Shown here in pieces: positions 1 to 64,000 of a stretch of 64,000 bases of DNA. Where the stretch lies: IMG/VR virus record IMGVR_UViG_3300043399_000676, one strand, 5' to 3'. Numbering within the stretch: the stretch's first letter is position 1; each line of letters starts with the position of its first letter. Position numbers and translations under genes: made by a program. The notes beneath the pieces are model-generated. The model saw only the letters and a list, made by a program, of their open reading frames with translations. It did not search any database and was not told the DNA's origin. This stretch comes from a virus. Taxonomy: Duplodnaviria; Heunggongvirae; Uroviricota; Caudoviricetes.

Positions 1-369
1 AGCAAGATATGTTTTTCCACTACCCGTGGGACCCATTAAAAGAATATTGCCTTTTTCTATCTCTAGATCCAATGAAGGTTTGTTTATACGTTTGTAGTGA
101 TTTGCAACGGCTACGCTAAGAACAACTTTAGCATCATCTTGTCCAATCACATATTCATCTAGAAACTCTTTGATTTTTCTAGGATCAAAGAGTTCCGAAG
201 ACTCTTCTTGTTTCGCAGGAGATATCGTGTTACCGTGTACTAAATGACCGCACAGATCAATGCATTCATTGCATATTGACGCGGAGTGTCCTACGACCAG
301 GCGTTTGACTACGGATTTGTTTTTCCCGCAAAATGAACACACTGTGGATTTTTCGTTTTCATCTGACAT
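1..369 (-). CDS. clpX: ClpX ATP-dependent Clp protease ATP-binding subunit (5' part; runs off window start)
   Basis: Own translation from ATG at 369: [16 protein letters not shown]...ICNECIDLC (C4 zinc finger)...[12 protein letters not shown]...[16 protein letters not shown] (Walker A). Not in ORF track. Confidence 0.93.
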
Positions 370-382
370 AGCTTATATTTAT

Positions 383-1228
383 TCATACAACATCCACATA
401 CTTAAGTTTAAAGTTTTTGGCTTGAGTTTCATACCCAATATAACCCCTTGGATTACATACGATTCTTGTACTCCCGATTTCGTAGTCAAAAGGTTCATGA
501 GTATGTCCATGAGTCCAAAGTTTAATTTGAGGACGATCTAAAATAAAATCACTAAGATCACTACTGTACGCTCCATTCATCAAGGTGTCGTTTCGATACC
601 AATCTGGAATACTTCTAGTACTAGGTGAATGATGTCCTACTACAACAAATTTTTCGTTGTCTTTCCCCTCTGTAACTAGTTTAATGTAATCCAAAGATTG
701 TTTATGTCGAGTAATGGTATGAGATGGACGAAGTTTTGTGAACCCAGCTTCATCGTTGACTATCATTCGGTAGTCATTCATCATGTCAGAAATTGCATGT
801 TGAGTTAGAGGATCTCCCTTATTCAGGTCTGTCCAAAGAGTCGATCCAACAAAAGTAATATCATCGATGACCTTGACTTCCCTTTCTAGGAAGTAAATGT
901 TACCAAAAAAGGAGGTTACTTCCTTCAACAAAGACAAAGACTTTACCCATTTACCCTGATAGAACTCATGGTTTCCTGCGACGTAGATAACATGAGGGAA
1001 CTCTTTACTGCACATTTCCAAAAAGGTTAAGTACTTCATCGCTGCATTCTGACGTTTGCCCAAATGATCGACTTTACCTTCTTTCCATTCTTCGAATAGA
1101 GGAAGGTTGCGATCAAAGTCAGATGCAACCAAAATATCACCGGACAAAATTAAAACATCCGCACCTTCGTTTTTGAACTCAATTGGCCCAAACTCTAAAT
1201 GAAGGTCACTGGCAATTGCAATTTTCAT
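383..1228 (-). CDS. Calcineurin-like metallophosphoesterase
   Basis: SDLHLE, GDI, GNHE, GHH and HGHTH motifs. Confidence 0.9.
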   Translation of the reverse strand: MKIAIASDLHLEFGPIEFKNEGADVLILSGDILVASDFDRNLPLFEEWKEGKVDHLGKRQNAAMKYLTFLEMCSKEFPHVIYVAGNHEFYQGKWVKSLSLLKEVTSFFGNIYFLEREVKVIDDITFVGSTLWTDLNKGDPLTQHAISDMMNDYRMIVNDEAGFTKLRPSHTITRHKQSLDYIKLVTEGKDNEKFVVVGHHSPSTRSIPDWYRNDTLMNGAYSSDLSDFILDRPQIKLWTHGHTHEPFDYEIGSTRIVCNPRGYIGYETQAKNFKLKYVDVV

Positions 1229-1281
1229 ATTTTTTCCTAAATAAAATTGCGTTATACAATAACTTGTATAACGCAGGTAAA

Positions 1282-1716
1282 CTATTTAACAGTGGTGAAA
1301 AATATGTCTATCTTTTTGTCTGCTGGCCACGATTGAGCATATTCATTATCCTTGTCGCAAAGCTGTAGAGCTTCCTCATTAGAAACAACTCGATGAGAAA
1401 CAATAGTTTCATCCAAATGAACTTGGCTGAATTCTTGAGCCTCATTCAAAGTCACTGTATCAAGCGCCCACTCTGCTTTACCTTTAGGCACCTCAACCAT
1501 GTATCTAATTCTAAACATAGAAACAGTTTCTACTAGCACCATTTCTGTGTCTTTTTTCTCCAGCACGAACGAACCGTCTTTCTGTTCTGTCCACTTCAAA
1601 CGATCACCTTCTTTCCAACCAACCTGTTCGATTAGTTCAGGAGGAAATTCAATGAATGCATCACCGTTCTTGTCTTCTTGAACTGGGATAGACCAAACTT
1701 TATTTTCGTTACTCAT
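1282..1716 (-). CDS. Hypothetical protein with N-terminal AbrB/MazE-like segment
   Basis: IEFPPELIEQVGWKEGDRLKW resembles a swapped-hairpin DNA-binding domain. Confidence 0.55.
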   Translation of the reverse strand: MSNENKVWSIPVQEDKNGDAFIEFPPELIEQVGWKEGDRLKWTEQKDGSFVLEKKDTEMVLVETVSMFRIRYMVEVPKGKAEWALDTVTLNEAQEFSQVHLDETIVSHRVVSNEEALQLCDKDNEYAQSWPADKKIDIFFTTVK

Positions 1717-1940
1717 TTTTCCCTCAGTTGCTTAGATATTACGGAAAGCAAAGTTTCTAAATTGGACAACGCCTTTTTATCGATCATGAGGGACAGCTTG
1801 TTTTGCAATCCTTCGGGATCTTTTGCGTCTTCCCATTGGGTGTGTATCTTAAGACACACGGCATCTTTAGGATGCAGAGGCTTTAACACCTCTGCATACA
1901 CTCGATATCCGCTTGTTTCACTCAGCAGAATCATGTTCAT
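1713..1940 (-). CDS. Hypothetical protein
   Basis: 75 aa ORF with 4-nt overlaps to both neighbours. Confidence 0.65.
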   Translation of the reverse strand: MNMILLSETSGYRVYAEVLKPLHPKDAVCLKIHTQWEDAKDPEGLQNKLSLMIDKKALSNLETLLSVISKQLREK

Positions 1941-3355
1941 ACATCATACCTTTCGATCATGACAGTTTTAAGCATAATATTTTCTGGGGTAAAATCGTCC
2001 AGATCATTCGCAAGCACTGCACGAACGATTGCAGGAGAAAACCCAGACACCAAAGCAACTCCTTTTTCGTTGCTCTTTACAGGAACGTTATCCGATGCAT
2101 TCAAATTCCAAAACACAACCTTCGGCACATCGTATCCTGCTTCAGCATACAGCCGTTTTACGGATTCTAGTGCAGAATCATCAAACTTAGCACATTGGTC
2201 AAACTGCATGTCCGAAAGAATCAACAGAATATCAGGCATTTCATCTTGAGGAACTTTGCCTTTCTTCGCCACATTCAAGATGTTTTGAAAACACTTGATA
2301 ACATCCGTGTTCATTCCCCAAGACGAGGTGTTCATTTGTTGAGCCTTTTGAACAATCGTGCCTTTGAGATTTTCTAGAGTCGGCGAGCCCGAGAAAGTCG
2401 CAAAGATGTCCTTAAAAGCACCTGTGTTCTTGTCCGACAGATACAGCCCCAACGAAACTGCCACTTCAAGGCAAGTCAACTTGCTCTTGGAGCTGTAACC
2501 ACCTGCCGGGCAGGTCATAGAACCAGAGACATCTACCATTGGTAGGATGTTCGCGTCACCTACGAAGTTTTCCAAAGCTTCCCATTGTTTTTCAACAAGT
2601 GAAGTTTCAGTTTTGTCGTAGCTGACATAACGAGTAATCATACCCTTCAGGACATCGTAGGGGAATACCGCACCTGCATTGACCTTAACGTCAACATCAC
2701 CGTTTACCAAAGCCTGCACATATTCCGCATACTTGGTAGTATTGCGGTTAAATGCTTTCTTGTAACGTGCAGCAGCCACAGAAGGCACATGGCTAAAGTT
2801 GATGTTGTCCCAGTCCTTCGCACACATTTGCTGCTCGACAACCTTGGTCAGATTGACCAGCGTCTTGCGATACTGCTTAGGAGACAGTCCAAGAAATTTG
2901 CGAAGTTCGACCGCAACCTTTCCTTGCCGAGGCATCCATTTTGCACAAAGACCATTTTCAGCCTTGAGTGCATTACCTATGAACGCAAATGCTGCATTCT
3001 TTAGAACAGGATCGGTAAAGATCAGCAGGTCGTCCCATCGCCCCAATTCAGGAACTTTGGCGATAAGTTTCAACGCACTATCGGGATCATTCTTTTCCAA
3101 AAAGATTAGAACGTCACGAAAAATCTGGCGTTCACCTGCGCCGCCACGCGCATCTCGCGCCCATTGCACAATTCTAAGCGCAAGGTCTTTGCTTTCAACC
3201 ATTGCTGCTACGAAGTCAGGAACAATGTCCTTTCCTCGTGAAGCGCCAATTTTATAGAACAGGTCCACACAGGCGTTAGTTGTGGATTTACGAGCCTTCA
3301 TACCATTTGCGGTACGAGCTTCTTGATTTGCTACTGCGTTTGCAAAAGAGTTCAT
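1937..3355 (-). CDS. DUF2828-family protein (helical TROVE-like N-terminus + C-terminal vWA domain)
   Basis: RDARGGAGER, GRWDDL, AKWMPR, PMVDVSGSM (MIDAS), ILSDMQFD, VFWNL; SD GAAAGGA. Confidence 0.85.
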   Translation of the reverse strand: MNSFANAVANQEARTANGMKARKSTTNACVDLFYKIGASRGKDIVPDFVAAMVESKDLALRIVQWARDARGGAGERQIFRDVLIFLEKNDPDSALKLIAKVPELGRWDDLLIFTDPVLKNAAFAFIGNALKAENGLCAKWMPRQGKVAVELRKFLGLSPKQYRKTLVNLTKVVEQQMCAKDWDNINFSHVPSVAAARYKKAFNRNTTKYAEYVQALVNGDVDVKVNAGAVFPYDVLKGMITRYVSYDKTETSLVEKQWEALENFVGDANILPMVDVSGSMTCPAGGYSSKSKLTCLEVAVSLGLYLSDKNTGAFKDIFATFSGSPTLENLKGTIVQKAQQMNTSSWGMNTDVIKCFQNILNVAKKGKVPQDEMPDILLILSDMQFDQCAKFDDSALESVKRLYAEAGYDVPKVVFWNLNASDNVPVKSNEKGVALVSGFSPAIVRAVLANDLDDFTPENIMLKTVMIERYDV

Positions 3356-3366
3356 TTGTTTCCTTT

Positions 3367-3405
3367 CAGTTTAGTGATTAAATTAAGTTTGCTGTTTCTA
3401 AACTT
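3367..3405 (-). promoter_or_regulatory. CAGCAA-motif hairpin forming the 5' leader of the DUF2828 gene (copy 1)
   Basis: AGTTTAG-AAA-CAGCAA...CTAAACT-G, directly abutting SD GAAAGGA; promoter TTGAAG-17-TATAAT at 3414-3442 would start transcription just before the stem. Confidence 0.75.
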
Positions 3406-3472
3406 ATGAGTATATTATATTGTCATTCTATAATAACTTCAACTATTTTGGGCAAATACTAAATACTATACC

Positions 3473-3937
3473 ATGAAAATATTTGAAATAGAATCTCCCA
3501 AACTTTACAACAATTGGGTTCGTTATAACGAACAGAGTTTGAACGATGACTTTGAGGAATACAAACTCAAAGAAATGTCAAAGTGGAAGGCAAGAGCATC
3601 GCGGATAGGAGCAAGGTTTCCACTCTTCCCTGACATAGAAAGTTTTAAACAAGGATTGGACTCAGCAAAAGTTGTTGAGATTGACGCATTACCTGATGTT
3701 CAAAACTTGACAAAGAACAATTCCATTGAAGATATCGAAGACATGGTAAGTTCTTATCATATGCCAAGGAATGTAAACCGAATAGTTGCAGGTATAACCA
3801 ACAATGCTAAACTTCCATTGCCTATAATATTAAAAGGTTCTCGTGGTTTATGGATTATGGCTGGCAATACTAGACAAGCTACAACAAGGGTACTAGGTGC
3901 TGTGCCAAAAGCATTACTGGTAGACGTATCTTCCTGA
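3473..3937 (+). CDS. ParB/Srx-like protein with MKIFEI N-terminus
   Basis: PIIL...IMAGNTR motif; TAAATA at 3460-3465. Confidence 0.55.
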   Translation: MKIFEIESPKLYNNWVRYNEQSLNDDFEEYKLKEMSKWKARASRIGARFPLFPDIESFKQGLDSAKVVEIDALPDVQNLTKNNSIEDIEDMVSSYHMPRNVNRIVAGITNNAKLPLPIILKGSRGLWIMAGNTRQATTRVLGAVPKALLVDVSS

Positions 3938-4435
3938 ATTAGGGTTTTCAGTTTCCCACCTAGTCATTTCATTAACTAGGGCGTGTTTAAGTCCCATCAC
4001 TTTGTCTGCACATTCTAAAAGCAAAACGTTTGGAAACATTTGAGGTCTAATACTATGAACATAGTCAAATGCCTCTTTTGGTGTCGCACCATGTTGCACT
4101 AAAGTGATAATTGAAGCAGACGTACTTCGGCTAATACCTGCCCTACAATGAATAAGAACATTGTCATTAGGTTTGATATTCTTAGTGTGAGCTAGAAGCT
4201 TTTCTACATGCTGCGGTTCGGGATGAATCCACCCTTCCATTGGAAAATCAATATCATCTACTACGATTCTCAGATGATTGACTCCAGAGCTATATAGCGT
4301 GGGCTTCACTCTACCGAATTCGTTACGAACAGGGCCAAGCAAAGTTACGGCTAAGTCATGCCAGTTCCTCTTTATAAGTTCTTGTGCCATTTCTAGGTTT
4401 GTGATATGAAGTGTGAAGTTAGGTTTATATTTCAT
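3914..4435 (-). CDS. Dual-specificity/tyrosine phosphatase
   Basis: HCRAGISRS (CX5R) catalytic loop; SD AAAGGA. Confidence 0.9.
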   Translation of the reverse strand: MKYKPNFTLHITNLEMAQELIKRNWHDLAVTLLGPVRNEFGRVKPTLYSSGVNHLRIVVDDIDFPMEGWIHPEPQHVEKLLAHTKNIKPNDNVLIHCRAGISRSTSASIITLVQHGATPKEAFDYVHSIRPQMFPNVLLLECADKVMGLKHALVNEMTRWETENPNSGRYVYQ

Positions 4436-4455
4436 GTAATTCCTTTGAGTAGTTG

Positions 4456-4714
4456 CAGGATGGTGTTGACCGCTATTTTATTTTCTGGTTGCCTCATCCC
4501 CTCACCCTCTACAGGTGTGATCTAGTCACCGCAACCCTAGCATACAATTCTTGTAGCCTATCTAACCTTGTGTCTGCGTTAGAAACATATCAGGATTCGC
4601 CCTGCGCTATCTATTCCTTTAGTGTCCCTTTCGGGAAACATATTTCTATGCTACTCTCCAGTCACCGTCTATAGCAGTTGCCGTAGTATTTTTTTGTTGC
4701 TGTACTCATCCTAA
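4456..4714 (-). ncRNA. ~260-nt structured RNA of the CAGCAA family (copy 2)
   Basis: Terminal stem AGGATG/CATCCT-G, AG-N8-CAGCAA, internal hairpins TCCC-GAAA-GGGA, CAGGG-CGAA-TCCTG and TCTAAC/GTTAGA. Confidence 0.7.
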
Positions 4715-4723
4715 TTAAGAAAA

Positions 4724-4823
4724 CAGATTAGATTCCTACTTTTTGTTTACAGTGAGAAATCGAAACTCACCTCGTCCGGCGAACCAGACCCATAGTTATA
4801 TAAAATTGCTGTATCTAATCTAA
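4724..4823 (-). ncRNA. ~100-nt CAGCAA-family RNA with T-arm-like hairpin (copy 3)
   Basis: 9-bp stem AGATTAGAT/ATCTAATCT-G; GTCTGG-TTCG-CCGGAC; GTGAG-TTTCGATTT-CTCAC; own promoter TTGACA-17-TATACT at 4837-4865. Confidence 0.75.
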
Positions 4824-4878
4824 AGCTCTAACTAACAGTATATATGTTTGAATCTACACTGTCAAATATTTTCTTTGT

Positions 4879-5064
4879 TTATTTTTCCGAATCAGTGTTA
4901 TGAGGGAAAACTTTCTTACCGAGAATTGCTGCCCATCCACCGATTTGCCATGCCGCGATCATCAACGTAATAGTCAATGCTACTTTCTCTGAGAACATAG
5001 GCAACAGTCCGTACCAAAAAACGAAGATGATCGCAAAAGCAAAAACCATTGCCTTAACTGTCAT
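4879..5064 (-). CDS. Small membrane protein
   Basis: Two hydrophobic segments; SD AAGGAG. Confidence 0.65.
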   Translation of the reverse strand: MTVKAMVFAFAIIFVFWYGLLPMFSEKVALTITLMIAAWQIGGWAAILGKKVFPHNTDSEK

Positions 5065-5097
5065 TGCTTACTCCTTATTTTTCTTATAGAAAAGAAA

Positions 5098-5301
5098 TTA
5101 CAGTTGCTCGTCTTTTACCCAAATTTGTTTACTGCCAGTAATCCACATTGCCACAAAGACTGACCAAAATCCTAGTTGGATCAATGCAATGATAATCAAA
5201 ATAGGACCTACGATCATCCTGGGCAAAATGATGATAGAAAGCACCACACTTACCCAAAACAAAGAAAGTACCACTACATTTTTAATGTTGACTTGATTCA
5301 T
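5098..5301 (-). CDS. Small membrane protein
   Basis: Two hydrophobic segments. Confidence 0.6.
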   Translation of the reverse strand: MNQVNIKNVVVLSLFWVSVVLSIIILPRMIVGPILIIIALIQLGFWSVFVAMWITGSKQIWVKDEQL

Positions 5302-5304
5302 TGT

Positions 5305-5508
5305 TTACCTTCCCAATACTTCGACACGCTTTAGGTAAGCTTGAGCACCGTTCAAGACCGACTCAAGTTCTTGAAGAGCCTTGGTATAGTGTCCATTGAT
5401 GTGCTTCTCATGCGTTAATTTTCTATCTTGATTAGCTGCGTCTTTGACAAAGTCCAACGCATCCTTTGCGAGTTCTACTCGCCGCTTTGCAATTTCCAAT
5501 GCAGTCAT
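5305..5508 (-). CDS. Hypothetical helical protein (start re-called at MTALEIAKRR)
   Basis: ATG at 5508 follows GGAG and the upstream stop; avoids the overlap in the ORF track call. Confidence 0.6.
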   Translation of the reverse strand: MTALEIAKRRVELAKDALDFVKDAANQDRKLTHEKHINGHYTKALQELESVLNGAQAYLKRVEVLGR

Positions 5509-5509
5509 A

Positions 5510-5788
5510 TTAATCTCCAGAATCGATATCAAAGTGATACCCGCAATGCTTGCAGATATAACGTTCCAGGCAACGACCCAGCGAAACATAAGTGTACTCA
5601 TGCACACAGGGCTCACCATTGTCCCTACGAAGGGGAACTTGACCATAGGCTTTACCCCACATAGTTTGGCCGCCGCAATTATTACATGCGCGGTGAGTCT
5701 TGCCTTTATTCCAAGAATAAGTGAGTTGCTCTTCAGTGAGCGGGAGTTCCTTAGTGCCGTTACAAACAGGACAGATACCGAGAGTCAT
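5510..5788 (-). CDS. Zinc-finger small protein
   Basis: CPVC, CNNC and CKHC pairs; SD AAGGA. Confidence 0.7.
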   Translation of the reverse strand: MTLGICPVCNGTKELPLTEEQLTYSWNKGKTHRACNNCGGQTMWGKAYGQVPLRRDNGEPCVHEYTYVSLGRCLERYICKHCGYHFDIDSGD

Positions 5789-5799
5789 TTTGTTTCCTC

Positions 5800-6087
5800 T
5801 TAAAGAACGTCAACCTGAACGTCGATGTTCCGCGAACCGACGGACGGAACATAGACAGTCACGCTAGTAGCCATACCAGACGTAACTCCCGACCAACCAT
5901 GCAGACGTTTGCCTTCAGCACGATCCTTGGCCAAAGTTTCGAGGACTTGCTTCGTAGCCTGATAGTGGGCGGTAGTAGCAAACTTGCTCTCGACTTCACC
6001 GACAGTCATGTAGATGCCGACACCGTCAACAATGACACGAATTTTTTGGCTGTTATTGAAACCCTTGATCACTTGTTGCTTACGCAT
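5800..6087 (-). CDS. Hypothetical early protein
   Basis: Follows promoter repeat and SD AGGAG. Confidence 0.7.
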   Translation of the reverse strand: MRKQQVIKGFNNSQKIRVIVDGVGIYMTVGEVESKFATTAHYQATKQVLETLAKDRAEGKRLHGWSGVTSGMATSVTVYVPSVGSRNIDVQVDVL

Positions 6088-6152
6088 CGTTTGCTCCTGT
6101 TCGTTCAGTGTATAAAGTAATTATACACCCAAATTAATTATTTGTCAACCTT

Positions 6153-6338
6153 TTAGTAGGTGTCGAAACCTAGGTTGTGCATCGCATCACGGAACGGCTC
6201 TGTTGCACCTTCGTCGGCAAAGTCATAGATATGATCACGAAGACTATCCGAGCATTCGAATTCGAAAACATCGTAGGCATCGCTGATGTTTTTCAGGGAT
6301 TCAACACGCACGATGAACTGATTCAGTGTTTGCAGCAT
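6153..6338 (-). CDS. Hypothetical early protein
   Basis: Behind promoter 6369-6397; SD GGAG. Confidence 0.65.
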   Translation of the reverse strand: MLQTLNQFIVRVESLKNISDAYDVFEFECSDSLRDHIYDFADEGATEPFRDAMHNLGFDTY

Positions 6339-6393
6339 TTTAAGCTCCGCTAATCAATCAATACATATATTATATGCCCAAATGAATTATCTG

Positions 6394-6615
6394 TCAACCG
6401 GTTTGATCATCCAATTCCCTCTTCAGTTGGGCAACTTTCAGCATGGCCTTAGCAACCGCTTCCATTTCCTCAATCGAACCAAAAGAAAGGTTGATGCGGT
6501 AATCACCAGATTCCCTATCTTCGACGTAAGTGAGTTGGAGAACCTCATCATCCGAAATCTCGTACTTATAGCCAAGATCACAGTAAACGGTCAGGGTGAC
6601 TCCAGTTTCAGTCAT
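6394..6615 (-). CDS. Hypothetical protein
   Basis: 4-nt overlap with the HD gene. Confidence 0.6.
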   Translation of the reverse strand: MTETGVTLTVYCDLGYKYEISDDEVLQLTYVEDRESGDYRINLSFGSIEEMEAVAKAMLKVAQLKRELDDQTG

Positions 6616-7064
6616 TTCAGTTGTTCCAGTTTAAGTTTGAGTTCCATGTAAAACGTCTGGTACTTCACCATCCGTTGAATATCTTTCTCTGTGATGCCTT
6701 TCAGGCGCCGAATGTCGGTATTGTGTCGAAGGTCAGCCATCTTGACTCGCATAGCATCTACGTTAGCAAAGACGCCTTCTTTGTATTCATCGTAGGTCTG
6801 ACCTGGTTGCTTAGTCAGCGCACGAATACCTTCGATGACCCGCTCGCTGATGCCTGCTTCCCTCAGATCCTTGTAGGTGACGGAAGTGTCCTCGATTACG
6901 TCATGCCCCAGGGCAATGCACATAAGCTCTTCGTCGTCCGATTTGAGGTAGTGCATGACCTTAAGAGGGTGCAGAATGTAGGGGTTACCGCCTCGATCAA
7001 ACTGCCCATGATGCGCGTTCGTAGCGATCATCAGCATCTTGTCCAGCATTTCACCTTTTTTCAT
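6612..7064 (-). CDS. HD-domain hydrolase, SpoT/Mesh1-like putative (p)ppGpp hydrolase
   Basis: AHHGQFDRGGNPYILHP, LGHDVIEDT, VKMADLRHN. Confidence 0.85.
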   Translation of the reverse strand: MKKGEMLDKMLMIATNAHHGQFDRGGNPYILHPLKVMHYLKSDDEELMCIALGHDVIEDTSVTYKDLREAGISERVIEGIRALTKQPGQTYDEYKEGVFANVDAMRVKMADLRHNTDIRRLKGITEKDIQRMVKYQTFYMELKLKLEQLK

Positions 7065-7066
7065 GA

Positions 7067-7600
7067 TTAACCCTCAGCCCGAAGACGGGCCAGAAACTTG
7101 TTGTGTTCATCGTTCACAGTCTGCTTACGTTCAGCCGCAGCTTCCATTTCTTGGATTTCACGTTCAGCCAGGCGAGCTTCTTCAAAATTACCAACGTCCT
7201 CGCGAGTCCACTCGCCATTGACCTTCCTCATGTTCGTAGCAGGAGTGTACACACCGTACTGAGCACCAGACTTGGCAGCGACTTGTTTTGCAGCAGCCTT
7301 GCGCTGGGCAATATCCAGAAGCTGACCCGCGTAGATTTCGATACGCATCTTGCCATCCTTCTGCGGAACACGCCAGTAAGCAATCTGCTTTTCCGTCAGG
7401 TAACCCCGAGCCTTGAAAAACTTAGACATCGAAGTCCCCATGCGGGCATGACACGGACGAAAACCACGACCATTGTCATACTTCGTGTTCTCGGACCTTT
7501 GCTCGTCAGCAGTCTGACGCTCAGTCAGGACCACCAGTGCGCGGGCAACAGCTTTGTCGTTCGTGCGGAGAAGTTCGATGATTTCGTTGCGAGTCGTCAT
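7067..7600 (-). CDS. Hypothetical early protein
   Basis: Behind promoter 7631-7659; SD GAGG. Confidence 0.75.
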   Translation of the reverse strand: MTTRNEIIELLRTNDKAVARALVVLTERQTADEQRSENTKYDNGRGFRPCHARMGTSMSKFFKARGYLTEKQIAYWRVPQKDGKMRIEIYAGQLLDIAQRKAAAKQVAAKSGAQYGVYTPATNMRKVNGEWTREDVGNFEEARLAEREIQEMEAAAERKQTVNDEHNKFLARLRAEG

Positions 7601-7674
7601 TTTCAGTTCCTCGTTTCAGACTATAAGCATATTATATGCCCAAACGTATTATTTGTCAACCGATTTTTTACTAC

Positions 7675-8016
7675 CTAGAACGTAATACAATCGTCGGATC
7701 GGCATCGATATCCGTACCAACCATCGTCAAATAGGTTTTCCGTAGATCCACACACACAACAACTCTTTTGTTCTGGCTTCGGGATATCCTCAAGTGGACG
7801 CAATCGTTCGATTTCATCTGCGGCTTCTTCCAAAATATCCGCAATGCGGTCAGGCTTACCTTCTTGTACACTTTTACGATCGGGAATCTGTCGGCGAATC
7901 TCTGCTCGCTTTCTAAGTCGATAGACCAAATCGTCTGGATCTTCTCTTAGCATTCGTATCTCCTCACATGGAAAATTGGGATGAATTTCATCCCCGCACT
8001 TTTTACACTTCAGCAT
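7675..8016 (-). CDS. Hypothetical Cys-rich protein
   Basis: CKKC and CCVC motifs; overlaps upstream gene stop. Confidence 0.65.
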   Translation of the reverse strand: MLKCKKCGDEIHPNFPCEEIRMLREDPDDLVYRLRKRAEIRRQIPDRKSVQEGKPDRIADILEEAADEIERLRPLEDIPKPEQKSCCVCGSTENLFDDGWYGYRCRSDDCITF

Positions 8017-8288
8017 GTTGCTTTTGTGGGGCAGTCGTTTCTGTAGCAGACATAGCCGGTGACTTCACCGTTTTCTCCTAGCCCACACACCGGACAACCA
8101 ATGGTTGTAGTAGTAAACGTGACGGTGTTATCTTCTACTCCCAGGGGAACGTCAACCCAAGGCGACCACTGAATGTTTCTTTGGCTTGTATCAAACGGAC
8201 CTAGTCCTGCATAGAAGGTAGTATCAGCTTTGATACGATACTGCAACACCCTTTCTCCGTTTCTAATTACCCATCTAAGTTCTGTCAT
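8010..8288 (-). CDS. Hypothetical protein (start re-called at MTELRW)
   Basis: SD AAGGA before ATG at 8288; CPVC motif. Confidence 0.6.
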   Translation of the reverse strand: MTELRWVIRNGERVLQYRIKADTTFYAGLGPFDTSQRNIQWSPWVDVPLGVEDNTVTFTTTTIGCPVCGLGENGEVTGYVCYRNDCPTKATC

Positions 8289-8299
8289 ATTAAATCCTT

Positions 8300-8692
8300 T
8301 TACCAAGCATTGTAAATTATCATGTGGTCGACACCAGGCACATTGCCGAGGGGTCGATAAACTTGCATCTCGCCGTCCCAACCATCTTCATCGTAAAGAA
8401 TATCACAGGGCAGGACCGAAGTAAAACGAACAACCTTACCGGTGCGATGGCTTTCAACAAAGAAGGTGCCGGGCATTCCGATCTTGTTAGAGGTGAGCTT
8501 CAGCACCTTACGAACCTTGTCGTACTGGCAGTCTTCCAGCGAGACAGAGGGGATCTCCTGCTCACGTTTGGCTTGAGCACGAACGATAGCAGGGTTATTG
8601 GTACGCATAGCAGCAGCCATTTCCTCAGTCATTTGACGGGCGCGGGCAGCTTCAGCTTTGCGATCAGTAGCAGAACGACGAAAGTAGGCCAT
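8300..8692 (-). CDS. Hypothetical early protein
   Basis: SD AAGGA; contiguous with neighbours. Confidence 0.7.
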   Translation of the reverse strand: MAYFRRSATDRKAEAARARQMTEEMAAAMRTNNPAIVRAQAKREQEIPSVSLEDCQYDKVRKVLKLTSNKIGMPGTFFVESHRTGKVVRFTSVLPCDILYDEDGWDGEMQVYRPLGNVPGVDHMIIYNAW

Positions 8693-8701
8693 TGTTTTTC
8701 C

Positions 8702-8863
8702 TTAAAGAACTTCGACAATGAGACTGCCTTTGACAAACCCCTTGACTTTGGTAGCGCCGATCTTGTGCGCTTCAACCATGTCAGCGGTCGTATTGAACGA
8801 CACTTCAACTTCCCAACCGAGGTAGTTATTGAACTTGCGATACGAGATTTTGTGAGTGTACAT
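8702..8863 (-). CDS. 53-aa hypothetical protein (not in ORF track)
   Basis: MYTHKISYRKF...SLIVEVL; first gene after promoter 8896-8924, SD AGGA. Confidence 0.65.
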   Translation of the reverse strand: MYTHKISYRKFNNYLGWEVEVSFNTTADMVEAHKIGATKVKGFVKGSLIVEVL

Positions 8864-8933
8864 TTTGTGTTCCTGTTCGTTCAGTGTATAGAGTAATTAT
8901 ACGTCCAAATTGATTTTTTGTCAACCTTTTTGT

Positions 8934-9182
8934 TTAACGAATAACTGCCCTAACACTAATCGTGCCGACACAATCTTCACGTTCCAGCAGTCGAACCTCA
9001 GCACCCAGATCCTTGAGCTCCTGCAAGATCGCCTTGCTCGATTGATCACCTTTGATGTAATAGCACTTGACCGTGCGAATTTCCTCCTTGACGGTCTTGT
9101 TGACATAAATACCATTCAAATGAGCGTTATTGCCGCGGCCGTATTTACGCATGATCTCACGAACTTGTTTGACAGTCAGCAT
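8934..9182 (-). CDS. Hypothetical early protein
   Basis: Behind promoter 9215-9243; SD GGAG. Confidence 0.65.
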   Translation of the reverse strand: MLTVKQVREIMRKYGRGNNAHLNGIYVNKTVKEEIRTVKCYYIKGDQSSKAILQELKDLGAEVRLLEREDCVGTISVRAVIR

Positions 9183-9239
9183 TTACTTTCTCCGTTTTCT
9201 CAGTGTATAAAGTAATTATACGCCCAAATTAATTATTTG

Positions 9240-9452
9240 TCAAGCATTATTTTGCACGACAGGGGTCGCACGACGGAGAACATCCATGATCTCCTTTTGC
9301 TTGATGAGGGGCAGATCCAGCATCACCAAAGCCAGCTGACTTTGCAGGTAACCCGCAGCGTAAGCGTGACTTTCATATTTGGCGTAGTTGGCGTTGACAA
9401 ACTCGTTGAGTTGAGCGTTGATTTCATCGTACTTGAGTTTTTGCTTTGCCAT
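9240..9452 (-). CDS. Hypothetical early protein
   Basis: Behind promoter 9485-9513; SD AGGA. Confidence 0.65.
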   Translation of the reverse strand: MAKQKLKYDEINAQLNEFVNANYAKYESHAYAAGYLQSQLALVMLDLPLIKQKEIMDVLRRATPVVQNNA

Positions 9453-9509
9453 CTTGTGTTCCTGTTCGTTCAGTGTATAAAGTAATTATACGCCCAAATC
9501 TATTATTTG

Positions 9510-9707
9510 TCAACCGTAGAGGTAGCGACCTGTCCAAGTTTCCCAGGGCTGACGGCGAGCATGTTCGATCATACGGATCCCGCCTTTGGTGCGCCGAGCG
9601 TAGTCCATAGCAGTCATGAAGTGACCAGGGACTTTGATCTTGCTGATACGATTGGTCTTGAGATCCCAACCATATTTCCACAGACTGTCGTACTTGCCAC
9701 GAATCAT
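9510..9707 (-). CDS. Hypothetical protein (start re-called at MIRGKYD)
   Basis: SD AAGGAG upstream of ATG at 9707. Confidence 0.6.
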   Translation of the reverse strand: MIRGKYDSLWKYGWDLKTNRISKIKVPGHFMTAMDYARRTKGGIRMIEHARRQPWETWTGRYLYG

Positions 9708-9720
9708 TCTATGTGTCTCC

Positions 9721-9969
9721 TTATTTGTCAAGCAAAACAAACACGAACGAAGTGCCACCTTGGCAATATCCGCGATTGTAATCTTGCCAAGGTTGACGAT
9801 CCACGATTTTGATCAGGCCCTTAGCTTCCAGCTTGAGCATTGCGTTTCTTTCACGCAGACCAGCTTGAACTTTGCCTCCATACGCCCCGCGACCATAAGT
9901 AGTAGTGATGCCGCACCTACCACCATTCTTGCGAGCAATATCGATCAGGGCTTGTTCAGTCTTAGTCAT
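9721..9969 (-). CDS. Hypothetical protein (start re-called at MTKTEQ)
   Basis: First ATG after promoter 9995-10023. Confidence 0.6.
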   Translation of the reverse strand: MTKTEQALIDIARKNGGRCGITTTYGRGAYGGKVQAGLRERNAMLKLEAKGLIKIVDRQPWQDYNRGYCQGGTSFVFVLLDK

Positions 9970-10249
9970 GTTCACTCTCTCAGTGTATAGAGAGATTATA
10001 CATCCGAATTGATTATTTGTCAAGCCATCACAAACCAAAAAAGACGAACCAAAAACCCAACCAAAGAGCGATCAGGATAGTTTTCCCGATGAAACTATCA
10101 CTAATCACGCTTGCAAGCCAAATTGCAAAAACAAGCTGAAGACCAAAGAGAATCATGATTTTTACTACCAAACGTTTATGTTGTGTTTATAGTACAACAT
10201 TTTGAGGTTTTTGTCAACCAATTTGAATAAATACTTTAAAGGTTAAAGT

Positions 10250-10963
10250 ATGCGAATAGATGAAGTAATCAGAAGAAGAGATATTGATCCAAGACTCATG
10301 TTTAAGTGCATTTTTATCATGGGCAGCCCTGGATCAGGAAAGTCAACCTTTGCAGAAGATTATTTGGGGCTCCCTAAGGAGTTTGTTATAGCTGACTTAG
10401 ACAAAGTAATGTCTACTCTAAAGATAAGAGATTACAATGAGCAAAACACTAAGAGAGGGTGGTCCTTATTGAATAGAAGAATAAGAAGGCATTGGGCAAC
10501 ACAAGGGTTACCGCTTGCAGTTGTTACTACAGGTAAGGACCTGCCACTCACAGTATACAATGCTAGATTCCTACAAGCAATGGGTTATGATGTGTTTGGT
10601 CTTTATGTGCTAACTGAACTACAGACTGCTATTGATCGCGCACAATACAGAGAAAAACACTCAACTGATCCAAAGGATCAAGGAAGAAAGACAGACGTTG
10701 ACTATATCGAAGATGTTTACGATACCTTAAGTAAAGTCAGAAATAAATACGACAGTGTTTTTTGGAACGAGTTTTCAGGATTCGCAATGGCGCTGAATAC
10801 AGAATGGGTTGACCCTTTCTCTAGAAAAAATGAAGAAGCCAAAGAACTAATTGACGTATTCTTGAATCAACCATTGTATAACAAACGAGGTCGAAAGAAG
10901 TTAGGTATTAGTTCACAGACTGATTTTACTAGGTTTGGCGAGCCGCAATCAGGACCTTTCTAA
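10250..10963 (+). CDS. P-loop kinase (zeta-toxin/AAA_33-like) with MRIDEVI N-terminus
   Basis: IFIMGSPGSGKST Walker A; AIDRAQYR lid motif; TAAATA at 10228-10233. Confidence 0.75.
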   Translation: MRIDEVIRRRDIDPRLMFKCIFIMGSPGSGKSTFAEDYLGLPKEFVIADLDKVMSTLKIRDYNEQNTKRGWSLLNRRIRRHWATQGLPLAVVTTGKDLPLTVYNARFLQAMGYDVFGLYVLTELQTAIDRAQYREKHSTDPKDQGRKTDVDYIEDVYDTLSKVRNKYDSVFWNEFSGFAMALNTEWVDPFSRKNEEAKELIDVFLNQPLYNKRGRKKLGISSQTDFTRFGEPQSGPF

Positions 10964-11972
10964 AGGGCTTAACAAATCTTTCGTAGTTAAAAACGTAGAA
11001 TTTACCACGCAGATAAATTTCACGATTTTTTTCTATCGCTTTATCAAGATCCGTATTGGTGAATCCATGTTTTTCCGCAATTAACTGCGCCTCTTCTTTG
11101 CTCAATTCTGAACGCTTAGATGCAGACATCCATTCCCAAACAGCTCTAAAATCCTCTAGTCTACTTGGTGAAATACTAAAACGAATAAGCCCATCTGAAA
11201 ATTTTTCTGTGTATTCTTTATAAGTCATGATGAAGGGAACAAGCGCACTCTTTACAGCTGCCTTTGTAGGTTTATATATCAATGTAAGATCGAGCTTCCG
11301 AGCTTGATCTTCCATTTTATACAACATTCTAAATTCACTTTCATGTTTTTTGAATTGCTCGTGATTGTACTTATCAGTAATCCTTATATGTCCTAATTCA
11401 CTTTTGATTGGCATAAGTGCGTTCGCTGCTTTATTTAAGATAGAACTTGCGCTTCCTGTTACGGTAGTGAAGTCTAACTCGTCAAACCCTACGTTTTCAG
11501 TGTAGTCTGCGTAAAGGTCTCCATAACGTGTACTCCATGTATACTGAAATCCATCGAAGGGAAAAATCATATACAAGACACCGTAATCAGATGCCATTAA
11601 TTTGTTTGCAGTAAAAATAGAATTACCACGCAAAGCAGTAAACCCTGCCTTTTGTAGCATGTTATCCACTACGTTTTGTTGTTTTCTAGTCGAATCTTTG
11701 GGCTTTCGATTGTTGAACGGTAACCCAACTCCTGCATCGCTTTTGAATTTTTTATTACCATGACACAAAAAGTGACCTGCTTTGTTTATAAAAGGCAGAA
11801 CTTGATTGCAATCACGCAGAATCATGTTCAGGTAGTTGATCGCATCAAAGTCATTTCCTAACGCTGCTGATTTTTTTTCAAGCAAAGGATGGAGAGGAAA
11901 AACTTCCGGTTCAAGTTTTATGATCATACCTGGTTCTAGCTCATTTTTGGGTAAGAATTCATCTGGTTTCAT
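10929..11972 (-). CDS. ADP-ribosyltransferase-like paralog (HG variant)
   Basis: FLCHG...AGFTALRGNSIFT...YG...IFP..GF..TWS...EIYLRG. Confidence 0.6.
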   Translation of the reverse strand: MKPDEFLPKNELEPGMIIKLEPEVFPLHPLLEKKSAALGNDFDAINYLNMILRDCNQVLPFINKAGHFLCHGNKKFKSDAGVGLPFNNRKPKDSTRKQQNVVDNMLQKAGFTALRGNSIFTANKLMASDYGVLYMIFPFDGFQYTWSTRYGDLYADYTENVGFDELDFTTVTGSASSILNKAANALMPIKSELGHIRITDKYNHEQFKKHESEFRMLYKMEDQARKLDLTLIYKPTKAAVKSALVPFIMTYKEYTEKFSDGLIRFSISPSRLEDFRAVWEWMSASKRSELSKEEAQLIAEKHGFTNTDLDKAIEKNREIYLRGKFYVFNYERFVKPFRKVLIAARQT

Positions 11973-12948
11973 TTATTCGTCTCATAAAAAATTCAATGTA
12001 TTGATTCCTAGGGAAGGCATAAAACAACCCCTTAATATAAATTTCATTCTCACTCGTTAAGGCAGAAGCAAGATTGGTATTTTTAAATTTATGGGCCTTT
12101 ACAGTTGCGATTGCAGTATCAACATCCAAAGAAAGGGAAGGAGATTTTGACCATCGTTTTACGTCGTTCAAAGCCTGAACCAATTCAGGAGTAAATCTAT
12201 ATCTTGTATACTTTGATAAGTATCGTTTGTATGCTGTAAATAATCTGCCTAAGTTTTCTTCAACAAGGCGCTTGTTCTTTTTTCCCAGTGCAGTATGCAA
12301 TTCCTGCAACTCACGGTAAACATCATGAGTTGCGTTGTATTCCCCTACATCATCAATCTGGTCTTCTAATCTAAGTAAATGCTCTCTGTGCCTCATAAAC
12401 TGAGTTAAAATTTTACCATTTGTAGGTACTTCTTTATACCTATCTTCATAAGGGTTTACTAGGAAAGAATCTGGTTCTGAATATAAAAATGCAAATTCTT
12501 CGTAAAAATCTTTATATTCCCCACTCCAAGTAAACTTAAACCCGTCAATAGGAAAAATAAAGAAAAGGTGGCCGTATTCTCTTGCTTGATCAGGATCTGA
12601 CGTACAGAAAATAGAGTTCTCTCTCGTAGCATCGAAACCCGCAAGTTCAAGAACCTTGTTAACAGTTTCATGCATTTGAAAAGCAGTATCCTTAGGGGTT
12701 CGTTTAAACTTCTGAAGTTCTGCCTTGTGCTTATCTAGATCAAACAATGGATCTTCGTCATTAGGTTCAAATCTTCCACCTGGATGGTAAACTTCACCAG
12801 TTTCATATGCGTACTTAGTTCCTCTATATAAAAATCTCCCACCGGTGGTATGTATTGCATCTAAGATTTCCTTGCAATCTCTGTTAAGGATTTCCCAATA
12901 CTCTTCTGGAGACTTTTCTTCTTTTATGATTTCGTATGCTTTTACCAT
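11959..12948 (-). CDS. ADP-ribosyltransferase-like paralog
   Basis: FLYRG...NSIFCTS...A..YG...ENEIYIKG. Confidence 0.65.
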   Translation of the reverse strand: MVKAYEIIKEEKSPEEYWEILNRDCKEILDAIHTTGGRFLYRGTKYAYETGEVYHPGGRFEPNDEDPLFDLDKHKAELQKFKRTPKDTAFQMHETVNKVLELAGFDATRENSIFCTSDPDQAREYGHLFFIFPIDGFKFTWSGEYKDFYEEFAFLYSEPDSFLVNPYEDRYKEVPTNGKILTQFMRHREHLLRLEDQIDDVGEYNATHDVYRELQELHTALGKKNKRLVEENLGRLFTAYKRYLSKYTRYRFTPELVQALNDVKRWSKSPSLSLDVDTAIATVKAHKFKNTNLASALTSENEIYIKGLFYAFPRNQYIEFFMRRINETR

Positions 12949-13853
12949 TCTTGTATTAAACGCTTAAACGTTTCCCCATATGTGTCCATGTCAAATGCGT
13001 AAAACTTACCCTTTAGATATATTTCATGTCCTGAATCTAACGCTGATGCTAAGTCACCTTCAGTAAACATATGCCCCTTAACCGTTGCAATAGCGGTTTC
13101 AAAGTTTAACTCAGGAGAAGGACTGTTAGCCCATCTATAAGCAGTTTGTAATGCTTTCAACATTTCTTTGGTCATTACAAAACGCCTGTCAGGAGAAATT
13201 CTCAGGTATCGTCGATAAGCATAGTAAATCTCAGCCAGGTTTTCCTTCGTCTTGATCTTGTCATTTTTAGCAATAGACTCGGGGATAGATCCGGCATACA
13301 TCTCAATAGTGGAAAGAAGACGTTCATCATCAGGTGACAAATTAGATACTCCTAAGGATTTTCGTATATTTTGCATTCTTCTAAACAAATACACAAGAAA
13401 GTAATCGTTTTGAATTTTATACGATTCATTAGGCTGCACTAGGAATGCATTTGGGTCATTAACATGCATTGCAAAATCTGAATAGAAATCCTTAAACTTT
13501 CTACTCCAAGTTATCTGATACCCGTTTAACGGAAAAATCATAAACACTTCGCCGTACTCTTCAGCCTGTTCGAAGTCTCCTGAGCAATAAACTGAATCAC
13601 TTCTTTTTGCTTCAAACCCAGCCATATCCAAAACTTGATCAACCATTCTTTGTATTGAAGCAGGTGTATCTTTTGTTTCTGCTCGTATACCAGACGAGTA
13701 AATTCTTCCTGAGCGGTAAGGTCTAGTTACTCCTCTAAAAAGAAAAGTACCCGCTACTTGCATCTCATTGATGGCATCACTGCACTGAGTAAACATCAGT
13801 TGCGGATTTTCTTCTTGGGTATCATCTTCTCTTAATATCTCATGTGACTTCAT
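12942..13853 (-). CDS. ADP-ribosyltransferase-like paralog
   Basis: FLFRG...SVYCSG...YG...HEIYLKG. Confidence 0.65.
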   Translation of the reverse strand: MKSHEILREDDTQEENPQLMFTQCSDAINEMQVAGTFLFRGVTRPYRSGRIYSSGIRAETKDTPASIQRMVDQVLDMAGFEAKRSDSVYCSGDFEQAEEYGEVFMIFPLNGYQITWSRKFKDFYSDFAMHVNDPNAFLVQPNESYKIQNDYFLVYLFRRMQNIRKSLGVSNLSPDDERLLSTIEMYAGSIPESIAKNDKIKTKENLAEIYYAYRRYLRISPDRRFVMTKEMLKALQTAYRWANSPSPELNFETAIATVKGHMFTEGDLASALDSGHEIYLKGKFYAFDMDTYGETFKRLIQEW

Positions 13854-13900
13854 TTCTAAATAAATTCCAATTTTGTTTTCAATAGCATCGGCGCAATCGG

Positions 13901-14803
13901 TTAATACATTCCAAAAAGATTTTTTCTAAAAAAACTATGATAAGGAGAATCATACCCAAAAGCATAAAATGATCCATTCAAGTATATTTCATTCCTTGAT
14001 GCTAAAGCACCAGCTAAATTTCCTTTTACGAATCCGTGAGCGTTCGCTGTAGCAACTGCTGTTTCTAGATTTAGACTCGGAGGAGGAACTTTAACCCACC
14101 TATGTATTTTCTGCATAGCTTTAGCCAATTCTTTAGATATTGTAAACTTTTTCGCTGGAGCTGTTCTTACATATTCTTTGTAAGTTTGTATTATTTTGAA
14201 TAAAAGATCGCTGGCTTTTGCTTTATCATTTTTGGTAATGGCTGTGGGTAGTGAAAAACTATAGTTTTGTATTTTGACTAACAACGGATGGTATCCAAAA
14301 AAACTTTCGATTGAAGATAATTTTTCCAGTTCGTTAAAAAGCCTGGTATCCTTTCTTATGTCATGTTCTGTTGCAACAGGATCTTCTAAAAATGAGTTCG
14401 GGTCTTTTAAATTCAATGCATAACTCAAATAAAAATCCTCATACTTTTTACTCCAAGTTATCTTAAATCCATCCTTAGGAAATATTAAATATAGCGGACC
14501 ATACTCATTTGCTAGACCTTTATTGCTGGTGCAAAATACAGAGTTGCCTCGTAGAGCGGTAAATCCTGCTAGTGATAACACACTATCAACTATGTTCTGA
14601 ACATCAACTGAAGTATCTTTTGGACCTCTTACTTCTGTGTTATAAACTACTCCAGGCAAGTATGTTCCTTTAAATCCTCTATAAAGAAACTTCCCACCTG
14701 CGTTACGCATTTCGTCTATAGCATTTCCGCATTCAGACAAAATCTTTTGCAGGTTTTCTCTTTTGGTATCGTCTTCTCTTAATATTTCGTATGCTTTTAC
14801 CAT
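13901..14803 (-). CDS. ADP-ribosyltransferase-like paralog
   Basis: FLYRG...NSVFCTS...YG...NEIYLNG. Confidence 0.65.
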   Translation of the reverse strand: MVKAYEILREDDTKRENLQKILSECGNAIDEMRNAGGKFLYRGFKGTYLPGVVYNTEVRGPKDTSVDVQNIVDSVLSLAGFTALRGNSVFCTSNKGLANEYGPLYLIFPKDGFKITWSKKYEDFYLSYALNLKDPNSFLEDPVATEHDIRKDTRLFNELEKLSSIESFFGYHPLLVKIQNYSFSLPTAITKNDKAKASDLLFKIIQTYKEYVRTAPAKKFTISKELAKAMQKIHRWVKVPPPSLNLETAVATANAHGFVKGNLAGALASRNEIYLNGSFYAFGYDSPYHSFFRKNLFGMY

Positions 14804-15714
14804 TCTTGTATTAAACGTTCAAGCGTTTCCCCGTATGTGGCCATGTCAAATGCGTAGTACTGACCATGTAAGTATATTTCATTTCCAGCCCTTATAGCTT
14901 CCGCTAGATTGTCTTTTTGAAATCCATGTTTTAGGATTGTCTTTCTAACTGTTCTTGCATTTAATTCCGGTGGAGGAGAATCTATCCAATCTTGGATTTC
15001 CTTAAACAGCCTAGTGTAAACAGCACTAGAGGTAAATGGACTATCATCTGAAGTTTTTTGTACATACTCCTGATGTAGTTTTAACAGTGATTTCAATGCT
15101 GTTTCTGCATTCATTTTGTCATTTAAACTCATGGCCTCGGTTAAAAGGTCTATCCTAAAAATGATTGCATCTATGAAACCTTCTAAATTGTCTTTAGCTG
15201 AAAGCGCATTTTTAAGGTTTGCCAAATGAGAATAAGTAGCTTTATTAGTGTGTACACTTTGCCCAATGAATAAATCAGTTGAAGGGTTAACCAAAAAGGA
15301 GGTTGGATCTTTGCGAATTGAAGAGAAGTCTACAAAAAAATCTTTATAACGTGTACTCCATGTAATTTGAAATCCATCCTTAGGAAATATTACATACACT
15401 GGTGGGCCATACCCTTCGGCTTGTTCATAATCACCAGAACAAAATATTGAATTTCCTCGCAAAGCTTTGAATCCTGCAAGCTTCAAAACATCGTCTACCA
15501 TGTTTTGCATTAAAATATCAGTGTCCTTTGGGCTACGAGGACCAGTGCTATACAATTTTCCTGGTACATATTTTCCTTTTTCAAGCATTAATCCCCTGAG
15601 CAAAAAGCCATTTGCTTGTTTAAATGCTTCAATTGCATTGCTACATTCTGCTTCAATCAAGTCCAAGTATTCTTCTTTACCTGCATCTTCTAACATAATT
15701 TCATGTATTCTCAT
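14797..15714 (-). CDS. ADP-ribosyltransferase-like paralog
   Basis: FLLRG...NSIFCSG...YG...NEIYLHG. Confidence 0.65.
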   Translation of the reverse strand: MRIHEIMLEDAGKEEYLDLIEAECSNAIEAFKQANGFLLRGLMLEKGKYVPGKLYSTGPRSPKDTDILMQNMVDDVLKLAGFKALRGNSIFCSGDYEQAEGYGPPVYVIFPKDGFQITWSTRYKDFFVDFSSIRKDPTSFLVNPSTDLFIGQSVHTNKATYSHLANLKNALSAKDNLEGFIDAIIFRIDLLTEAMSLNDKMNAETALKSLLKLHQEYVQKTSDDSPFTSSAVYTRLFKEIQDWIDSPPPELNARTVRKTILKHGFQKDNLAEAIRAGNEIYLHGQYYAFDMATYGETLERLIQEW

Positions 15715-16967
15715 TGGTCTTTTACCTTTGATAAGTCCTTTCCAATTAACTCTTTACATAGTGCATTGGTGTGAGGAGACTTGAACTCAAACGCATAATA
15801 CGCACCTTTGATAAGAAGTTCATGCTTTGAATCTAACGCCCAATTTATGTTACTGTTGGTAAATCCATGTGCAGATGCAATCTCTCTTGCTTGGATAGGT
15901 GTCAGTTTTTCTATTACATCTTTAATATCCTTTTCAGTTACCTGAGTTAAGTTCCACAGTAAACTTCTAATCTTATCAATAAAAGAGGTGACGTTTACAT
16001 TCCTGACAAAAAAACTCACATCAGTAAGAAGAGTCTCCATTCTGTTTGTAAATAAGGAAAGTCGATCTTCTTCTTGCTTTTCAAGATCAGGTAAAAATTG
16101 CTTCAAATAAAATTCTAGGTTTGTATAGTACCTTGTTAATTCTTCACTTGGTTCATTCTTTACTACTTCTGCAAGTTGTTGCATCAATAACATCAATTCT
16201 TTTTTCAAACTCATCACTTTTACTCTTGTAGTCGGAAGATCAAGGCCGTCGACCTTATCTAAAAATTGAAGCGGCTCGCCAAATAGACCAAGTATAAAAT
16301 CCTCATAAAAGTCTCGATATCTTGAACTCCAAGTAAAGTCAAATCCATCTTTGGGGAAGACAACATAAACTTTCCCGTATTCTCGTGCCATATCATAGTT
16401 ACTGGTTGTAAAAATACTATTGCTTCTAAGTGCTTCGAATCCAGATTTTTTCAAAACAGAGTCAACTGTAAACTGCATCAACGTACTTGAATCGGTTGGT
16501 GACCTGTTACTATTCGGAACACCTGGAAATGCCGAAGGAAATAATGATTGTTTAGCGGTGGTACTACCACCTACTCCCCTGTATAATAGCTCGCCCCTTG
16601 TAAATTTGGATATCTGTAAAAATTCAGAACACTCAGTTTCAACTAGGTTACTGTAATAGTCTACTATATCTTGGAAATTTTTCTCCTCCAAAGCAAATAA
16701 TTCTTCTTCTAATTGATCTCGTTTATCCGCAAGCTGGCGTTTTTGTGCATCTATGTCAGCTATAAACTTTGTCATTTCCGCATCCCATGAACCTTCCGAA
16801 TCATCAGATGTTAAATTCTTGTATGCGTCATTGATGTAGAATATCTTTTCATTTATATCCTTTACTTCAGATTGCAGATTGGAAATCAAAGATGAAGTCT
16901 TTTCTATTGGCGTAGGCAAAGGAATCGGTGGGATCTTTTTTGGTTCAACAATTTCAAAGATTTTCAT
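15711..16967 (-). CDS. ADP-ribosyltransferase-like paralog with N-terminal coiled coil
   Basis: LLYRG...NSIFTTS...YG...HELLIKG; TAAATA at 17005-17010. Confidence 0.65.
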   Translation of the reverse strand: MKIFEIVEPKKIPPIPLPTPIEKTSSLISNLQSEVKDINEKIFYINDAYKNLTSDDSEGSWDAEMTKFIADIDAQKRQLADKRDQLEEELFALEEKNFQDIVDYYSNLVETECSEFLQISKFTRGELLYRGVGGSTTAKQSLFPSAFPGVPNSNRSPTDSSTLMQFTVDSVLKKSGFEALRSNSIFTTSNYDMAREYGKVYVVFPKDGFDFTWSSRYRDFYEDFILGLFGEPLQFLDKVDGLDLPTTRVKVMSLKKELMLLMQQLAEVVKNEPSEELTRYYTNLEFYLKQFLPDLEKQEEDRLSLFTNRMETLLTDVSFFVRNVNVTSFIDKIRSLLWNLTQVTEKDIKDVIEKLTPIQAREIASAHGFTNSNINWALDSKHELLIKGAYYAFEFKSPHTNALCKELIGKDLSKVKDQ

Positions 16968-17023
16968 CGAGATTTCCCATTAGTTTAAAGTTTAACCATA
17001 CAAGTATTTAGCAGAAATGGCAA

Positions 17024-17052
17024 GACCACTGAGCAGTTAATGCTCAGTGGTC
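17024..17052. terminator. 12-bp perfect hairpin, possible terminator
   Basis: GACCACTGAGCA-GTTAA-TGCTCAGTGGTC just downstream of the nuclease gene; U-tract weak. Confidence 0.55.
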
Positions 17053-17062
17053 ATTGGGTGAG

Positions 17063-17422
17063 TTAATTATGTTTGCCACCAAAGTAGGGAGTAGCCAGCC
17101 CCTCATTTAATAGTCGAGTGTTAATTGAAGTTGAATCATTTAACAGGTAAACATCAGCAAGATAACGTCCATACTTATCAACCTTAAACGTTTCAATAAC
17201 GACTGGCTGTTTCATCAATTGATCTAGTACGAATTTCTTTGCAAGCTTTGCACTATTTTTTATAACCTCATCTGAAGAGTTAATCTCAGGAGTATCAATG
17301 CCATTCAGTCTAACTCTTAGGTCTACACAAATACCAAATCCTAAATCAACCAAAACATCAATCGTATCACCATCTACTACGTTAGTTACCATAGCATTAT
17401 AAATGTAATTTTGTTTTTTCAT
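17063..17422 (-). CDS. Thermonuclease (SNase-like)
   Basis: VVDGDT, VRLNGIDTPE, DKYGRYLA. Confidence 0.92.
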   Translation of the reverse strand: MKKQNYIYNAMVTNVVDGDTIDVLVDLGFGICVDLRVRLNGIDTPEINSSDEVIKNSAKLAKKFVLDQLMKQPVVIETFKVDKYGRYLADVYLLNDSTSINTRLLNEGLATPYFGGKHN

Positions 17423-17437
17423 AGTTATATATTTATC

Positions 17438-17525
17438 TGGCGGAAGGCTAGAGAATCGAACTCTATCCTCTTTCGAAGACCATCTGTTTTCGAGACAGTG
17501 ACAGGACCATCCTGTTTAACCTTCC
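17438..17525 (-). tRNA. tRNA-Ser(CGA)
   Basis: Cloverleaf, loop CT-CGA-AA, long variable arm, encoded CCA. Confidence 0.9.
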
Positions 17526-17530
17526 TTGTT

Positions 17531-17914
17531 TCAATACAATGGCAATTGTTTTGTTATCGCATCAATCTTATCTTGGGTGTCAGGCCCTACTGCAACCGCA
17601 GTTAATGTTTTTACTCCATTAAACTCCGTTAATCCATTGTCTTCGATTAGAGAACAGATTAGACCTGCATCCTTTGCTTGATTGTAGATACTCAAAAGTT
17701 CTTGTTCAGAGTTGACATATACGCAAATCTTTTTAAACACACCTGTTATCCAAGGTGCTAGCCGTTCATCAGAAAGGTCCAACGTCATTACGTTACCCTC
17801 TCTTTTCATTTGACCTAAAATTGCACCCATACTTGCATGAGCTCCTTGTGCGACAAGCTTCCCTTTTCGCATGTTTAGGTCTTTTCTCATCACGATTACT
17901 TGTTTGTGTTCCAT
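17531..17914 (-). CDS. pth2: Peptidyl-tRNA hydrolase 2
   Basis: KQVIVMRKDLNMRKGKLVAQGAHAS, DNGLTE, TAVAVGP. Confidence 0.93.
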   Translation of the reverse strand: MEHKQVIVMRKDLNMRKGKLVAQGAHASMGAILGQMKREGNVMTLDLSDERLAPWITGVFKKICVYVNSEQELLSIYNQAKDAGLICSLIEDNGLTEFNGVKTLTAVAVGPDTQDKIDAITKQLPLY

Positions 17915-18237
17915 CTTCTTTTTGATTCCAAATTAAACTGAATTGCTGCTGCACAAGGGAATGTCTCATCTTTTTTAAATATCATTCCATTGAGCTTGAA
18001 TGGCTGTAGTACACGATCTCCATTCCACCACCTTGTTTCAATCTTAATAATCCCTAATCTACCCAATGTTTCTCTTAATTCTGCAAACTCGGGATGATCT
18101 TCCGATGAAATCGAAACCCAAGTGTTTTCTCCCTTTAGTACCTCGAACAACTGTTTCGGTGTTTCAATCTTTGGAGCATACTCAGTTCTAACTGTAACTG
18201 AACACATAGATGATTCTTGTATTTGAAACTCTTTCAT
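17896..18237 (-). CDS. Hypothetical protein
   Basis: 113 aa ORF overlapping the pth2 start. Confidence 0.65.
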   Translation of the reverse strand: MKEFQIQESSMCSVTVRTEYAPKIETPKQLFEVLKGENTWVSISSEDHPEFAELRETLGRLGIIKIETRWWNGDRVLQPFKLNGMIFKKDETFPCAAAIQFNLESKRRWNTNK

Positions 18238-18264
18238 ATAAATATATCTTTGGGGAGTAAAGCC

Positions 18265-18831
18265 ATGAATAAGTTATTCATCATTTTTAAGTTCTTTCTA
18301 TTTACGTTAGTTGAATGGCTGTTTAATATATTAGCATTACCGATTGTTCCCGTCGCTGTAATGCTAGCTGACGAAGAAGGTAGACTACCTAAGTTTCTCA
18401 GATGGTTTGAAACACCTGATGCACTAGGTTGGGGAGCAGGAACTTATGAACCTGCTATACAGAAAATCTACGATGAGAAAGGAAAACGCAGAGCATTGAT
18501 TTCTTGGTTGTGGAGAAATCGTGCATATGGACTATCATCCAAATGGGCCGCTCGTCCTAACTATGACACCATGGTCATGAAATCATATGGCACACAAGGC
18601 GTCTTCAGAAATGCACCTGCTTGGTGGCTAGGTACAATTACTGACGGGGACAAGTGGTGGTTTGAATTCTCGTTTGCAGTACGTTTCGGTGATCTATTTG
18701 TTCTAGGTTTCAGAAACGGATGGAAACTACTACCGTTCTTTGATGGACATAGACCAACTGACTTTAGCACAACTGCAACAGGACTCTTTACTGGAATCTC
18801 TATTCGTTCAGATAGTGTAGATGGAGTTTAA
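18265..18831 (+). CDS. Trp-rich hypothetical membrane-anchored protein (start re-called)
   Basis: TAAATA then SD GGAG before ATG at 18265; N-terminal hydrophobic segment. Confidence 0.7.
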   Translation: MNKLFIIFKFFLFTLVEWLFNILALPIVPVAVMLADEEGRLPKFLRWFETPDALGWGAGTYEPAIQKIYDEKGKRRALISWLWRNRAYGLSSKWAARPNYDTMVMKSYGTQGVFRNAPAWWLGTITDGDKWWFEFSFAVRFGDLFVLGFRNGWKLLPFFDGHRPTDFSTTATGLFTGISIRSDSVDGV

Positions 18832-18921
18832 TGGCAGAGAGTGAGGGATTCGAACCCTCGTGCCGCTTTCGCAGCCAACTGATTTCCAATCAGTGCCGAT
18901 AAGCCTCTCCGGCAACTCTCT
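18832..18921 (-). tRNA. tRNA-Ser(GGA)
   Basis: Cloverleaf, loop TT-GGA-AA, long variable arm, CCA. Confidence 0.92.
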
Positions 18922-18930
18922 ATAAATTGT

Positions 18931-19125
18931 TTATTTGGGGTAATTATCTAACGCATCCAACATGCAGTCTTCAGTAGATAAAATGTCTTGGTAGTCAGAT
19001 TTTCTTATGAGACTATCTTCTCCGAACTTTATGTTAGATGATTTCTTTTTGAAGATGTTATCCCAATTCTTGTCAAAGGTTTTTTGGTCGACGGCAAAAG
19101 GTCTAGGTGATGATCCCTTACTCAT
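18931..19125 (-). CDS. Hypothetical protein
   Basis: SD AAGGAG; MSKGSSPRPF...NWDNIF. Confidence 0.7.
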   Translation of the reverse strand: MSKGSSPRPFAVDQKTFDKNWDNIFKKKSSNIKFGEDSLIRKSDYQDILSTEDCMLDALDNYPK

Positions 19126-19140
19126 AGTTTCTCCTTAATG

Positions 19141-19467
19141 TTAGTTTTTTTCAGCTTCCAGTCTGCGGAAGTGTTCGATGTATTGCTTTGCGTTTCTATC
19201 TATTTCTTCTTGCACTGATTTTGGTTGAATCTTAATCAGTTCAAGGGTTTTGGCATGCATCTGTATTATCTCATCTTTATGCCTGCGAATTTCTTCTTCG
19301 GTTTTCTTTAGTTTTTCGTATGTCTCAACAAACTTGGCATAGCGTTCATCTATCTTGACTATGCCATATACCCCAGACACAAACAAGAAAATCATCACTG
19401 CTAGCTGCTGGCTAGTGAACCCTTTTATCGTATCCAAGACTTTAGTTACAAGGTCTATATTAATCAT
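19141..19467 (-). CDS. Membrane-anchored coiled-coil protein (start re-called at MINIDL)
   Basis: 4-nt overlap with upstream gene; one hydrophobic segment then coiled coil. Confidence 0.6.
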   Translation of the reverse strand: MINIDLVTKVLDTIKGFTSQQLAVMIFLFVSGVYGIVKIDERYAKFVETYEKLKKTEEEIRRHKDEIIQMHAKTLELIKIQPKSVQEEIDRNAKQYIEHFRRLEAEKN

Positions 19468-19667
19468 TGGTTTGCAATGAACCCTGTCATTGGTCCTCTT
19501 GGCGTCATGATCGAGCATGTACTGCCAACTGGCTGAAATGGAACGTATGACCAACCCATTGAGGTCATGCATATATTACCTTCCCAAGTTCTGGTATACG
19601 GGTTAAGCTGAACCGCAGCAAAACTAGAAGAACAGGCAAGTAGTAATGATAACAATACAATACGCAT
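19464..19667 (-). CDS. Small secreted protein (start re-called at MRIVLL)
   Basis: Signal-peptide-like N-terminus; TAAATA just upstream. Confidence 0.6.
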   Translation of the reverse strand: MRIVLLSLLLACSSSFAAVQLNPYTRTWEGNICMTSMGWSYVPFQPVGSTCSIMTPRGPMTGFIANQ

Positions 19668-19692
19668 GAATATATTTATCTTAATAATCAAG

Positions 19693-20613
19693 CTAATTAC
19701 TATCGTTTAGTTTTTTATCAAAAAAGTCACCGTATTGATTAAAATCAAACGCATAAAATTCTCCCTTAATGTAAATTTCATTGTTTGAGAGAATTGCGTC
19801 TGCTAACCCATCTTTCCTAAAACGATAAGCTGAGGCTGTAGCAATCGCAGTTTCCACATCTAATACGGGATTTGGTATCTTAGTCCATCTATTTATATCA
19901 CTTAATATCTTAATTTGATCTGCGTTAAACTTGAACTTAGGATCAGAAACAAGAGTACGATATTTTTGATAATAGCTAAACATAGACTCCAAGTAAGCTT
20001 TAGTTTTGAACTTAGATCCTTTGCGAAGCATTTCCTTCATTTTAACAGTTTCAAAATAGATTTTATCTAATAGTCTCAGAATTTCAGGACTTTCCCCTGT
20101 TGAGGCGGCGGCAATTGCGTCAGAGAACGAGTTAAAAAATGAGTAGACTGCACTTTCTAATTTCAAAAAGTCTGGGTTTAGTTCCATTGAGTTAACTAAA
20201 AAAGATTCTGGATTGGGTTTTGACATTGCGAAGTCTTCGAAGAAATCCCTAAACTTCTCACTCCAAGTAAAACTAAAACCATTGATTGGAAATATCAGGT
20301 ATATTTTACCATCTCCGTATTGGTTTGCCGTCAATATTTCACCAGTTACAAAAATAGAGTTGCCCCTGAGAGCTTCGAACCCACTTAATTTAAGTACTTT
20401 ATCAACTAAAGTTTGCATTGGTTTAGATGTATCTTTTGGGTCTCTATTCCCAGTCATATACTTTTTACCAGGCTCGTAGTCTCCCTTGTAACCTCTAAAT
20501 ATTGGGTTTCCGCCGGCGCCGCGAATAGCACTCACCGAATCAGAACATTCGGTTTCCACCTTGTTCCAAAAATCTTCGTTTGTTTCTTTTACTACTTCAA
20601 ATAACTTAACCAT
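19693..20613 (-). CDS. ADP-ribosyltransferase-like paralog, detached copy (start re-called at MVKLFEVV)
   Basis: IFRG...ALRGNSIFVTG...YG...NEIYIKG; TAAATA at 20619-20624. Confidence 0.65.
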   Translation of the reverse strand: MVKLFEVVKETNEDFWNKVETECSDSVSAIRGAGGNPIFRGYKGDYEPGKKYMTGNRDPKDTSKPMQTLVDKVLKLSGFEALRGNSIFVTGEILTANQYGDGKIYLIFPINGFSFTWSEKFRDFFEDFAMSKPNPESFLVNSMELNPDFLKLESAVYSFFNSFSDAIAAASTGESPEILRLLDKIYFETVKMKEMLRKGSKFKTKAYLESMFSYYQKYRTLVSDPKFKFNADQIKILSDINRWTKIPNPVLDVETAIATASAYRFRKDGLADAILSNNEIYIKGEFYAFDFNQYGDFFDKKLNDSN

Positions 20614-20667
20614 AGTACTATTTAGTAAAAGTACCAAACTTAGGTGCAGTGTAGACTAGGACGAGCC

Positions 20668-22116
20668 TTATTTTTCAATGATTACTACTGAGTGCCCCCA
20701 CAGCATCTTAATATACTCCAGTACTGTTGCTTTGCTCTTATGTAACTTAGCATTGTTTACTGGAGTATATTTCAGTCTTAGCTCTCTGCTACCTTTAAGG
20801 TCTGCATCAAACACCTGAATGTTTGGTTGATAAGCTGATAGGCTATACTGGCTACTCAATGTCTGTCTGATTCTGTCATAGTACCTGTTATCTTGAATGC
20901 CAGTTACTTCGACGTACTCATCATCTTCATTGTTAGTAATTTCAAACAGTTTCCATTTACGCATTATGGTTGGACTGAGGAACTGTTGAATAAAACTTTC
21001 GTCACGATAGTTTTCTACTGCATACAAACATTCATCAAGCCAGTTCTTTCCAACTAGGTGAGGGAAGTATTCTTCGTCTTCAGCAGTAGGAAACTCACAA
21101 ATTCTGCGAATGTCACTAAACATATCGAACCCAAGTGCATATGGATTATATCCATTGTAATACTTGTGATCATATGGCAACTGAGTCAGTACACCTGAGT
21201 GGCTGTGTATAAATTCTAGATAACTACCATCACTAATAAGACCTTTTTCCCAAAGTCTATTCATGATGTAATAGTGAGTGAAGCTAGCCCAACCCTCGTT
21301 CATCACTTTAGTCTGACGTTGTGGGTAGAAGTATTGACTAATCTTACGAACAATACGAACGATTTCACGTTGCCAAGACTCAAGAATAGGACTATGTTTC
21401 TCTATGAAGTACATAATGTTTTCTTGCGGTTCTTCAGGAAACTGCTTTGATACCCTAGACTCTTGTGTTTTCTTTTTAGGGAGTGTACTCCAAAGTTCGT
21501 TAGCCTGTTGCTGCACTAACTCTTCTCTTTGTTTTTGACGTTCCTCTTCTTTTTCTTTGCTTAACTTTGAGGGTCTTTTGTACTTGTCGATGCCATAATC
21601 CATGATAGCATGGCAAGCATCCAATGTATTTTCTACAGCTTCGTACCCATATTTCTCTTCGCACTTTGCAATGTAGTTCTTGGCAAAGTTCATGTAGTCA
21701 ACGATGCCTTCTGCGTCAGTCCATTGCTTGAACAGGTAATTGTTCTTAAAGAAATGATTATGCCCATATGCAGCGTGAGCAATTACTAATGCCTGCATCG
21801 TCATCGAATTTTCTTCCATCAGATAACTGATACACGGAGAAGAGTTAATTACGATTTCATACGCTAGTCCTTGATATCCTTTACGATAACTGTATTGCTG
21901 TTGTATGAAGTGTTTACCAAAGCTCCAATGATTGTACATAAGTGGAAGACCATGTGAAGCATACGCTTCTAACATTTGATCCGATCCTATGATTTCAATC
22001 TGATTGGGATACGTGTTTAGTTTCAATTCATCGAACGCGATTTCTGCAATAGCTTCATCTGCTATTTTTAGACGCTCAAACGTCCAATCATTACCTTCCC
22101 ATAGTAGCTTTGACAT
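20668..22116 (-). CDS. ycgB: SpoVR/YcgB family protein
   Basis: YPNQIEII, YNHWSFGK, GLAYEIVINSSPCI, HAAYGHNHFFKNN, TKVMNEGWASF. Confidence 0.95.
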   Translation of the reverse strand: MSKLLWEGNDWTFERLKIADEAIAEIAFDELKLNTYPNQIEIIGSDQMLEAYASHGLPLMYNHWSFGKHFIQQQYSYRKGYQGLAYEIVINSSPCISYLMEENSMTMQALVIAHAAYGHNHFFKNNYLFKQWTDAEGIVDYMNFAKNYIAKCEEKYGYEAVENTLDACHAIMDYGIDKYKRPSKLSKEKEEERQKQREELVQQQANELWSTLPKKKTQESRVSKQFPEEPQENIMYFIEKHSPILESWQREIVRIVRKISQYFYPQRQTKVMNEGWASFTHYYIMNRLWEKGLISDGSYLEFIHSHSGVLTQLPYDHKYYNGYNPYALGFDMFSDIRRICEFPTAEDEEYFPHLVGKNWLDECLYAVENYRDESFIQQFLSPTIMRKWKLFEITNNEDDEYVEVTGIQDNRYYDRIRQTLSSQYSLSAYQPNIQVFDADLKGSRELRLKYTPVNNAKLHKSKATVLEYIKMLWGHSVVIIEK

Positions 22117-22127
22117 AACAATTCCTT

Positions 22128-22838
22128 TTAGGGTATTATTGGTTTACCGCTGATTTTACTAACCGCGATTAGGTGCCCACTACCAGTAACATATACACCA
22201 GTTTTTCTAGTAGCGAGATATTGATCTCTAGTATCAACTGTAGCAGCTTTGGCTATTCTTCCTGCCTTATAAGGATAAGATCCCCAATTCTTAGGCCACA
22301 TTAACTGCTCACCTGACTTTAAAAAGTTAGCTAGGTTTTCTTCTGTAGCCGACTGTTTGCTCATTGCAACGAAGTCATATTTCCCCTCACTAGCATTAGA
22401 CAAAAATTCTGTAAGGGCATTGGAAGTAAATCCTATGTTCTGGAACGAATTGTCCTTAGCAGTCTTTAATAAACGATTGAATATTGAATCATTTGGGTCG
22501 ACTCCAACTCGTTGAACTCTATTATTTTCATCGACGTTAGAAAACAAAACATATAACCACTTGTAATCATTTGGGTCTATGTCATTAGCTACCTGATCAT
22601 CCCAGCTTCCTTTATAATTGTCTATTTGACCTTTAGTTAATGGAGCGTCTGTACCGTTGCCTTCATACCAAGCACCGTATTTTTTGGCTATCATTTGAAC
22701 ACGTTGAAGAGTTTCAGGAGATAATTGTAATGGTTTCCCGTGCGCCTGTCCTACTACTACCGCGTTATCATTTAGAAATATTGCACCTATGCTAGATGAT
22801 GCGTTTTCAAAAAGAGGTAATATCTCACTTATCTTCAT
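22128..22838 (-). CDS. Hypothetical protein with MKISEI N-terminus inserted between yeaH and ycgB
   Basis: VVGQAHG and VTGSGHL resemble TraB/TIKI-like motifs (weak). Confidence 0.65.
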   Translation of the reverse strand: MKISEILPLFENASSSIGAIFLNDNAVVVGQAHGKPLQLSPETLQRVQMIAKKYGAWYEGNGTDAPLTKGQIDNYKGSWDDQVANDIDPNDYKWLYVLFSNVDENNRVQRVGVDPNDSIFNRLLKTAKDNSFQNIGFTSNALTEFLSNASEGKYDFVAMSKQSATEENLANFLKSGEQLMWPKNWGSYPYKAGRIAKAATVDTRDQYLATRKTGVYVTGSGHLIAVSKISGKPIIP

Positions 22839-22840
22839 GC

Positions 22841-24097
22841 TTACCTCGCTTCTTGTTTAGCAAACAACTCTCTGAACACTAGCCAAATGTCTTTCACTTC
22901 AGTGACTGTTCGCATGGCCAAATGTGAGTATTTTTCTCGTAATGGATCATATGTATCCCATAGTTCAGTGTTTAGGCTGTTTGCGTAATACAAGTTCTCT
23001 ATTTCGACGTAGGCAAAATACTGAACTAAGGGCAATAACTTTTCAAGTGCAATCACTGTGTCTTCGCCGTCATTGGAAAAGTTGTCCCCATCAGATGCCT
23101 GACTGACAAAAATATTCCAGTCATCGACGTTATATCGTTCTTTGATAATTTCCAAAGCTAAGTTTAGTCCAGAACTAACAACAGTTCCGCCGCTTTCTCT
23201 ACTATGGAAGAAATCTTCTTCATCTACTTCTTTAGCAGACTCATGGTGTCGAATAAAGATTACATCTACCTTTTCATACTTTCTTCTTAGGAACATGTGC
23301 AAGAAAAAGAAGAAACGCTTGGCTAAATCTTTTTCTCTCTGTCCCATACTACCAGATACGTCCATGATACAAATCATGACTGCTTTGGTAATTGGCTGCG
23401 GGGTAGGAGTGAAGTTTCTGTATCTTACATCAAATGGATCTAGCCAGGGAATAGCACGTTGCTTTCTCTTTAGCTCTTCAAGTCGTAGCAAGAGTTCCTT
23501 TGCTTTATACTCGTTGCATGTCTTAAGCTGTTCTTCAATTTCAAGAATTTCTTCATTCTTAGGACGCTTGAGTCCTATTCTTCTTCCTAAGCTATTCTTA
23601 AGACTTCGTACAACATCTAACTGACTTGGATTGCCTACATTAGTAAAGCCCGCTCTCTTAGGCTTTACCTTTGTAATGTCTTTCATTTGTTTTTTAACTA
23701 GATCAGGTAACTCTAAGTCTTCGAAGATGAAGTCAAGGTACTCATCTGGATTAAGTACAAACTCAAAGTCATCTTCTCCTTCACCTAGTCCACCCTTTGA
23801 TCCTCCGCCACCTTCTTCATCCTCAGGCTTTTTTTGCCTGTCGCCGACAACGTGTTCTTTGTTGCCGGGTAGCACATACTTCTTATCACCTGTCTTTGAG
23901 TTAATACCGAACGATGGTTCGCCAATACCTTTGACCTTAACTTTTACCTTTCCGTTTTCGATATCAGCAATGTTTCCATTGTCTATTGATTCTTTTACCG
24001 CTTCCTTTATCTGTGCCTTACTTCGCTTGATAAACTTTTGACGATTCTTAATCGTCTTATCTTTTGGATTCAGTCTTCGGTCAATGATATTAGCCAT
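22841..24097 (-). CDS. yeaH: YeaH/YhbH (DUF444) vWA protein
   Basis: IIDRRLN, MDVSGSM, ESGGTVVSS, QASDGDN. Confidence 0.95.
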   Translation of the reverse strand: MANIIDRRLNPKDKTIKNRQKFIKRSKAQIKEAVKESIDNGNIADIENGKVKVKVKGIGEPSFGINSKTGDKKYVLPGNKEHVVGDRQKKPEDEEGGGGSKGGLGEGEDDFEFVLNPDEYLDFIFEDLELPDLVKKQMKDITKVKPKRAGFTNVGNPSQLDVVRSLKNSLGRRIGLKRPKNEEILEIEEQLKTCNEYKAKELLLRLEELKRKQRAIPWLDPFDVRYRNFTPTPQPITKAVMICIMDVSGSMGQREKDLAKRFFFFLHMFLRRKYEKVDVIFIRHHESAKEVDEEDFFHSRESGGTVVSSGLNLALEIIKERYNVDDWNIFVSQASDGDNFSNDGEDTVIALEKLLPLVQYFAYVEIENLYYANSLNTELWDTYDPLREKYSHLAMRTVTEVKDIWLVFRELFAKQEAR

Positions 24098-24108
24098 CTA
24101 GCTTTCCT

Positions 24109-26055
24109 TTAAGAACTCTTACGAACTCTCTGATACCAGTCACACAAACGTCTTACTTGTCTTTCGGTGTATCCTAGACCAATCATTCTGGTCACAAAGT
24201 CGTTGTGCTTCTTCTCAAGTTCTTTATCCTTCTTGCTATCAAAACTGATGACTGGTAGAAGGTCTTCTACTTGACTAAACATTCTCTTTTCAATAACGTC
24301 ACGAAGAACTGAGTAGCTAGTCCAAGCAGGATTCTTTCCACCGTTCTCGGGTTTAGCTCTTGCTCTTAGGCAGAAGTTGACTACTTCGTTTCTAAAATCT
24401 TTTGGATTAGAAATCCCTGCAGGCTTCTCGATCTTCTCAAGCTCTGAGTTCAGCAAAGCCCTATCCATCATTAGTCCAGTATCTGGATCTTTGAATTCAA
24501 TGTTCTGAATCCATGCATCAGCAAAATCTACATAGCGATCAAACAAGTTTTGCCCATAGTCACTATATGATTCTAGATATGCACGTTGAATAGAATTACC
24601 TAGAAACTCTGCATATCTAGTAGACAACTCACTCTTAATAAAATCAAGATACTTTTGTTCACGATCTGATCCAAACTGTTCACGCTTAATTGCGTTCTCA
24701 AGTACAAACATTAGATGTACGGGGTCTGCTGCGATTTCTTCTGGAGTGAAGTTAAAGGTCTGACTTAGAATCTTGTAAGCAAATCGAGTTGAAATGCCAT
24801 CCATACCCTCATCTACACCTGCAACATCGTGATATTCCTGAATAGACTTTGCTTTAGGATCACTGTCACGAATGTTTTCTCCATTGTAGACTCGCATCTT
24901 ACTAAAGAGGGTGCTATTTTCATGTTCACGAAGTCTAGTCAATACACTAAACTGTGCTAGCATTTCGACTGTCTGAGGAGCACAAGGTGCTGCACCTAGG
25001 CCCGAACTCTTGATCATTTTTTCGTAAATCTTAACTTCTTCGTCAACACGCAAGCAATACGGTACCTTGACAACGCATATCCTGTCAAGAAACGCTTCGT
25101 TGTTTTTGTTGTTTCTAAAGGTTTGCCATTCACTTTCGTTAGAGTGGGCAAGAACAATTCCTTGAAACGGTATAGCAGAGATTGCTTCTGTACCGACATA
25201 GTTTCCCTCCTGTGTGGCTGTAAGTAGAGGATGTAGCACTTTGATAGGAGCCTTAAACATCTCTACGAATTCAAGTAGGCCTTGATTAGCTCTGTTCAAT
25301 CCACCGCTATAGCTATAGGCATCAGTATCATTTTGGCTGTATTGTTCTAGTTTACGAATATCAACCTTACCAACTAGGGTACTGATGTCTTGGTTGTTTT
25401 CATCACCAGGCTCAGTCTTCATGACTGCAATTTGCTCTAGTTTACTAGGCATTAACTTAACTACTCGGAACTTAGTGATGTCACCATTGAATTCTTTTAG
25501 CCTCTTCATAGCCCACGGACTCATGATGCTATTGAGATAGCGTCCTTCTATTCCATATTGTTCAAACAAATGTTCTCTGAACTGTGGTACTGAAGAGAAC
25601 AGCCCTAGTGGACTTTCGAATACAGGACTAATCTCACCTGTTTCAGTTGCTAGTGCATAGATAGGGTTGAGCTCCATCAACTCCTTAAGGCGTTCAGCAA
25701 GTGATGACTTACCGCCACCAACTGGTCCTAGTAGGTATAGAATTTGTTTACGTTCTTCTAGTCCTTGTGCTGCATGTCTGAAGTACCCTACAATACGTTC
25801 GATTGCATCTTCCATACCATAGAACTCTTTGAATGCTGGGTACATTCTTACTGTACGATTAGTGAAGATTCTGCTTAGACGAGAATCTTTGCTAGTGTCC
25901 ACTAGCTCTGGCTCACCAATCGCTGCAATCATTCGTTCTGCGGCTGTGGCGTAAGCCATCTTGTCACTTTTGCATAGGTCAAGATACTCATCTATGGTCA
26001 TAGACTTGTATGCGGTCTTTTCAAAATTACTTTTGAATAAATTGGATATTGACAT
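24109..26055 (-). CDS. yeaG: PrkA/YeaG AAA+ serine kinase
   Basis: GLEERKQILYLLGPVGGGKSSLAE, EFVEMFKAPIKVLHPLL, NNEAFLDR. Confidence 0.96.
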   Translation of the reverse strand: MSISNLFKSNFEKTAYKSMTIDEYLDLCKSDKMAYATAAERMIAAIGEPELVDTSKDSRLSRIFTNRTVRMYPAFKEFYGMEDAIERIVGYFRHAAQGLEERKQILYLLGPVGGGKSSLAERLKELMELNPIYALATETGEISPVFESPLGLFSSVPQFREHLFEQYGIEGRYLNSIMSPWAMKRLKEFNGDITKFRVVKLMPSKLEQIAVMKTEPGDENNQDISTLVGKVDIRKLEQYSQNDTDAYSYSGGLNRANQGLLEFVEMFKAPIKVLHPLLTATQEGNYVGTEAISAIPFQGIVLAHSNESEWQTFRNNKNNEAFLDRICVVKVPYCLRVDEEVKIYEKMIKSSGLGAAPCAPQTVEMLAQFSVLTRLREHENSTLFSKMRVYNGENIRDSDPKAKSIQEYHDVAGVDEGMDGISTRFAYKILSQTFNFTPEEIAADPVHLMFVLENAIKREQFGSDREQKYLDFIKSELSTRYAEFLGNSIQRAYLESYSDYGQNLFDRYVDFADAWIQNIEFKDPDTGLMMDRALLNSELEKIEKPAGISNPKDFRNEVVNFCLRARAKPENGGKNPAWTSYSVLRDVIEKRMFSQVEDLLPVISFDSKKDKELEKKHNDFVTRMIGLGYTERQVRRLCDWYQRVRKSS

Positions 26056-26091
26056 GGATACTCCTAATATGTTTTATTTAGTTTACTGCGC

Positions 26092-26877
26092 TCAGTTGAT
26101 GTTTAAAACTAGGCATTTTGCCGCACCACCAGATTTTATGAATTCGCTCAATTCAAACTCATGCACGGTGTATCCTACAGAACGCAATTGATTTGCTACG
26201 GTGGTATTATTGGGAATAAACAAGTGTTCACCTATCCCTACGCAGTTACACCCGAATCTTAGTGCATCGCCTGTAGATACGGTTATACTATCTGAAAAAG
26301 ACCTGTAAATCAAGTCCTGACTACTCTTTGAGAACGCATTTGGGTACCACATTAATCCACCATTTGGCAGTGGACAAAAACAAGTATCCAAGTGATACCA
26401 CCTTGGATCAACTAATTCAAGTACATTGATGTGCTTTCTTAGAATATGTTCTAATTCGTAAGACACTAATCGATTAGTTCTAAACCCAGAACCTAACCAA
26501 TGCCTTCCTTTTGAGTCAACGATATGATCACCTTCTCCCTCATATGGCAAGGCAGGTTGGATCACGTTAAATCCATTGTTTTGAAACCATTCACGAAAAA
26601 TAGGCTCTTCGCCTGTTCGTTCTAAATTTGTAAACCTAGAAAGAACCACTACATCACCATGCACTGAACCCGCGTTTGCAGTAAAAACCAAATCAGGAAG
26701 TCCAGGTACACCTTTGACTAATTTCACAATAGCAATTTTACTCAATGCTTCAAACAAAGCGAACCATCCTGATTGAGCCAAATGATTGTCCACCTTTCCT
26801 ATATGAGATGTCATCCAAGGATTAATATCATATGAAACTTCAAAATGTTTTGGATCACACATTAAAACTGTTTTCAT
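26092..26877 (-). CDS. Amidinotransferase (DDAH/arginine deiminase-like)
   Basis: LPDLVFTANAG, EGEGD, YHLDTCF, KSGGAAKCL. Confidence 0.9.
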   Translation of the reverse strand: MKTVLMCDPKHFEVSYDINPWMTSHIGKVDNHLAQSGWFALFEALSKIAIVKLVKGVPGLPDLVFTANAGSVHGDVVVLSRFTNLERTGEEPIFREWFQNNGFNVIQPALPYEGEGDHIVDSKGRHWLGSGFRTNRLVSYELEHILRKHINVLELVDPRWYHLDTCFCPLPNGGLMWYPNAFSKSSQDLIYRSFSDSITVSTGDALRFGCNCVGIGEHLFIPNNTTVANQLRSVGYTVHEFELSEFIKSGGAAKCLVLNIN

Positions 26878-26929
26878 TAACTCACCTTAAAATACAGCGG
26901 TATTTAGACATCAACGTTTTTAATGAACA

Positions 26930-27160
26930 TTATTTTCGTCGTTTACGCCAAGTGTACGCGATCCCATCTGGACATAATCCATTCTCCACAGAATCAACAC
27001 CAGTCTTTCCTATTTGATTAGGGTTCTCGCTTACCATTGTTACGAAACTCATTCCTCTCTTACGAAAAGTTTCTGTTACTGAAAGTGCATCACTTAACAC
27101 ATCACAATCCCAATTATAGCACTTATTATCAATTGGATCAGTGTAATAAACCTTATACAT
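26930..27160 (-). CDS. Hypothetical protein
   Basis: 76 aa ORF preceded by TAAATA. Confidence 0.7.
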   Translation of the reverse strand: MYKVYYTDPIDNKCYNWDCDVLSDALSVTETFRKRGMSFVTMVSENPNQIGKTGVDSVENGLCPDGIAYTWRKRRK

Positions 27161-27172
27161 ATTTTATTTAGT

Positions 27173-27248
27173 TGGCGCGCCTCGAGGGAGTCGAACCCCC
27201 ACAAACTGGTTTCGAAGACCAGGACTCTATCCATTAAGCTAGAGGCGC
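27173..27248 (-). tRNA. tRNA-Arg(TCG)
   Basis: Cloverleaf, loop CT-TCG-AA, CCA. Confidence 0.92.
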
Positions 27249-27250
27249 AA

Positions 27251-27436
27251 TTAAAGGACTAGCATTGCCCAGCAAATAAAGAAAATAATTACGAGAACAA
27301 TCTTCCAAACTGGAATACTAAAGTTAAACTTAACTGTTTGCTTCTGAGGAGTAAAGTTACTATTGAATACTGGATACCTCTTCTGATTACTAAATTTGAC
27401 TTGCTTAGTTTTACGACCAAGGTTGCGAGTTTTCAT
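27251..27436 (-). CDS. Small basic protein with C-terminal membrane anchor (start re-called)
   Basis: SD AGGA before MKTRNLGRK. Confidence 0.5.
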   Translation of the reverse strand: MKTRNLGRKTKQVKFSNQKRYPVFNSNFTPQKQTVKFNFSIPVWKIVLVIIFFICWAMLVL

Positions 27437-27693
27437 TCTATTCCTAAAGCTGAGTTGTTGGAATGGTGTCAAGGTTTTCGTACTTGACACTGGGTCGAGG
27501 GATGTCCCAGACGGCAGATGCATGAACCCACCTAATATAGTATGCCACCGTAACGTCAGGGTGGTACGCATCGTCGCTCTTTGGCGGCTCCTTCCTCGGT
27601 TTTGTTACCATATTGAAACACACTAGGCGCACACACAGCGACTACAACTGCACCACCAGCTTGAGTCCTCATAGTGTTAAGTGTGCTTCAATA

Positions 27694-27819
27694 TGGTAGT
27701 TGGTGCTGATCTCCAACTTGATTGCACTGCTACGTCCTGTTTCCTGACGCTACCCTAAACGATGGTCTGGGCCTGCAATCCGCATAACCAGCTACTGCGT
27801 ATCAGCCTACGCATTTACC
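27694..27819 (-). ncRNA. Unnamed CCA-ending structured RNA with kissing loops
   Basis: GGTA...TACC-A ends; GCGTA-GGCTGA-TACGC and GTTGG-AGATCAGCA-CCAAC loops are complementary. Confidence 0.65.
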
Positions 27820-27893
27820 ATATTGAAACATATTCTGTCGCCGTTTTCGCATACGCTGGTAACGACCAAGACCTCAAAGAATATGTTTCAATA

Positions 27894-28029
27894 TGGTGCC
27901 AGTCTTTCCTGGCTGTCATCTAAGTTTCTTTTTGATACTATTGCCTGCCCACGGATTTAGCTAGCTTACCGTGCTGCTCATACTGGACGCAACTTAGAGA
28001 AGAGACCGCTGCTCTTACTGGCTTTCACC
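27894..28029 (-). ncRNA. Unnamed CCA-ending structured RNA
   Basis: GGTG...CACC-A ends; AAGAG/CTCTT, TCTAAGTT/AACTTAGA, CACGG/CCGTG and GCCAG-GAAAGA-CTGGC helices. Confidence 0.6.
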
Positions 28030-28262
28030 ATATTGAAACACACTGGTACTTCCCTTCAAAGGGGCAGGAAGTTTATGGCTGTTGCCCCACTCCGATACCA
28101 ACCAATGTGTTTTAATATAGTGTCACTCTCCTGACCACTTTTAACGGAGGGGGTAGAGCCTCGAGTGACTTGTCAAAGACAGGCTTTATTCCTGGTTGCA
28201 ACCATATTGAAGTAGACTGTTAAGTGGCCGTTTGTTCAACGGAATTCTTTTTCGCACTCAAT

Positions 28263-28436
28263 CTACTTTAATATGGTAACGCCTTGTTCTTCTAACTTCT
28301 TCCTGAACTCATTCCTTGCATGAAGATACCATGCCCAGTTACCCATGAATCCATCTATGCTTGTAGGCTTATCCAAATTAGCGTAATACTCTTTAAACTG
28401 CTTTTCAAACTCGGCGAGCGTTATTGTTTTGTTCAT
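28263..28436 (-). CDS. 57-aa hypothetical protein (not in ORF track)
   Basis: MNKTITLAEFEKQF...GVTILK; SD GAGGT; last codons form a hairpin arm. Confidence 0.65.
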   Translation of the reverse strand: MNKTITLAEFEKQFKEYYANLDKPTSIDGFMGNWAWYLHARNEFRKKLEEQGVTILK

Positions 28437-28457
28437 AGATACCTCTTGTTATTAGTC

Positions 28458-28631
28458 TGGTGTCCACGAGTCTTGTTACTCTCCGTATGCATCCGGATTT
28501 CTCGCAGTACGTGGTCTAGTCATAGCCTCTGCTTATGTTCAACGACCCGCCGGTGTCATTGCACCTTATCAAGTATCGTGTATAGTTTCCGCTTCATCGA
28601 CTACCGCTGACATACAGATCAGCTTCACACC
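28458..28631 (-). ncRNA. Unnamed ~175-nt CCA-ending RNA with long-range pseudoknot
   Basis: GGTGT...ACACC-A ends; loop TCTGTATG pairs with CATACGGA near the 3' end. Confidence 0.6.
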
Positions 28632-28714
28632 ATATCAAAGCATACTCGGGTCACGAAGTTTCCGATTTCAAACCCCCGATTCTTACGGACATATGCTTTG
28701 ATATGATGTCAATA

Positions 28715-28743
28715 ATTATACATATCTCTTATATGTATGTCAA
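28715..28743 (-). promoter_or_regulatory. sigma70 promoter for the ncRNA block
   Basis: TTGACA-17-TATAAT, just upstream of hairpin 28631-28705. Confidence 0.85.
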
Positions 28744-28744
28744 G

Positions 28745-28821
28745 TGGTACTTCCTAGAAGAATCGAACTTCTGACCTCTTGCGTGTCATGCAAGCGTTCT
28801 TGACCACTGAACTAAGGAAGT
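28745..28821 (-). tRNA. tRNA-Val(GAC)
   Basis: Loop AT-GAC-AC, CCA. Confidence 0.9.
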
Positions 28822-28827
28822 AGAGTT

Positions 28828-28903
28828 TGGTAGGACCTGCCAGGTTCGAACTGACGACATTCTGCGTGTAGGGCAGACGCTCTACCAACTGAGCTAAGGT
28901 CCT
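28828..28903 (-). tRNA. tRNA-Val(TAC), C at position 33
   Basis: Loop CC-TAC-AC, CCA. Confidence 0.88.
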
Positions 28904-28910
28904 TTATTTT

Positions 28911-29000
28911 TGGCGGAGAAGGTGAGATTCGAACTCACGGTAGAGTTTCCCCTACGCTAGTTTTCAAGACTAGAGCCATAAACCACTCGGCCACTTCTCC
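28911..29000 (-). tRNA. tRNA-Ser(TGA)
   Basis: Loop CT-TGA-AA, long variable arm, CCA. Confidence 0.93.
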
Positions 29001-29007
29001 TTATGTT

Positions 29008-29081
29008 TGGTGCCCCAGGAAGGTTACGCTCCTCCTACTCATCTTTACCAAAGATGTATTTTACTATTAAACCACAGGGGC
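29008..29081 (-). tRNA. tRNA-Thr(GGT), atypical T-loop AGCGTAA
   Basis: Loop TT-GGT-AA, CCA. Confidence 0.82.
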
Positions 29082-29100
29082 AACTCCAATAAATATTGTC

Positions 29101-29637
29101 ATGAATTACTGCAATAAACTTAACCTTGATCTTTCTCCCGTCTCTAGTACTTTCGATCTATATTCTATAAAGAAAGAACACACCGTATTAGATAAGTCAG
29201 AAATCAACCCTGAAATTCAATCATTTTTATCGGAAAGAAACATTTCCATAAGCTGGGCAGAAATTTTCTATAGAAAACCATTTGATATTGTCAATATTCA
29301 CACCGATGATCTAGGGGGAGACATTGTTAAAATCAACTGGATATACGGCGGAGAAAACAGCACAATGTTTTGGTTTGCACCAAAAGATCCTTCTATTGTA
29401 AAGATTCCATTTAAAACGGCTATAAACAGCAACTACTTGTACTACAAACGAGATGAAGTCAATCTTGTACACAAAGAACAACTACGAGGAGCTTACCTAG
29501 TTCAAGTAGGAGTCCCGCATGCAGTTATAAATTCAAAAGCAGAACGATATTGTATCAGCCTAGTTTTACAAAACCAGCATAATCAATTTTTATCTATGCG
29601 CGATGCTATCTCTATTTTTTCTGATCTGATTGTTTAA
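29101..29637 (+). CDS. Cupin / 2OG-Fe(II) oxygenase-like protein
   Basis: IHTD...INW...VGVPHAVIN...R facial-triad pattern; TAAATA upstream. Confidence 0.7.
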   Translation: MNYCNKLNLDLSPVSSTFDLYSIKKEHTVLDKSEINPEIQSFLSERNISISWAEIFYRKPFDIVNIHTDDLGGDIVKINWIYGGENSTMFWFAPKDPSIVKIPFKTAINSNYLYYKRDEVNLVHKEQLRGAYLVQVGVPHAVINSKAERYCISLVLQNQHNQFLSMRDAISIFSDLIV

Positions 29638-29713
29638 TGGTGCCCCCTTCTGGTTACGCTCCAGACTCCCATGCTCTTCAGGCATATGCTTTCACTAGAT
29701 TAGCTTAAGGGGC
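29638..29713 (-). tRNA. tRNA-Phe(GAA), atypical T-loop AGCGTAA
   Basis: Loop CT-GAA-GA, CCA. Confidence 0.85.
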
Positions 29714-30316
29714 ATTAAGTTTTTGCCAAGTTTTTTTATTTTCATGAACAGCTAGTTCACACGTTTCCTCATCATAGATTTGTTCAGGTGTTATATACCC
29801 AACACTTTCCTTAGTCATTAACCATTCTGTTAATGAGGGTGTTCCATAAGGAAAGGTCTCATCGAGTTTAGGAACACAAGGTGACTGGCAAAACTTTAAG
29901 AAGTCAGAAGTTTTATGTTTTTTGGCAATAATCACAAAGTCATCAATCATCGTGGTTTTCATTCCTCGATTGTAGAAGTATAATCCTCTTCTTTTAGGAA
30001 ATATCATATCTACTTCATCAAACAAGGAATACAAATGATCGAAATCTACTTTCCACCTAATATCAAAATCAGTATAGATACCGCCAAATTTGTCTAACAC
30101 CGAATACCTTGCTAATTGCAACTTATGAAACAAGGTGCTTTTCAAGTACAATTCTTTGATATGCGGAAAGTTCTCTAAAATATCTGAGTCTTTCCATAGA
30201 ATAAATCCATAAGAAGGATTCATTGCAATAGTGTTTCTATAGTTACCGTAAAAACTATCTGGGGTAGAATTCTCTCCTACCCAAATGTAATGAACTAAGC
30301 TGTTAAATCGTTTCAT
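29705..30316 (-). CDS. GT32/OCH1-like DXD glycosyltransferase (start re-called at MKRFNS)
   Basis: HYIWVG, ARYSVLDKFGGIYTDFD; longer ORF-track start runs through a tRNA. Confidence 0.8.
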   Translation of the reverse strand: MKRFNSLVHYIWVGENSTPDSFYGNYRNTIAMNPSYGFILWKDSDILENFPHIKELYLKSTLFHKLQLARYSVLDKFGGIYTDFDIRWKVDFDHLYSLFDEVDMIFPKRRGLYFYNRGMKTTMIDDFVIIAKKHKTSDFLKFCQSPCVPKLDETFPYGTPSLTEWLMTKESVGYITPEQIYDEETCELAVHENKKTWQKLNAP

Positions 30317-30329
30317 GTTGTATATATGA

Positions 30330-30406
30330 TGGTAGTGACGGCGAGGTTCGAACTCGCTTCTTTCAGCCTTATGAGGACTGCGTATTTCCACTAATACTAC
30401 GTCACT
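30330..30406 (-). tRNA. tRNA(CAT), elongator Met or Ile2
   Basis: Loop CT-CAT-AA, paired 1:72, CCA. Confidence 0.85.
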
Positions 30407-30494
30407 TTAACGTACTTGACCATATTGAAGTACACTATTTTCATATCCTTTCGGTCCTGCTGATCAGTGTTTGCCAGGATAATGCACTTTAATA

Positions 30495-30569
30495 TGGTTG
30501 GGGCAGGGGGACTTGAACCCCCAACTTACCGGTTAAAAGCCGGTTACTCTACCATTGAGTTATACCCCA
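30495..30569 (-). tRNA. tRNA-Lys(TTT)
   Basis: Loop CT-TTT-AA, CCA. Confidence 0.9.
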
Positions 30570-30575
30570 TCATAG

Positions 30576-30664
30576 ATCGTATTGTTGATTTACCGTGCCA
30601 ACTCTAGACCTACGATGGGATCTAGAGCGACACTACATCTTACCTCGTTTCATGTCAATCTCCT
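30576..30664 (-). other. Mini-ORF MKRGKM* followed by an H-type pseudoknot
   Basis: SD AGGAG, ORF 30633-30653, stem CTCTAGATC/GGTCTAGAG, loop ATCGTA pairs with downstream TACGAT. Confidence 0.6.
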
Positions 30665-30672
30665 TAAAAATT

Positions 30673-30746
30673 TGGTAGCCCCGGGAGGTAACGCTCCTCC
30701 GACTCCGCGTTATCAGCACGGTGTTATACTTTTTAACTAAAGGGCC
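30673..30746 (-). tRNA. tRNA-Ile(GAT), atypical T-loop AGCGTTA
   Basis: Loop CT-GAT-AA, CCA. Confidence 0.85.
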
Positions 30747-30756
30747 AATTATAAAA

Positions 30757-30816
30757 CAGGATGCGCTTTTCTTTTTCCAATAAGAAGTAGAATTAAGTTT
30801 GCTGAATGCATCCTAA
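30757..30816 (-). ncRNA. CAGCAA-family RNA (copy 4)
   Basis: AGGATGC-ATT-CAGCAA...TTCTT-ATTGGAAA-AAGAA...GCATCCT-G. Confidence 0.75.
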
Positions 30817-30912
30817 AAAGGGCACCGGTTACGCTTTCCGGCGCTGCTTGTACACTCAATAAATCATGAGTAGTTCACAGCCGTTGCTGTTGCGTCTAGG
30901 CAACTTTCGTTT

Positions 30913-30987
30913 TGGAGCGGGTAGTCGGGTTCGAACCGACGACCTTCTGCTTGGCAAGCAGATGCACTACCACTGTGCTATACCCGC
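30913..30987 (-). tRNA. tRNA-Gly(GCC)
   Basis: Loop TT-GCC-AA, CCA. Confidence 0.93.
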
Positions 30988-30994
30988 ATATTCT

Positions 30995-31078
30995 TGGTGC
31001 CCCAGGAGGGATTCGAACCCTCACGCCTCTCGGCACTGGTTTCTAAGACCAGCGTGTCTACCATTCCACCACCGGGGC
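30995..31078 (-). tRNA. tRNA-Leu(TAG)
   Basis: Loop CT-TAG-AA, variable arm, CCA. Confidence 0.93.
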
Positions 31079-31087
31079 AAAAATTCT

Positions 31088-31163
31088 TGGGGTGACTAGT
31101 CGGATTTGAACCGACATCTATCGGAATCACAATCCGAGGCTCTACCGTTGAGCTATAGCCACC
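31088..31163 (-). tRNA. tRNA-His(GTG)
   Basis: Loop TT-GTG-AT, G-1:C73, CCA. Confidence 0.93.
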
Positions 31164-31277
31164 ATCGATTACCATATTGAAGCACACTTGTAGGACTTGA
31201 ACCTACCGACTTTGCTCTAAGGGCAAAGCTATGCACCACCCATATCAGCGCGGCCTGCGCCTTAGTGTGCTTTAATA

Positions 31278-31353
31278 TGGCTACGGTGGAGGGACTTGAA
31301 CCCCCAACATCTGGTTTTGGAGACCAGGGTTCTGCCAATTGAACTACACCGTA
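31278..31353 (-). tRNA. tRNA-Trp(CCA)
   Basis: Loop CT-CCA-AA, CCA. Confidence 0.92.
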
Positions 31354-31364
31354 ATAACTTAAAT

Positions 31365-31427
31365 CACTGTCTAGGGATCGAACCTAGTCGAGTTGCGCGC
31401 CAATCTCGTACTACCAAGTACACAGTG
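31365..31427 (-). ncRNA. 63-nt minimal tRNA-like element without CCA
   Basis: CACTGT/ACAGTG, GTAC-TTGGTA-GTAC, CGAG/CTCG and CTAGG-TTCGATC-CCTAG. Confidence 0.6.
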
Positions 31428-31433
31428 AAACTT

Positions 31434-31508
31434 TGGCAGGGGTACTAGGAATCGAACCTAGACTAACGGAATCAAAATCCGTTGTGACTACCATTACACC
31501 ATACCCCA
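31434..31508 (-). tRNA. tRNA-Gln(TTG)
   Basis: Loop TT-TTG-AT, CCA. Confidence 0.92.
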
Positions 31509-31514
31509 ACAATT

Positions 31515-31589
31515 TGGCTCCGGAGGCAGGGATCGAACCTACGACCAATTGATTAACAGTCAACTGCACTACCGCTGTGCTACTCCGGA
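31515..31589 (-). tRNA. tRNA-Asn(GTT)
   Basis: Loop CT-GTT-AA, CCA. Confidence 0.93.
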
Positions 31590-31599
31590 ATAAACAAAA

Positions 31600-31663
31600 C
31601 AGGATGCCTTTTTACGGTTTAGATTAGAAGTCTAATGTATAAAGTTTGCTGAAAGCATCCTAA
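31600..31663 (-). ncRNA. CAGCAA-family RNA carrying an isolated Arg(TCT) anticodon stem-loop (copy 5)
   Basis: AGGATGC-TTT-CAGCAA...TTAGA-CTTCTAA-TCTAA...GCATCCT-G. Confidence 0.78.
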
Positions 31664-31666
31664 AAC

Positions 31667-31749
31667 TGGTGTGTGTTACGGGATTCGAACCCGCACTTCA
31701 AGGTTGTTAGCCCTGCGTCGTGATGCCCTAACATTTTGACCAAACACAC
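31667..31749 (-). tRNA. Atypical tRNA-Val(AAC)-like with 18-nt D-loop
   Basis: GTGTGTT/AACACAC-ACCA, loop CT-AAC-AA, canonical T-arm. Confidence 0.7.
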
Positions 31750-31755
31750 ATAAAC

Positions 31756-31870
31756 TGGCGCCGCTGCTAGGAATCGAACCTAGATATCTTCCTTGACATG
31801 GAATTGTAATTGCTGAACGTAATCTTGACAGATTCGCTTTTTAAGCGTCCTACCATTAGACGACAGCGGC
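31756..31870 (-). tRNA. tRNA-Asp(GTC)-like with a 41-nt CAGCAA-module insertion (copy 6)
   Basis: Removing 31802-31842 gives a 74-nt cloverleaf with CTTCC-ATGTCAA-GGAAG, G73 and CCA. Confidence 0.75.
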
Positions 31871-31876
31871 TAAAAC

Positions 31877-31953
31877 TGGTAGCGAGAGGAGGGATTCGAA
31901 CCCCCGACCTTCGGCTTATGAGACCGACGAGCTAACCACTGCTCCACTCCGCA
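31877..31953 (-). tRNA. tRNA-Met(CAT), initiator-like
   Basis: TGCGGAGTGGAGCAG start, 1:72 mismatch, loop CT-CAT-AA. Confidence 0.88.
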
Positions 31954-31960
31954 TCAAATT

Positions 31961-32037
31961 TGGCGCCTCGTACGGGACTTGAACCCGTGGCCTTCTGCGT
32001 GACAGGCAGACGATCACTCCAACTGATCCAACGAGGC
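31961..32037 (-). tRNA. tRNA-Asp(GTC)
   Basis: Loop CT-GTC-AC, CCA. Confidence 0.93.
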
Positions 32038-32046
32038 AATAATAAT

Positions 32047-32124
32047 TGGTCTGGGTAGCAGGATTTGAACCTGCAGCCTCCGAGTTCCAAGCCCGGCCGT
32101 CTACCAGGTTGACAATATACCCAG
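32047..32124 (-). tRNA. tRNA-Pro(TGG)
   Basis: Loop CT-TGG-AA, CCA. Confidence 0.88.
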
Positions 32125-32133
32125 ATGATTATT

Positions 32134-32208
32134 TGGTACTCGGTACGGGAGTTGAACCCGTCTTTCCAGATTGAAAGTCTAGCGTCCTAACCGATAGACG
32201 AACCAAGC
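32134..32208 (-). tRNA. tRNA-Glu(TTC)
   Basis: Loop CT-TTC-AA, CCA. Confidence 0.9.
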
Positions 32209-32215
32209 ATATTTT

Positions 32216-32303
32216 TGGTGGGTGATGTAGGAGTCGAACCTACTAAGCCCTGAGGGCAACGGGGTTACAGCCCGCCACTACACTCCAACGTAGTCGATCA
32301 CCC
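32216..32303 (-). tRNA. tRNA-Tyr(GTA)
   Basis: Loop CT-GTA-AC, variable arm, CCA. Confidence 0.88.
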
Positions 32304-32309
32304 GAAGTT

Positions 32310-32384
32310 TGGTACAGCATAGGGGAATCGAACCCCTCTTCCGACCGTGAAAGGGTCGTGTCCTAACCGATAGACGAATGCTGC
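32310..32384 (-). tRNA. tRNA-Glu(TTC), second copy
   Basis: Loop CT-TTC-AC, CCA. Confidence 0.9.
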
Positions 32385-32392
32385 ATTAATAT

Positions 32393-32471
32393 TGGTCTCG
32401 GAGGTGGGATTCGAACTCACGATCTCCTGCTCCCAAAGCAGGCGCTTTAAGCCGGACTAAGCTACACCGAG
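32393..32471 (-). tRNA. tRNA-Pro(TGG), second copy
   Basis: Loop TT-TGG-GA, CCA. Confidence 0.9.
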
Positions 32472-32971
32472 ATAAGACCATATGTTTGTTGGAACAACAA
32501 TTTCACTTCTTGAAATGATTTATTGTGCCAACAAGCTTGAATTATTTCTCTTCGACTATTACCCATAGAACTCACTCGATGGATTTCCTGTGCATTCAGT
32601 AGGTAAATGTCATTTTCATTTGCTACAAATTCATTGCATTTAGTTAGATTTTTTAAATCAAACCAATTATTTTCTGACTCTACACTTGACGTATAGAATT
32701 CAGTTACTCCGCCATTGCCGTTAACATAAACGTTCAAGTTAACATTGACGTTAACGTCTAGATGAGCAGCCGTTTCTTTTCCTAGTATCTCAACATAAGA
32801 CAATGAATCAGGTCGCATGATAGAGAAGAACTTGGCATCAAAAATTCTGTAAGGCTGCAAGAGATTATAATACAAAAAATCTCCCAAGTTATACTTGAAT
32901 GCACCTTTACTTAACTTAGATGAAAGAAACCTTTCATTAATTGGAAGTTGAAGTTTTAGAAAATCATTCAT
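32462..32971 (-). CDS. Cupin / 2OG-Fe(II) oxygenase-like protein
   Basis: AHLD...LNVY...YLLNAQEIHRV...R; stop lies inside the tRNA-Pro 5' end. Confidence 0.7.
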   Translation of the reverse strand: MNDFLKLQLPINERFLSSKLSKGAFKYNLGDFLYYNLLQPYRIFDAKFFSIMRPDSLSYVEILGKETAAHLDVNVNVNLNVYVNGNGGVTEFYTSSVESENNWFDLKNLTKCNEFVANENDIYLLNAQEIHRVSSMGNSRREIIQACWHNKSFQEVKLLFQQTYGLISV

Positions 32972-32979
32972 AATTCATT

Positions 32980-33055
32980 TGGAGTCGGCAGTAGGAGTTT
33001 AACCTACCTAAATCGGGTTTGCAATCCGATGCATAAGACGCTCTGCCATACCGAC
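32980..33055 (-). tRNA. tRNA-Cys(GCA)
   Basis: Loop TT-GCA-AA, U73, CCA. Confidence 0.88.
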
Positions 33056-33062
33056 ATTGTTT

Positions 33063-33137
33063 TGGTGGACCTGGGGAGGATCGAACTCCCACTAAAGGCT
33101 TGCAAAGCCCCTGTGCTCCCATTATCACTACAGGCCC
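33063..33137 (-). tRNA. tRNA-Ala(TGC)
   Basis: Loop TT-TGC-AA, G3:U70, CCA. Confidence 0.92.
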
Positions 33138-33143
33138 GATGTT

Positions 33144-33232
33144 TGGTGGGTGGTGATGGTAACGCTCCACGAGGCAACTTCCGATCTTAACAATGCCGAC
33201 GGTTTTACAGACCGCTGACCGGGGCACCACCC
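33144..33232 (-). tRNA. D-armless tRNA-Tyr(GTA)-like RNA
   Basis: GGGTGGT/ACCACCC-ACCA, loop CT-GTA-AA, enlarged variable arm, T-loop AGCGTTA, no D stem. Confidence 0.65.
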
Positions 33233-33655
33233 TTATTCATTAACGCACTGTTTCCAGTGCGTGTAGTAAAACACACTATCCTTTCTGAGTCTCCCGTTTT
33301 AACCTAGTGAAATTATCTTTCTAGCTTTCGGCTCAGTGGTAATGTGCTTTACTACAAGACAGTTTTTACGCATTCGTGTTATCGCCACGAACTTATCATC
33401 CCTGTCTCCGCCCTCGTTAGTAGCAAGATGTTTTAAGTGCCTTGCAGGACCGCGTTCCCTGTACACACTTTGCGATTCAACAGACACTTAAGGTGTCCTC
33501 TCGCCCTTAATTAGTTTGACTAATTTCAAGTAGCGTTCTACTTTCGCACGAAGCAAACGTTGCCGTTGCTCCTGCGTCAGAAAACAATCTTCAAATCGTC
33601 TAACTTTGACTTGTTCAGTATACTCTATTTTTCACTCCTTTGCAAGTAGAAAAAC

Positions 33656-33687
33656 AAAAACCCTGGGATTTTTAGTTCCAGGGTCTT
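33656..33687 (-). terminator. Intrinsic terminator of the putative attenuator
   Basis: AAGACCCTGGA-ACTAAAAAT-CCCAGGGTTTTT followed by GTTTTT. Confidence 0.8.
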
Positions 33688-33712
33688 TTGAGTGTGTGAA
33701 CGTAATTTTTAG

Positions 33713-33844
33713 TTACATTCGATCTCCTAAGACCCTTTTACTAGGTTCACGATCGGCATGTGCATTAATCGCAAACCAGAGAGGTGACATATTTGACACC
33801 TGCTTGGAGCAGCAATTATAATACTTGCCTGACTTCGTAAACAT
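33713..33844 (-). CDS. 43-aa putative attenuator leader peptide containing all 20 amino acids (not in ORF track)
   Basis: MFTKSGKYYNCCSKQVSNMSPLWFAINAHADREPSKRVLGDRM*; 3' codons form the antiterminator; weak SD AAGGGA. Confidence 0.7.
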   Translation of the reverse strand: MFTKSGKYYNCCSKQVSNMSPLWFAINAHADREPSKRVLGDRM

Positions 33845-33886
33845 TTTCTTCGTTAAATCCCTTCGTTCAAATTTCTCAGTTTTGCT

Positions 33887-34175
33887 ATTCTAACACTGCT
33901 CAACATTTCTGTCAAGCCTTCTGATAACTTATTTATTCCTTCGAACAAAATTTGCTACAGAAGTTATCAGTATATAACTTATTTATTCCTTCGTCAACCT
34001 CTTTTTCAATTATTTTTCAATTTTGGGCAAATTGATCAGAAGTTGATTTTCGTATTATGCATTACTTATTTACAGATGTCAAGCCTTTGTTTAAATTTCG
34101 GAAAAACTTTTACCTAGACTTGATTTGTCGTAGCTGCATTTTGAGTAGTATAGCCCCGAGCAGGTTTGATGTCAA
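33887..34175 (-). promoter_or_regulatory. Four tandem sigma70 promoters pointing into the leader and tRNA array
   Basis: TTGACA-17-TAGAAT 33887-33915; TTGACG-17-TATACT 33969-33997; TTGACA-17-CATAAT 34054-34082; TTGACA-17-TATACT 34147-34175. Confidence 0.85.
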
Positions 34176-34211
34176 CCTCGCATAAATAAGTAATGATTTG
34201 GAGACTTATAA

Positions 34212-35216
34212 ATGCCTGACTTCCCAGAATCTGGAAAATTTTCGATAGCGGATCTAAACGTAGTGTTGGGCTATCCAGCAGGAAGACAAACAAAACTAAG
34301 TGAGTCTGACGTTAGGGTTCGGCTAATGAAGCGAGAAGCGAATACTGAGATTCGGTTAGCAGCGGATTCTTATAGAAAAACCTTACACATAACCTCTATT
34401 ACACCAAACGGCAACTTAAGAAGTATTGCAACAGGAAACGGATGGAACAGTAGCACAAAATTAGAATTTGTTATTGATGGCAACGGTGCAGGTACATATG
34501 GGTTTTATTCCACTTCTTCCGGAACACCGGCACTAATAGTAAACGGCACTTACCCAAATGGGTTATTCTTAAACAATTACGGATACATTATTGGTAAAGG
34601 TGGTGACGGCGGAGCAGGAGGTAGTCCGGCAAATTCATCAAGCGATGGCGGACCAGGTTCGTCTGGAATAGGAGGAGGCATTGCAGCATACTTCGATTCA
34701 CCCTCAAAAATTTATGTCTGGAACATCCCTTCCCCTGGTTTGGGAGGAGTCTTGGGTGGGGGAGGTGGCGGGGGAGGTGGCGGCACTGGTGGGAGACAAC
34801 TTTATGTCGAAGGGAAGAACAGTGCTACGCAAGGAGGACTAGGTGGAGGAGGTGGAGGAGGTTTATCCACTAACCCTTCTCCATCCGCAGGTGGTGCAGC
34901 CGGTGTCAATAACGGAGGAACAGGTTGGATAAATGGGACAGCGGGCGGCGCGTCGAACACAGACCCGCAAAACCCCACACCGGGGGTCGGCGGCACTGGT
35001 GGCTTCATAAACTCAAATAACTATGGTGGCAACGGCGGGATTGGTGGGGGAAGAGGGAGTGCAGGCATTTCCGGTAACACTGGTGTTGGTGGAGCATATT
35101 ATGGTGGTGGTAGTGGCGGTGGAGCAGGGGGAAGCTTTGTTAACTTTGGTGGTACTACTCCGACTGCAACTAGATTTTTTTATTCGATCGGCAACGTTGC
35201 CGGTCCTATATCATAA
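34212..35216 (+). CDS. Glycine-rich adhesin-like virion protein (T-even gp38-like)
   Basis: NNYGYIIGKGGDGG then polyglycine tracts; TAAATA and SD GGAG upstream. Confidence 0.7.
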   Translation: MPDFPESGKFSIADLNVVLGYPAGRQTKLSESDVRVRLMKREANTEIRLAADSYRKTLHITSITPNGNLRSIATGNGWNSSTKLEFVIDGNGAGTYGFYSTSSGTPALIVNGTYPNGLFLNNYGYIIGKGGDGGAGGSPANSSSDGGPGSSGIGGGIAAYFDSPSKIYVWNIPSPGLGGVLGGGGGGGGGGTGGRQLYVEGKNSATQGGLGGGGGGGLSTNPSPSAGGAAGVNNGGTGWINGTAGGASNTDPQNPTPGVGGTGGFINSNNYGGNGGIGGGRGSAGISGNTGVGGAYYGGGSGGGAGGSFVNFGGTTPTATRFFYSIGNVAGPIS

Positions 35217-35225
35217 GGAGTAAAA

Positions 35226-36122
35226 ATGGCTGACTTTCCAGAATCAGGACAATTTTCATTTTCGCAATTAAATACTGTAATTGGGTATGCTGCAGGAGCC
35301 CAACTTAGTCTAAGTGATACAAACGTAAGAATTAGACTACTAAGAAGAACGGTAGGGTCTCAAATTTCATTAGGTGCGGATTCTTATCGAAAAACATTTA
35401 ATTTAGTCGCAACACAAACTAATTATAATTTAAGAAATGCTGCGGTTTCGGCAGGCTGGAATCAAACGATAAAATTGGAAATTAATTTTACGTCTACTGC
35501 TCAAATAATTTCAGATTCGCCGGGAACACCTGCATGTACTGTAACTGGATCTTTCCCCGGAGGTTTATCTCTCAATAACTATGGGTTAATTATAGGTAGA
35601 GGGGGAGCAGGGGGGAACGGTGCAGATTGGGGCGGCGGTAATGGGGGAGCAGGGGGGAACGGAGGAACAGCATTATACATGTACAGCATAACTGCGCCTG
35701 ATTTTGTTATATGGAACACACCAACCACTTTCTATGGAATATACGCAGGTGGCGGGGGAGGGGGAGGTGGCGGTAACGGTTCGTCTGGAAGCGGAAAAGA
35801 GGCAGTCACTGGGGGAGGTGGCGGGGGAGGGGGCGCTCGTTCTACTAATGCCACAAATATCTCTGGTGGAGCAGGAGGATCTCCAGGTGGAAGCGCCGGT
35901 GGAGCAGGTACAATTTCAAGCGCAGGTTCAGGTGGAGCCGGAGGAAGTGGAGTAGGTGGCTCAGGTGGAGCAGGTGCAAACTTTGGCAGTGGTGGAACAG
36001 CAGGAAGCACTGGAACGGGCGGATCAGCTGGTGGAAGCGGTGGCACTGTAGGTGCCGCCGTAATAGGTAATACAATTCCATATTGGTATTCGACTGGCGA
36101 AAGATATGGCGGTATCTCATAA
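35226..36122 (+). CDS. Glycine-rich adhesin-like virion protein, paralog
   Basis: Same MxDFPESG N-terminus; NNYGLIIGRGGAGG. Confidence 0.7.
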   Translation: MADFPESGQFSFSQLNTVIGYAAGAQLSLSDTNVRIRLLRRTVGSQISLGADSYRKTFNLVATQTNYNLRNAAVSAGWNQTIKLEINFTSTAQIISDSPGTPACTVTGSFPGGLSLNNYGLIIGRGGAGGNGADWGGGNGGAGGNGGTALYMYSITAPDFVIWNTPTTFYGIYAGGGGGGGGGNGSSGSGKEAVTGGGGGGGGARSTNATNISGGAGGSPGGSAGGAGTISSAGSGGAGGSGVGGSGGAGANFGSGGTAGSTGTGGSAGGSGGTVGAAVIGNTIPYWYSTGERYGGIS

Positions 36123-36154
36123 ACAACTAAATAAAAGCAACAAAAGAGGACAAA

Positions 36155-36532
36155 ATGAGTAACGGAATAACATATAAAATTGTAAAAGCATTCGATGAAA
36201 CCGGGCAACTGGAGGTTGAATACTTTGACCCTAACAATATTTCATTAGGAAGATGGGCATACGATGTTCCTATCGTAGATGGTCACTTCATATCAACAAC
36301 TGAACTTCACGAAGACATCATGAGGCGAGCCCCAGTTTGGGTAATAACTCGTAAACAAGAAATTCAAACAGCAACAGGATTCGATCAAATAAAGGCTCTA
36401 ATCCCACCTGAACCAGAACCAGCCTCGGTTGCTGCCTCAGACGGACAAAATATGGTCGGGGATTTCAATGAAGAATACTTGAGAGCAGTTATATTTCAGG
36501 TACTAGAAGAAACTAAAGACTCTACAGTATAA
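36155..36532 (+). CDS. Hypothetical protein
   Basis: SD GAGG; contiguous operon. Confidence 0.7.
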   Translation: MSNGITYKIVKAFDETGQLEVEYFDPNNISLGRWAYDVPIVDGHFISTTELHEDIMRRAPVWVITRKQEIQTATGFDQIKALIPPEPEPASVAASDGQNMVGDFNEEYLRAVIFQVLEETKDSTV

Positions 36533-36543
36533 GGAGATATTAC

Positions 36544-37062
36544 ATGATCTCAGAACAACTTTTTAATTCAAACAATCAAGCAGTAGTAAGAGTAGGAAGA
36601 GCCTTTAAATGGGTAATTACTTTTAGAGATTATCCAGCAGAAAGCTATCAGGTTATCCGCGGCAAAGAAATGATGTCTGAAGCTATTACTCTTTTTACAA
36701 AAGGACGAGCAGAATTTTTTCTTGATGACGTAAAAAGAGGAGATCGGGTTCCAGGTATACTTTCTACTGAGCATGAACTCGTAGGTGAAGATGGTACTTT
36801 TAAACTTGTTTACACTGAACCAACTACTCGTCTATGCATTTATGCAGGTAACAATAAAGACAAACTCCCGATTGTCAACAAACTAGAAATTAATGCAGGC
36901 GAATCTGTAATTTTACAGCCTGGATTTAAGGGTTTAGTTTGTTTAGGCTCAGTTACCATAAACGGAAAGGTGTTTGACGAAGAAAGAACCTTCATTGTAG
37001 GTTCTGTAGAACGTGAATGTGTAGCCAACAGTAAAGTGATTATACTAGAATTCTTATCATAA
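36544..37062 (+). CDS. Beta-rich cupin-like hypothetical protein
   Basis: Aligns by eye with 38590-39114 (LFTKG/MFVKG; AGESVI/PGESIT). Confidence 0.65.
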   Translation: MISEQLFNSNNQAVVRVGRAFKWVITFRDYPAESYQVIRGKEMMSEAITLFTKGRAEFFLDDVKRGDRVPGILSTEHELVGEDGTFKLVYTEPTTRLCIYAGNNKDKLPIVNKLEINAGESVILQPGFKGLVCLGSVTINGKVFDEERTFIVGSVERECVANSKVIILEFLS

Positions 37063-37793
37063 TGAAAAGAACTGATAAACTGTTCGGTCATCGCTTGTTG
37101 ATGACTCCAATCGCTTCCTATATAGGATACGGTTCTATGTTATACGGAGCATGGGCATTGTTAACGGGATCAGCAAGTCTTTGGTGGATTTTGCCCATGC
37201 TATTCTTTACATTCATGCTATTGATGGGAGTTACAGTAGGGCTTCACCGACTCTTTTGTCACCAGTCTTTTCAAACTTCAAAAATTTGGCATGTGATCCT
37301 AGTGTATTTGGGAACACTTGGGGTGTATGGATCATCCGTACAATGGTGTGCTATGCATGTTTCTCATCACAAGTATAGTGACACTGAGAAAGATCCTCAT
37401 TACACCGGAGTTCGTTACTTGTTCTGGAAAATGAACAACTATACAGAATTCCACAAGAAGACGCTAGTTAGGTTATACAAAGACCCAATGCACAGATTCT
37501 TTCATAATTACTATTTTCTTGTAATCTTAGCAACTGTGTTTTTACTTTTGCTTATTAATCCATTGGCGTTAGTATTTTGTTACTTAATCCCATTAGGATG
37601 GTTACATTTTGTTGGATCTGCACATCAAGTTTTTGCTCACAATAAAACTGGTCCTTTGGATCAACCTATTATGGAATTTTTGTTATTCACTGGTGGTGAA
37701 TGGTTACACAAGCATCATCACATGAACGGCAGAGATCCAAAGTTTGGAACATTAGATGCCGGATATCATTTTATCAATCTGATAAAATCGTAA
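37062..37793 (+). CDS. Membrane fatty-acid desaturase (delta-9-like)
   Basis: His boxes HRLFCH, HVSHH (SDTEKDPH) and GEWLHKHHH. Confidence 0.92.
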   Translation: MKRTDKLFGHRLLMTPIASYIGYGSMLYGAWALLTGSASLWWILPMLFFTFMLLMGVTVGLHRLFCHQSFQTSKIWHVILVYLGTLGVYGSSVQWCAMHVSHHKYSDTEKDPHYTGVRYLFWKMNNYTEFHKKTLVRLYKDPMHRFFHNYYFLVILATVFLLLLINPLALVFCYLIPLGWLHFVGSAHQVFAHNKTGPLDQPIMEFLLFTGGEWLHKHHHMNGRDPKFGTLDAGYHFINLIKS

Positions 37794-38384
37794 TGCAAAA
37801 CTACTACAGACACATCAACTTACCATTTGAAGTCGATCTTCTTGAATTTGCGAAGTTTGATTGCAACCTAAAGACGCTAAACTATAGTAAGAAACCTCAC
37901 GATCTCCCGAAGATTTTAGTTGATTTTTTTGGATAGTCGAGGTATGCAAATTGCCAATGTTGATTGTTTTTACACTCCTCCAAAAGGCATGTTGCCGTGT
38001 CATGTTGATTTAGATAGAATTTCAAATTACGGAAAATTGAATTTTTCATACGGTGCACCAAACAGCAGAATGTTTTGGTACGCACTAAAACCAGGATATG
38101 AGTTAGAAGTCGAAGTAAACTCATCAACAGCAGGAGATTATACCTTGCCTCAAGGTTCAAGAGTATCGTATGTTCATATACCCTTGAATCAATGCATTCT
38201 TAAAGAGTCAACTAAAATAAGAAAACCGACTCTTATAAATGCCGGACAGCCGCATAGTGTATTGAATTCAGACAACGAATCTAGATGGACTCTCTGTGTT
38301 TCTTTTTACGATGCAAGCAATTTATCTAAGTTACTCGATTTCGAAGACATTGCTGATCGGTTGTCTGATTGTATCACTACTTAA
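37793..38384 (+). pseudogene. Cupin / 2OG-Fe(II) oxygenase-like gene split by a one-base frameshift in a T7 run
   Basis: ATG at 37793; with T6 instead of T7 at 37924-37930 it reads ...ILVDFLDSRG..., collinear with 29101-29637. Confidence 0.75.
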
Positions 38385-38581
38385 ACTTGATCCATCCTAA
38401 TCACCATTTTTCCACCTGGCTTAACATGTAAAGTAAGTAGACCTGCTTCTTTATCGGCCATTATTTGATCTATGATAATCTTAGGGTCATACATTGAAGC
38501 TCCGTTTACCTGATTAGTGTTTACTTGAACGTCTTTGTAAAACCTGTCGTTAATATAGACTTTTATTGTTTTGGTTATCAT
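38381..38581 (-). CDS. Hypothetical protein
   Basis: Last gene of the minus-strand structural run. Confidence 0.6.
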   Translation of the reverse strand: MITKTIKVYINDRFYKDVQVNTNQVNGASMYDPKIIIDQIMADKEAGLLTLHVKPGGKMVIRMDQV

Positions 38582-38589
38582 AATTCATT

Positions 38590-39114
38590 TTACCTTGGAA
38601 TAAACACAAACCCATAGCATTGAGTAACTGCGGTTAATGTCTTTGGTGCAGTCGAGTTAACTTCAACCGGCCCACTTACTGAAGAGTTGCCAGATGCTAA
38701 AGTTCCATCGCATAAGAAAAGTTTATGACCTTGATCAAAGGGTATTGTAATAGATTCCCCTGGTGCTAACTTCAGGGCAGAAACACTTTCTTTACTGATG
38801 CTACTAGGTTTATTTTCAACACACCAAAAAGTCATATCCTCTTTAATAGTTACCATATACTTCCCTGCTTTTGTATCTCTATCAAGCGAGACAGAACCTG
38901 CTTCTAGCGTAAAATCAGGAACTCCTCCTGTAATAGAGTGGCAAAAAACTTTACCCTTCACAAACATATCAATCTGTGATCTTCGCTGCGGATCTACTAT
39001 GTCGTTTTTAACGTCTACATAATAGATACCATTAACTGAACCCGAATGACGCATAATTCGTCTTCCACATGCAGTGAAGCCATCTGATTGTACATCATTT
39101 CCTAGGATATTCAT
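38590..39114 (-). CDS. Beta-rich cupin-like hypothetical protein
   Basis: Paralog of 36544-37062. Confidence 0.65.
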   Translation of the reverse strand: MNILGNDVQSDGFTACGRRIMRHSGSVNGIYYVDVKNDIVDPQRRSQIDMFVKGKVFCHSITGGVPDFTLEAGSVSLDRDTKAGKYMVTIKEDMTFWCVENKPSSISKESVSALKLAPGESITIPFDQGHKLFLCDGTLASGNSSVSGPVEVNSTAPKTLTAVTQCYGFVFIPR

Positions 39115-39115
39115 A

Positions 39116-39499
39116 TTAGATCTCCACTGATGTTACTTCACCAAATACTACCGTCATCGGCTGCGGAGTTTGTGTTGGTGCAGTTACAGTAGCCCAAGGA
39201 ACAGGCAATTGAGTGATAAGTGGGGCAGCTTCATTCAATGCTTGATCGATCCAATCCTTAATAGCCTGCATATCTGCCTGTGTTTCTACCCAACCTACTA
39301 CCTGCGCTTCAGTTAACTGTTCGTATTGAACAAATTCACCTTCTGGTAAAGGAGGAGTGATATTTCCGATATATTCTACAGTCTCGCCTGTTTCGGAAGT
39401 ACCTATCACTTTGAAGTGAATCAAAACAACCAAATTAGGATACTGTTGGTTATTTTGATCACATGCTATCGAAGTTATAACTGTTGTGTATTGATTCAT
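39116..39499 (-). CDS. Tail-associated hypothetical protein
   Basis: FVQYEQLTEAQVVGWV...PVPW pattern; follows the giant fibre gene. Confidence 0.65.
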   Translation of the reverse strand: MNQYTTVITSIACDQNNQQYPNLVVLIHFKVIGTSETGETVEYIGNITPPLPEGEFVQYEQLTEAQVVGWVETQADMQAIKDWIDQALNEAAPLITQLPVPWATVTAPTQTPQPMTVVFGEVTSVEI

Positions 39500-39514
39500 T
39501 TTCTATCCTTATTT

Positions 39515-42500
39515 TTAAACTGCCGGTGGTGCAGGGATTTCAGTCAAATCTGTTGTCCATGCAAACGTTGCGACACCTGAAACTCCTGCATTTTGATCAT
39601 TTGAATTGTTTGCAAGTGCACCAACCCCGTATGTTGTTCCCATTGCAGGTATCCTGCCAGTTGACCTACCTGCTACTGGTTTTATTCTTGACGTTTCCCA
39701 AGATATTGCATTGTTGAAATAATGATATCCCATTAAACCACCTGTTCCTGCTTCTTCAGGGGCAACAATATAAATACCGGGCACTGGGTTTCCATCTTTG
39801 TCTACAGAAGAAGTCTGTATGACTTCTACCTTTCCACCAAGACCGCCTGCTCCGCCACCACCGCCACCACCGCCACCATCATATATACTTGATCCAAGTA
39901 TTGGGTATCTTGCTACAATATTTTGCTGTCCGTCTCCCTCTTGTCCAGCTTGTATTAGTGTTAATGTATTTTGCAACGCTGAGTTTGCATCGGTGTAATT
40001 GCCGTTCTTGTTTAGGTCTAGTGCAATACGAGCCGAATTTCCTGCGCCACCTCCACCGCCGCCTCCAGGGGCGATTAGCATTGGTTGCCATGTCAAACCA
40101 TTATCAGTCGAGTATTCTACTGATGTTGATCCGCCACCTGCTCCACCTCCACCAGAGCTTGCACCTGAAGTATCCCCCGGAGCACCTCCCCTGCCACCTA
40201 TGTTATATCCGCCTGCAACTGGGACGCCTGCATGAACATACTCACGGCCAGTTTTGCCACCGCCACCGCCTTGACCAACTTTCATTCTTATTCGCTTGGT
40301 GTTTGCTGTTGCAGGAAGCTTTGCCATTGCATACCATGTACCGCCAGCGCCACCGTTACCACCAAACCATCCACCGTCTTGGCTTCCAGCGCCACCTCCT
40401 GCACCAACTAAATTAAACGCTATGTTAACTGCTTCAGTAGTCAAGGTGAATTCTTGCCCAGTTGGAGAAACAGATGTTCCTTGACCTCGGTATATAGTTA
40501 TCGAAGTGTCCGATATGATAACGGTCGAGCTTACTGCGATTATAGGTCCAGTAATATTGTTCTTTCTAATGTAGATAAAGAAGTTTTCGCCACCTTCAGT
40601 CGTTCTATCTGCGGCAATTGTTCTTGTTATTGTACCTAGACCATTTACGATTGATACTTCCCCATTTATATTTTTGTCACCAAAGTCGTCCTTGTCTACA
40701 CCAGTTGACGTAGACCAATATAGTGTACCGGAGTATGCAGGAGATCCATATACGTTTACAGTAAATACAACCGAACTTCCTTCGCTCACAAAGTCAACAG
40801 AAGGTGTAACTGTTGTGTAAGAAGTATCAACGATTGTCTTAGTTGAAGTAAACGCAGATGTAATTGGGACTGTCATCGCAGCATCCAAATACAACTGAAT
40901 CTTGAAGCTTTCTAATCTAGTATCATAAGTTGTGTCGTCACCTACTATATCATTAACCAATGCCAAAGTACCTGTGAATGTCTGATTGTTTATAGCAATC
41001 TTACCAGACAGCACGTTTCCTGCAATATCATCGATTGTAGGAGCGGCATATGCTCCGTCTGGTAAAATTCTCCAATAATACTCAGTCGCATTAGGAACGT
41101 TAGAAGTAGTTATCGTGACGTTAACTGTTTCGCCCTCATTATAAACATCCTTATCCGTCGCAATAGTTACATGCACATCAAGGATCGTGACTTCCGCTGA
41201 AGTAGCTACAACCGGGTTAGAGTCAGAGCCAAGTCTGAAGTCAACCACAAACTTTCTATCTCCTGCTGCCTTTACCCAATCGTAAGGTAAACTAAACGTT
41301 AGACTACCTGATGTACCAGAAGTAACAAGAGTTCCTTTCAAGCTAGATAATCCCAATGTAGCTGGTGTAACAGTTCCTGCACCAGTAGTTGGTCGTACAG
41401 TATAGTATACAGTTGTCCCAGAAGGTATATTAGTTGTAGTTAATCCAAATGTAATTGACTGCCCTTCTCTTACTGAAGTTGGGCTTCCAACTAACATACT
41501 AACATCCTGTATTGAAGTTACTGCGAACGAAGGAGGAGTAGAGTATGTTATACCATCGACTGTTGCGGATGCCACAAATCTATATACCTCTGGTATTTCT
41601 ACTTGATTATCGTAAGCTAGATTAACTGTAACTGAGGCTGCGTTTGAATTCACGACTGTAGTACCGCTAAGTGTAGCTGGAGAAAAATCAGCACTGTTTA
41701 GTGTAGTTGTCCCTGGTGTAATTACCCAGTTAACCGTAGTTCCATTTGGAATGTTAGTGGTTGCCAAATTGTATGTTGCTGTTTCGCCCTCTTTTGCTGT
41801 TGCAGTGTATGACGTAACTTTGATCTCTCTATTCTTAACTGTTACTAGCGGACTAGTACCAATCAATGTCCCAGATGCATTGTTTAATTTAACATTTAAA
41901 TACAAAGTCTCATCAACTTCTGTGTCCAAGTCAGTCGCAATTACCTTAGTAAGAGTGAAGGCCCCGGATGAGTTAACGTTGAATGTTCCTGCCATGACTC
42001 CATCAAACAGATCAGCGCCAGAAGTAGTACCAGTTATGTACCAATAGAGAGGAGTACTAGTATCTATGTTACTGGTTTGAATACCAAACGATATGGTTTG
42101 TCCTTCGTATATGGTGTTCACTGAAGGAGTGATTGCACAAGTAACATCCAATATTGTTATTGGTGTTATCGAACGAATCAACGTACCACCTTGACTAGTG
42201 TACAAGTTAACTGCTAAAGTTTCTGAACCTTCAATTAAGCTGTCATTCAATGCAGTCAACGTAAACGACGCTGCTTTATTTGTGAAGTTTAACGTTCCTG
42301 AGGTTGGTGTTACATCAGTAGTATTTGTGGATTCCCAATACCAGCTAGAAGCATAGGAATTTCTTACTGTTATAGTTGCAGAGTTTCCTTCTTTTATCGA
42401 AGGTACTGTTGCTGGCTCAACAATAATCGTAGTATCTTTAACCGTTATAACTCCACTAGTCAATTCAGGTAACATTACAACTGACTGTGCATTGTTGGCT

Positions 42501-45500
42501 GTTACTCTTAACTGAACCTGCATATCACCTTCAATTACTGTATCAGTTTTGAATGTGATTGGAATGTTCACTGTTGCAGGAGTTCCACTAAACGTCCCGC
42601 TTCCACTTATCGCACCAGTAACGTGTTCAGTTAAATTCAATGATGCATCAGTAGAGCCAGTTTTTATTAGACTCCAAGAATAAGTAGTCGCATTACAGTT
42701 GGTTGCAGTCAACTGGAATGTTACTGTGTCACCTTCGTTAACAGTTGTAGCAGTGTTAGGTGTGATTGCGATTGACCTGTCTGCGATTGTTATGTCTGAA
42801 GAACTTCCAATAACAGTACCTGAAGCACTACCTATTCTAACATCAACTCTAAATCTTTCATTACCCTCAAGATCATTATCAAACTTGATTTGTCTAGTCA
42901 ATGCGACCGTTGAGCTAGTAGTCACGTTAAATGTACCTTCTAGCCCTTCGATGACATAATCAAATTTGTCCAATGATCCGAATGTTGGTTCAATTTTCCA
43001 ATACAATGTAGTTCCTGCTGCAATACCAAACGTGTCAAATGTAAGAGTGAATGAATCTCCCTCTGCGACAGTCGTTGGTACTGGTTGTTTCTCAACAACG
43101 TTGACATCAGAAATTGTAACCGTTGGGCAAGGAGCGCTCAACGGTATCAATGTTCCTGATCCAGCTGGATTGCTAGTGTACAAGTCAATCACAAAGCTTT
43201 CCGTATTCTCTCTGGATGAATCATATGCTGAAGTTAACGTAAACGCCCCTGTTCCATTTGTTAGACTTAGGGTTCCCTCAATTGCTGTCGAGAAATCGCC
43301 AGAATTGACTGTACCGGATACTGTTCTAACTTTCCAATACACGCTTGCTAATGTTGTATCAGCAGTTACAGTAAACGTAACTGATTCATTTTCAGCAATT
43401 GCAGTTTTGTTGGTTTGAATAAGTATAGACTTGTTCTTAACCGTGATAACACCGCTATTTACAGTAGGTGAAACTGTAGTTCCTTGTGTATTCTTTACTG
43501 TTACTGCAAGTTGAACTTGCATATCCCCTTCATTGATTGAGTCTGCCTTAAATTGCACAGGGACGTTGACAGTAGCTGAATTACCACTAAATGTTCCGCT
43601 TCCACTTACTGCACCAGTAACATGATCAACAAGATTCAAGGTAGAACTAGTAGATCCTGTTTTTACAAGTGACCAATTATATCCAAGTCCGTCACAATTA
43701 GCAGCAGAAATTTGGAATGTTACTGTGTCACCTTCGTTAACGGTTGTTGCAGAACTTGGAGTTACACTGAACGATCTATCTGTCATAGTAACTTCAGGTG
43801 AACTTCCAATAACAGTGCCTGAGGCACTACCTATTCTAACATCAACTCTAAACTTATCGTTATTATCTGACTGGTTATCAAATGCAATCTGTTTAGTCCA
43901 AGTGCAAGTTAAGTCGGATGCGACAGTAAATGTACCCGCTAATGTATTTGGAACAAAGTCAGAACCGTTGACTGTGCCTGATGTAGGAACTACTTCCCAA
44001 TATAATGTTGTTCCAGCAGTTAAGCCAAACGTATTGAATTTTACGTTCAATGGCTCGCCTTCAGCAACAGTGATTGCAGATATTGGATCAGCCACTACAT
44101 TGACATCAGAAATTGTAACTGTTGGACAAGGAGCATTCAAGGTTATTAATGTACCTGATCCTGCCGGGTTACTTGTATACAAATCGATCACGAAGCTCTC
44201 AGTGTTTTCTCTTGACGAATCATATATTGAGGTTAGTGTAATTGTACCACTACCTGATGTTAAGTTTAGTGTGCCTTCAACTGCTCCGGCAAAATCGTTT
44301 CCATCGACTGTACCAGATACTGATCTTAACTTCCAATATACACTACTAACACTAGTTCCTGTTGTCACAGTAAAGGTTACTGATTCATTTTCTTTGATTG
44401 CAGTCTTGTTAGATGTAATAGTGTAGTTTACATCAGTGATTGATATTGTTCCAGTAGAAGCATTTATCACAGTACCTGCAATTGTAGTTGTTGCGTCTAC
44501 TACAAACGTCTCTGTGCCTTCGAATGAATAATCTGAGGCAATTGGAAGATTAAATGTTGCAGCGTTACTGTTGATCTGAACATTACCTGTTGATCCATTT
44601 CCAAAGTCAGCAGAAGTGATTCCGGTAGAAATTCCTCTAACCGACCAGTCTACTACCGTTCCATTTGGTATGTTTTGGCTAGCCAATGTAAAGGTTAGAG
44701 TGCCACCTTCTGATACGGTTGTGCTGCTTGGTGTAATTGTCAACCAACGATTTAGGATAGTTACTGCCTCTGTTGTGTGCAACAATGTTCCAGTTGCTGA
44801 TCCTAAATAAAAGCTAACAGTAAATGTCTCAGAAGTCTCGCTATTGCTATTATCAAGTGCTGCTCTTCTTGAGAAAGTTCCGATGTTATTATTTACTGTA
44901 ATTGATCCTGATAGTTTTCCATCTGTAAAATCAGAGCCAGTGATGTTTCCGCCATTTGCTACCCAAAATAGTGTAGTTGGAGATGGCAAGTTGGTAGTAG
45001 TTATATCAAATACGACTTCATCACCCTCTAGAATTGTAGTTGCAGATGCGACAGAACTAACAGTTACATCACCTATTGTTACTTCTTGACTTGAAACTAA
45101 TAAAGTTCCACCTGATGAATTAAACAAGTCAACTACAAATTTATTATCTACTTCATTTGTTGCAGTATCAACGACTGGTGTTAGAGTAAACGAACCTGTG
45201 CCTGCAACCAATGTTATACTACCAGTCATCGAAGAACTAAAGTCAGCCGAAGTAACTGCGTTTGCACCAGTTGATCTTACTGACCAAAAGTAGGTAGAAG
45301 TAGGATTAGAACTTGAATTAACTGTAAACTTTACGTTTTCACCTTCTCTTACCAAATTCTTATCAGCAATAATGCTAACGGCAAGATCAGTTATGCTTAT
45401 AACTGGGCTTGTTGCAATAACAGGTCCTGTACTTGGATCAACTAATCTTACGTCAACGACAAATTGTTCTAATCCTTCAGAATTAGAATCAACTTTCATT

Positions 45501-48500
45501 TGTAGAGAAAACGATGCAGTTGTATTAGTTGTTACTGCGATAGTTCCTGATACTGGTCCAGTAAAGTCGTTTGAATCGACTGAGTTACCAGTTATTGATC
45601 TAACTGCCCAATACAAGTTAGTATTGCTTATGTTACCTAATGCTAAGTTAAAGACAATAGGAGTTGTATCATTCTCAGATATTGATGTCACTGACGGTGT
45701 AATTACAACAGTTACATCACTTAATGTGAATGAAGGTCCTGTTGCGACTTTGTTTGTAAACCCAGAATCAGTGAACAACTCGACCACATAAACTTCTGCG
45801 CCCTCTAGCGGAGAAGTAGTCTTATCATATGAAGAAGTTATGGTAAGTTTATCTGAGCCAGTTGTTACAAATGACCCACTTGTCTGTGTAAAATCGCTGG
45901 TAGCAAGAGTACCAGTGGTTGCTCTTAGTCTCCAATATATAGTTGTTCCGTTATTGACCCCAGCAAGAGCGACATTATATCTAATCCATTCACCTTCTTT
46001 TATTGTAGAAGTTCCAGATGAAGATGTGTCGAATGTTAGAGCATAAACCACATCAGTTATTGTAACTTGACTACTTTCTGCAAGCAACGTTCCGCCTTTT
46101 GCAGTATACAATTCGATCTTGAATCTTTCGTCACCTTCTACGTTTTGTGCTGTTAAGTCTCTTACAATTGATCTAGTCAACGTATAAGTTGAGGAAGATA
46201 ATGTGAATGTACCCTCTATTGCACCGTCACTAAAGTCTGCACCATTGACTGTTCCTAAAGTAGGTACTAATCTCCAATATACGGATGTCCCAATAGAAAC
46301 GCCAGATGTTGCTATCTCAAAGTCTACAGATTCACCTTCCTTAACTGTAAGTGTACTTGGAGTAATAGAATAGGTAACATCTGTTATTGACACTGGACTA
46401 GAAGTTACTAACACAAATCCGTCTTGTGTTTTAATATCCATCACAAACTGCTCGGTACCCTCTGAAGAAAGATCATATGCAATTGTCTTGTTCACAACAC
46501 CAGTACTATTCGAAATAGTTACATTACCTGTCAATATTCCGTCAGTAAAGTCAGAAGATGTAATTGAACTTCCATTGTGGCCTCTTATTTCCCAAATAAG
46601 ATTTGCACCAGTTGTTATATTAGTTGCAGAAATGTCAAATCTAACATTTGCACCTTCCTTTACAGTCAAAGTAGAAGGAGTTACTGTCGCAACAACGTCC
46701 TTGATAGTAATGACCGCCGAATTCGCAAAAACTGTACCTGAAGTACTTCCAGTTCTGATCTGCACTCTAAAGGTTTCATCATTTTCAACTAACAAATCAT
46801 TTGCCATATTGATTGTGAACGTACCCATTCCTGAGTTAGCCCAGAATGAACCAGAGTTTATTCCATTTCTAAAATCAGATGAATCGACGTTTGCACCAAT
46901 TACAGTCCAATACAACTGAGTATTTGCTAAGTTGGTTGCGTTAACAGTACAGTTAAAGCTGCTTCCTTCTGCTACCGTGATAGGTGTAGTTGGTGATACA
47001 ACAATGCTTGACGTATCGAGTATGGTGACAACCGTGTTTGCAAGAACCGAATTTGCAAGGTTCTTCAATCTAAAGTTAATCTGTTCAGTCCCTTCTAACT
47101 GTGCATCGTTAGATATGGTTTTGAGAACTGTTCCAGTTCCTCCATTGATCGTAACATTACCTGACAGTCCACCTACCACATCATTAATGTCACCACCTGG
47201 ATATAAGCTGTTGAACGGTTCTATATCCCAGTTTAGCACTGTGCCATTCGCTACATTAGTTGCAGTTATATTAAATGTTAAGACGTTACCTTCTGTGACA
47301 GGATTTGGAGTACCCACTACCGAATAAGAAGAGGCACTCTGTGAAGTATCATTAATGGTTATCTCGACAGATTGACCTATAATCTGAACATCACTCTCAT
47401 TTCTTCTGAGTTCAACTTTAAATTTCTCTGTAGTTGGTTCAGTTAGATTATCCGCAGTCACAGTAACTGAGAAAGTTCCTGTATTATTGCTTACACTCAC
47501 TGTGCCCTGAGTTGCTGAAAAGTCTCCGGGTAAAATGTTATCAGTTGTCCCTACTACTTTCCAATATAAGGTAGTTGCGGGTGATGCTGCCAAGCCAGTT
47601 GTAGTAACAGTAAATGTAACTGCGTTGCCTTCATCAACAGCATTGCCTACCGCATTGTGTGTAATAGCACAAGTAAATGCATCAGTGATGGTAATAGTAT
47701 TTGTTGATGTTATACCAGTCGTTGCACTTGCAGTTGCCTTTAATCTTACCTTAAACGTTTCTGCGCCTTCAGTTAACAACTCATCTCTAATTGTCAATGT
47801 GATTGGGGTAACTGCCGAGTTTGATTGTATTGTGACTGAACCACTTGTTGCAGTAGTGAAGTCATAATTTACAAGACCAGTTGATGCGTCTGTGATATCC
47901 CAATAATAAACAGTACCATCTGCTACGTTAGTCGTTGTAACTGCTACTGTTAAGGTTTGGCCCTCTGCAATAGTAGTTGCACTTGGTGTGAGTGTAAAAG
48001 AAATATCACGCAGTGTTACTTCTGCACTTTCTGCAAGTGGGTTATTCGAAGAATCTTTCAGAATGAGTTTAAAAGTTTTATCACCTTCAACCGCATTGTT
48101 AATTGAGGCAATCTTTGTTACTCTGCCCTGATCTCCTACTACCTTTACTGTTCCTGTCAATGCAGTTTCAGTAAAATCAGATCCTATGGCAGTCCCTGTA
48201 ATCTCCCAATTAAAGGTAGTATTATCAGGAACATTAGTGGTGAACACATCAAAATTGACTGTTTCACCTTCTTTGATTGTTAGCGCACTTGGCACAACTG
48301 AGTAACCAACGTCTCTAATAGAAACGTATTCACTAGTTGCAATAACCGGACCTGAATGACTTCCTGTCCTTATTTGAATTGCAAAGTTCTCTGTTCCTTC
48401 AGCCGATCCGCCATCAACCACCGCAGTTCTATCAATGTAGAAAATATTAGTTGATGTAAATGTGAATGTCCCAGTTAATGTGTTGTCCGTAAAGTCTGCA

Positions 48501-51500
48501 TCCGCAGTTGTACCTATTGTTGTCCAATATAAAGTCGGAGTTGTTGCAAAGTTTGTTGTCCTTACTGTAAATCTAACAACTTCACCTTCTCGTATAACAC
48601 TCTTATTGGCTGTAATCGTAACTGCACTAGTGTCGGCGACATTAATCTTTGGACTAGTGTAGATAATTCCGCCATTTTGAACTGGCCTTAAGTTAATGTA
48701 GAAATGTTCTTGACCTTCTTCAATCAAGTCGTTAAGAATTGGAACAGAGAACGTTGCAGTACCCGAACCATTAATAGTTATACTTCCCGATAATACAGAG
48801 GGTGAAAAATCATTTGCTATTGTAGTTCCAACGACATCCCAGTAATAAACTCTTCCAGCAGGTACGTTAGTAGTTGTAACAGTTGCAACAATAGTGTCAC
48901 CTTCGTTGACGCTAATTGTACCGTCTGCTCCTGTTCCCTTGTCCAAACTAACAACCACAACCTCTGGGTAAACAGAAGTATCTATTATTGAGACTAACGA
49001 ACTGGTTCTAAGGATTGGACCAGTTCTTGAATCTCTTCTTACCTGTAGGAAAAATGTCTCAGTTCCCTCAGTTCTAAGGTCAGAAACTACAGCTAAGGTA
49101 ACCTTTCCTTTATTTCCTAAAATTTCTACTTCACCTGCAGGTTCTTGCAAACCAAAGTCAGCAATATCAACCATCCCACCTAATGTCCAATAGAAAATAG
49201 TTCTATCTGCTACACCAGTTGTGGTGATATCAAATGTAATAGAACTTCCTTCTGAAACAGTAGTCGGATTTGCAATCAACGTAGTTGTACTGTCTGTTAT
49301 AAAAATCTCTGGTGATGTTGCTAAACTGATCGTGTCCGTCGGGGCAGCAAGAAGATTCAAGAAAAATGACTCTGATCCTTCTTGGATATAGTCCTTAAAC
49401 GTAGTTAGATTAATTGTACCTTTGTTATTTGAAACTAGTACACTTCCTGAAATTGCACTAGAAAAGTCATTCGCATCAACAGTGCCTGTAGCCGCAGTTA
49501 TTTTCCAGTAAAATGTAGTTGGAATAGTCAGGTTTGTAGTATTAACTGTAAATGTTATTACGTCACCTTCATTAACTGTAGTAGCCGAAGGAACAATTTG
49601 ATATGTTGGGCTGGAAAGTGAAGTATCATTGACTGTAACTTCTTGACTTGTAGCCAAAACTGTCTTAGACAAGGCAGAAGCTGTCAATTCAATTACAAAT
49701 TTTTCAACTCCTTCTGTTAGCGAGTCAGGTCTGACAGTAAGTTGAAATGAACCTGCACCTTCATAAGTAGGCGCATTAGTGTACTCAATCAAAACTTCAC
49801 CTGAATCAACGTTCTCTACGAAATCTGCTTTGTCAACCGATCCTTGTACTGAACGTATCTTCCAATATAGATTTCCTTCAGGTACATATTGAGTAACTAC
49901 ATTGAAAGTAATAGTTGAAGTGCTTTCGTTGAATGAGGTCGCCGATGCAGCAATGGAGTAAAAAGGATCATTGACTGAAGAATCAACGATAGAAACAATT
50001 GTACTTGATAACACTAAGCTTCCAATTGAATATGTCGGAGAGGTATAAATCTTCAATACAAACCTTTCAACTCCTTCAGTAGTTCCATCTGCCTTAATAG
50101 CGCGAACAATTGATGCTTTATCACCAATTACGTTTACTGTTCCAGTTAGTGTATCGTCACTAAAGTCGCCAGCTAGCGGAGTCTTATCATTAATATTTCC
50201 AGTCGCTTCGACTCTCCAATACAATGGAGTTTGATCTGCTACGAATGCTGTCAATACGTTGAAGGTTACCGTTGCTCCCTCATTCACAACTGTAACGTTT
50301 GGAGTAACAGAAATGTAATTTGGCAAATTCTTGGATGTATCAACAACTGTAATTTCTTGACTTGTTGCAACTACTGGACCAGACACTGAACCTGTTCTAA
50401 GTTGAACTGTAAATGTTTCAGTACCTTCAGTTTTTAAGTCAGTTAGTAGTTGTCTAGTAAACGTACCTGTGTTATTAGTAATAGAAACATTTCCAGATGC
50501 CGATTGATCTGTAAAGTCATCTGCACCTGCTGTACCTAATACAGTCCAATATAATGTTCCGCTTCCAAAGTTGGTGGTTGTTACGTTAAAGTTTACTGTT
50601 CCTCCCTCATTTACAGAAACAATATCTGCGACTACTGCATAAGTCGGAGGTGTCAACGAAGTATCTACAACTGTGACGTTTGTGGAATATGCTTTTACCT
50701 GAGCAGATGGATTTACATTAGGATCTTCTGCATACAGATTTACTCTGAAAATCTCTGTCCCTTCAGAGCTAAGGTCTCTTGATAGAGTTCTTGAGAACGT
50801 TCCTTTTCCTAATGTATCAATTACAACTGTCCCAGTTAAAGTAGAATCAACGAAGTCCGCAGCTTCGATTGTTCCGCTTACTGGAATAACAGTCCAATAT
50901 AATGTAGTACCTGCAAGAACTTGTGTAGTTGTCACTTCAAAGATTGCGGTACTTCCTTCATTCATACTAGTCAATATTGGACCACCCAAACTGCCAGAGA
51001 CACGAAGGTCATATGTCGCAGGAGTAAGAGAAGTATCGTTTATAACAATTGGACTGGAGGTTGCAACTATTCTCCCCGAGATTGAACCAGTTCTAACTTG
51101 AATTCTAAAGTTTTCATTTCCCTCAGTAGTAACGTCTGCATTAGTTGTTATGGTAAAACTACATTGATTGTTGATAACCGATGAAGTGTATCCAGTTGAA
51201 AAGTCTGCATTTGATACAGTTCCCAAAGGTGTCCAATACAATGCAGTTCCATTCTCAAGATTAGTTGTGTTAACTTCTGCAATGATTGTCGATCCTTCAT
51301 CCATCTCAACAATACCATAGGCTTTGCCAGTCATTGATCCTGAGGCAGTTGTGAGTGTTTTTACTGATCCACCTTGTGTATCAGAAATCTTGAATTTTGT
51401 TTCTGAGACGATGGAATGGACATAATAAGTGGTAGCTAATAGTACTCCACCAAACACAGTTCCAGTAAATTCTATAGGACCATTTTCTACCATGTTCGCA

Positions 51501-52858
51501 GTAGAACTACAGGTAAATGTATGGTCGGATGAGCTTGATGCAGTAATTGTAAGTGGTTTGTATACAAATAGCTGGAAAGTCGGTTCGACTGCTGCACCTG
51601 CTGTAATAGTTTGTGCAGAAGTTAACGGATTAACAGTTACGTTCGTACTAATTGGTCTTAGCTGAGAAATTTTGCTAGTAAGAATTCCAGTATTGTTCTC
51701 ATCTGGCAATCCTCCCACTGGCATTACATAATCGTCAATCGCACTAATAGTAAGAATTACTTGGGTATTATCTGCACTCTTTCTTGCGTAAACTTCAAAC
51801 CTATTACCTGGATAAAATCCAGTTGGATCTTCTGTCTTTAGGAAAAGCTGGTTACTAGTTGTTAAATCTTCCCAACCCAAACCATATACTGTTACGTTTG
51901 GATCTGATACATTTGCATATGTAGTGTCGGAGTAATTTATAGAAATAACACCGGTCGCATCATACATTGCGTTCCATGCGTCATTTTTTGGTCTTTCATC
52001 ATTACCAGTTCTAGATACATCAATTAAAAGTTTCCCGCCTGCATTAAAAAAGTATCTTAGATTCTGTGCTGACCCATCGCCTAACGTGCTTCCAGTAATT
52101 GTTACAGTATGTGTTAGTGTACCGTTCCATGCAAGATTTTGAGTTGCTACTGCAAGTAACTCTGACTGCAATTCAGTAGGATCGGCATCTAACCTATCTT
52201 GGTCTAAGAAGTCTGCAAAGCTTTGATATTGTGCTAGGATCTCATCAGAAACTTCAATTCCTGAAGAAATCACTGCTAGATCCTGTCCTGTGTTTCCTGT
52301 ACCGCTTCCAATAGTTATACCTATTTGATGCTGTCTGGCTTTAACCATGTCAGATCGCAAATTATTCCATTGCAAACTGCTAATGTTTGAATTTTGTGCT
52401 AATGGTGCTGATCTTACTGTTTGACCGTATCCCCTGCTACCTGAACCTTGTCCTAAGACTGCTCCTACTTTAATTGCAATTGCGTTAAAGTCTTCAACTG
52501 CGATTGCATCCACTGTCGAAACATACTTAACTTGAAGTATTGCTCCAGCAACTGGCAACGTACCAGACACATAAGTTACTGGTACAGTATAATATGTAGT
52601 GTTATTAACTGCAGGACCAGACAATTCAAACAATATAATGTTTGTTCCGTCTGTTATGTATACCTTTCCATAATCTGGTGGTGTACCTGTTGCCCCAAAA
52701 GTAGCAAGAACAGAACCATTCGAAAGTCCAGTGTTATCTTTCTCATTTATGTACAAAGATGTAACATCTGCAATCGTTGTATCATCGAATCTTAGTGATC
52801 CATTTGTTCCTATTCCTGCTGCTGTTGATGCGCTAAAAGTATATTTTAATACGGCCAT
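39515..52858 (-). CDS. 4447-aa giant virion fibre with tandem Calx-beta/Ig-like repeats and glycine-rich C-terminus
   Basis: Dozens of ~105-aa units (V.EG..V.F.V.T...GT.LYW....DF...G....D...EG.E.F...L); C-terminal GAGGG tracts. Confidence 0.85.
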   Translation of the reverse strand: MAVLKYTFSASTAAGIGTNGSLRFDDTTIADVTSLYINEKDNTGLSNGSVLATFGATGTPPDYGKVYITDGTNIILFELSGPAVNNTTYYTVPVTYVSGTLPVAGAILQVKYVSTVDAIAVEDFNAIAIKVGAVLGQGSGSRGYGQTVRSAPLAQNSNISSLQWNNLRSDMVKARQHQIGITIGSGTGNTGQDLAVISSGIEVSDEILAQYQSFADFLDQDRLDADPTELQSELLAVATQNLAWNGTLTHTVTITGSTLGDGSAQNLRYFFNAGGKLLIDVSRTGNDERPKNDAWNAMYDATGVISINYSDTTYANVSDPNVTVYGLGWEDLTTSNQLFLKTEDPTGFYPGNRFEVYARKSADNTQVILTISAIDDYVMPVGGLPDENNTGILTSKISQLRPISTNVTVNPLTSAQTITAGAAVEPTFQLFVYKPLTITASSSSDHTFTCSSTANMVENGPIEFTGTVFGGVLLATTYYVHSIVSETKFKISDTQGGSVKTLTTASGSMTGKAYGIVEMDEGSTIIAEVNTTNLENGTALYWTPLGTVSNADFSTGYTSSVINNQCSFTITTNADVTTEGNENFRIQVRTGSISGRIVATSSPIVINDTSLTPATYDLRVSGSLGGPILTSMNEGSTAIFEVTTTQVLAGTTLYWTVIPVSGTIEAADFVDSTLTGTVVIDTLGKGTFSRTLSRDLSSEGTEIFRVNLYAEDPNVNPSAQVKAYSTNVTVVDTSLTPPTYAVVADIVSVNEGGTVNFNVTTTNFGSGTLYWTVLGTAGADDFTDQSASGNVSITNNTGTFTRQLLTDLKTEGTETFTVQLRTGSVSGPVVATSQEITVVDTSKNLPNYISVTPNVTVVNEGATVTFNVLTAFVADQTPLYWRVEATGNINDKTPLAGDFSDDTLTGTVNVIGDKASIVRAIKADGTTEGVERFVLKIYTSPTYSIGSLVLSSTIVSIVDSSVNDPFYSIAASATSFNESTSTITFNVVTQYVPEGNLYWKIRSVQGSVDKADFVENVDSGEVLIEYTNAPTYEGAGSFQLTVRPDSLTEGVEKFVIELTASALSKTVLATSQEVTVNDTSLSSPTYQIVPSATTVNEGDVITFTVNTTNLTIPTTFYWKITAATGTVDANDFSSAISGSVLVSNNKGTINLTTFKDYIQEGSESFFLNLLAAPTDTISLATSPEIFITDSTTTLIANPTTVSEGSSITFDITTTGVADRTIFYWTLGGMVDIADFGLQEPAGEVEILGNKGKVTLAVVSDLRTEGTETFFLQVRRDSRTGPILRTSSLVSIIDTSVYPEVVVVSLDKGTGADGTISVNEGDTIVATVTTTNVPAGRVYYWDVVGTTIANDFSPSVLSGSITINGSGTATFSVPILNDLIEEGQEHFYINLRPVQNGGIIYTSPKINVADTSAVTITANKSVIREGEVVRFTVRTTNFATTPTLYWTTIGTTADADFTDNTLTGTFTFTSTNIFYIDRTAVVDGGSAEGTENFAIQIRTGSHSGPVIATSEYVSIRDVGYSVVPSALTIKEGETVNFDVFTTNVPDNTTFNWEITGTAIGSDFTETALTGTVKVVGDQGRVTKIASINNAVEGDKTFKLILKDSSNNPLAESAEVTLRDISFTLTPSATTIAEGQTLTVAVTTTNVADGTVYYWDITDASTGLVNYDFTTATSGSVTIQSNSAVTPITLTIRDELLTEGAETFKVRLKATASATTGITSTNTITITDAFTCAITHNAVGNAVDEGNAVTFTVTTTGLAASPATTLYWKVVGTTDNILPGDFSATQGTVSVSNNTGTFSVTVTADNLTEPTTEKFKVELRRNESDVQIIGQSVEITINDTSQSASSYSVVGTPNPVTEGNVLTFNITATNVANGTVLNWDIEPFNSLYPGGDINDVVGGLSGNVTINGGTGTVLKTISNDAQLEGTEQINFRLKNLANSVLANTVVTILDTSSIVVSPTTPITVAEGSSFNCTVNATNLANTQLYWTVIGANVDSSDFRNGINSGSFWANSGMGTFTINMANDLLVENDETFRVQIRTGSTSGTVFANSAVITIKDVVATVTPSTLTVKEGANVRFDISATNITTGANLIWEIRGHNGSSITSSDFTDGILTGNVTISNSTGVVNKTIAYDLSSEGTEQFVMDIKTQDGFVLVTSSPVSITDVTYSITPSTLTVKEGESVDFEIATSGVSIGTSVYWRLVPTLGTVNGADFSDGAIEGTFTLSSSTYTLTRSIVRDLTAQNVEGDERFKIELYTAKGGTLLAESSQVTITDVVYALTFDTSSSGTSTIKEGEWIRYNVALAGVNNGTTIYWRLRATTGTLATSDFTQTSGSFVTTGSDKLTITSSYDKTTSPLEGAEVYVVELFTDSGFTNKVATGPSFTLSDVTVVITPSVTSISENDTTPIVFNLALGNISNTNLYWAVRSITGNSVDSNDFTGPVSGTIAVTTNTTASFSLQMKVDSNSEGLEQFVVDVRLVDPSTGPVIATSPVISITDLAVSIIADKNLVREGENVKFTVNSSSNPTSTYFWSVRSTGANAVTSADFSSSMTGSITLVAGTGSFTLTPVVDTATNEVDNKFVVDLFNSSGGTLLVSSQEVTIGDVTVSSVASATTILEGDEVVFDITTTNLPSPTTLFWVANGGNITGSDFTDGKLSGSITVNNNIGTFSRRAALDNSNSETSETFTVSFYLGSATGTLLHTTEAVTILNRWLTITPSSTTVSEGGTLTFTLASQNIPNGTVVDWSVRGISTGITSADFGNGSTGNVQINSNAATFNLPIASDYSFEGTETFVVDATTTIAGTVINASTGTISITDVNYTITSNKTAIKENESVTFTVTTGTSVSSVYWKLRSVSGTVDGNDFAGAVEGTLNLTSGSGTITLTSIYDSSRENTESFVIDLYTSNPAGSGTLITLNAPCPTVTISDVNVVADPISAITVAEGEPLNVKFNTFGLTAGTTLYWEVVPTSGTVNGSDFVPNTLAGTFTVASDLTCTWTKQIAFDNQSDNNDKFRVDVRIGSASGTVIGSSPEVTMTDRSFSVTPSSATTVNEGDTVTFQISAANCDGLGYNWSLVKTGSTSSTLNLVDHVTGAVSGSGTFSGNSATVNVPVQFKADSINEGDMQVQLAVTVKNTQGTTVSPTVNSGVITVKNKSILIQTNKTAIAENESVTFTVTADTTLASVYWKVRTVSGTVNSGDFSTAIEGTLSLTNGTGAFTLTSAYDSSRENTESFVIDLYTSNPAGSGTLIPLSAPCPTVTISDVNVVEKQPVPTTVAEGDSFTLTFDTFGIAAGTTLYWKIEPTFGSLDKFDYVIEGLEGTFNVTTSSTVALTRQIKFDNDLEGNERFRVDVRIGSASGTVIGSSSDITIADRSIAITPNTATTVNEGDTVTFQLTATNCNATTYSWSLIKTGSTDASLNLTEHVTGAISGSGTFSGTPATVNIPITFKTDTVIEGDMQVQLRVTANNAQSVVMLPELTSGVITVKDTTIIVEPATVPSIKEGNSATITVRNSYASSWYWESTNTTDVTPTSGTLNFTNKAASFTLTALNDSLIEGSETLAVNLYTSQGGTLIRSITPITILDVTCAITPSVNTIYEGQTISFGIQTSNIDTSTPLYWYITGTTSGADLFDGVMAGTFNVNSSGAFTLTKVIATDLDTEVDETLYLNVKLNNASGTLIGTSPLVTVKNREIKVTSYTATAKEGETATYNLATTNIPNGTTVNWVITPGTTTLNSADFSPATLSGTTVVNSNAASVTVNLAYDNQVEIPEVYRFVASATVDGITYSTPPSFAVTSIQDVSMLVGSPTSVREGQSITFGLTTTNIPSGTTVYYTVRPTTGAGTVTPATLGLSSLKGTLVTSGTSGSLTFSLPYDWVKAAGDRKFVVDFRLGSDSNPVVATSAEVTILDVHVTIATDKDVYNEGETVNVTITTSNVPNATEYYWRILPDGAYAAPTIDDIAGNVLSGKIAINNQTFTGTLALVNDIVGDDTTYDTRLESFKIQLYLDAAMTVPITSAFTSTKTIVDTSYTTVTPSVDFVSEGSSVVFTVNVYGSPAYSGTLYWSTSTGVDKDDFGDKNINGEVSIVNGLGTITRTIAADRTTEGGENFFIYIRKNNITGPIIAVSSTVIISDTSITIYRGQGTSVSPTGQEFTLTTEAVNIAFNLVGAGGGAGSQDGGWFGGNGGAGGTWYAMAKLPATANTKRIRMKVGQGGGGGKTGREYVHAGVPVAGGYNIGGRGGAPGDTSGASSGGGGAGGGSTSVEYSTDNGLTWQPMLIAPGGGGGGGAGNSARIALDLNKNGNYTDANSALQNTLTLIQAGQEGDGQQNIVARYPILGSSIYDGGGGGGGGGAGGLGGKVEVIQTSSVDKDGNPVPGIYIVAPEEAGTGGLMGYHYFNNAISWETSRIKPVAGRSTGRIPAMGTTYGVGALANNSNDQNAGVSGVATFAWTTDLTEIPAPPAV

Positions 52859-52870
52859 GGTAATTTTTCT

Positions 52871-54085
52871 TTAGTGAATGATAACTATTGCTTCGACGGT
52901 GCCTTCCTCAGTTGAAAGTTTATCTGCCAAAGCACGACCTATTGAATTGAATGCATTTGCTTCGCCCTTGGCTGCTGCCCTAGCAAAGCCATTGCCTGCA
53001 CTCACCAGGCGGTCACCCTTCTTAATTGTTCCCTTAACTTTGACTTTGACTCGTCCACTGACTGCAACTGCTGGGTGAGTCTCATCTGTTCCTGCTCCAC
53101 TGTTCATTAAGTAAGCAGCAGTATTACTAATGACCCCAAACACATTATCACTAAGGTCATCAACCACCGCGGTGATTTCTTTCTCACCACCAAGCTCGAC
53201 TACTGTGCCCGGTTCATATATTGCATCAGATTCAAAACGTTCTGCTAAGTCAGCGTATGTTGCAGTTAGTCGTGATCCAGGAGTCAATCCCCAAATACCA
53301 GAAATACTACCGCCGCCAGTGAGTAGACTGGTTGTAACGCTAGTTGCTGTAATGTTTCCATTGAAACGCTGTCCCGCAGAATAACCTGTGCTGTTGCCGT
53401 TCAAATAAACATAAACATTTGAATCACTGTAATTTGATGGGTTATATGGTTGACCGTTTGCGTAGTAATAGTTTGGAGCAAACACACCACTTGGTGTTAG
53501 TCGAACATTTGACGTACCACCGGCAGTATTTGCAATCTGAATTGTATTGTTAACTGTCCATGTTCCAGTTAACGTGCCTGGTGTACCAACTGCGCCTGTT
53601 GAAATAATTGCAGTTTCAACTGCACCGATTACTGCATTAGTTGTAATATTCGCTGCATTTGCAACTAAACTTTCTGTTACTGTTGCAATTCTAACAGTAA
53701 TTGTGTCACCATTAAATGCATTCAGAGATCGAATATTATTCCCAGTGATATTTCCACTGACAATAATATTACCAAAGTTTGTGTCAGAGTATGCGTTTGT
53801 TGTAGTTACAACTAACCAAGACCCTGGATCAGTAGTACCATCAGCAGGACAAACTCTAAGCGTTCCATCGTTTGAGTTAAACCAAAGTTGTCCCTTTAAT
53901 GGATTTGAGGGGACATTTGCTCCTGCAAAATTTTCAAGGAGATGAACAAAGTTTGTGTCCAAAACTTGACCATAGCCTGCATAGTTTCTTCCAGGAAGAC
54001 CTAATGCTGTGCTTGTAGTGTCGATAGTACCGTCTTGTATCGTTGTTAACGTTGTACCATCGCTTCTAATTATCGTATACGCCAT
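52871..54085 (-). CDS. Tail/baseplate structural protein
   Basis: GRNYAGYG...NFVHLLENFA...GQLWF N-terminus; YADLAE...YEPGTVV...GRVKVKV C-terminus. Confidence 0.75.
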   Translation of the reverse strand: MAYTIIRSDGTTLTTIQDGTIDTTSTALGLPGRNYAGYGQVLDTNFVHLLENFAGANVPSNPLKGQLWFNSNDGTLRVCPADGTTDPGSWLVVTTTNAYSDTNFGNIIVSGNITGNNIRSLNAFNGDTITVRIATVTESLVANAANITTNAVIGAVETAIISTGAVGTPGTLTGTWTVNNTIQIANTAGGTSNVRLTPSGVFAPNYYYANGQPYNPSNYSDSNVYVYLNGNSTGYSAGQRFNGNITATSVTTSLLTGGGSISGIWGLTPGSRLTATYADLAERFESDAIYEPGTVVELGGEKEITAVVDDLSDNVFGVISNTAAYLMNSGAGTDETHPAVAVSGRVKVKVKGTIKKGDRLVSAGNGFARAAAKGEANAFNSIGRALADKLSTEEGTVEAIVIIH

Positions 54086-54128
54086 TTTAAGTTTGCTCCG
54101 CTAAGTGCTTTCAGTATTTATCACTACA

Positions 54129-54749
54129 TTACAATGTAACCAAGTTGGTCAATGATTGGATGCGGATTGTATAGTCGATTTGAAGTTGTCTGTTCAAGCT
54201 TTTTTGAACAGGATGAAAAACTGCATGACTAATTAGCCTTAGTTGTTCTCCACCTGCTGCATCTAATCCATAACTAACTAACAATCCAAGTTCATCAAAA
54301 ATATAATCAGATTCCATTTGAGTAGCATTGTCGAATGCTGCCTGTCCTGAAGGCTCACCATAATCTAAAAGACATTGAATGAGAATGTCAGTATAAACTT
54401 TTCCCACAGTGTGAGAAATAAGCATCTTGTTTCTAGTGGGGTCTAGATTCAAAACACTGGTATCGTCAATAACTTTTGAATAAGTTTGGTTATATAATGA
54501 GGCATTTTGCCCTATTGTATTTGTTGGCAAGTAAGTTATAATACCCGTTTCGTCTACACTTGATCCCCCATTACCAAATGCCATTCTGAATAGCTGCCCA
54601 TATCCTCTACTACTAAACGTAGATGCGATAGCTTCGCTTATATTCTCATAGTGAATGCCGTTATGTTGGTCAACAAAGACCTCATTGGTGTTAGGATCGC
54701 TGATTTTAAAGAATCCCTCGACCCCTAGTTTTATTGTGGAATTGCTCAC
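54129..54749 (-). CDS. Virion structural protein (baseplate region)
   Basis: FGNGG...LDYGEPSGQ...FDELGL...FHPVQKSLNR; GTG start with SD GAGG. Confidence 0.7.
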   Translation of the reverse strand: MSNSTIKLGVEGFFKISDPNTNEVFVDQHNGIHYENISEAIASTFSSRGYGQLFRMAFGNGGSSVDETGIITYLPTNTIGQNASLYNQTYSKVIDDTSVLNLDPTRNKMLISHTVGKVYTDILIQCLLDYGEPSGQAAFDNATQMESDYIFDELGLLVSYGLDAAGGEQLRLISHAVFHPVQKSLNRQLQIDYTIRIQSLTNLVTL

Positions 54750-54761
54750 GAATGTTCCTCT

Positions 54762-54905
54762 TTATTCATCACCTCGGATTTGAACGTACACTTCTTCATT
54801 ATTAGGATCAAAAATCTTGATTGCTGAAGAAAAATGTACGCCCGAAATCTCGTTTGGTTTAGTGTTTTGTACGTCTTTTGACTGCTGTTCAGGTTGATTT
54901 TCCAT
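54762..54905 (-). CDS. 47-aa hypothetical protein (not in ORF track)
   Basis: MENQPEQ...IKIFDPNNEEVYVQIRGDE resembles the next gene's N-terminus (FKISDPNTNEVFV); TAAATA upstream. Confidence 0.6.
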   Translation of the reverse strand: MENQPEQQSKDVQNTKPNEISGVHFSSAIKIFDPNNEEVYVQIRGDE

Positions 54906-54923
54906 ATTAATTATTTATCAATT

Positions 54924-57900
54924 TCATTGTGGTGGATATTTAGTTAATGACGAAAGATCCGCAATCTCATCTGCCTCTAGCAAACTAAACACAGTAGTAA
55001 ACGAAGGAATAAATTCTTGCGCTCCTGTTCCATTTACGCCCCTGGTCAATCCAGAAAGTGTGTTAAGCGCAATCACTGTACCAGTTGCTTGTCCTAAAGT
55101 ATCACCATTTGCAGTTGCAGTAAACGTCACGCCAACTGTATTTGAACTTGCTCCCAGCGATGTAAAATCTGCGTTACCAAGCGTTTGTATAGTGTATTTT
55201 CTTCCTATTCGTATTTCTGATACATTTTGGGTAGGATTTATAATAGAGAATCGAATCTCTTCTCCATTCACTAATATAAAATTACCAAAGTCTATATCAA
55301 CTTGAATAACGTCACCGGCTTGTACTTTTGCAAAAACAGTATTTTCATCCTCTAATGGAACAAGCATATGGACTTCGATTGCTAGATTTTCTCTTGTCCA
55401 ATAGAAGTCATTTCTTTGAGTCGTTGTGCTTTGTACCAAAGTTATTCCTTTTGTCAAGTTGCGAAGAGTCATGTTTTTTATTTCAGTAGTAATACCCGGC
55501 AAGTTCAACTCATAAAGTCTATAACCCAGTTTTTCATAATACAAGTAGTCATAATCACCGTCATCATCTTCTCTTGCAAGAGTAGTATAGGTTTCGGAGG
55601 TAGTTACTCTTGTTACATCGTTAAGAATAACTTGATTATCGGTTATGAACAAAGGTTCTACTAACCAAGTTTTATTGAATACATTGATGTTATAAGCAGT
55701 TGTATTGTTGAGCCTATCAATAAACAATCTGTACTCTTGCTGATTTGGAACAACGAACGGGGTCATTGCATTAATAAGAATCTGCTCTGTAGAAGCTACC
55801 CCTGTTAATAACCCAACATAGTTTGTACCTCGATAGTCATAGAAGAAAACCTTGTCTGAGTTTATCCTATTACCGTCTACAGTAACCCACAATCTGTTTG
55901 GATCAATCATTGCCCCAAGTTTAGTATTATTGAGTAGAATTCCTTTTATAGTTTCCCCTGACTTAACTCCCCATATCACCCCATCTGACGAAGTACCAGA
56001 TGCTAATAGAGGAATATTTACAGTGTTATCAATATACACTTGATATAATCTTACAGTTTGACTGTCAACAACTTCCACTTGAAGAGGGGTTAAGTTAATC
56101 TCAGTAGCGCCTGAAACTCCATTCAACAAGACAACATCTCCTGTTGTTAAATCATGTGGAGTCTTTGTAGTTACAACTGATACCGAGTTAATACTCTCAA
56201 GCGTAGCAATCTCAGCAAAGGTTGCAGTTGCCGCATCCAATGTCATGTATTGTCCTGTCAAGTTACTAAACGTAATAACTCCTATCTTGTCGCCTACTAC
56301 TAAAGGAACAGAGTTATCTATGACAAGAGTATTACCAGCAAGAGAATACTTAGTATTAGATAAACGCACACCATTAACACTAACGATCAATGTAGAAATT
56401 GCATTGGAATCTAAGAAGTTAGTCAATACAAAATTTCTTGTTGATGTAAACGTGAATACTTCGGCTTCGGGAATGGAATAAACTCCATTTGCATCAGAGT
56501 AGATAACGTAAGAAATATAGGTAGTCTCAGGGTCATATAAACTATTAAATCTGAGAATTGTTCTATTATCCGATGACTTTTCTAAACCAAAAGAACTAGT
56601 GGTTAACCGTTGCCCATTAACAAAAACATAGGTAGCTCCTTGACTTGTTTCGCTGAATAGTTGATCTATATAAATGATAGAATCCCCACTATCTTCTCGA
56701 AGAGGTGTATCATCTGTAGTTGATCGTACTAACTGCGGGCCATTACCAAGCTCGTAAAGTTCTACCATTATTGAATAAGATGAATCTAATGGGCTTGTGA
56801 GAGTGATCTCCTTTGTTACCCAGTTAATTGTATAATCAATATCTAAGTAGAGCCTTGGACCCCTGTTTGTAGTATCAAGTATCTTGAATATATTAATGCT
56901 AGTTGGTGTTTGTATAACGCCACGGAATGATATTTGATTTGACGCATTAGGTTTAGTAACAAACGAAGTCATCTCAAACCCTAGATATTCATAAGTCTCA
57001 GGGTCCCAACCTGCCGATGGTTTTGTTCTAACGTACATACTAATAGTGTCAGTTATAACGCCAGACATCATTTCCTCAGGGCTGTAACCAGCAGTAAATG
57101 TATCGCCAGTTACATTGTACAGGCTTTCATCGGCAGTGGAAAGAATTCTTCGTTCGGTCCAGTTCAATCCATCTGCACTTACGAACACTACACCATTCGA
57201 TGATCCAATTAAATATTCTGTTCCAGACCAAGTAATTGCATATAGGTCGTTTGTAGTATCTATCCCAGTAACATTTGCCCAAGTCATACCGTCAACCGAG
57301 GAAATAATTTTTCCATTGTTTCCAATCGCAATAAAATTACCATTTTGGTAGATTACGTCTCTCAATGTCTCTGTTGTACCAGAACTAGTAGCTAACCAGT
57401 TGTATCCGTTAGTACTGTAAATGATAGTGCCTTCTTCACCAACTGCGACAATAACAGAAGAGTTATTTGCTATTGCATTTAAAGAAAGATTTGTCACTGG
57501 TGAAATTCTAGTCCAAGTGTTTCCTTGGTCATTACTTACCGCAATCAAGTCTGTATTTTGAATAGAATAAACACCATCCGTAACGACAGATGTCTGTCCT
57601 TTTCCTACCGCAACAAATCCTTCAAAGAATGAAACATCGATATACTTGACTGCATTAAATTCATTTAACAAATCAACTGCGTTTGAGAATGTAAACACAG
57701 GATTCCAGTCCACACCATTAATACTTTTGAATATCTCGTATCCAACTGAGATATAAACCCCATCAAAGTAATCGACGGAATTCAATTGAGTAGTTTCAAT
57801 AGCCAATGCAGAACTATCATACCCTTGATCACCATATTCACCTTCATCAAATGAACTTAGCGGTCCTTGTGATATCCAACTTACTGCATCATATGACACT

Positions 57901-60900
57901 AGCATCGGTGTCGATGAGTTCTTCACAGTTACATAGTATTCACGCTTTCGTTGACCCACTAACTCAAATGTTAAATAACCAATACCATCAGTCAAATCTT
58001 TGGTCGGACCAGCTAATGTTTCTGAGATTGTAAACTGAGTTTCATTTTCAATCGACTTAACATAATAAGTTTGACCCACTATGATACCACCAAATGGGAC
58101 ATTACCACTAAAGACGATTGGTTTATCAAGTTCAAGATACAAAGTACTTGCACAGGTAATGAAGTCTGAGGTAGCAGAGGATCTTGTTATAGGAATGATT
58201 AGATTTTGAGTTTCGCCAGAATAAAATATGCTACTAACATCAAACTTTTGTGTAGATATCGATTGAATAGACCAATTGATACCGTCTTCACTTATGCAGG
58301 TTGACGCGGTAGTCTCTGAGTTTAAGATAGCGACATACCTATTTCCATCCCAAACTACATCTCTAACAACCTGTTCGATACCATAAAATGGTTTATCTTT
58401 TAGAATTGTATCCAGCGGGTATTGTTCTTCTGGAGCAAATGGATTTCCATAGTAAATGTTGTATGGGTAGGTAAGACCATTAATCAACTGAGTCAAATCT
58501 TTTCCTGGCATGTTTACAGTTGGCCCATAAAATGCAGTAATTCGATCAAGAGCATTTAGGCTAACATCATCACTCTTTACTTCTCTCCATTTATCATAAT
58601 CAAATTCAACATCACTGTTGCTTTCAATACATTCATATAAAGAACCGTTGAACATTACTCGACTAGCATCAAAGTTAAATATTTCAGGAATGAATAGATA
58701 GGCTTGATTAGTCTCGTAATCGCCAGTAACAACTTTAGTTGTTAACGTTGGGTTCTCGTACAATGCAAATGAATTTTGATTTTTTTGTACTGCTGTCATC
58801 CAAATATTGGAACTACCAGGTAAAACACCCATTACACCTTCAGTAATTTCTCCCCAATAATCAGTTTCAGTTGGCAAAGTATTGTTTGGAACTGGTTGAG
58901 ACGGAGTATAATACTTTCCATCATACCTAACAATGTCACCTAAGGTATACGCTGTATCTAACTCCCAATCACCTAAGTGACTCAATGCATATTGCTGTCC
59001 TTCAAAACTTACAATCTGACCGTAGTAATATGTGGTATTAGCATTCCATTCTCCGATATAATTATTCAGATGCTTAACGTAAAATACCCTTAATGACTCT
59101 CTCAGCGGTGCTCCAGTAACGTTCAATGAGTAAACCACATCTTCAATCGCTGTTTCTGTGTTTTGATCGAAATCCTCATAAGTTTTCATCACAGTAATTG
59201 TTACATCGTTTACACCGCTTACTCCACCAAACTCAGACCCATCGACTTGAACTTGATGTCCAACAGGGAAACCCGAACCTCCATCGGTTACAATCGCACC
59301 AAACTTGTTGTAAACATTTCCATTTGAGAAAAATGGGTAAACAATGTTAACAACCATTGGTGTTCCACCTGGTGTAGGTGATGCGAACGTTTTCGTAACT
59401 GAAACTTCCTCAGGTACACCAATTACTCTTGCCCCGTCTATCTGTTTAGGACTGAGAGTTGTTCTTGTCAAGTCAACTGACCAAACTAACCCATCATCTT
59501 GTATGAATTTTCCTATTAAGAACAATAGGTTATTGCTCAGTGAAGAGAACCCGCTAGATGATGCAGTTTCTTCTTGCGTACTCGCCAAAGCGTTAGTTTG
59601 ATCTATCGCACCAGAGTAAAAAGCACCAGACACCCAATCTGTAATATTGGTAGTGAAGGAAGTTCTGTCAAATTTTATCTTTGGCTTAATCTGCTTTGCA
59701 GGAGAAGAAGAAACTATAGGAACAACCTTAGCAGTCAATGAAAGAGACCCTAACTCCAGCCCTGTTAGCGCGATGCGATGAGTATCGACTGATGCATCGA
59801 ACTCATAAAAATACAGAGAAATTTTATTAATACCAACTACACGAACATAATAGTAGTAGTCGTTTATCAATTCACTACCTGGAATTGGATCTTCATTCGT
59901 TGAAAACTTAACTAAATCACCATTAATAAATGAATGATTTTCAATAGTAATAACGTTTTTGCTTGAATCAACGTCATCCGCAACAAAGTTAAATGTCAAT
60001 GAGGGTTCTATTGTGAGCGTAGGCTGAACTGCATATCCGTCGCCTGAATCAACTACAACTATATTTGAAACTCGGTCACCTTTCATTTCAACTCTAAACT
60101 TCGCTTCCCTTCTAGGTGCGGGATACCTAGTAGTGTCAATTGAAGCAAATACTTTTGGAGTAAATGAATAGAGCCTACCTGAGTTCAAAACAACGACACC
60201 AGGTAAATTAGTAATAATTGGCGTGCCAGGCAAATGAACCGCCGGTTCTGATTCAAATGCTCCTCTAGTTACTCCTTGTAGTTTTCCTGTTATTCGATTG
60301 ATGCTTGTGTATCCAATCAACTCGTTTTCAACTTTAATAATACCTGACTCAGGGAAACTATATCCGTTATCAACGAACAACTCAGTAGCAGTAATTGAAA
60401 CGTATGAAGCTAAAGTTGATACTTGGAAGTCGTTTACCCCTTCGATTCTTAGACCATAGTTATTGAACCAAGACTGGTAAATTCCACTTTGCCAAATATC
60501 TTCGTTAATATTGAAACTGTCACCAAATGAAGTACCGTACGTTAGCTGCGGCGAAACAAATCTGTCAATGTTTTCGTCGTAGTACGCTGGCAAGTCAAAG
60601 TCAGAAATATCACCAAAGTATGGTTCAAGTTTCTTATACTTTAATTGGAAGTCCTTTATCACAACGTGATAAGGTTTAACTTCATTAATGTACCCAGACA
60701 ATAATGTTTGATCTGCAAGTTGGTATTTTGGAGAGCTTTCTAATTCGCTAACTGTCTGAGTTACATCAACGAACGAGGTTTTGTTTAACCAATTGCTGTA
60801 TGAGTTTACCAAGTTATTTTCGGACTTGATGTACTCAAACATGAGGATTAAACTCTTATTTCTATGAATGATTAGATCATTGACAAAAATCTCTTCATTC

Positions 60901-63900
60901 AAAGACCGTATGATGTTCTTTGTTTCTTCTACTGGAATTTGGTTAAAGGTTTCAGAACCAAAATACCCATCACCAAATCCCTCATTTGTAGATGAATAAT
61001 CCCATAGCGAAGATTTAAATTGGATAGTTCCTTTTTCTAATCCAATTCTAACCCAATTACCTTGAGTAAAAATGTGCGTTTCTCTTAAGCCATTGCCATT
61101 CCTTGCAACTGCTGCAATTAGGCCTTCATATGCTTCAAGCGTATAAAGATCGCTAAATCTTGCAACTTCGACAGTAGGTTTAGTAGTATCGGAATATCCA
61201 CTTGCCCACCAATTGGTTAATTCCCAATAAGACGGGGTGTCAACAACTAGATAAGCTTCCCCTCCTTGCTCACTAAATTCTGTTTTGAAGATTAACTGAG
61301 GATTTCTAGTCTCAGTGATTGGGAACTGCGATAATACCGAGTTTGCATACGTCAAGTAATTCTTCAACGCCTGCAATCTATCAACGAAAAATCCCTGTCT
61401 TGGACGAACAAGAACGCCATATTTTAATGACTCAGGTAATCTATGGTCAGGAACAGTTTGACCGTTACTATCCATTCCTGCCAAGCTGTCAATAAACTTA
61501 GCATAAAGTTGAGTCGGTTCTTGTTGTATTCTTCTAGGCAACCCTGACAAGAAGTCATCCGCATTGCCCTCTCTTATTAGAGAAAACTTCTGATAACTTG
61601 TATCGTCTGAAGATCCATTTGCAACACCAACGTGAAGAATAGAATCATCCTTTATAAACTCAGCGCAGTTATACAATCCAAATTTATCACTTGAATAGCC
61701 TGCAAAATAAGCGATTCCTGAATTTTGAGGATTCAATATATAAAAGGCGATAATAACATCAGACAATGTTTTGCCCATGTTTTCAAATACAAGCCCGGTG
61801 TTTCTAACCCAAAAGTAATATCTTGGAGAAAGAATATTAGCTGCATTTGTTTCATATCTTGTAACAAAATCAGTTGTATTCTTTGGAACACCTGGTCCTG
61901 CATAAGCTTCTGGCTTAACTGTGCTTTCAATCCATGTATAGACTGCAATATCACTACCAGGGAAAATTGTTCCCCAATATTTACTGTTATAAACTGTATC
62001 GTTTTGATGATAATCGACAAATCTTACGTTAGTTGTGTCAAACCAAATGCGACCAACATAGTGTTTGTCCCAAACTAAATTGCCATTAAGAATCTCTCCG
62101 TCTCTGTTATATCCAGCCGGATCAGTCGAAGTAATGAAGTCAATATTTTGTTGCACTGCACCTAGCAACTTACCTTGTAATGGATCAATGTAGTCTATCA
62201 AGCCATACGTTTCTTTTGTATTGCTACTGAATATTTGTATGTCTTGAAGTTTGTTGACATCAACAATTTCAGACGGGCTTCTGAATACTGACCAGTTTGC
62301 CTTGTTGAGAGCATTTTCAAAATGGAACGCTTTTCCATTAGTTTCACTTACGTTTTCGTAGTCAGGTACACCAACCATAACGTTGTAGTAACTAAAGTCT
62401 AGCGATCTACCAAAGTTAGGATAGATTCCATTGTGTTCTCTAAAGTCAACAATACTCTGTGCAAATGCAAATTGACCTGGATCATCAATTGATTCATTTA
62501 CATTTTGTAGGTAATCGTACATGTAAACGCTTCCTGCATTTACAGTACCATCAACAAACTTAGTAAAGTCATTATCAAAGTAAGTGTCGTTATCCTTACT
62601 ATCATCAAAGAAGTCAAATGTTGTGCTTGTAAATCTAGTATCAGCCGGAGCACTTACGATGAACGATCCATATTGATTAAACTTAATGTTATCACCAAAT
62701 TGACTTGATCCAAGTTTGTGAACTGAAGTTATTTCCTGAGTCTTTTGGTAAAGAGTAAATCCTAGTGATGTCAAAACACTTGCATCAAAAACACTTACGT
62801 TTAACTTATTATGAACTGGATTTAGGCTTTCGTTTATTAGAGTAATAACTAGTTTGTTTTCTAATGCATAAGCATTTACGTTATTAATTCCACTAGTGTT
62901 TATACTGTTAACTACGGTTGCCAAATCACCTTGAATCGTCAATCTAAACCCATTGATTAAAATGTCAACTGGGCTACCAATTGTTTGAAAATCAGATGTG
63001 GCTTTAATTAGTCCATACTTTTTGCCACCATTGGTAAAACGATAAACAACTCCTTCCTTTCCGTCAGATGAAATTCTGAACGGAGCACCTGCTAGTAATT
63101 CATCACCCGCATAACTTGTGTCCAGTCCCTTTCCAAATCTAATGTGAGGTCTTCCGTCATTTATTTCAGAGGAGTTAATAGTCTGTATTCTGACAAATTT
63201 ATTTGTATGAACAGTTATGATATCTCCCGCGCTTAACTCAAGCCCTTCAATCACTGAAGCATTTACAGAGTAGTCATCTACTTGACGAAGTGGTTCAAAG
63301 TTCTTAAGAACTCGCGTAACTGTATTAGGTGTCCATCCTAAGTCAACAGAAGTTTCGTTGCTATCTTGAATTTCAAATGTTTGAACTATTCTATCAAAGA
63401 TATGAACAGTTCCAGTTTCTATCAAAACCGAAGACTCGTTTGTTTCTGGTGCTGAAACAAATATCTTTGATCCATCATCATTCGTGCTTATTCTATATCC
63501 AAATTTATCAGTTGGGATAGAGGTAGCAGGAACAATGAAATCATCGTCAACCAAATAATAATTATGTTTAGCGAAATAAATTGTTCCAATTGCATGTGGT
63601 TGAGTCAATGTAGAAGTAAATGATATCCTTGAGTTTGTCCCATCAAAAGAAACACCGCTAACAAGATAAGTTTCATTTCCACTATTACTAAATGATAGTC
63701 TTGTGCCAGGTAGGATCGTAGCAGTTTGATTTCCAGTAACCGTTACGAATCCTTGACCTACTAGAGTAGCGGAAGTCATTACAAGACCAGTGCTTGAAAA
63801 TGCCCAATCTTGATTCTTAGCGTAAGCATAAACTTTGTTATTTGCAGTTGATCCGACATAAATCCATTGGTTATCTTTAGATATTGCTAGACCAGTTCCC

Positions 63901-64000
63901 CAATCTGTATCTGACAAATTCGGTGCATCAATTGTCTGCTGTAATCTAAGTTCCTTTAACCCATTCGAAGTTATTGCTTGATACACATATATTTTTCTAT
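54924..64000 (-). CDS. Giant baseplate-wedge-like structural protein (5' end outside window)
   Basis: Frame stays open to the window edge; FG-GAP-like repeats, YINEVKPYH and BNR-like S.DG.NW repeats. Confidence 0.8.
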   Translation of the reverse strand, partial: RKIYVYQAITSNGLKELRLQQTIDAPNLSDTDWGTGLAISKDNQWIYVGSTANNKVYAYAKNQDWAFSSTGLVMTSATLVGQGFVTVTGNQTATILPGTRLSFSNSGNETYLVSGVSFDGTNSRISFTSTLTQPHAIGTIYFAKHNYYLVDDDFIVPATSIPTDKFGYRISTNDDGSKIFVSAPETNESSVLIETGTVHIFDRIVQTFEIQDSNETSVDLGWTPNTVTRVLKNFEPLRQVDDYSVNASVIEGLELSAGDIITVHTNKFVRIQTINSSEINDGRPHIRFGKGLDTSYAGDELLAGAPFRISSDGKEGVVYRFTNGGKKYGLIKATSDFQTIGSPVDILINGFRLTIQGDLATVVNSINTSGINNVNAYALENKLVITLINESLNPVHNKLNVSVFDASVLTSLGFTLYQKTQEITSVHKLGSSQFGDNIKFNQYGSFIVSAPADTRFTSTTFDFFDDSKDNDTYFDNDFTKFVDGTVNAGSVYMYDYLQNVNESIDDPGQFAFAQSIVDFREHNGIYPNFGRSLDFSYYNVMVGVPDYENVSETNGKAFHFENALNKANWSVFRSPSEIVDVNKLQDIQIFSSNTKETYGLIDYIDPLQGKLLGAVQQNIDFITSTDPAGYNRDGEILNGNLVWDKHYVGRIWFDTTNVRFVDYHQNDTVYNSKYWGTIFPGSDIAVYTWIESTVKPEAYAGPGVPKNTTDFVTRYETNAANILSPRYYFWVRNTGLVFENMGKTLSDVIIAFYILNPQNSGIAYFAGYSSDKFGLYNCAEFIKDDSILHVGVANGSSDDTSYQKFSLIREGNADDFLSGLPRRIQQEPTQLYAKFIDSLAGMDSNGQTVPDHRLPESLKYGVLVRPRQGFFVDRLQALKNYLTYANSVLSQFPITETRNPQLIFKTEFSEQGGEAYLVVDTPSYWELTNWWASGYSDTTKPTVEVARFSDLYTLEAYEGLIAAVARNGNGLRETHIFTQGNWVRIGLEKGTIQFKSSLWDYSSTNEGFGDGYFGSETFNQIPVEETKNIIRSLNEEIFVNDLIIHRNKSLILMFEYIKSENNLVNSYSNWLNKTSFVDVTQTVSELESSPKYQLADQTLLSGYINEVKPYHVVIKDFQLKYKKLEPYFGDISDFDLPAYYDENIDRFVSPQLTYGTSFGDSFNINEDIWQSGIYQSWFNNYGLRIEGVNDFQVSTLASYVSITATELFVDNGYSFPESGIIKVENELIGYTSINRITGKLQGVTRGAFESEPAVHLPGTPIITNLPGVVVLNSGRLYSFTPKVFASIDTTRYPAPRREAKFRVEMKGDRVSNIVVVDSGDGYAVQPTLTIEPSLTFNFVADDVDSSKNVITIENHSFINGDLVKFSTNEDPIPGSELINDYYYYVRVVGINKISLYFYEFDASVDTHRIALTGLELGSLSLTAKVVPIVSSSPAKQIKPKIKFDRTSFTTNITDWVSGAFYSGAIDQTNALASTQEETASSSGFSSLSNNLLFLIGKFIQDDGLVWSVDLTRTTLSPKQIDGARVIGVPEEVSVTKTFASPTPGGTPMVVNIVYPFFSNGNVYNKFGAIVTDGGSGFPVGHQVQVDGSEFGGVSGVNDVTITVMKTYEDFDQNTETAIEDVVYSLNVTGAPLRESLRVFYVKHLNNYIGEWNANTTYYYGQIVSFEGQQYALSHLGDWELDTAYTLGDIVRYDGKYYTPSQPVPNNTLPTETDYWGEITEGVMGVLPGSSNIWMTAVQKNQNSFALYENPTLTTKVVTGDYETNQAYLFIPEIFNFDASRVMFNGSLYECIESNSDVEFDYDKWREVKSDDVSLNALDRITAFYGPTVNMPGKDLTQLINGLTYPYNIYYGNPFAPEEQYPLDTILKDKPFYGIEQVVRDVVWDGNRYVAILNSETTASTCISEDGINWSIQSISTQKFDVSSIFYSGETQNLIIPITRSSATSDFITCASTLYLELDKPIVFSGNVPFGGIIVGQTYYVKSIENETQFTISETLAGPTKDLTDGIGYLTFELVGQRKREYYVTVKNSSTPMLVSYDAVSWISQGPLSSFDEGEYGDQGYDSSALAIETTQLNSVDYFDGVYISVGYEIFKSINGVDWNPVFTFSNAVDLLNEFNAVKYIDVSFFEGFVAVGKGQTSVVTDGVYSIQNTDLIAVSNDQGNTWTRISPVTNLSLNAIANNSSVIVAVGEEGTIIYSTNGYNWLATSSGTTETLRDVIYQNGNFIAIGNNGKIISSVDGMTWANVTGIDTTNDLYAITWSGTEYLIGSSNGVVFVSADGLNWTERRILSTADESLYNVTGDTFTAGYSPEEMMSGVITDTISMYVRTKPSAGWDPETYEYLGFEMTSFVTKPNASNQISFRGVIQTPTSINIFKILDTTNRGPRLYLDIDYTINWVTKEITLTSPLDSSYSIMVELYELGNGPQLVRSTTDDTPLREDSGDSIIYIDQLFSETSQGATYVFVNGQRLTTSSFGLEKSSDNRTILRFNSLYDPETTYISYVIYSDANGVYSIPEAEVFTFTSTRNFVLTNFLDSNAISTLIVSVNGVRLSNTKYSLAGNTLVIDNSVPLVVGDKIGVITFSNLTGQYMTLDAATATFAEIATLESINSVSVVTTKTPHDLTTGDVVLLNGVSGATEINLTPLQVEVVDSQTVRLYQVYIDNTVNIPLLASGTSSDGVIWGVKSGETIKGILLNNTKLGAMIDPNRLWVTVDGNRINSDKVFFYDYRGTNYVGLLTGVASTEQILINAMTPFVVPNQQEYRLFIDRLNNTTAYNINVFNKTWLVEPLFITDNQVILNDVTRVTTSETYTTLAREDDDGDYDYLYYEKLGYRLYELNLPGITTEIKNMTLRNLTKGITLVQSTTTQRNDFYWTRENLAIEVHMLVPLEDENTVFAKVQAGDVIQVDIDFGNFILVNGEEIRFSIINPTQNVSEIRIGRKYTIQTLGNADFTSLGASSNTVGVTFTATANGDTLGQATGTVIALNTLSGLTRGVNGTGAQEFIPSFTTVFSLLEADEIADLSSLTKYPPQ

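Follow-up and report, generated by a model that had tools for sequence, protein, structure and literature searches.

Classical amino acid attenuators (trpL, hisL, leuL, pheL and the multivalent thrL and ilvGMEDA) sense one to three amino acids via codon runs and control enzymes. In attenuators of the trp type, a protector helix leads to termination when the leader is untranslated. T-box riboswitches sense the charging of one tRNA, which they bind directly and without translation, and control termination. In mycobacteria, according to the available text of PMC10274678, efficient translation of the whiB7 (wblC) uORF leads to a Rho-independent terminator and stalling to an antiterminator. The M. 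smegmatis uORF codes for every amino acid except cysteine (19 of 20) and is enriched in alanine, and its coding sequence is described in the same text as determining which shortages are sensed (PMC10274678).

The leader considered here precedes a tRNA array in the window, a stretch of 64,000 nucleotides from the Caudoviricetes record IMGVR_UViG_3300043399_000676. It resembles the whiB7 uORF, as far as that is described in the cited text, in its broad amino acid content and in its predicted polarity from stalling to antitermination. Unlike the whiB7 uORF, which has a bacterial transcription factor as target, it is followed by a phage tRNA array and not by whiB7/wblC, so that the products would be the sensed molecules, and its composition follows the tRNA block, the two systems being compared by design only. 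By this analogy, the whiB7 uORF appears to be the closest known system, and the phage leader would work likewise while belonging to neither the whiB7 nor the trp-type family. The features of the locus, all on the minus strand, are as follows.

34147..34175, minus: P1, sigma70-like promoter TTGACA-17-TATACT (11/12, consensus match only)
34054..34082, minus: P2, sigma70-like promoter TTGACA-17-CATAAT (11/12, consensus match only)
33969..33997, minus: P3, sigma70-like promoter TTGACG-17-TATACT (10/12, consensus match only)
33887..33915, minus: P4, sigma70-like promoter TTGACA-17-TAGAAT with TG (consensus match)
33713..33844, minus: leader ORF, 43 codons plus TAA (ORF list, amino acid counts)
33746..33844, minus: predicted sensing zone, codons 1-33, where a ribosome would leave the antiterminator arm free (footprint folding)
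33724..33736, minus: predicted antiterminator 5' arm, codons 37-41 (folding; family core plus covarying extension)
33698..33720, minus: predicted hairpin inside the antiterminator, spanning the stop codon (folding)
33678..33692, minus: predicted segment used by both folds, as 3' arm of the antiterminator and 5' arm of the terminator (folding)
33650..33687, minus: predicted intrinsic terminator hairpin and U-tract (folding, -15.5 kcal/mol)
33617..33645, minus: weaker promoter-like site TTGCAA-17-TATACT, 3' of the terminator (9/12)
33236..33610, minus: structured spacer RNA of 375 nt from attenuator to tRNAs (z -7.8)
27173..33137, minus: tRNA array, all 20 amino acids (ARAGORN plus Tyr cloverleaf)

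A first-pass annotation of this DNA had proposed that four tandem promoters feed a 43-codon ORF with all 20 amino acids in its first 33 codons. This anatomy was borne out, with promoter sites matching at 10-11 of 12 positions and the 20th amino acid (Glu) reached at codon 33. Each amino acid has one to four codons in the ORF, and within codons 1-33 twelve amino acids occur once. The end of the P4 -10 box lies 42 nt from the ATG; the leader is not leaderless, and its Shine-Dalgarno sequence is weak, as had been noted before. When 714 phage proteins were sampled (36,585 windows), 0.07% of the windows showed complete coverage within 33 residues; among 23,925 shuffles of the leader DNA that were free of stops, 42 did so. 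The cut at codon 33 was a post hoc choice of the first-pass annotation. Complete coverage becomes less exceptional over all 43 codons, being reached by 1.1% of the protein windows, by 675 of the 23,925 shuffles and, under uniform sampling, by 6%. The cut, though post hoc, coincides with the boundary given by the independent footprint-folding model described below.

The leader peptide had no match in a Pfam search and no homologue in a word search, and blastn of the leader region against cultured phages returned matches to tRNAs only. A close relative in sequencing run X3 carries five substitutions in the ORF. Two of them are silent, the other three affect amino acids that the leader has in more than one copy, and no amino acid is lost from it. 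The ORF also contains a perfect antisense promoter (TTGACA-18-TATAAT, 33793-33822, plus strand), which opposes the four promoters and points at plus-strand genes from 34212. It was rejected as a family feature, since none of the 33 other leaders reaches 11/12 and the -35 box is altered in a relative.

For the RNA from 33885 to 33640, the minimum-energy fold is the antiterminator with its inner hairpin (z -6.4, 0/200 shuffles). Folded alone, the antiterminator has -21.5 kcal/mol and the terminator -15.5 kcal/mol (0/200 shuffles for the latter). Positions 33687-33680 are common to both, making the predicted folds mutually exclusive, and the earlier proposal that the antiterminator sequesters the 5' arm of the terminator thus agrees with the folding model. 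The terminator hairpin, 33650..33687 on the minus strand, was absent from the list of an automated terminator scan of the window. Folding also predicts a long hairpin that spans codons 1-34.

The effect of a ribosome was modelled by equilibrium folding with a footprint that masks 9 nt past the A-site codon. With a stall at codons 1-33 the outer stem of the terminator was mostly unpaired, codon 28 being the exception (about 0.5), and with a stall from codon 34 on it paired with a probability of 0.8-0.9. The modelled change-over at codon 34 falls one codon past the 20th amino acid, and its direction is consistent with the earlier suggestion that stalling would lead to read-through. Without a ribosome, the window leader folds to the antiterminator and the terminator has a probability of 0.15 in this equilibrium model, with mixed results for homologues.

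The locus has the arrangement of an attenuator: a short ORF lies between promoters and the genes to be regulated, cognate control codons lie upstream of the antiterminator arm, and a mutually exclusive antiterminator and intrinsic terminator are predicted, with a covarying helix extension. A short ORF with cognate codons, alternative helices, a U-tract terminator and stall-induced read-through are shared with trp-type leaders. Unlike these, the untranslated window leader is predicted by the equilibrium model to fold to read-through, where a protector helix would be expected, and unlike the trp, his, thr and ilv type, it has no runs for one to three amino acids. A search of the leader region against Rfam matched no leader family. 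The proposed sensing of tRNA charging and control of termination are T-box-like, and an Rfam search of 26000-35000 gave no T-box match to E 1, the Stem I specifier loop and T-box bulge being absent from its results.

Nineteen amino acids of the tRNA array were identified by ARAGORN at relaxed score. The 20th, Tyr, at 32217-32303, was read from its cloverleaf fold and is labelled Gly by ARAGORN. The terminator had been placed directly upstream of the array, and this did not hold: the first tRNA called by ARAGORN (Ala, 33063-33137) begins 518 nt past the U-tract, with the structured spacer between. The spacer matched no Rfam family, and pieces of it recur in other metagenomes. A possible Tyr-like element at 33143-33235, between terminator and first tRNA, gave no cloverleaf on folding. 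Among the tRNAs, hairpin elements delimited by CCATATTGAA and its complement recur at 27560-28210, 30430-30500 and 31165-31280 (minus strand); ARAGORN at relaxed score reads one of them as a tRNA (anticodon TTA), and they possibly represent an unknown RNA family. Two atypical tRNA-like genes (31759-31870 and 31670-31749, minus strand) include one of 112 nt and one read as Val with anticodon AAC. The 3' side of the array adjoins genes for a PrkA/YeaG-family ATPase and an amidinotransferase-like protein on the same strand (24109-26877, minus), which may be reached by read-through from the array. Two giant repetitive ORFs of 4,447 and 3,020 codons are located at 39515-52858 and 54924-63986 (minus strand).

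In a search for relatives, the motif consisted of the RNA arms only and contained no peptide information. It matched 55 IMG/VR stretches and at least 118 of about 270 metagenome stretches, with full flanks in 80 of the 118. A same-strand tRNA lay within 1,200 nt in 62 of the 173 listed matches; in 55 of these 62, and not in the other 7, a leader ORF stopped at the arm. Among 40 distinct tRNA-linked leaders of 31-47 codons, which form a handful of related groups rather than 40 independent cases, 11 contained all 20 amino acids and 16 at least 19; for real protein segments of 31-47 residues the corresponding fractions are 0.04-2% and 0.6-13%. Broad coverage in divergent homologues had been set beforehand as a check, and it was found. 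The alternative pairing is kept as well. In 43 sequences the antiterminator helix grows inward past the motif by 2.56 bp versus 0.87 bp with swapped partners, through T-A, G-C and A-T pairs that covary, while outward extension was not above chance in the swapped-partner test.

A loose version of the motif was rejected, its matches being mostly noise (8 of 64 parts scanned), and retrieval by neighbour gene yielded 23 loci with at most one tRNA each. A scan of GTDB returned 22 motif matches, 4 with a tRNA behind. Leaders with tRNA blocks were seen on three bacterial MAG contigs (L328, L331 and L339); the first two resemble phage families and are probably binned phage DNA.

Cultured phages carry such leaders with unrelated core sequences. 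Neighbour gene and tRNA matches led to 15 named phage records, and inspection of their tRNA regions showed leaders in five: RsoM2USA (2), SCTP-2 (4), LR756502 (4), phiCbK (2) and CcrColossus (2). In all five the tRNAs are split into blocks. In the regions viewed, no leader-terminator was seen before the arrays of EscoHU1, PPSC2, GEC_MRC, Chloris, P59, BRock, Daffodil, AS4, DLP_6 and XacN1 (a re-reading of Chloris, P59 and EscoHU1 covered the first tRNA block only), or before some tRNA blocks of the five leader-bearing phages. With 10 of 15 named phages lacking one, such leaders are not the rule for every phage tRNA array and do not run all of them.

Every one of the nine amino acids encoded by the first RsoM2USA block (P, C, E, Y, L, W, S, H, V) occurs in the body of leader 1, with Thr in addition, and in leader 1 of phiCbK all seven block amino acids (P, T, K, L, H, A, S) make up 95% of the body. 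At relaxed score, ARAGORN reports tRNAs for Thr, His and Ala in phiCbK, and for Thr and Tyr in CcrColossus, which the accessible text of the genome paper lists as absent (PMC3556154). The leaders of both phages contain the amino acids of these extra tRNAs, and the codons of these Caulobacter phage leaders match strongly.

In order to compare leaders with the tRNAs behind them, we assembled 34 leader-block pairs. One is the window's, named phages supplied 14, and the remaining 19 come from 17 of 20 IMG/VR stretches. Two of the stretches left out had no usable leader or motif match (G026, G031), and the third (G032) repeats G008. Seven leaders were chosen by eye and 27 were found by rule. A block ended at the next leader or at a 3-kb gap, and the match score was the mean correlation of leader amino acid counts with tRNA presence in the block. 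The score for the 34 pairs was r 0.398 versus a null of 0.022 +/- 0.038 (0/100,000 permutations), and the match held in the 27 rule-found leaders (r 0.316), in the 17 found by motif only (r 0.177), and in 18 rule-found leaders, one per family (r 0.331). The true pairing ranked first in 7/7 genomes with several leaders, which include two homologous pairs and hence amount to about five independent cases (about 2e-4).

The match is specific for frame and position. It was absent from frames +1 and +2, from upstream DNA and from the last six leader codons, and strongest 13-18 codons ahead of the stop; the antisense frame gave a weak signal (476/20,000). Stops interrupt the frames other than the leader's in 23-31 of the 34 cases. 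Leaders that use more amino acids tend to precede blocks that cover more (Spearman 0.68), and at the codon level the block anticodon reads 226 of 339 informative codons versus 193 expected; the window leader taken alone has no codon-level match (7/16 versus 6.7 expected). Absences match as well: D, E and Y are missing from leader body and block alike in G013, as are C, D, E, L and Y in its homologue G005. Poor fits were G008 (r -0.37) and G020 (r -0.50), the blocks of which may be cut by the 3-kb rule or by contig ends. Overall, the sequence of the leader peptides is not conserved and their composition tracks the tRNA block.

The window's 20/20 leader is thus the limiting case of the leader-block rule: since the array covers every amino acid, so does the leader, which mirrors it. 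The original idea of a general tRNA-depletion sensor stands in respect of broad coverage and is refined to a match with the tRNA set behind the leader, other phages using subsets. The leader system is real and conserved, and is probably an attenuator matched to the tRNA array.

The ORF, antiterminator and terminator quite probably constitute a ribosome-coupled transcription attenuator, which on the folding model would open the tRNA array upon slow decoding of any type of codon. Host RNA polymerase would start at the four upstream promoters, with a ribosome translating the leader behind it. A ribosome at codon 34 or beyond would mask the arm 33736-33724, so that the terminator would form and transcription stop. 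If the ribosome were held at codons 1-33 by an uncharged, cleaved or degraded tRNA, or if it never loaded, the antiterminator would form first and the array be transcribed. New tRNAs would then relieve the stall, closing a feedback loop. In phages with several tRNA blocks, each block would be given a leader in its own amino acids. We infer that the leader is translated, that its polarity in vivo is the modelled one, and that the trigger is tRNA cleavage, host RNA decay or starvation. The earlier wording that tRNA synthesis is switched on agrees with the modelled direction of read-through; its on/off sense goes too far, as the possible promoter at 33645-33617, recovered here with a 9/12 match (a score reached by 13% of shuffled segments), may supply a basal level, making the switch perhaps a boost.

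Across the family, the equilibrium model gave a divided result. Among 32 leaders folded with a ribosome footprint, 19, including the window's, switch in the direction of stall to read-through, 12 keep the terminator at every ribosome position, and 1 was mis-assigned; in 2 of 34 leaders the script found no terminator. All four LR756502 leaders are among the 12 that do not switch, as is leader 2 of both phiCbK and CcrColossus; these 12 may yet switch when folding is modelled kinetically. A U-tract terminator is missing from one CcrColossus leader. A partner-swap duplex test on 13 non-motif leaders gave -10.9 versus -8.1 kcal/mol (38/100,000), which is weak support, several of these leaders having been found by an antiterminator rule and the arm lying outside some windows. 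Single codons cause weaker stalls than the runs of trp or his leaders. In 14 of 34 leaders the ATG lies 5-10 nt past a -10 box. A 10-12/12 promoter stands right behind the terminator in 6 of 33 leaders versus 2.7% in shuffles, so the tRNAs of these six can be made without read-through.

It is unlikely that the same switch senses general coupling of translation and transcription, as affected by ribosome supply, antibiotics or host shut-off, with the spread of amino acids being incidental. Such coupling would fit the ribosome-free fold of the window leader, since any uncoupling would lead to read-through, and also the missing codon-level match in the window; it does not call for a leader-block match, yet one is seen in the leaders of partial blocks, confined to the reading frame and to codons upstream of the arm. 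The same match weighs on a slightly less probable arrangement, in which the terminator ends a separate small transcript (a peptide or sRNA) and tRNA transcription relies on internal promoters and on the one behind this terminator. The site at 33645-33617, the strong sites behind the terminator in 6/33 leaders and the 518 nt to the first called tRNA speak for it. The peptides would then hardly be expected to track the tRNA block while unconserved in sequence, a stand-alone terminator needs no competing helix, and in 8 of 33 leaders at most 39 nt separate the U-tract from the first tRNA (scanned from the U-tract, so that a promoter inside the hairpin is possible).

That the output is opposite or different, with slow decoding cutting tRNA output or the switch acting on precursor processing or stability, is improbable: the 12 of 32 leaders without an equilibrium switch and the CcrColossus leader lacking a U-tract terminator would suit it, whereas the 19 that switch do so as stall to read-through and the matched codons sit upstream of the arm. 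Least probable is a leader RNA that stays untranslated and binds tRNAs directly in T-box style. The weak Shine-Dalgarno sequence of the window leader and the long hairpin over its codons 1-34 are compatible with this; the match nevertheless occurs only in a single open frame, which runs from an ATG to a stop at the arm, with other frames broken in 23-31 of 34, and the Rfam search found no T-box.

For ribosome-coupled attenuation of tRNA genes, a wider reading covers large phages of unrelated hosts, and we lean slightly towards it: a feedback circuit in which the leader is the table of contents of its block, detecting which tRNAs are cleaved, degraded or kept uncharged by the host and having just those transcribed. 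The window would then be the all-in-one version, with one leader for all 20 amino acids. A full-text literature search, with preprint supplements and most subscription papers outside its scope, gave no account of leader-peptide control of phage tRNA genes, and term searches of the text available for PMC2965389, PMC13015707, PMC3556154 and PMC11555353 did not find it. In PMC11555353, tRNA rescue is credited to a strong promoter, and 'attenuat' is absent from the main text. The class of uORF attenuation is already known, also in near-pan-amino-acid form (whiB7); within this scope, no publication was found that applies it to tRNA genes or describes the leader-block match.

Why phages carry tRNA arrays has been an open question for decades, as stated in the available text of PMC10264068. 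Phage tRNAs are described, in the parts of these papers available, as counter-defence against tRNA-cleaving immunity (PMC11555353, PMC10264068, PMC11464382), which supplies a likely purpose of the leader-array system, the replacement of tRNAs destroyed by the host. A sensor wired to the array means that the tRNAs answer a shortage felt at the ribosome, favouring depletion and counter-defence over static codon compensation. In phages with block-matched leaders, ribosome stalling likely raises tRNA production, and the tRNAs that a given phage monitors can be predicted from its leader sequence. Reporters for tRNA-cleaving defence systems could be built on the 33-codon sensor with its full set of amino acids. 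Since phiCbK, a model phage with a genetically tractable host, has the same design, the question is testable now. If the wider reading is true, the circuit would be an inducible counter-defence against tRNA-targeting immunity, with tRNA genes regulated by their own decoding.
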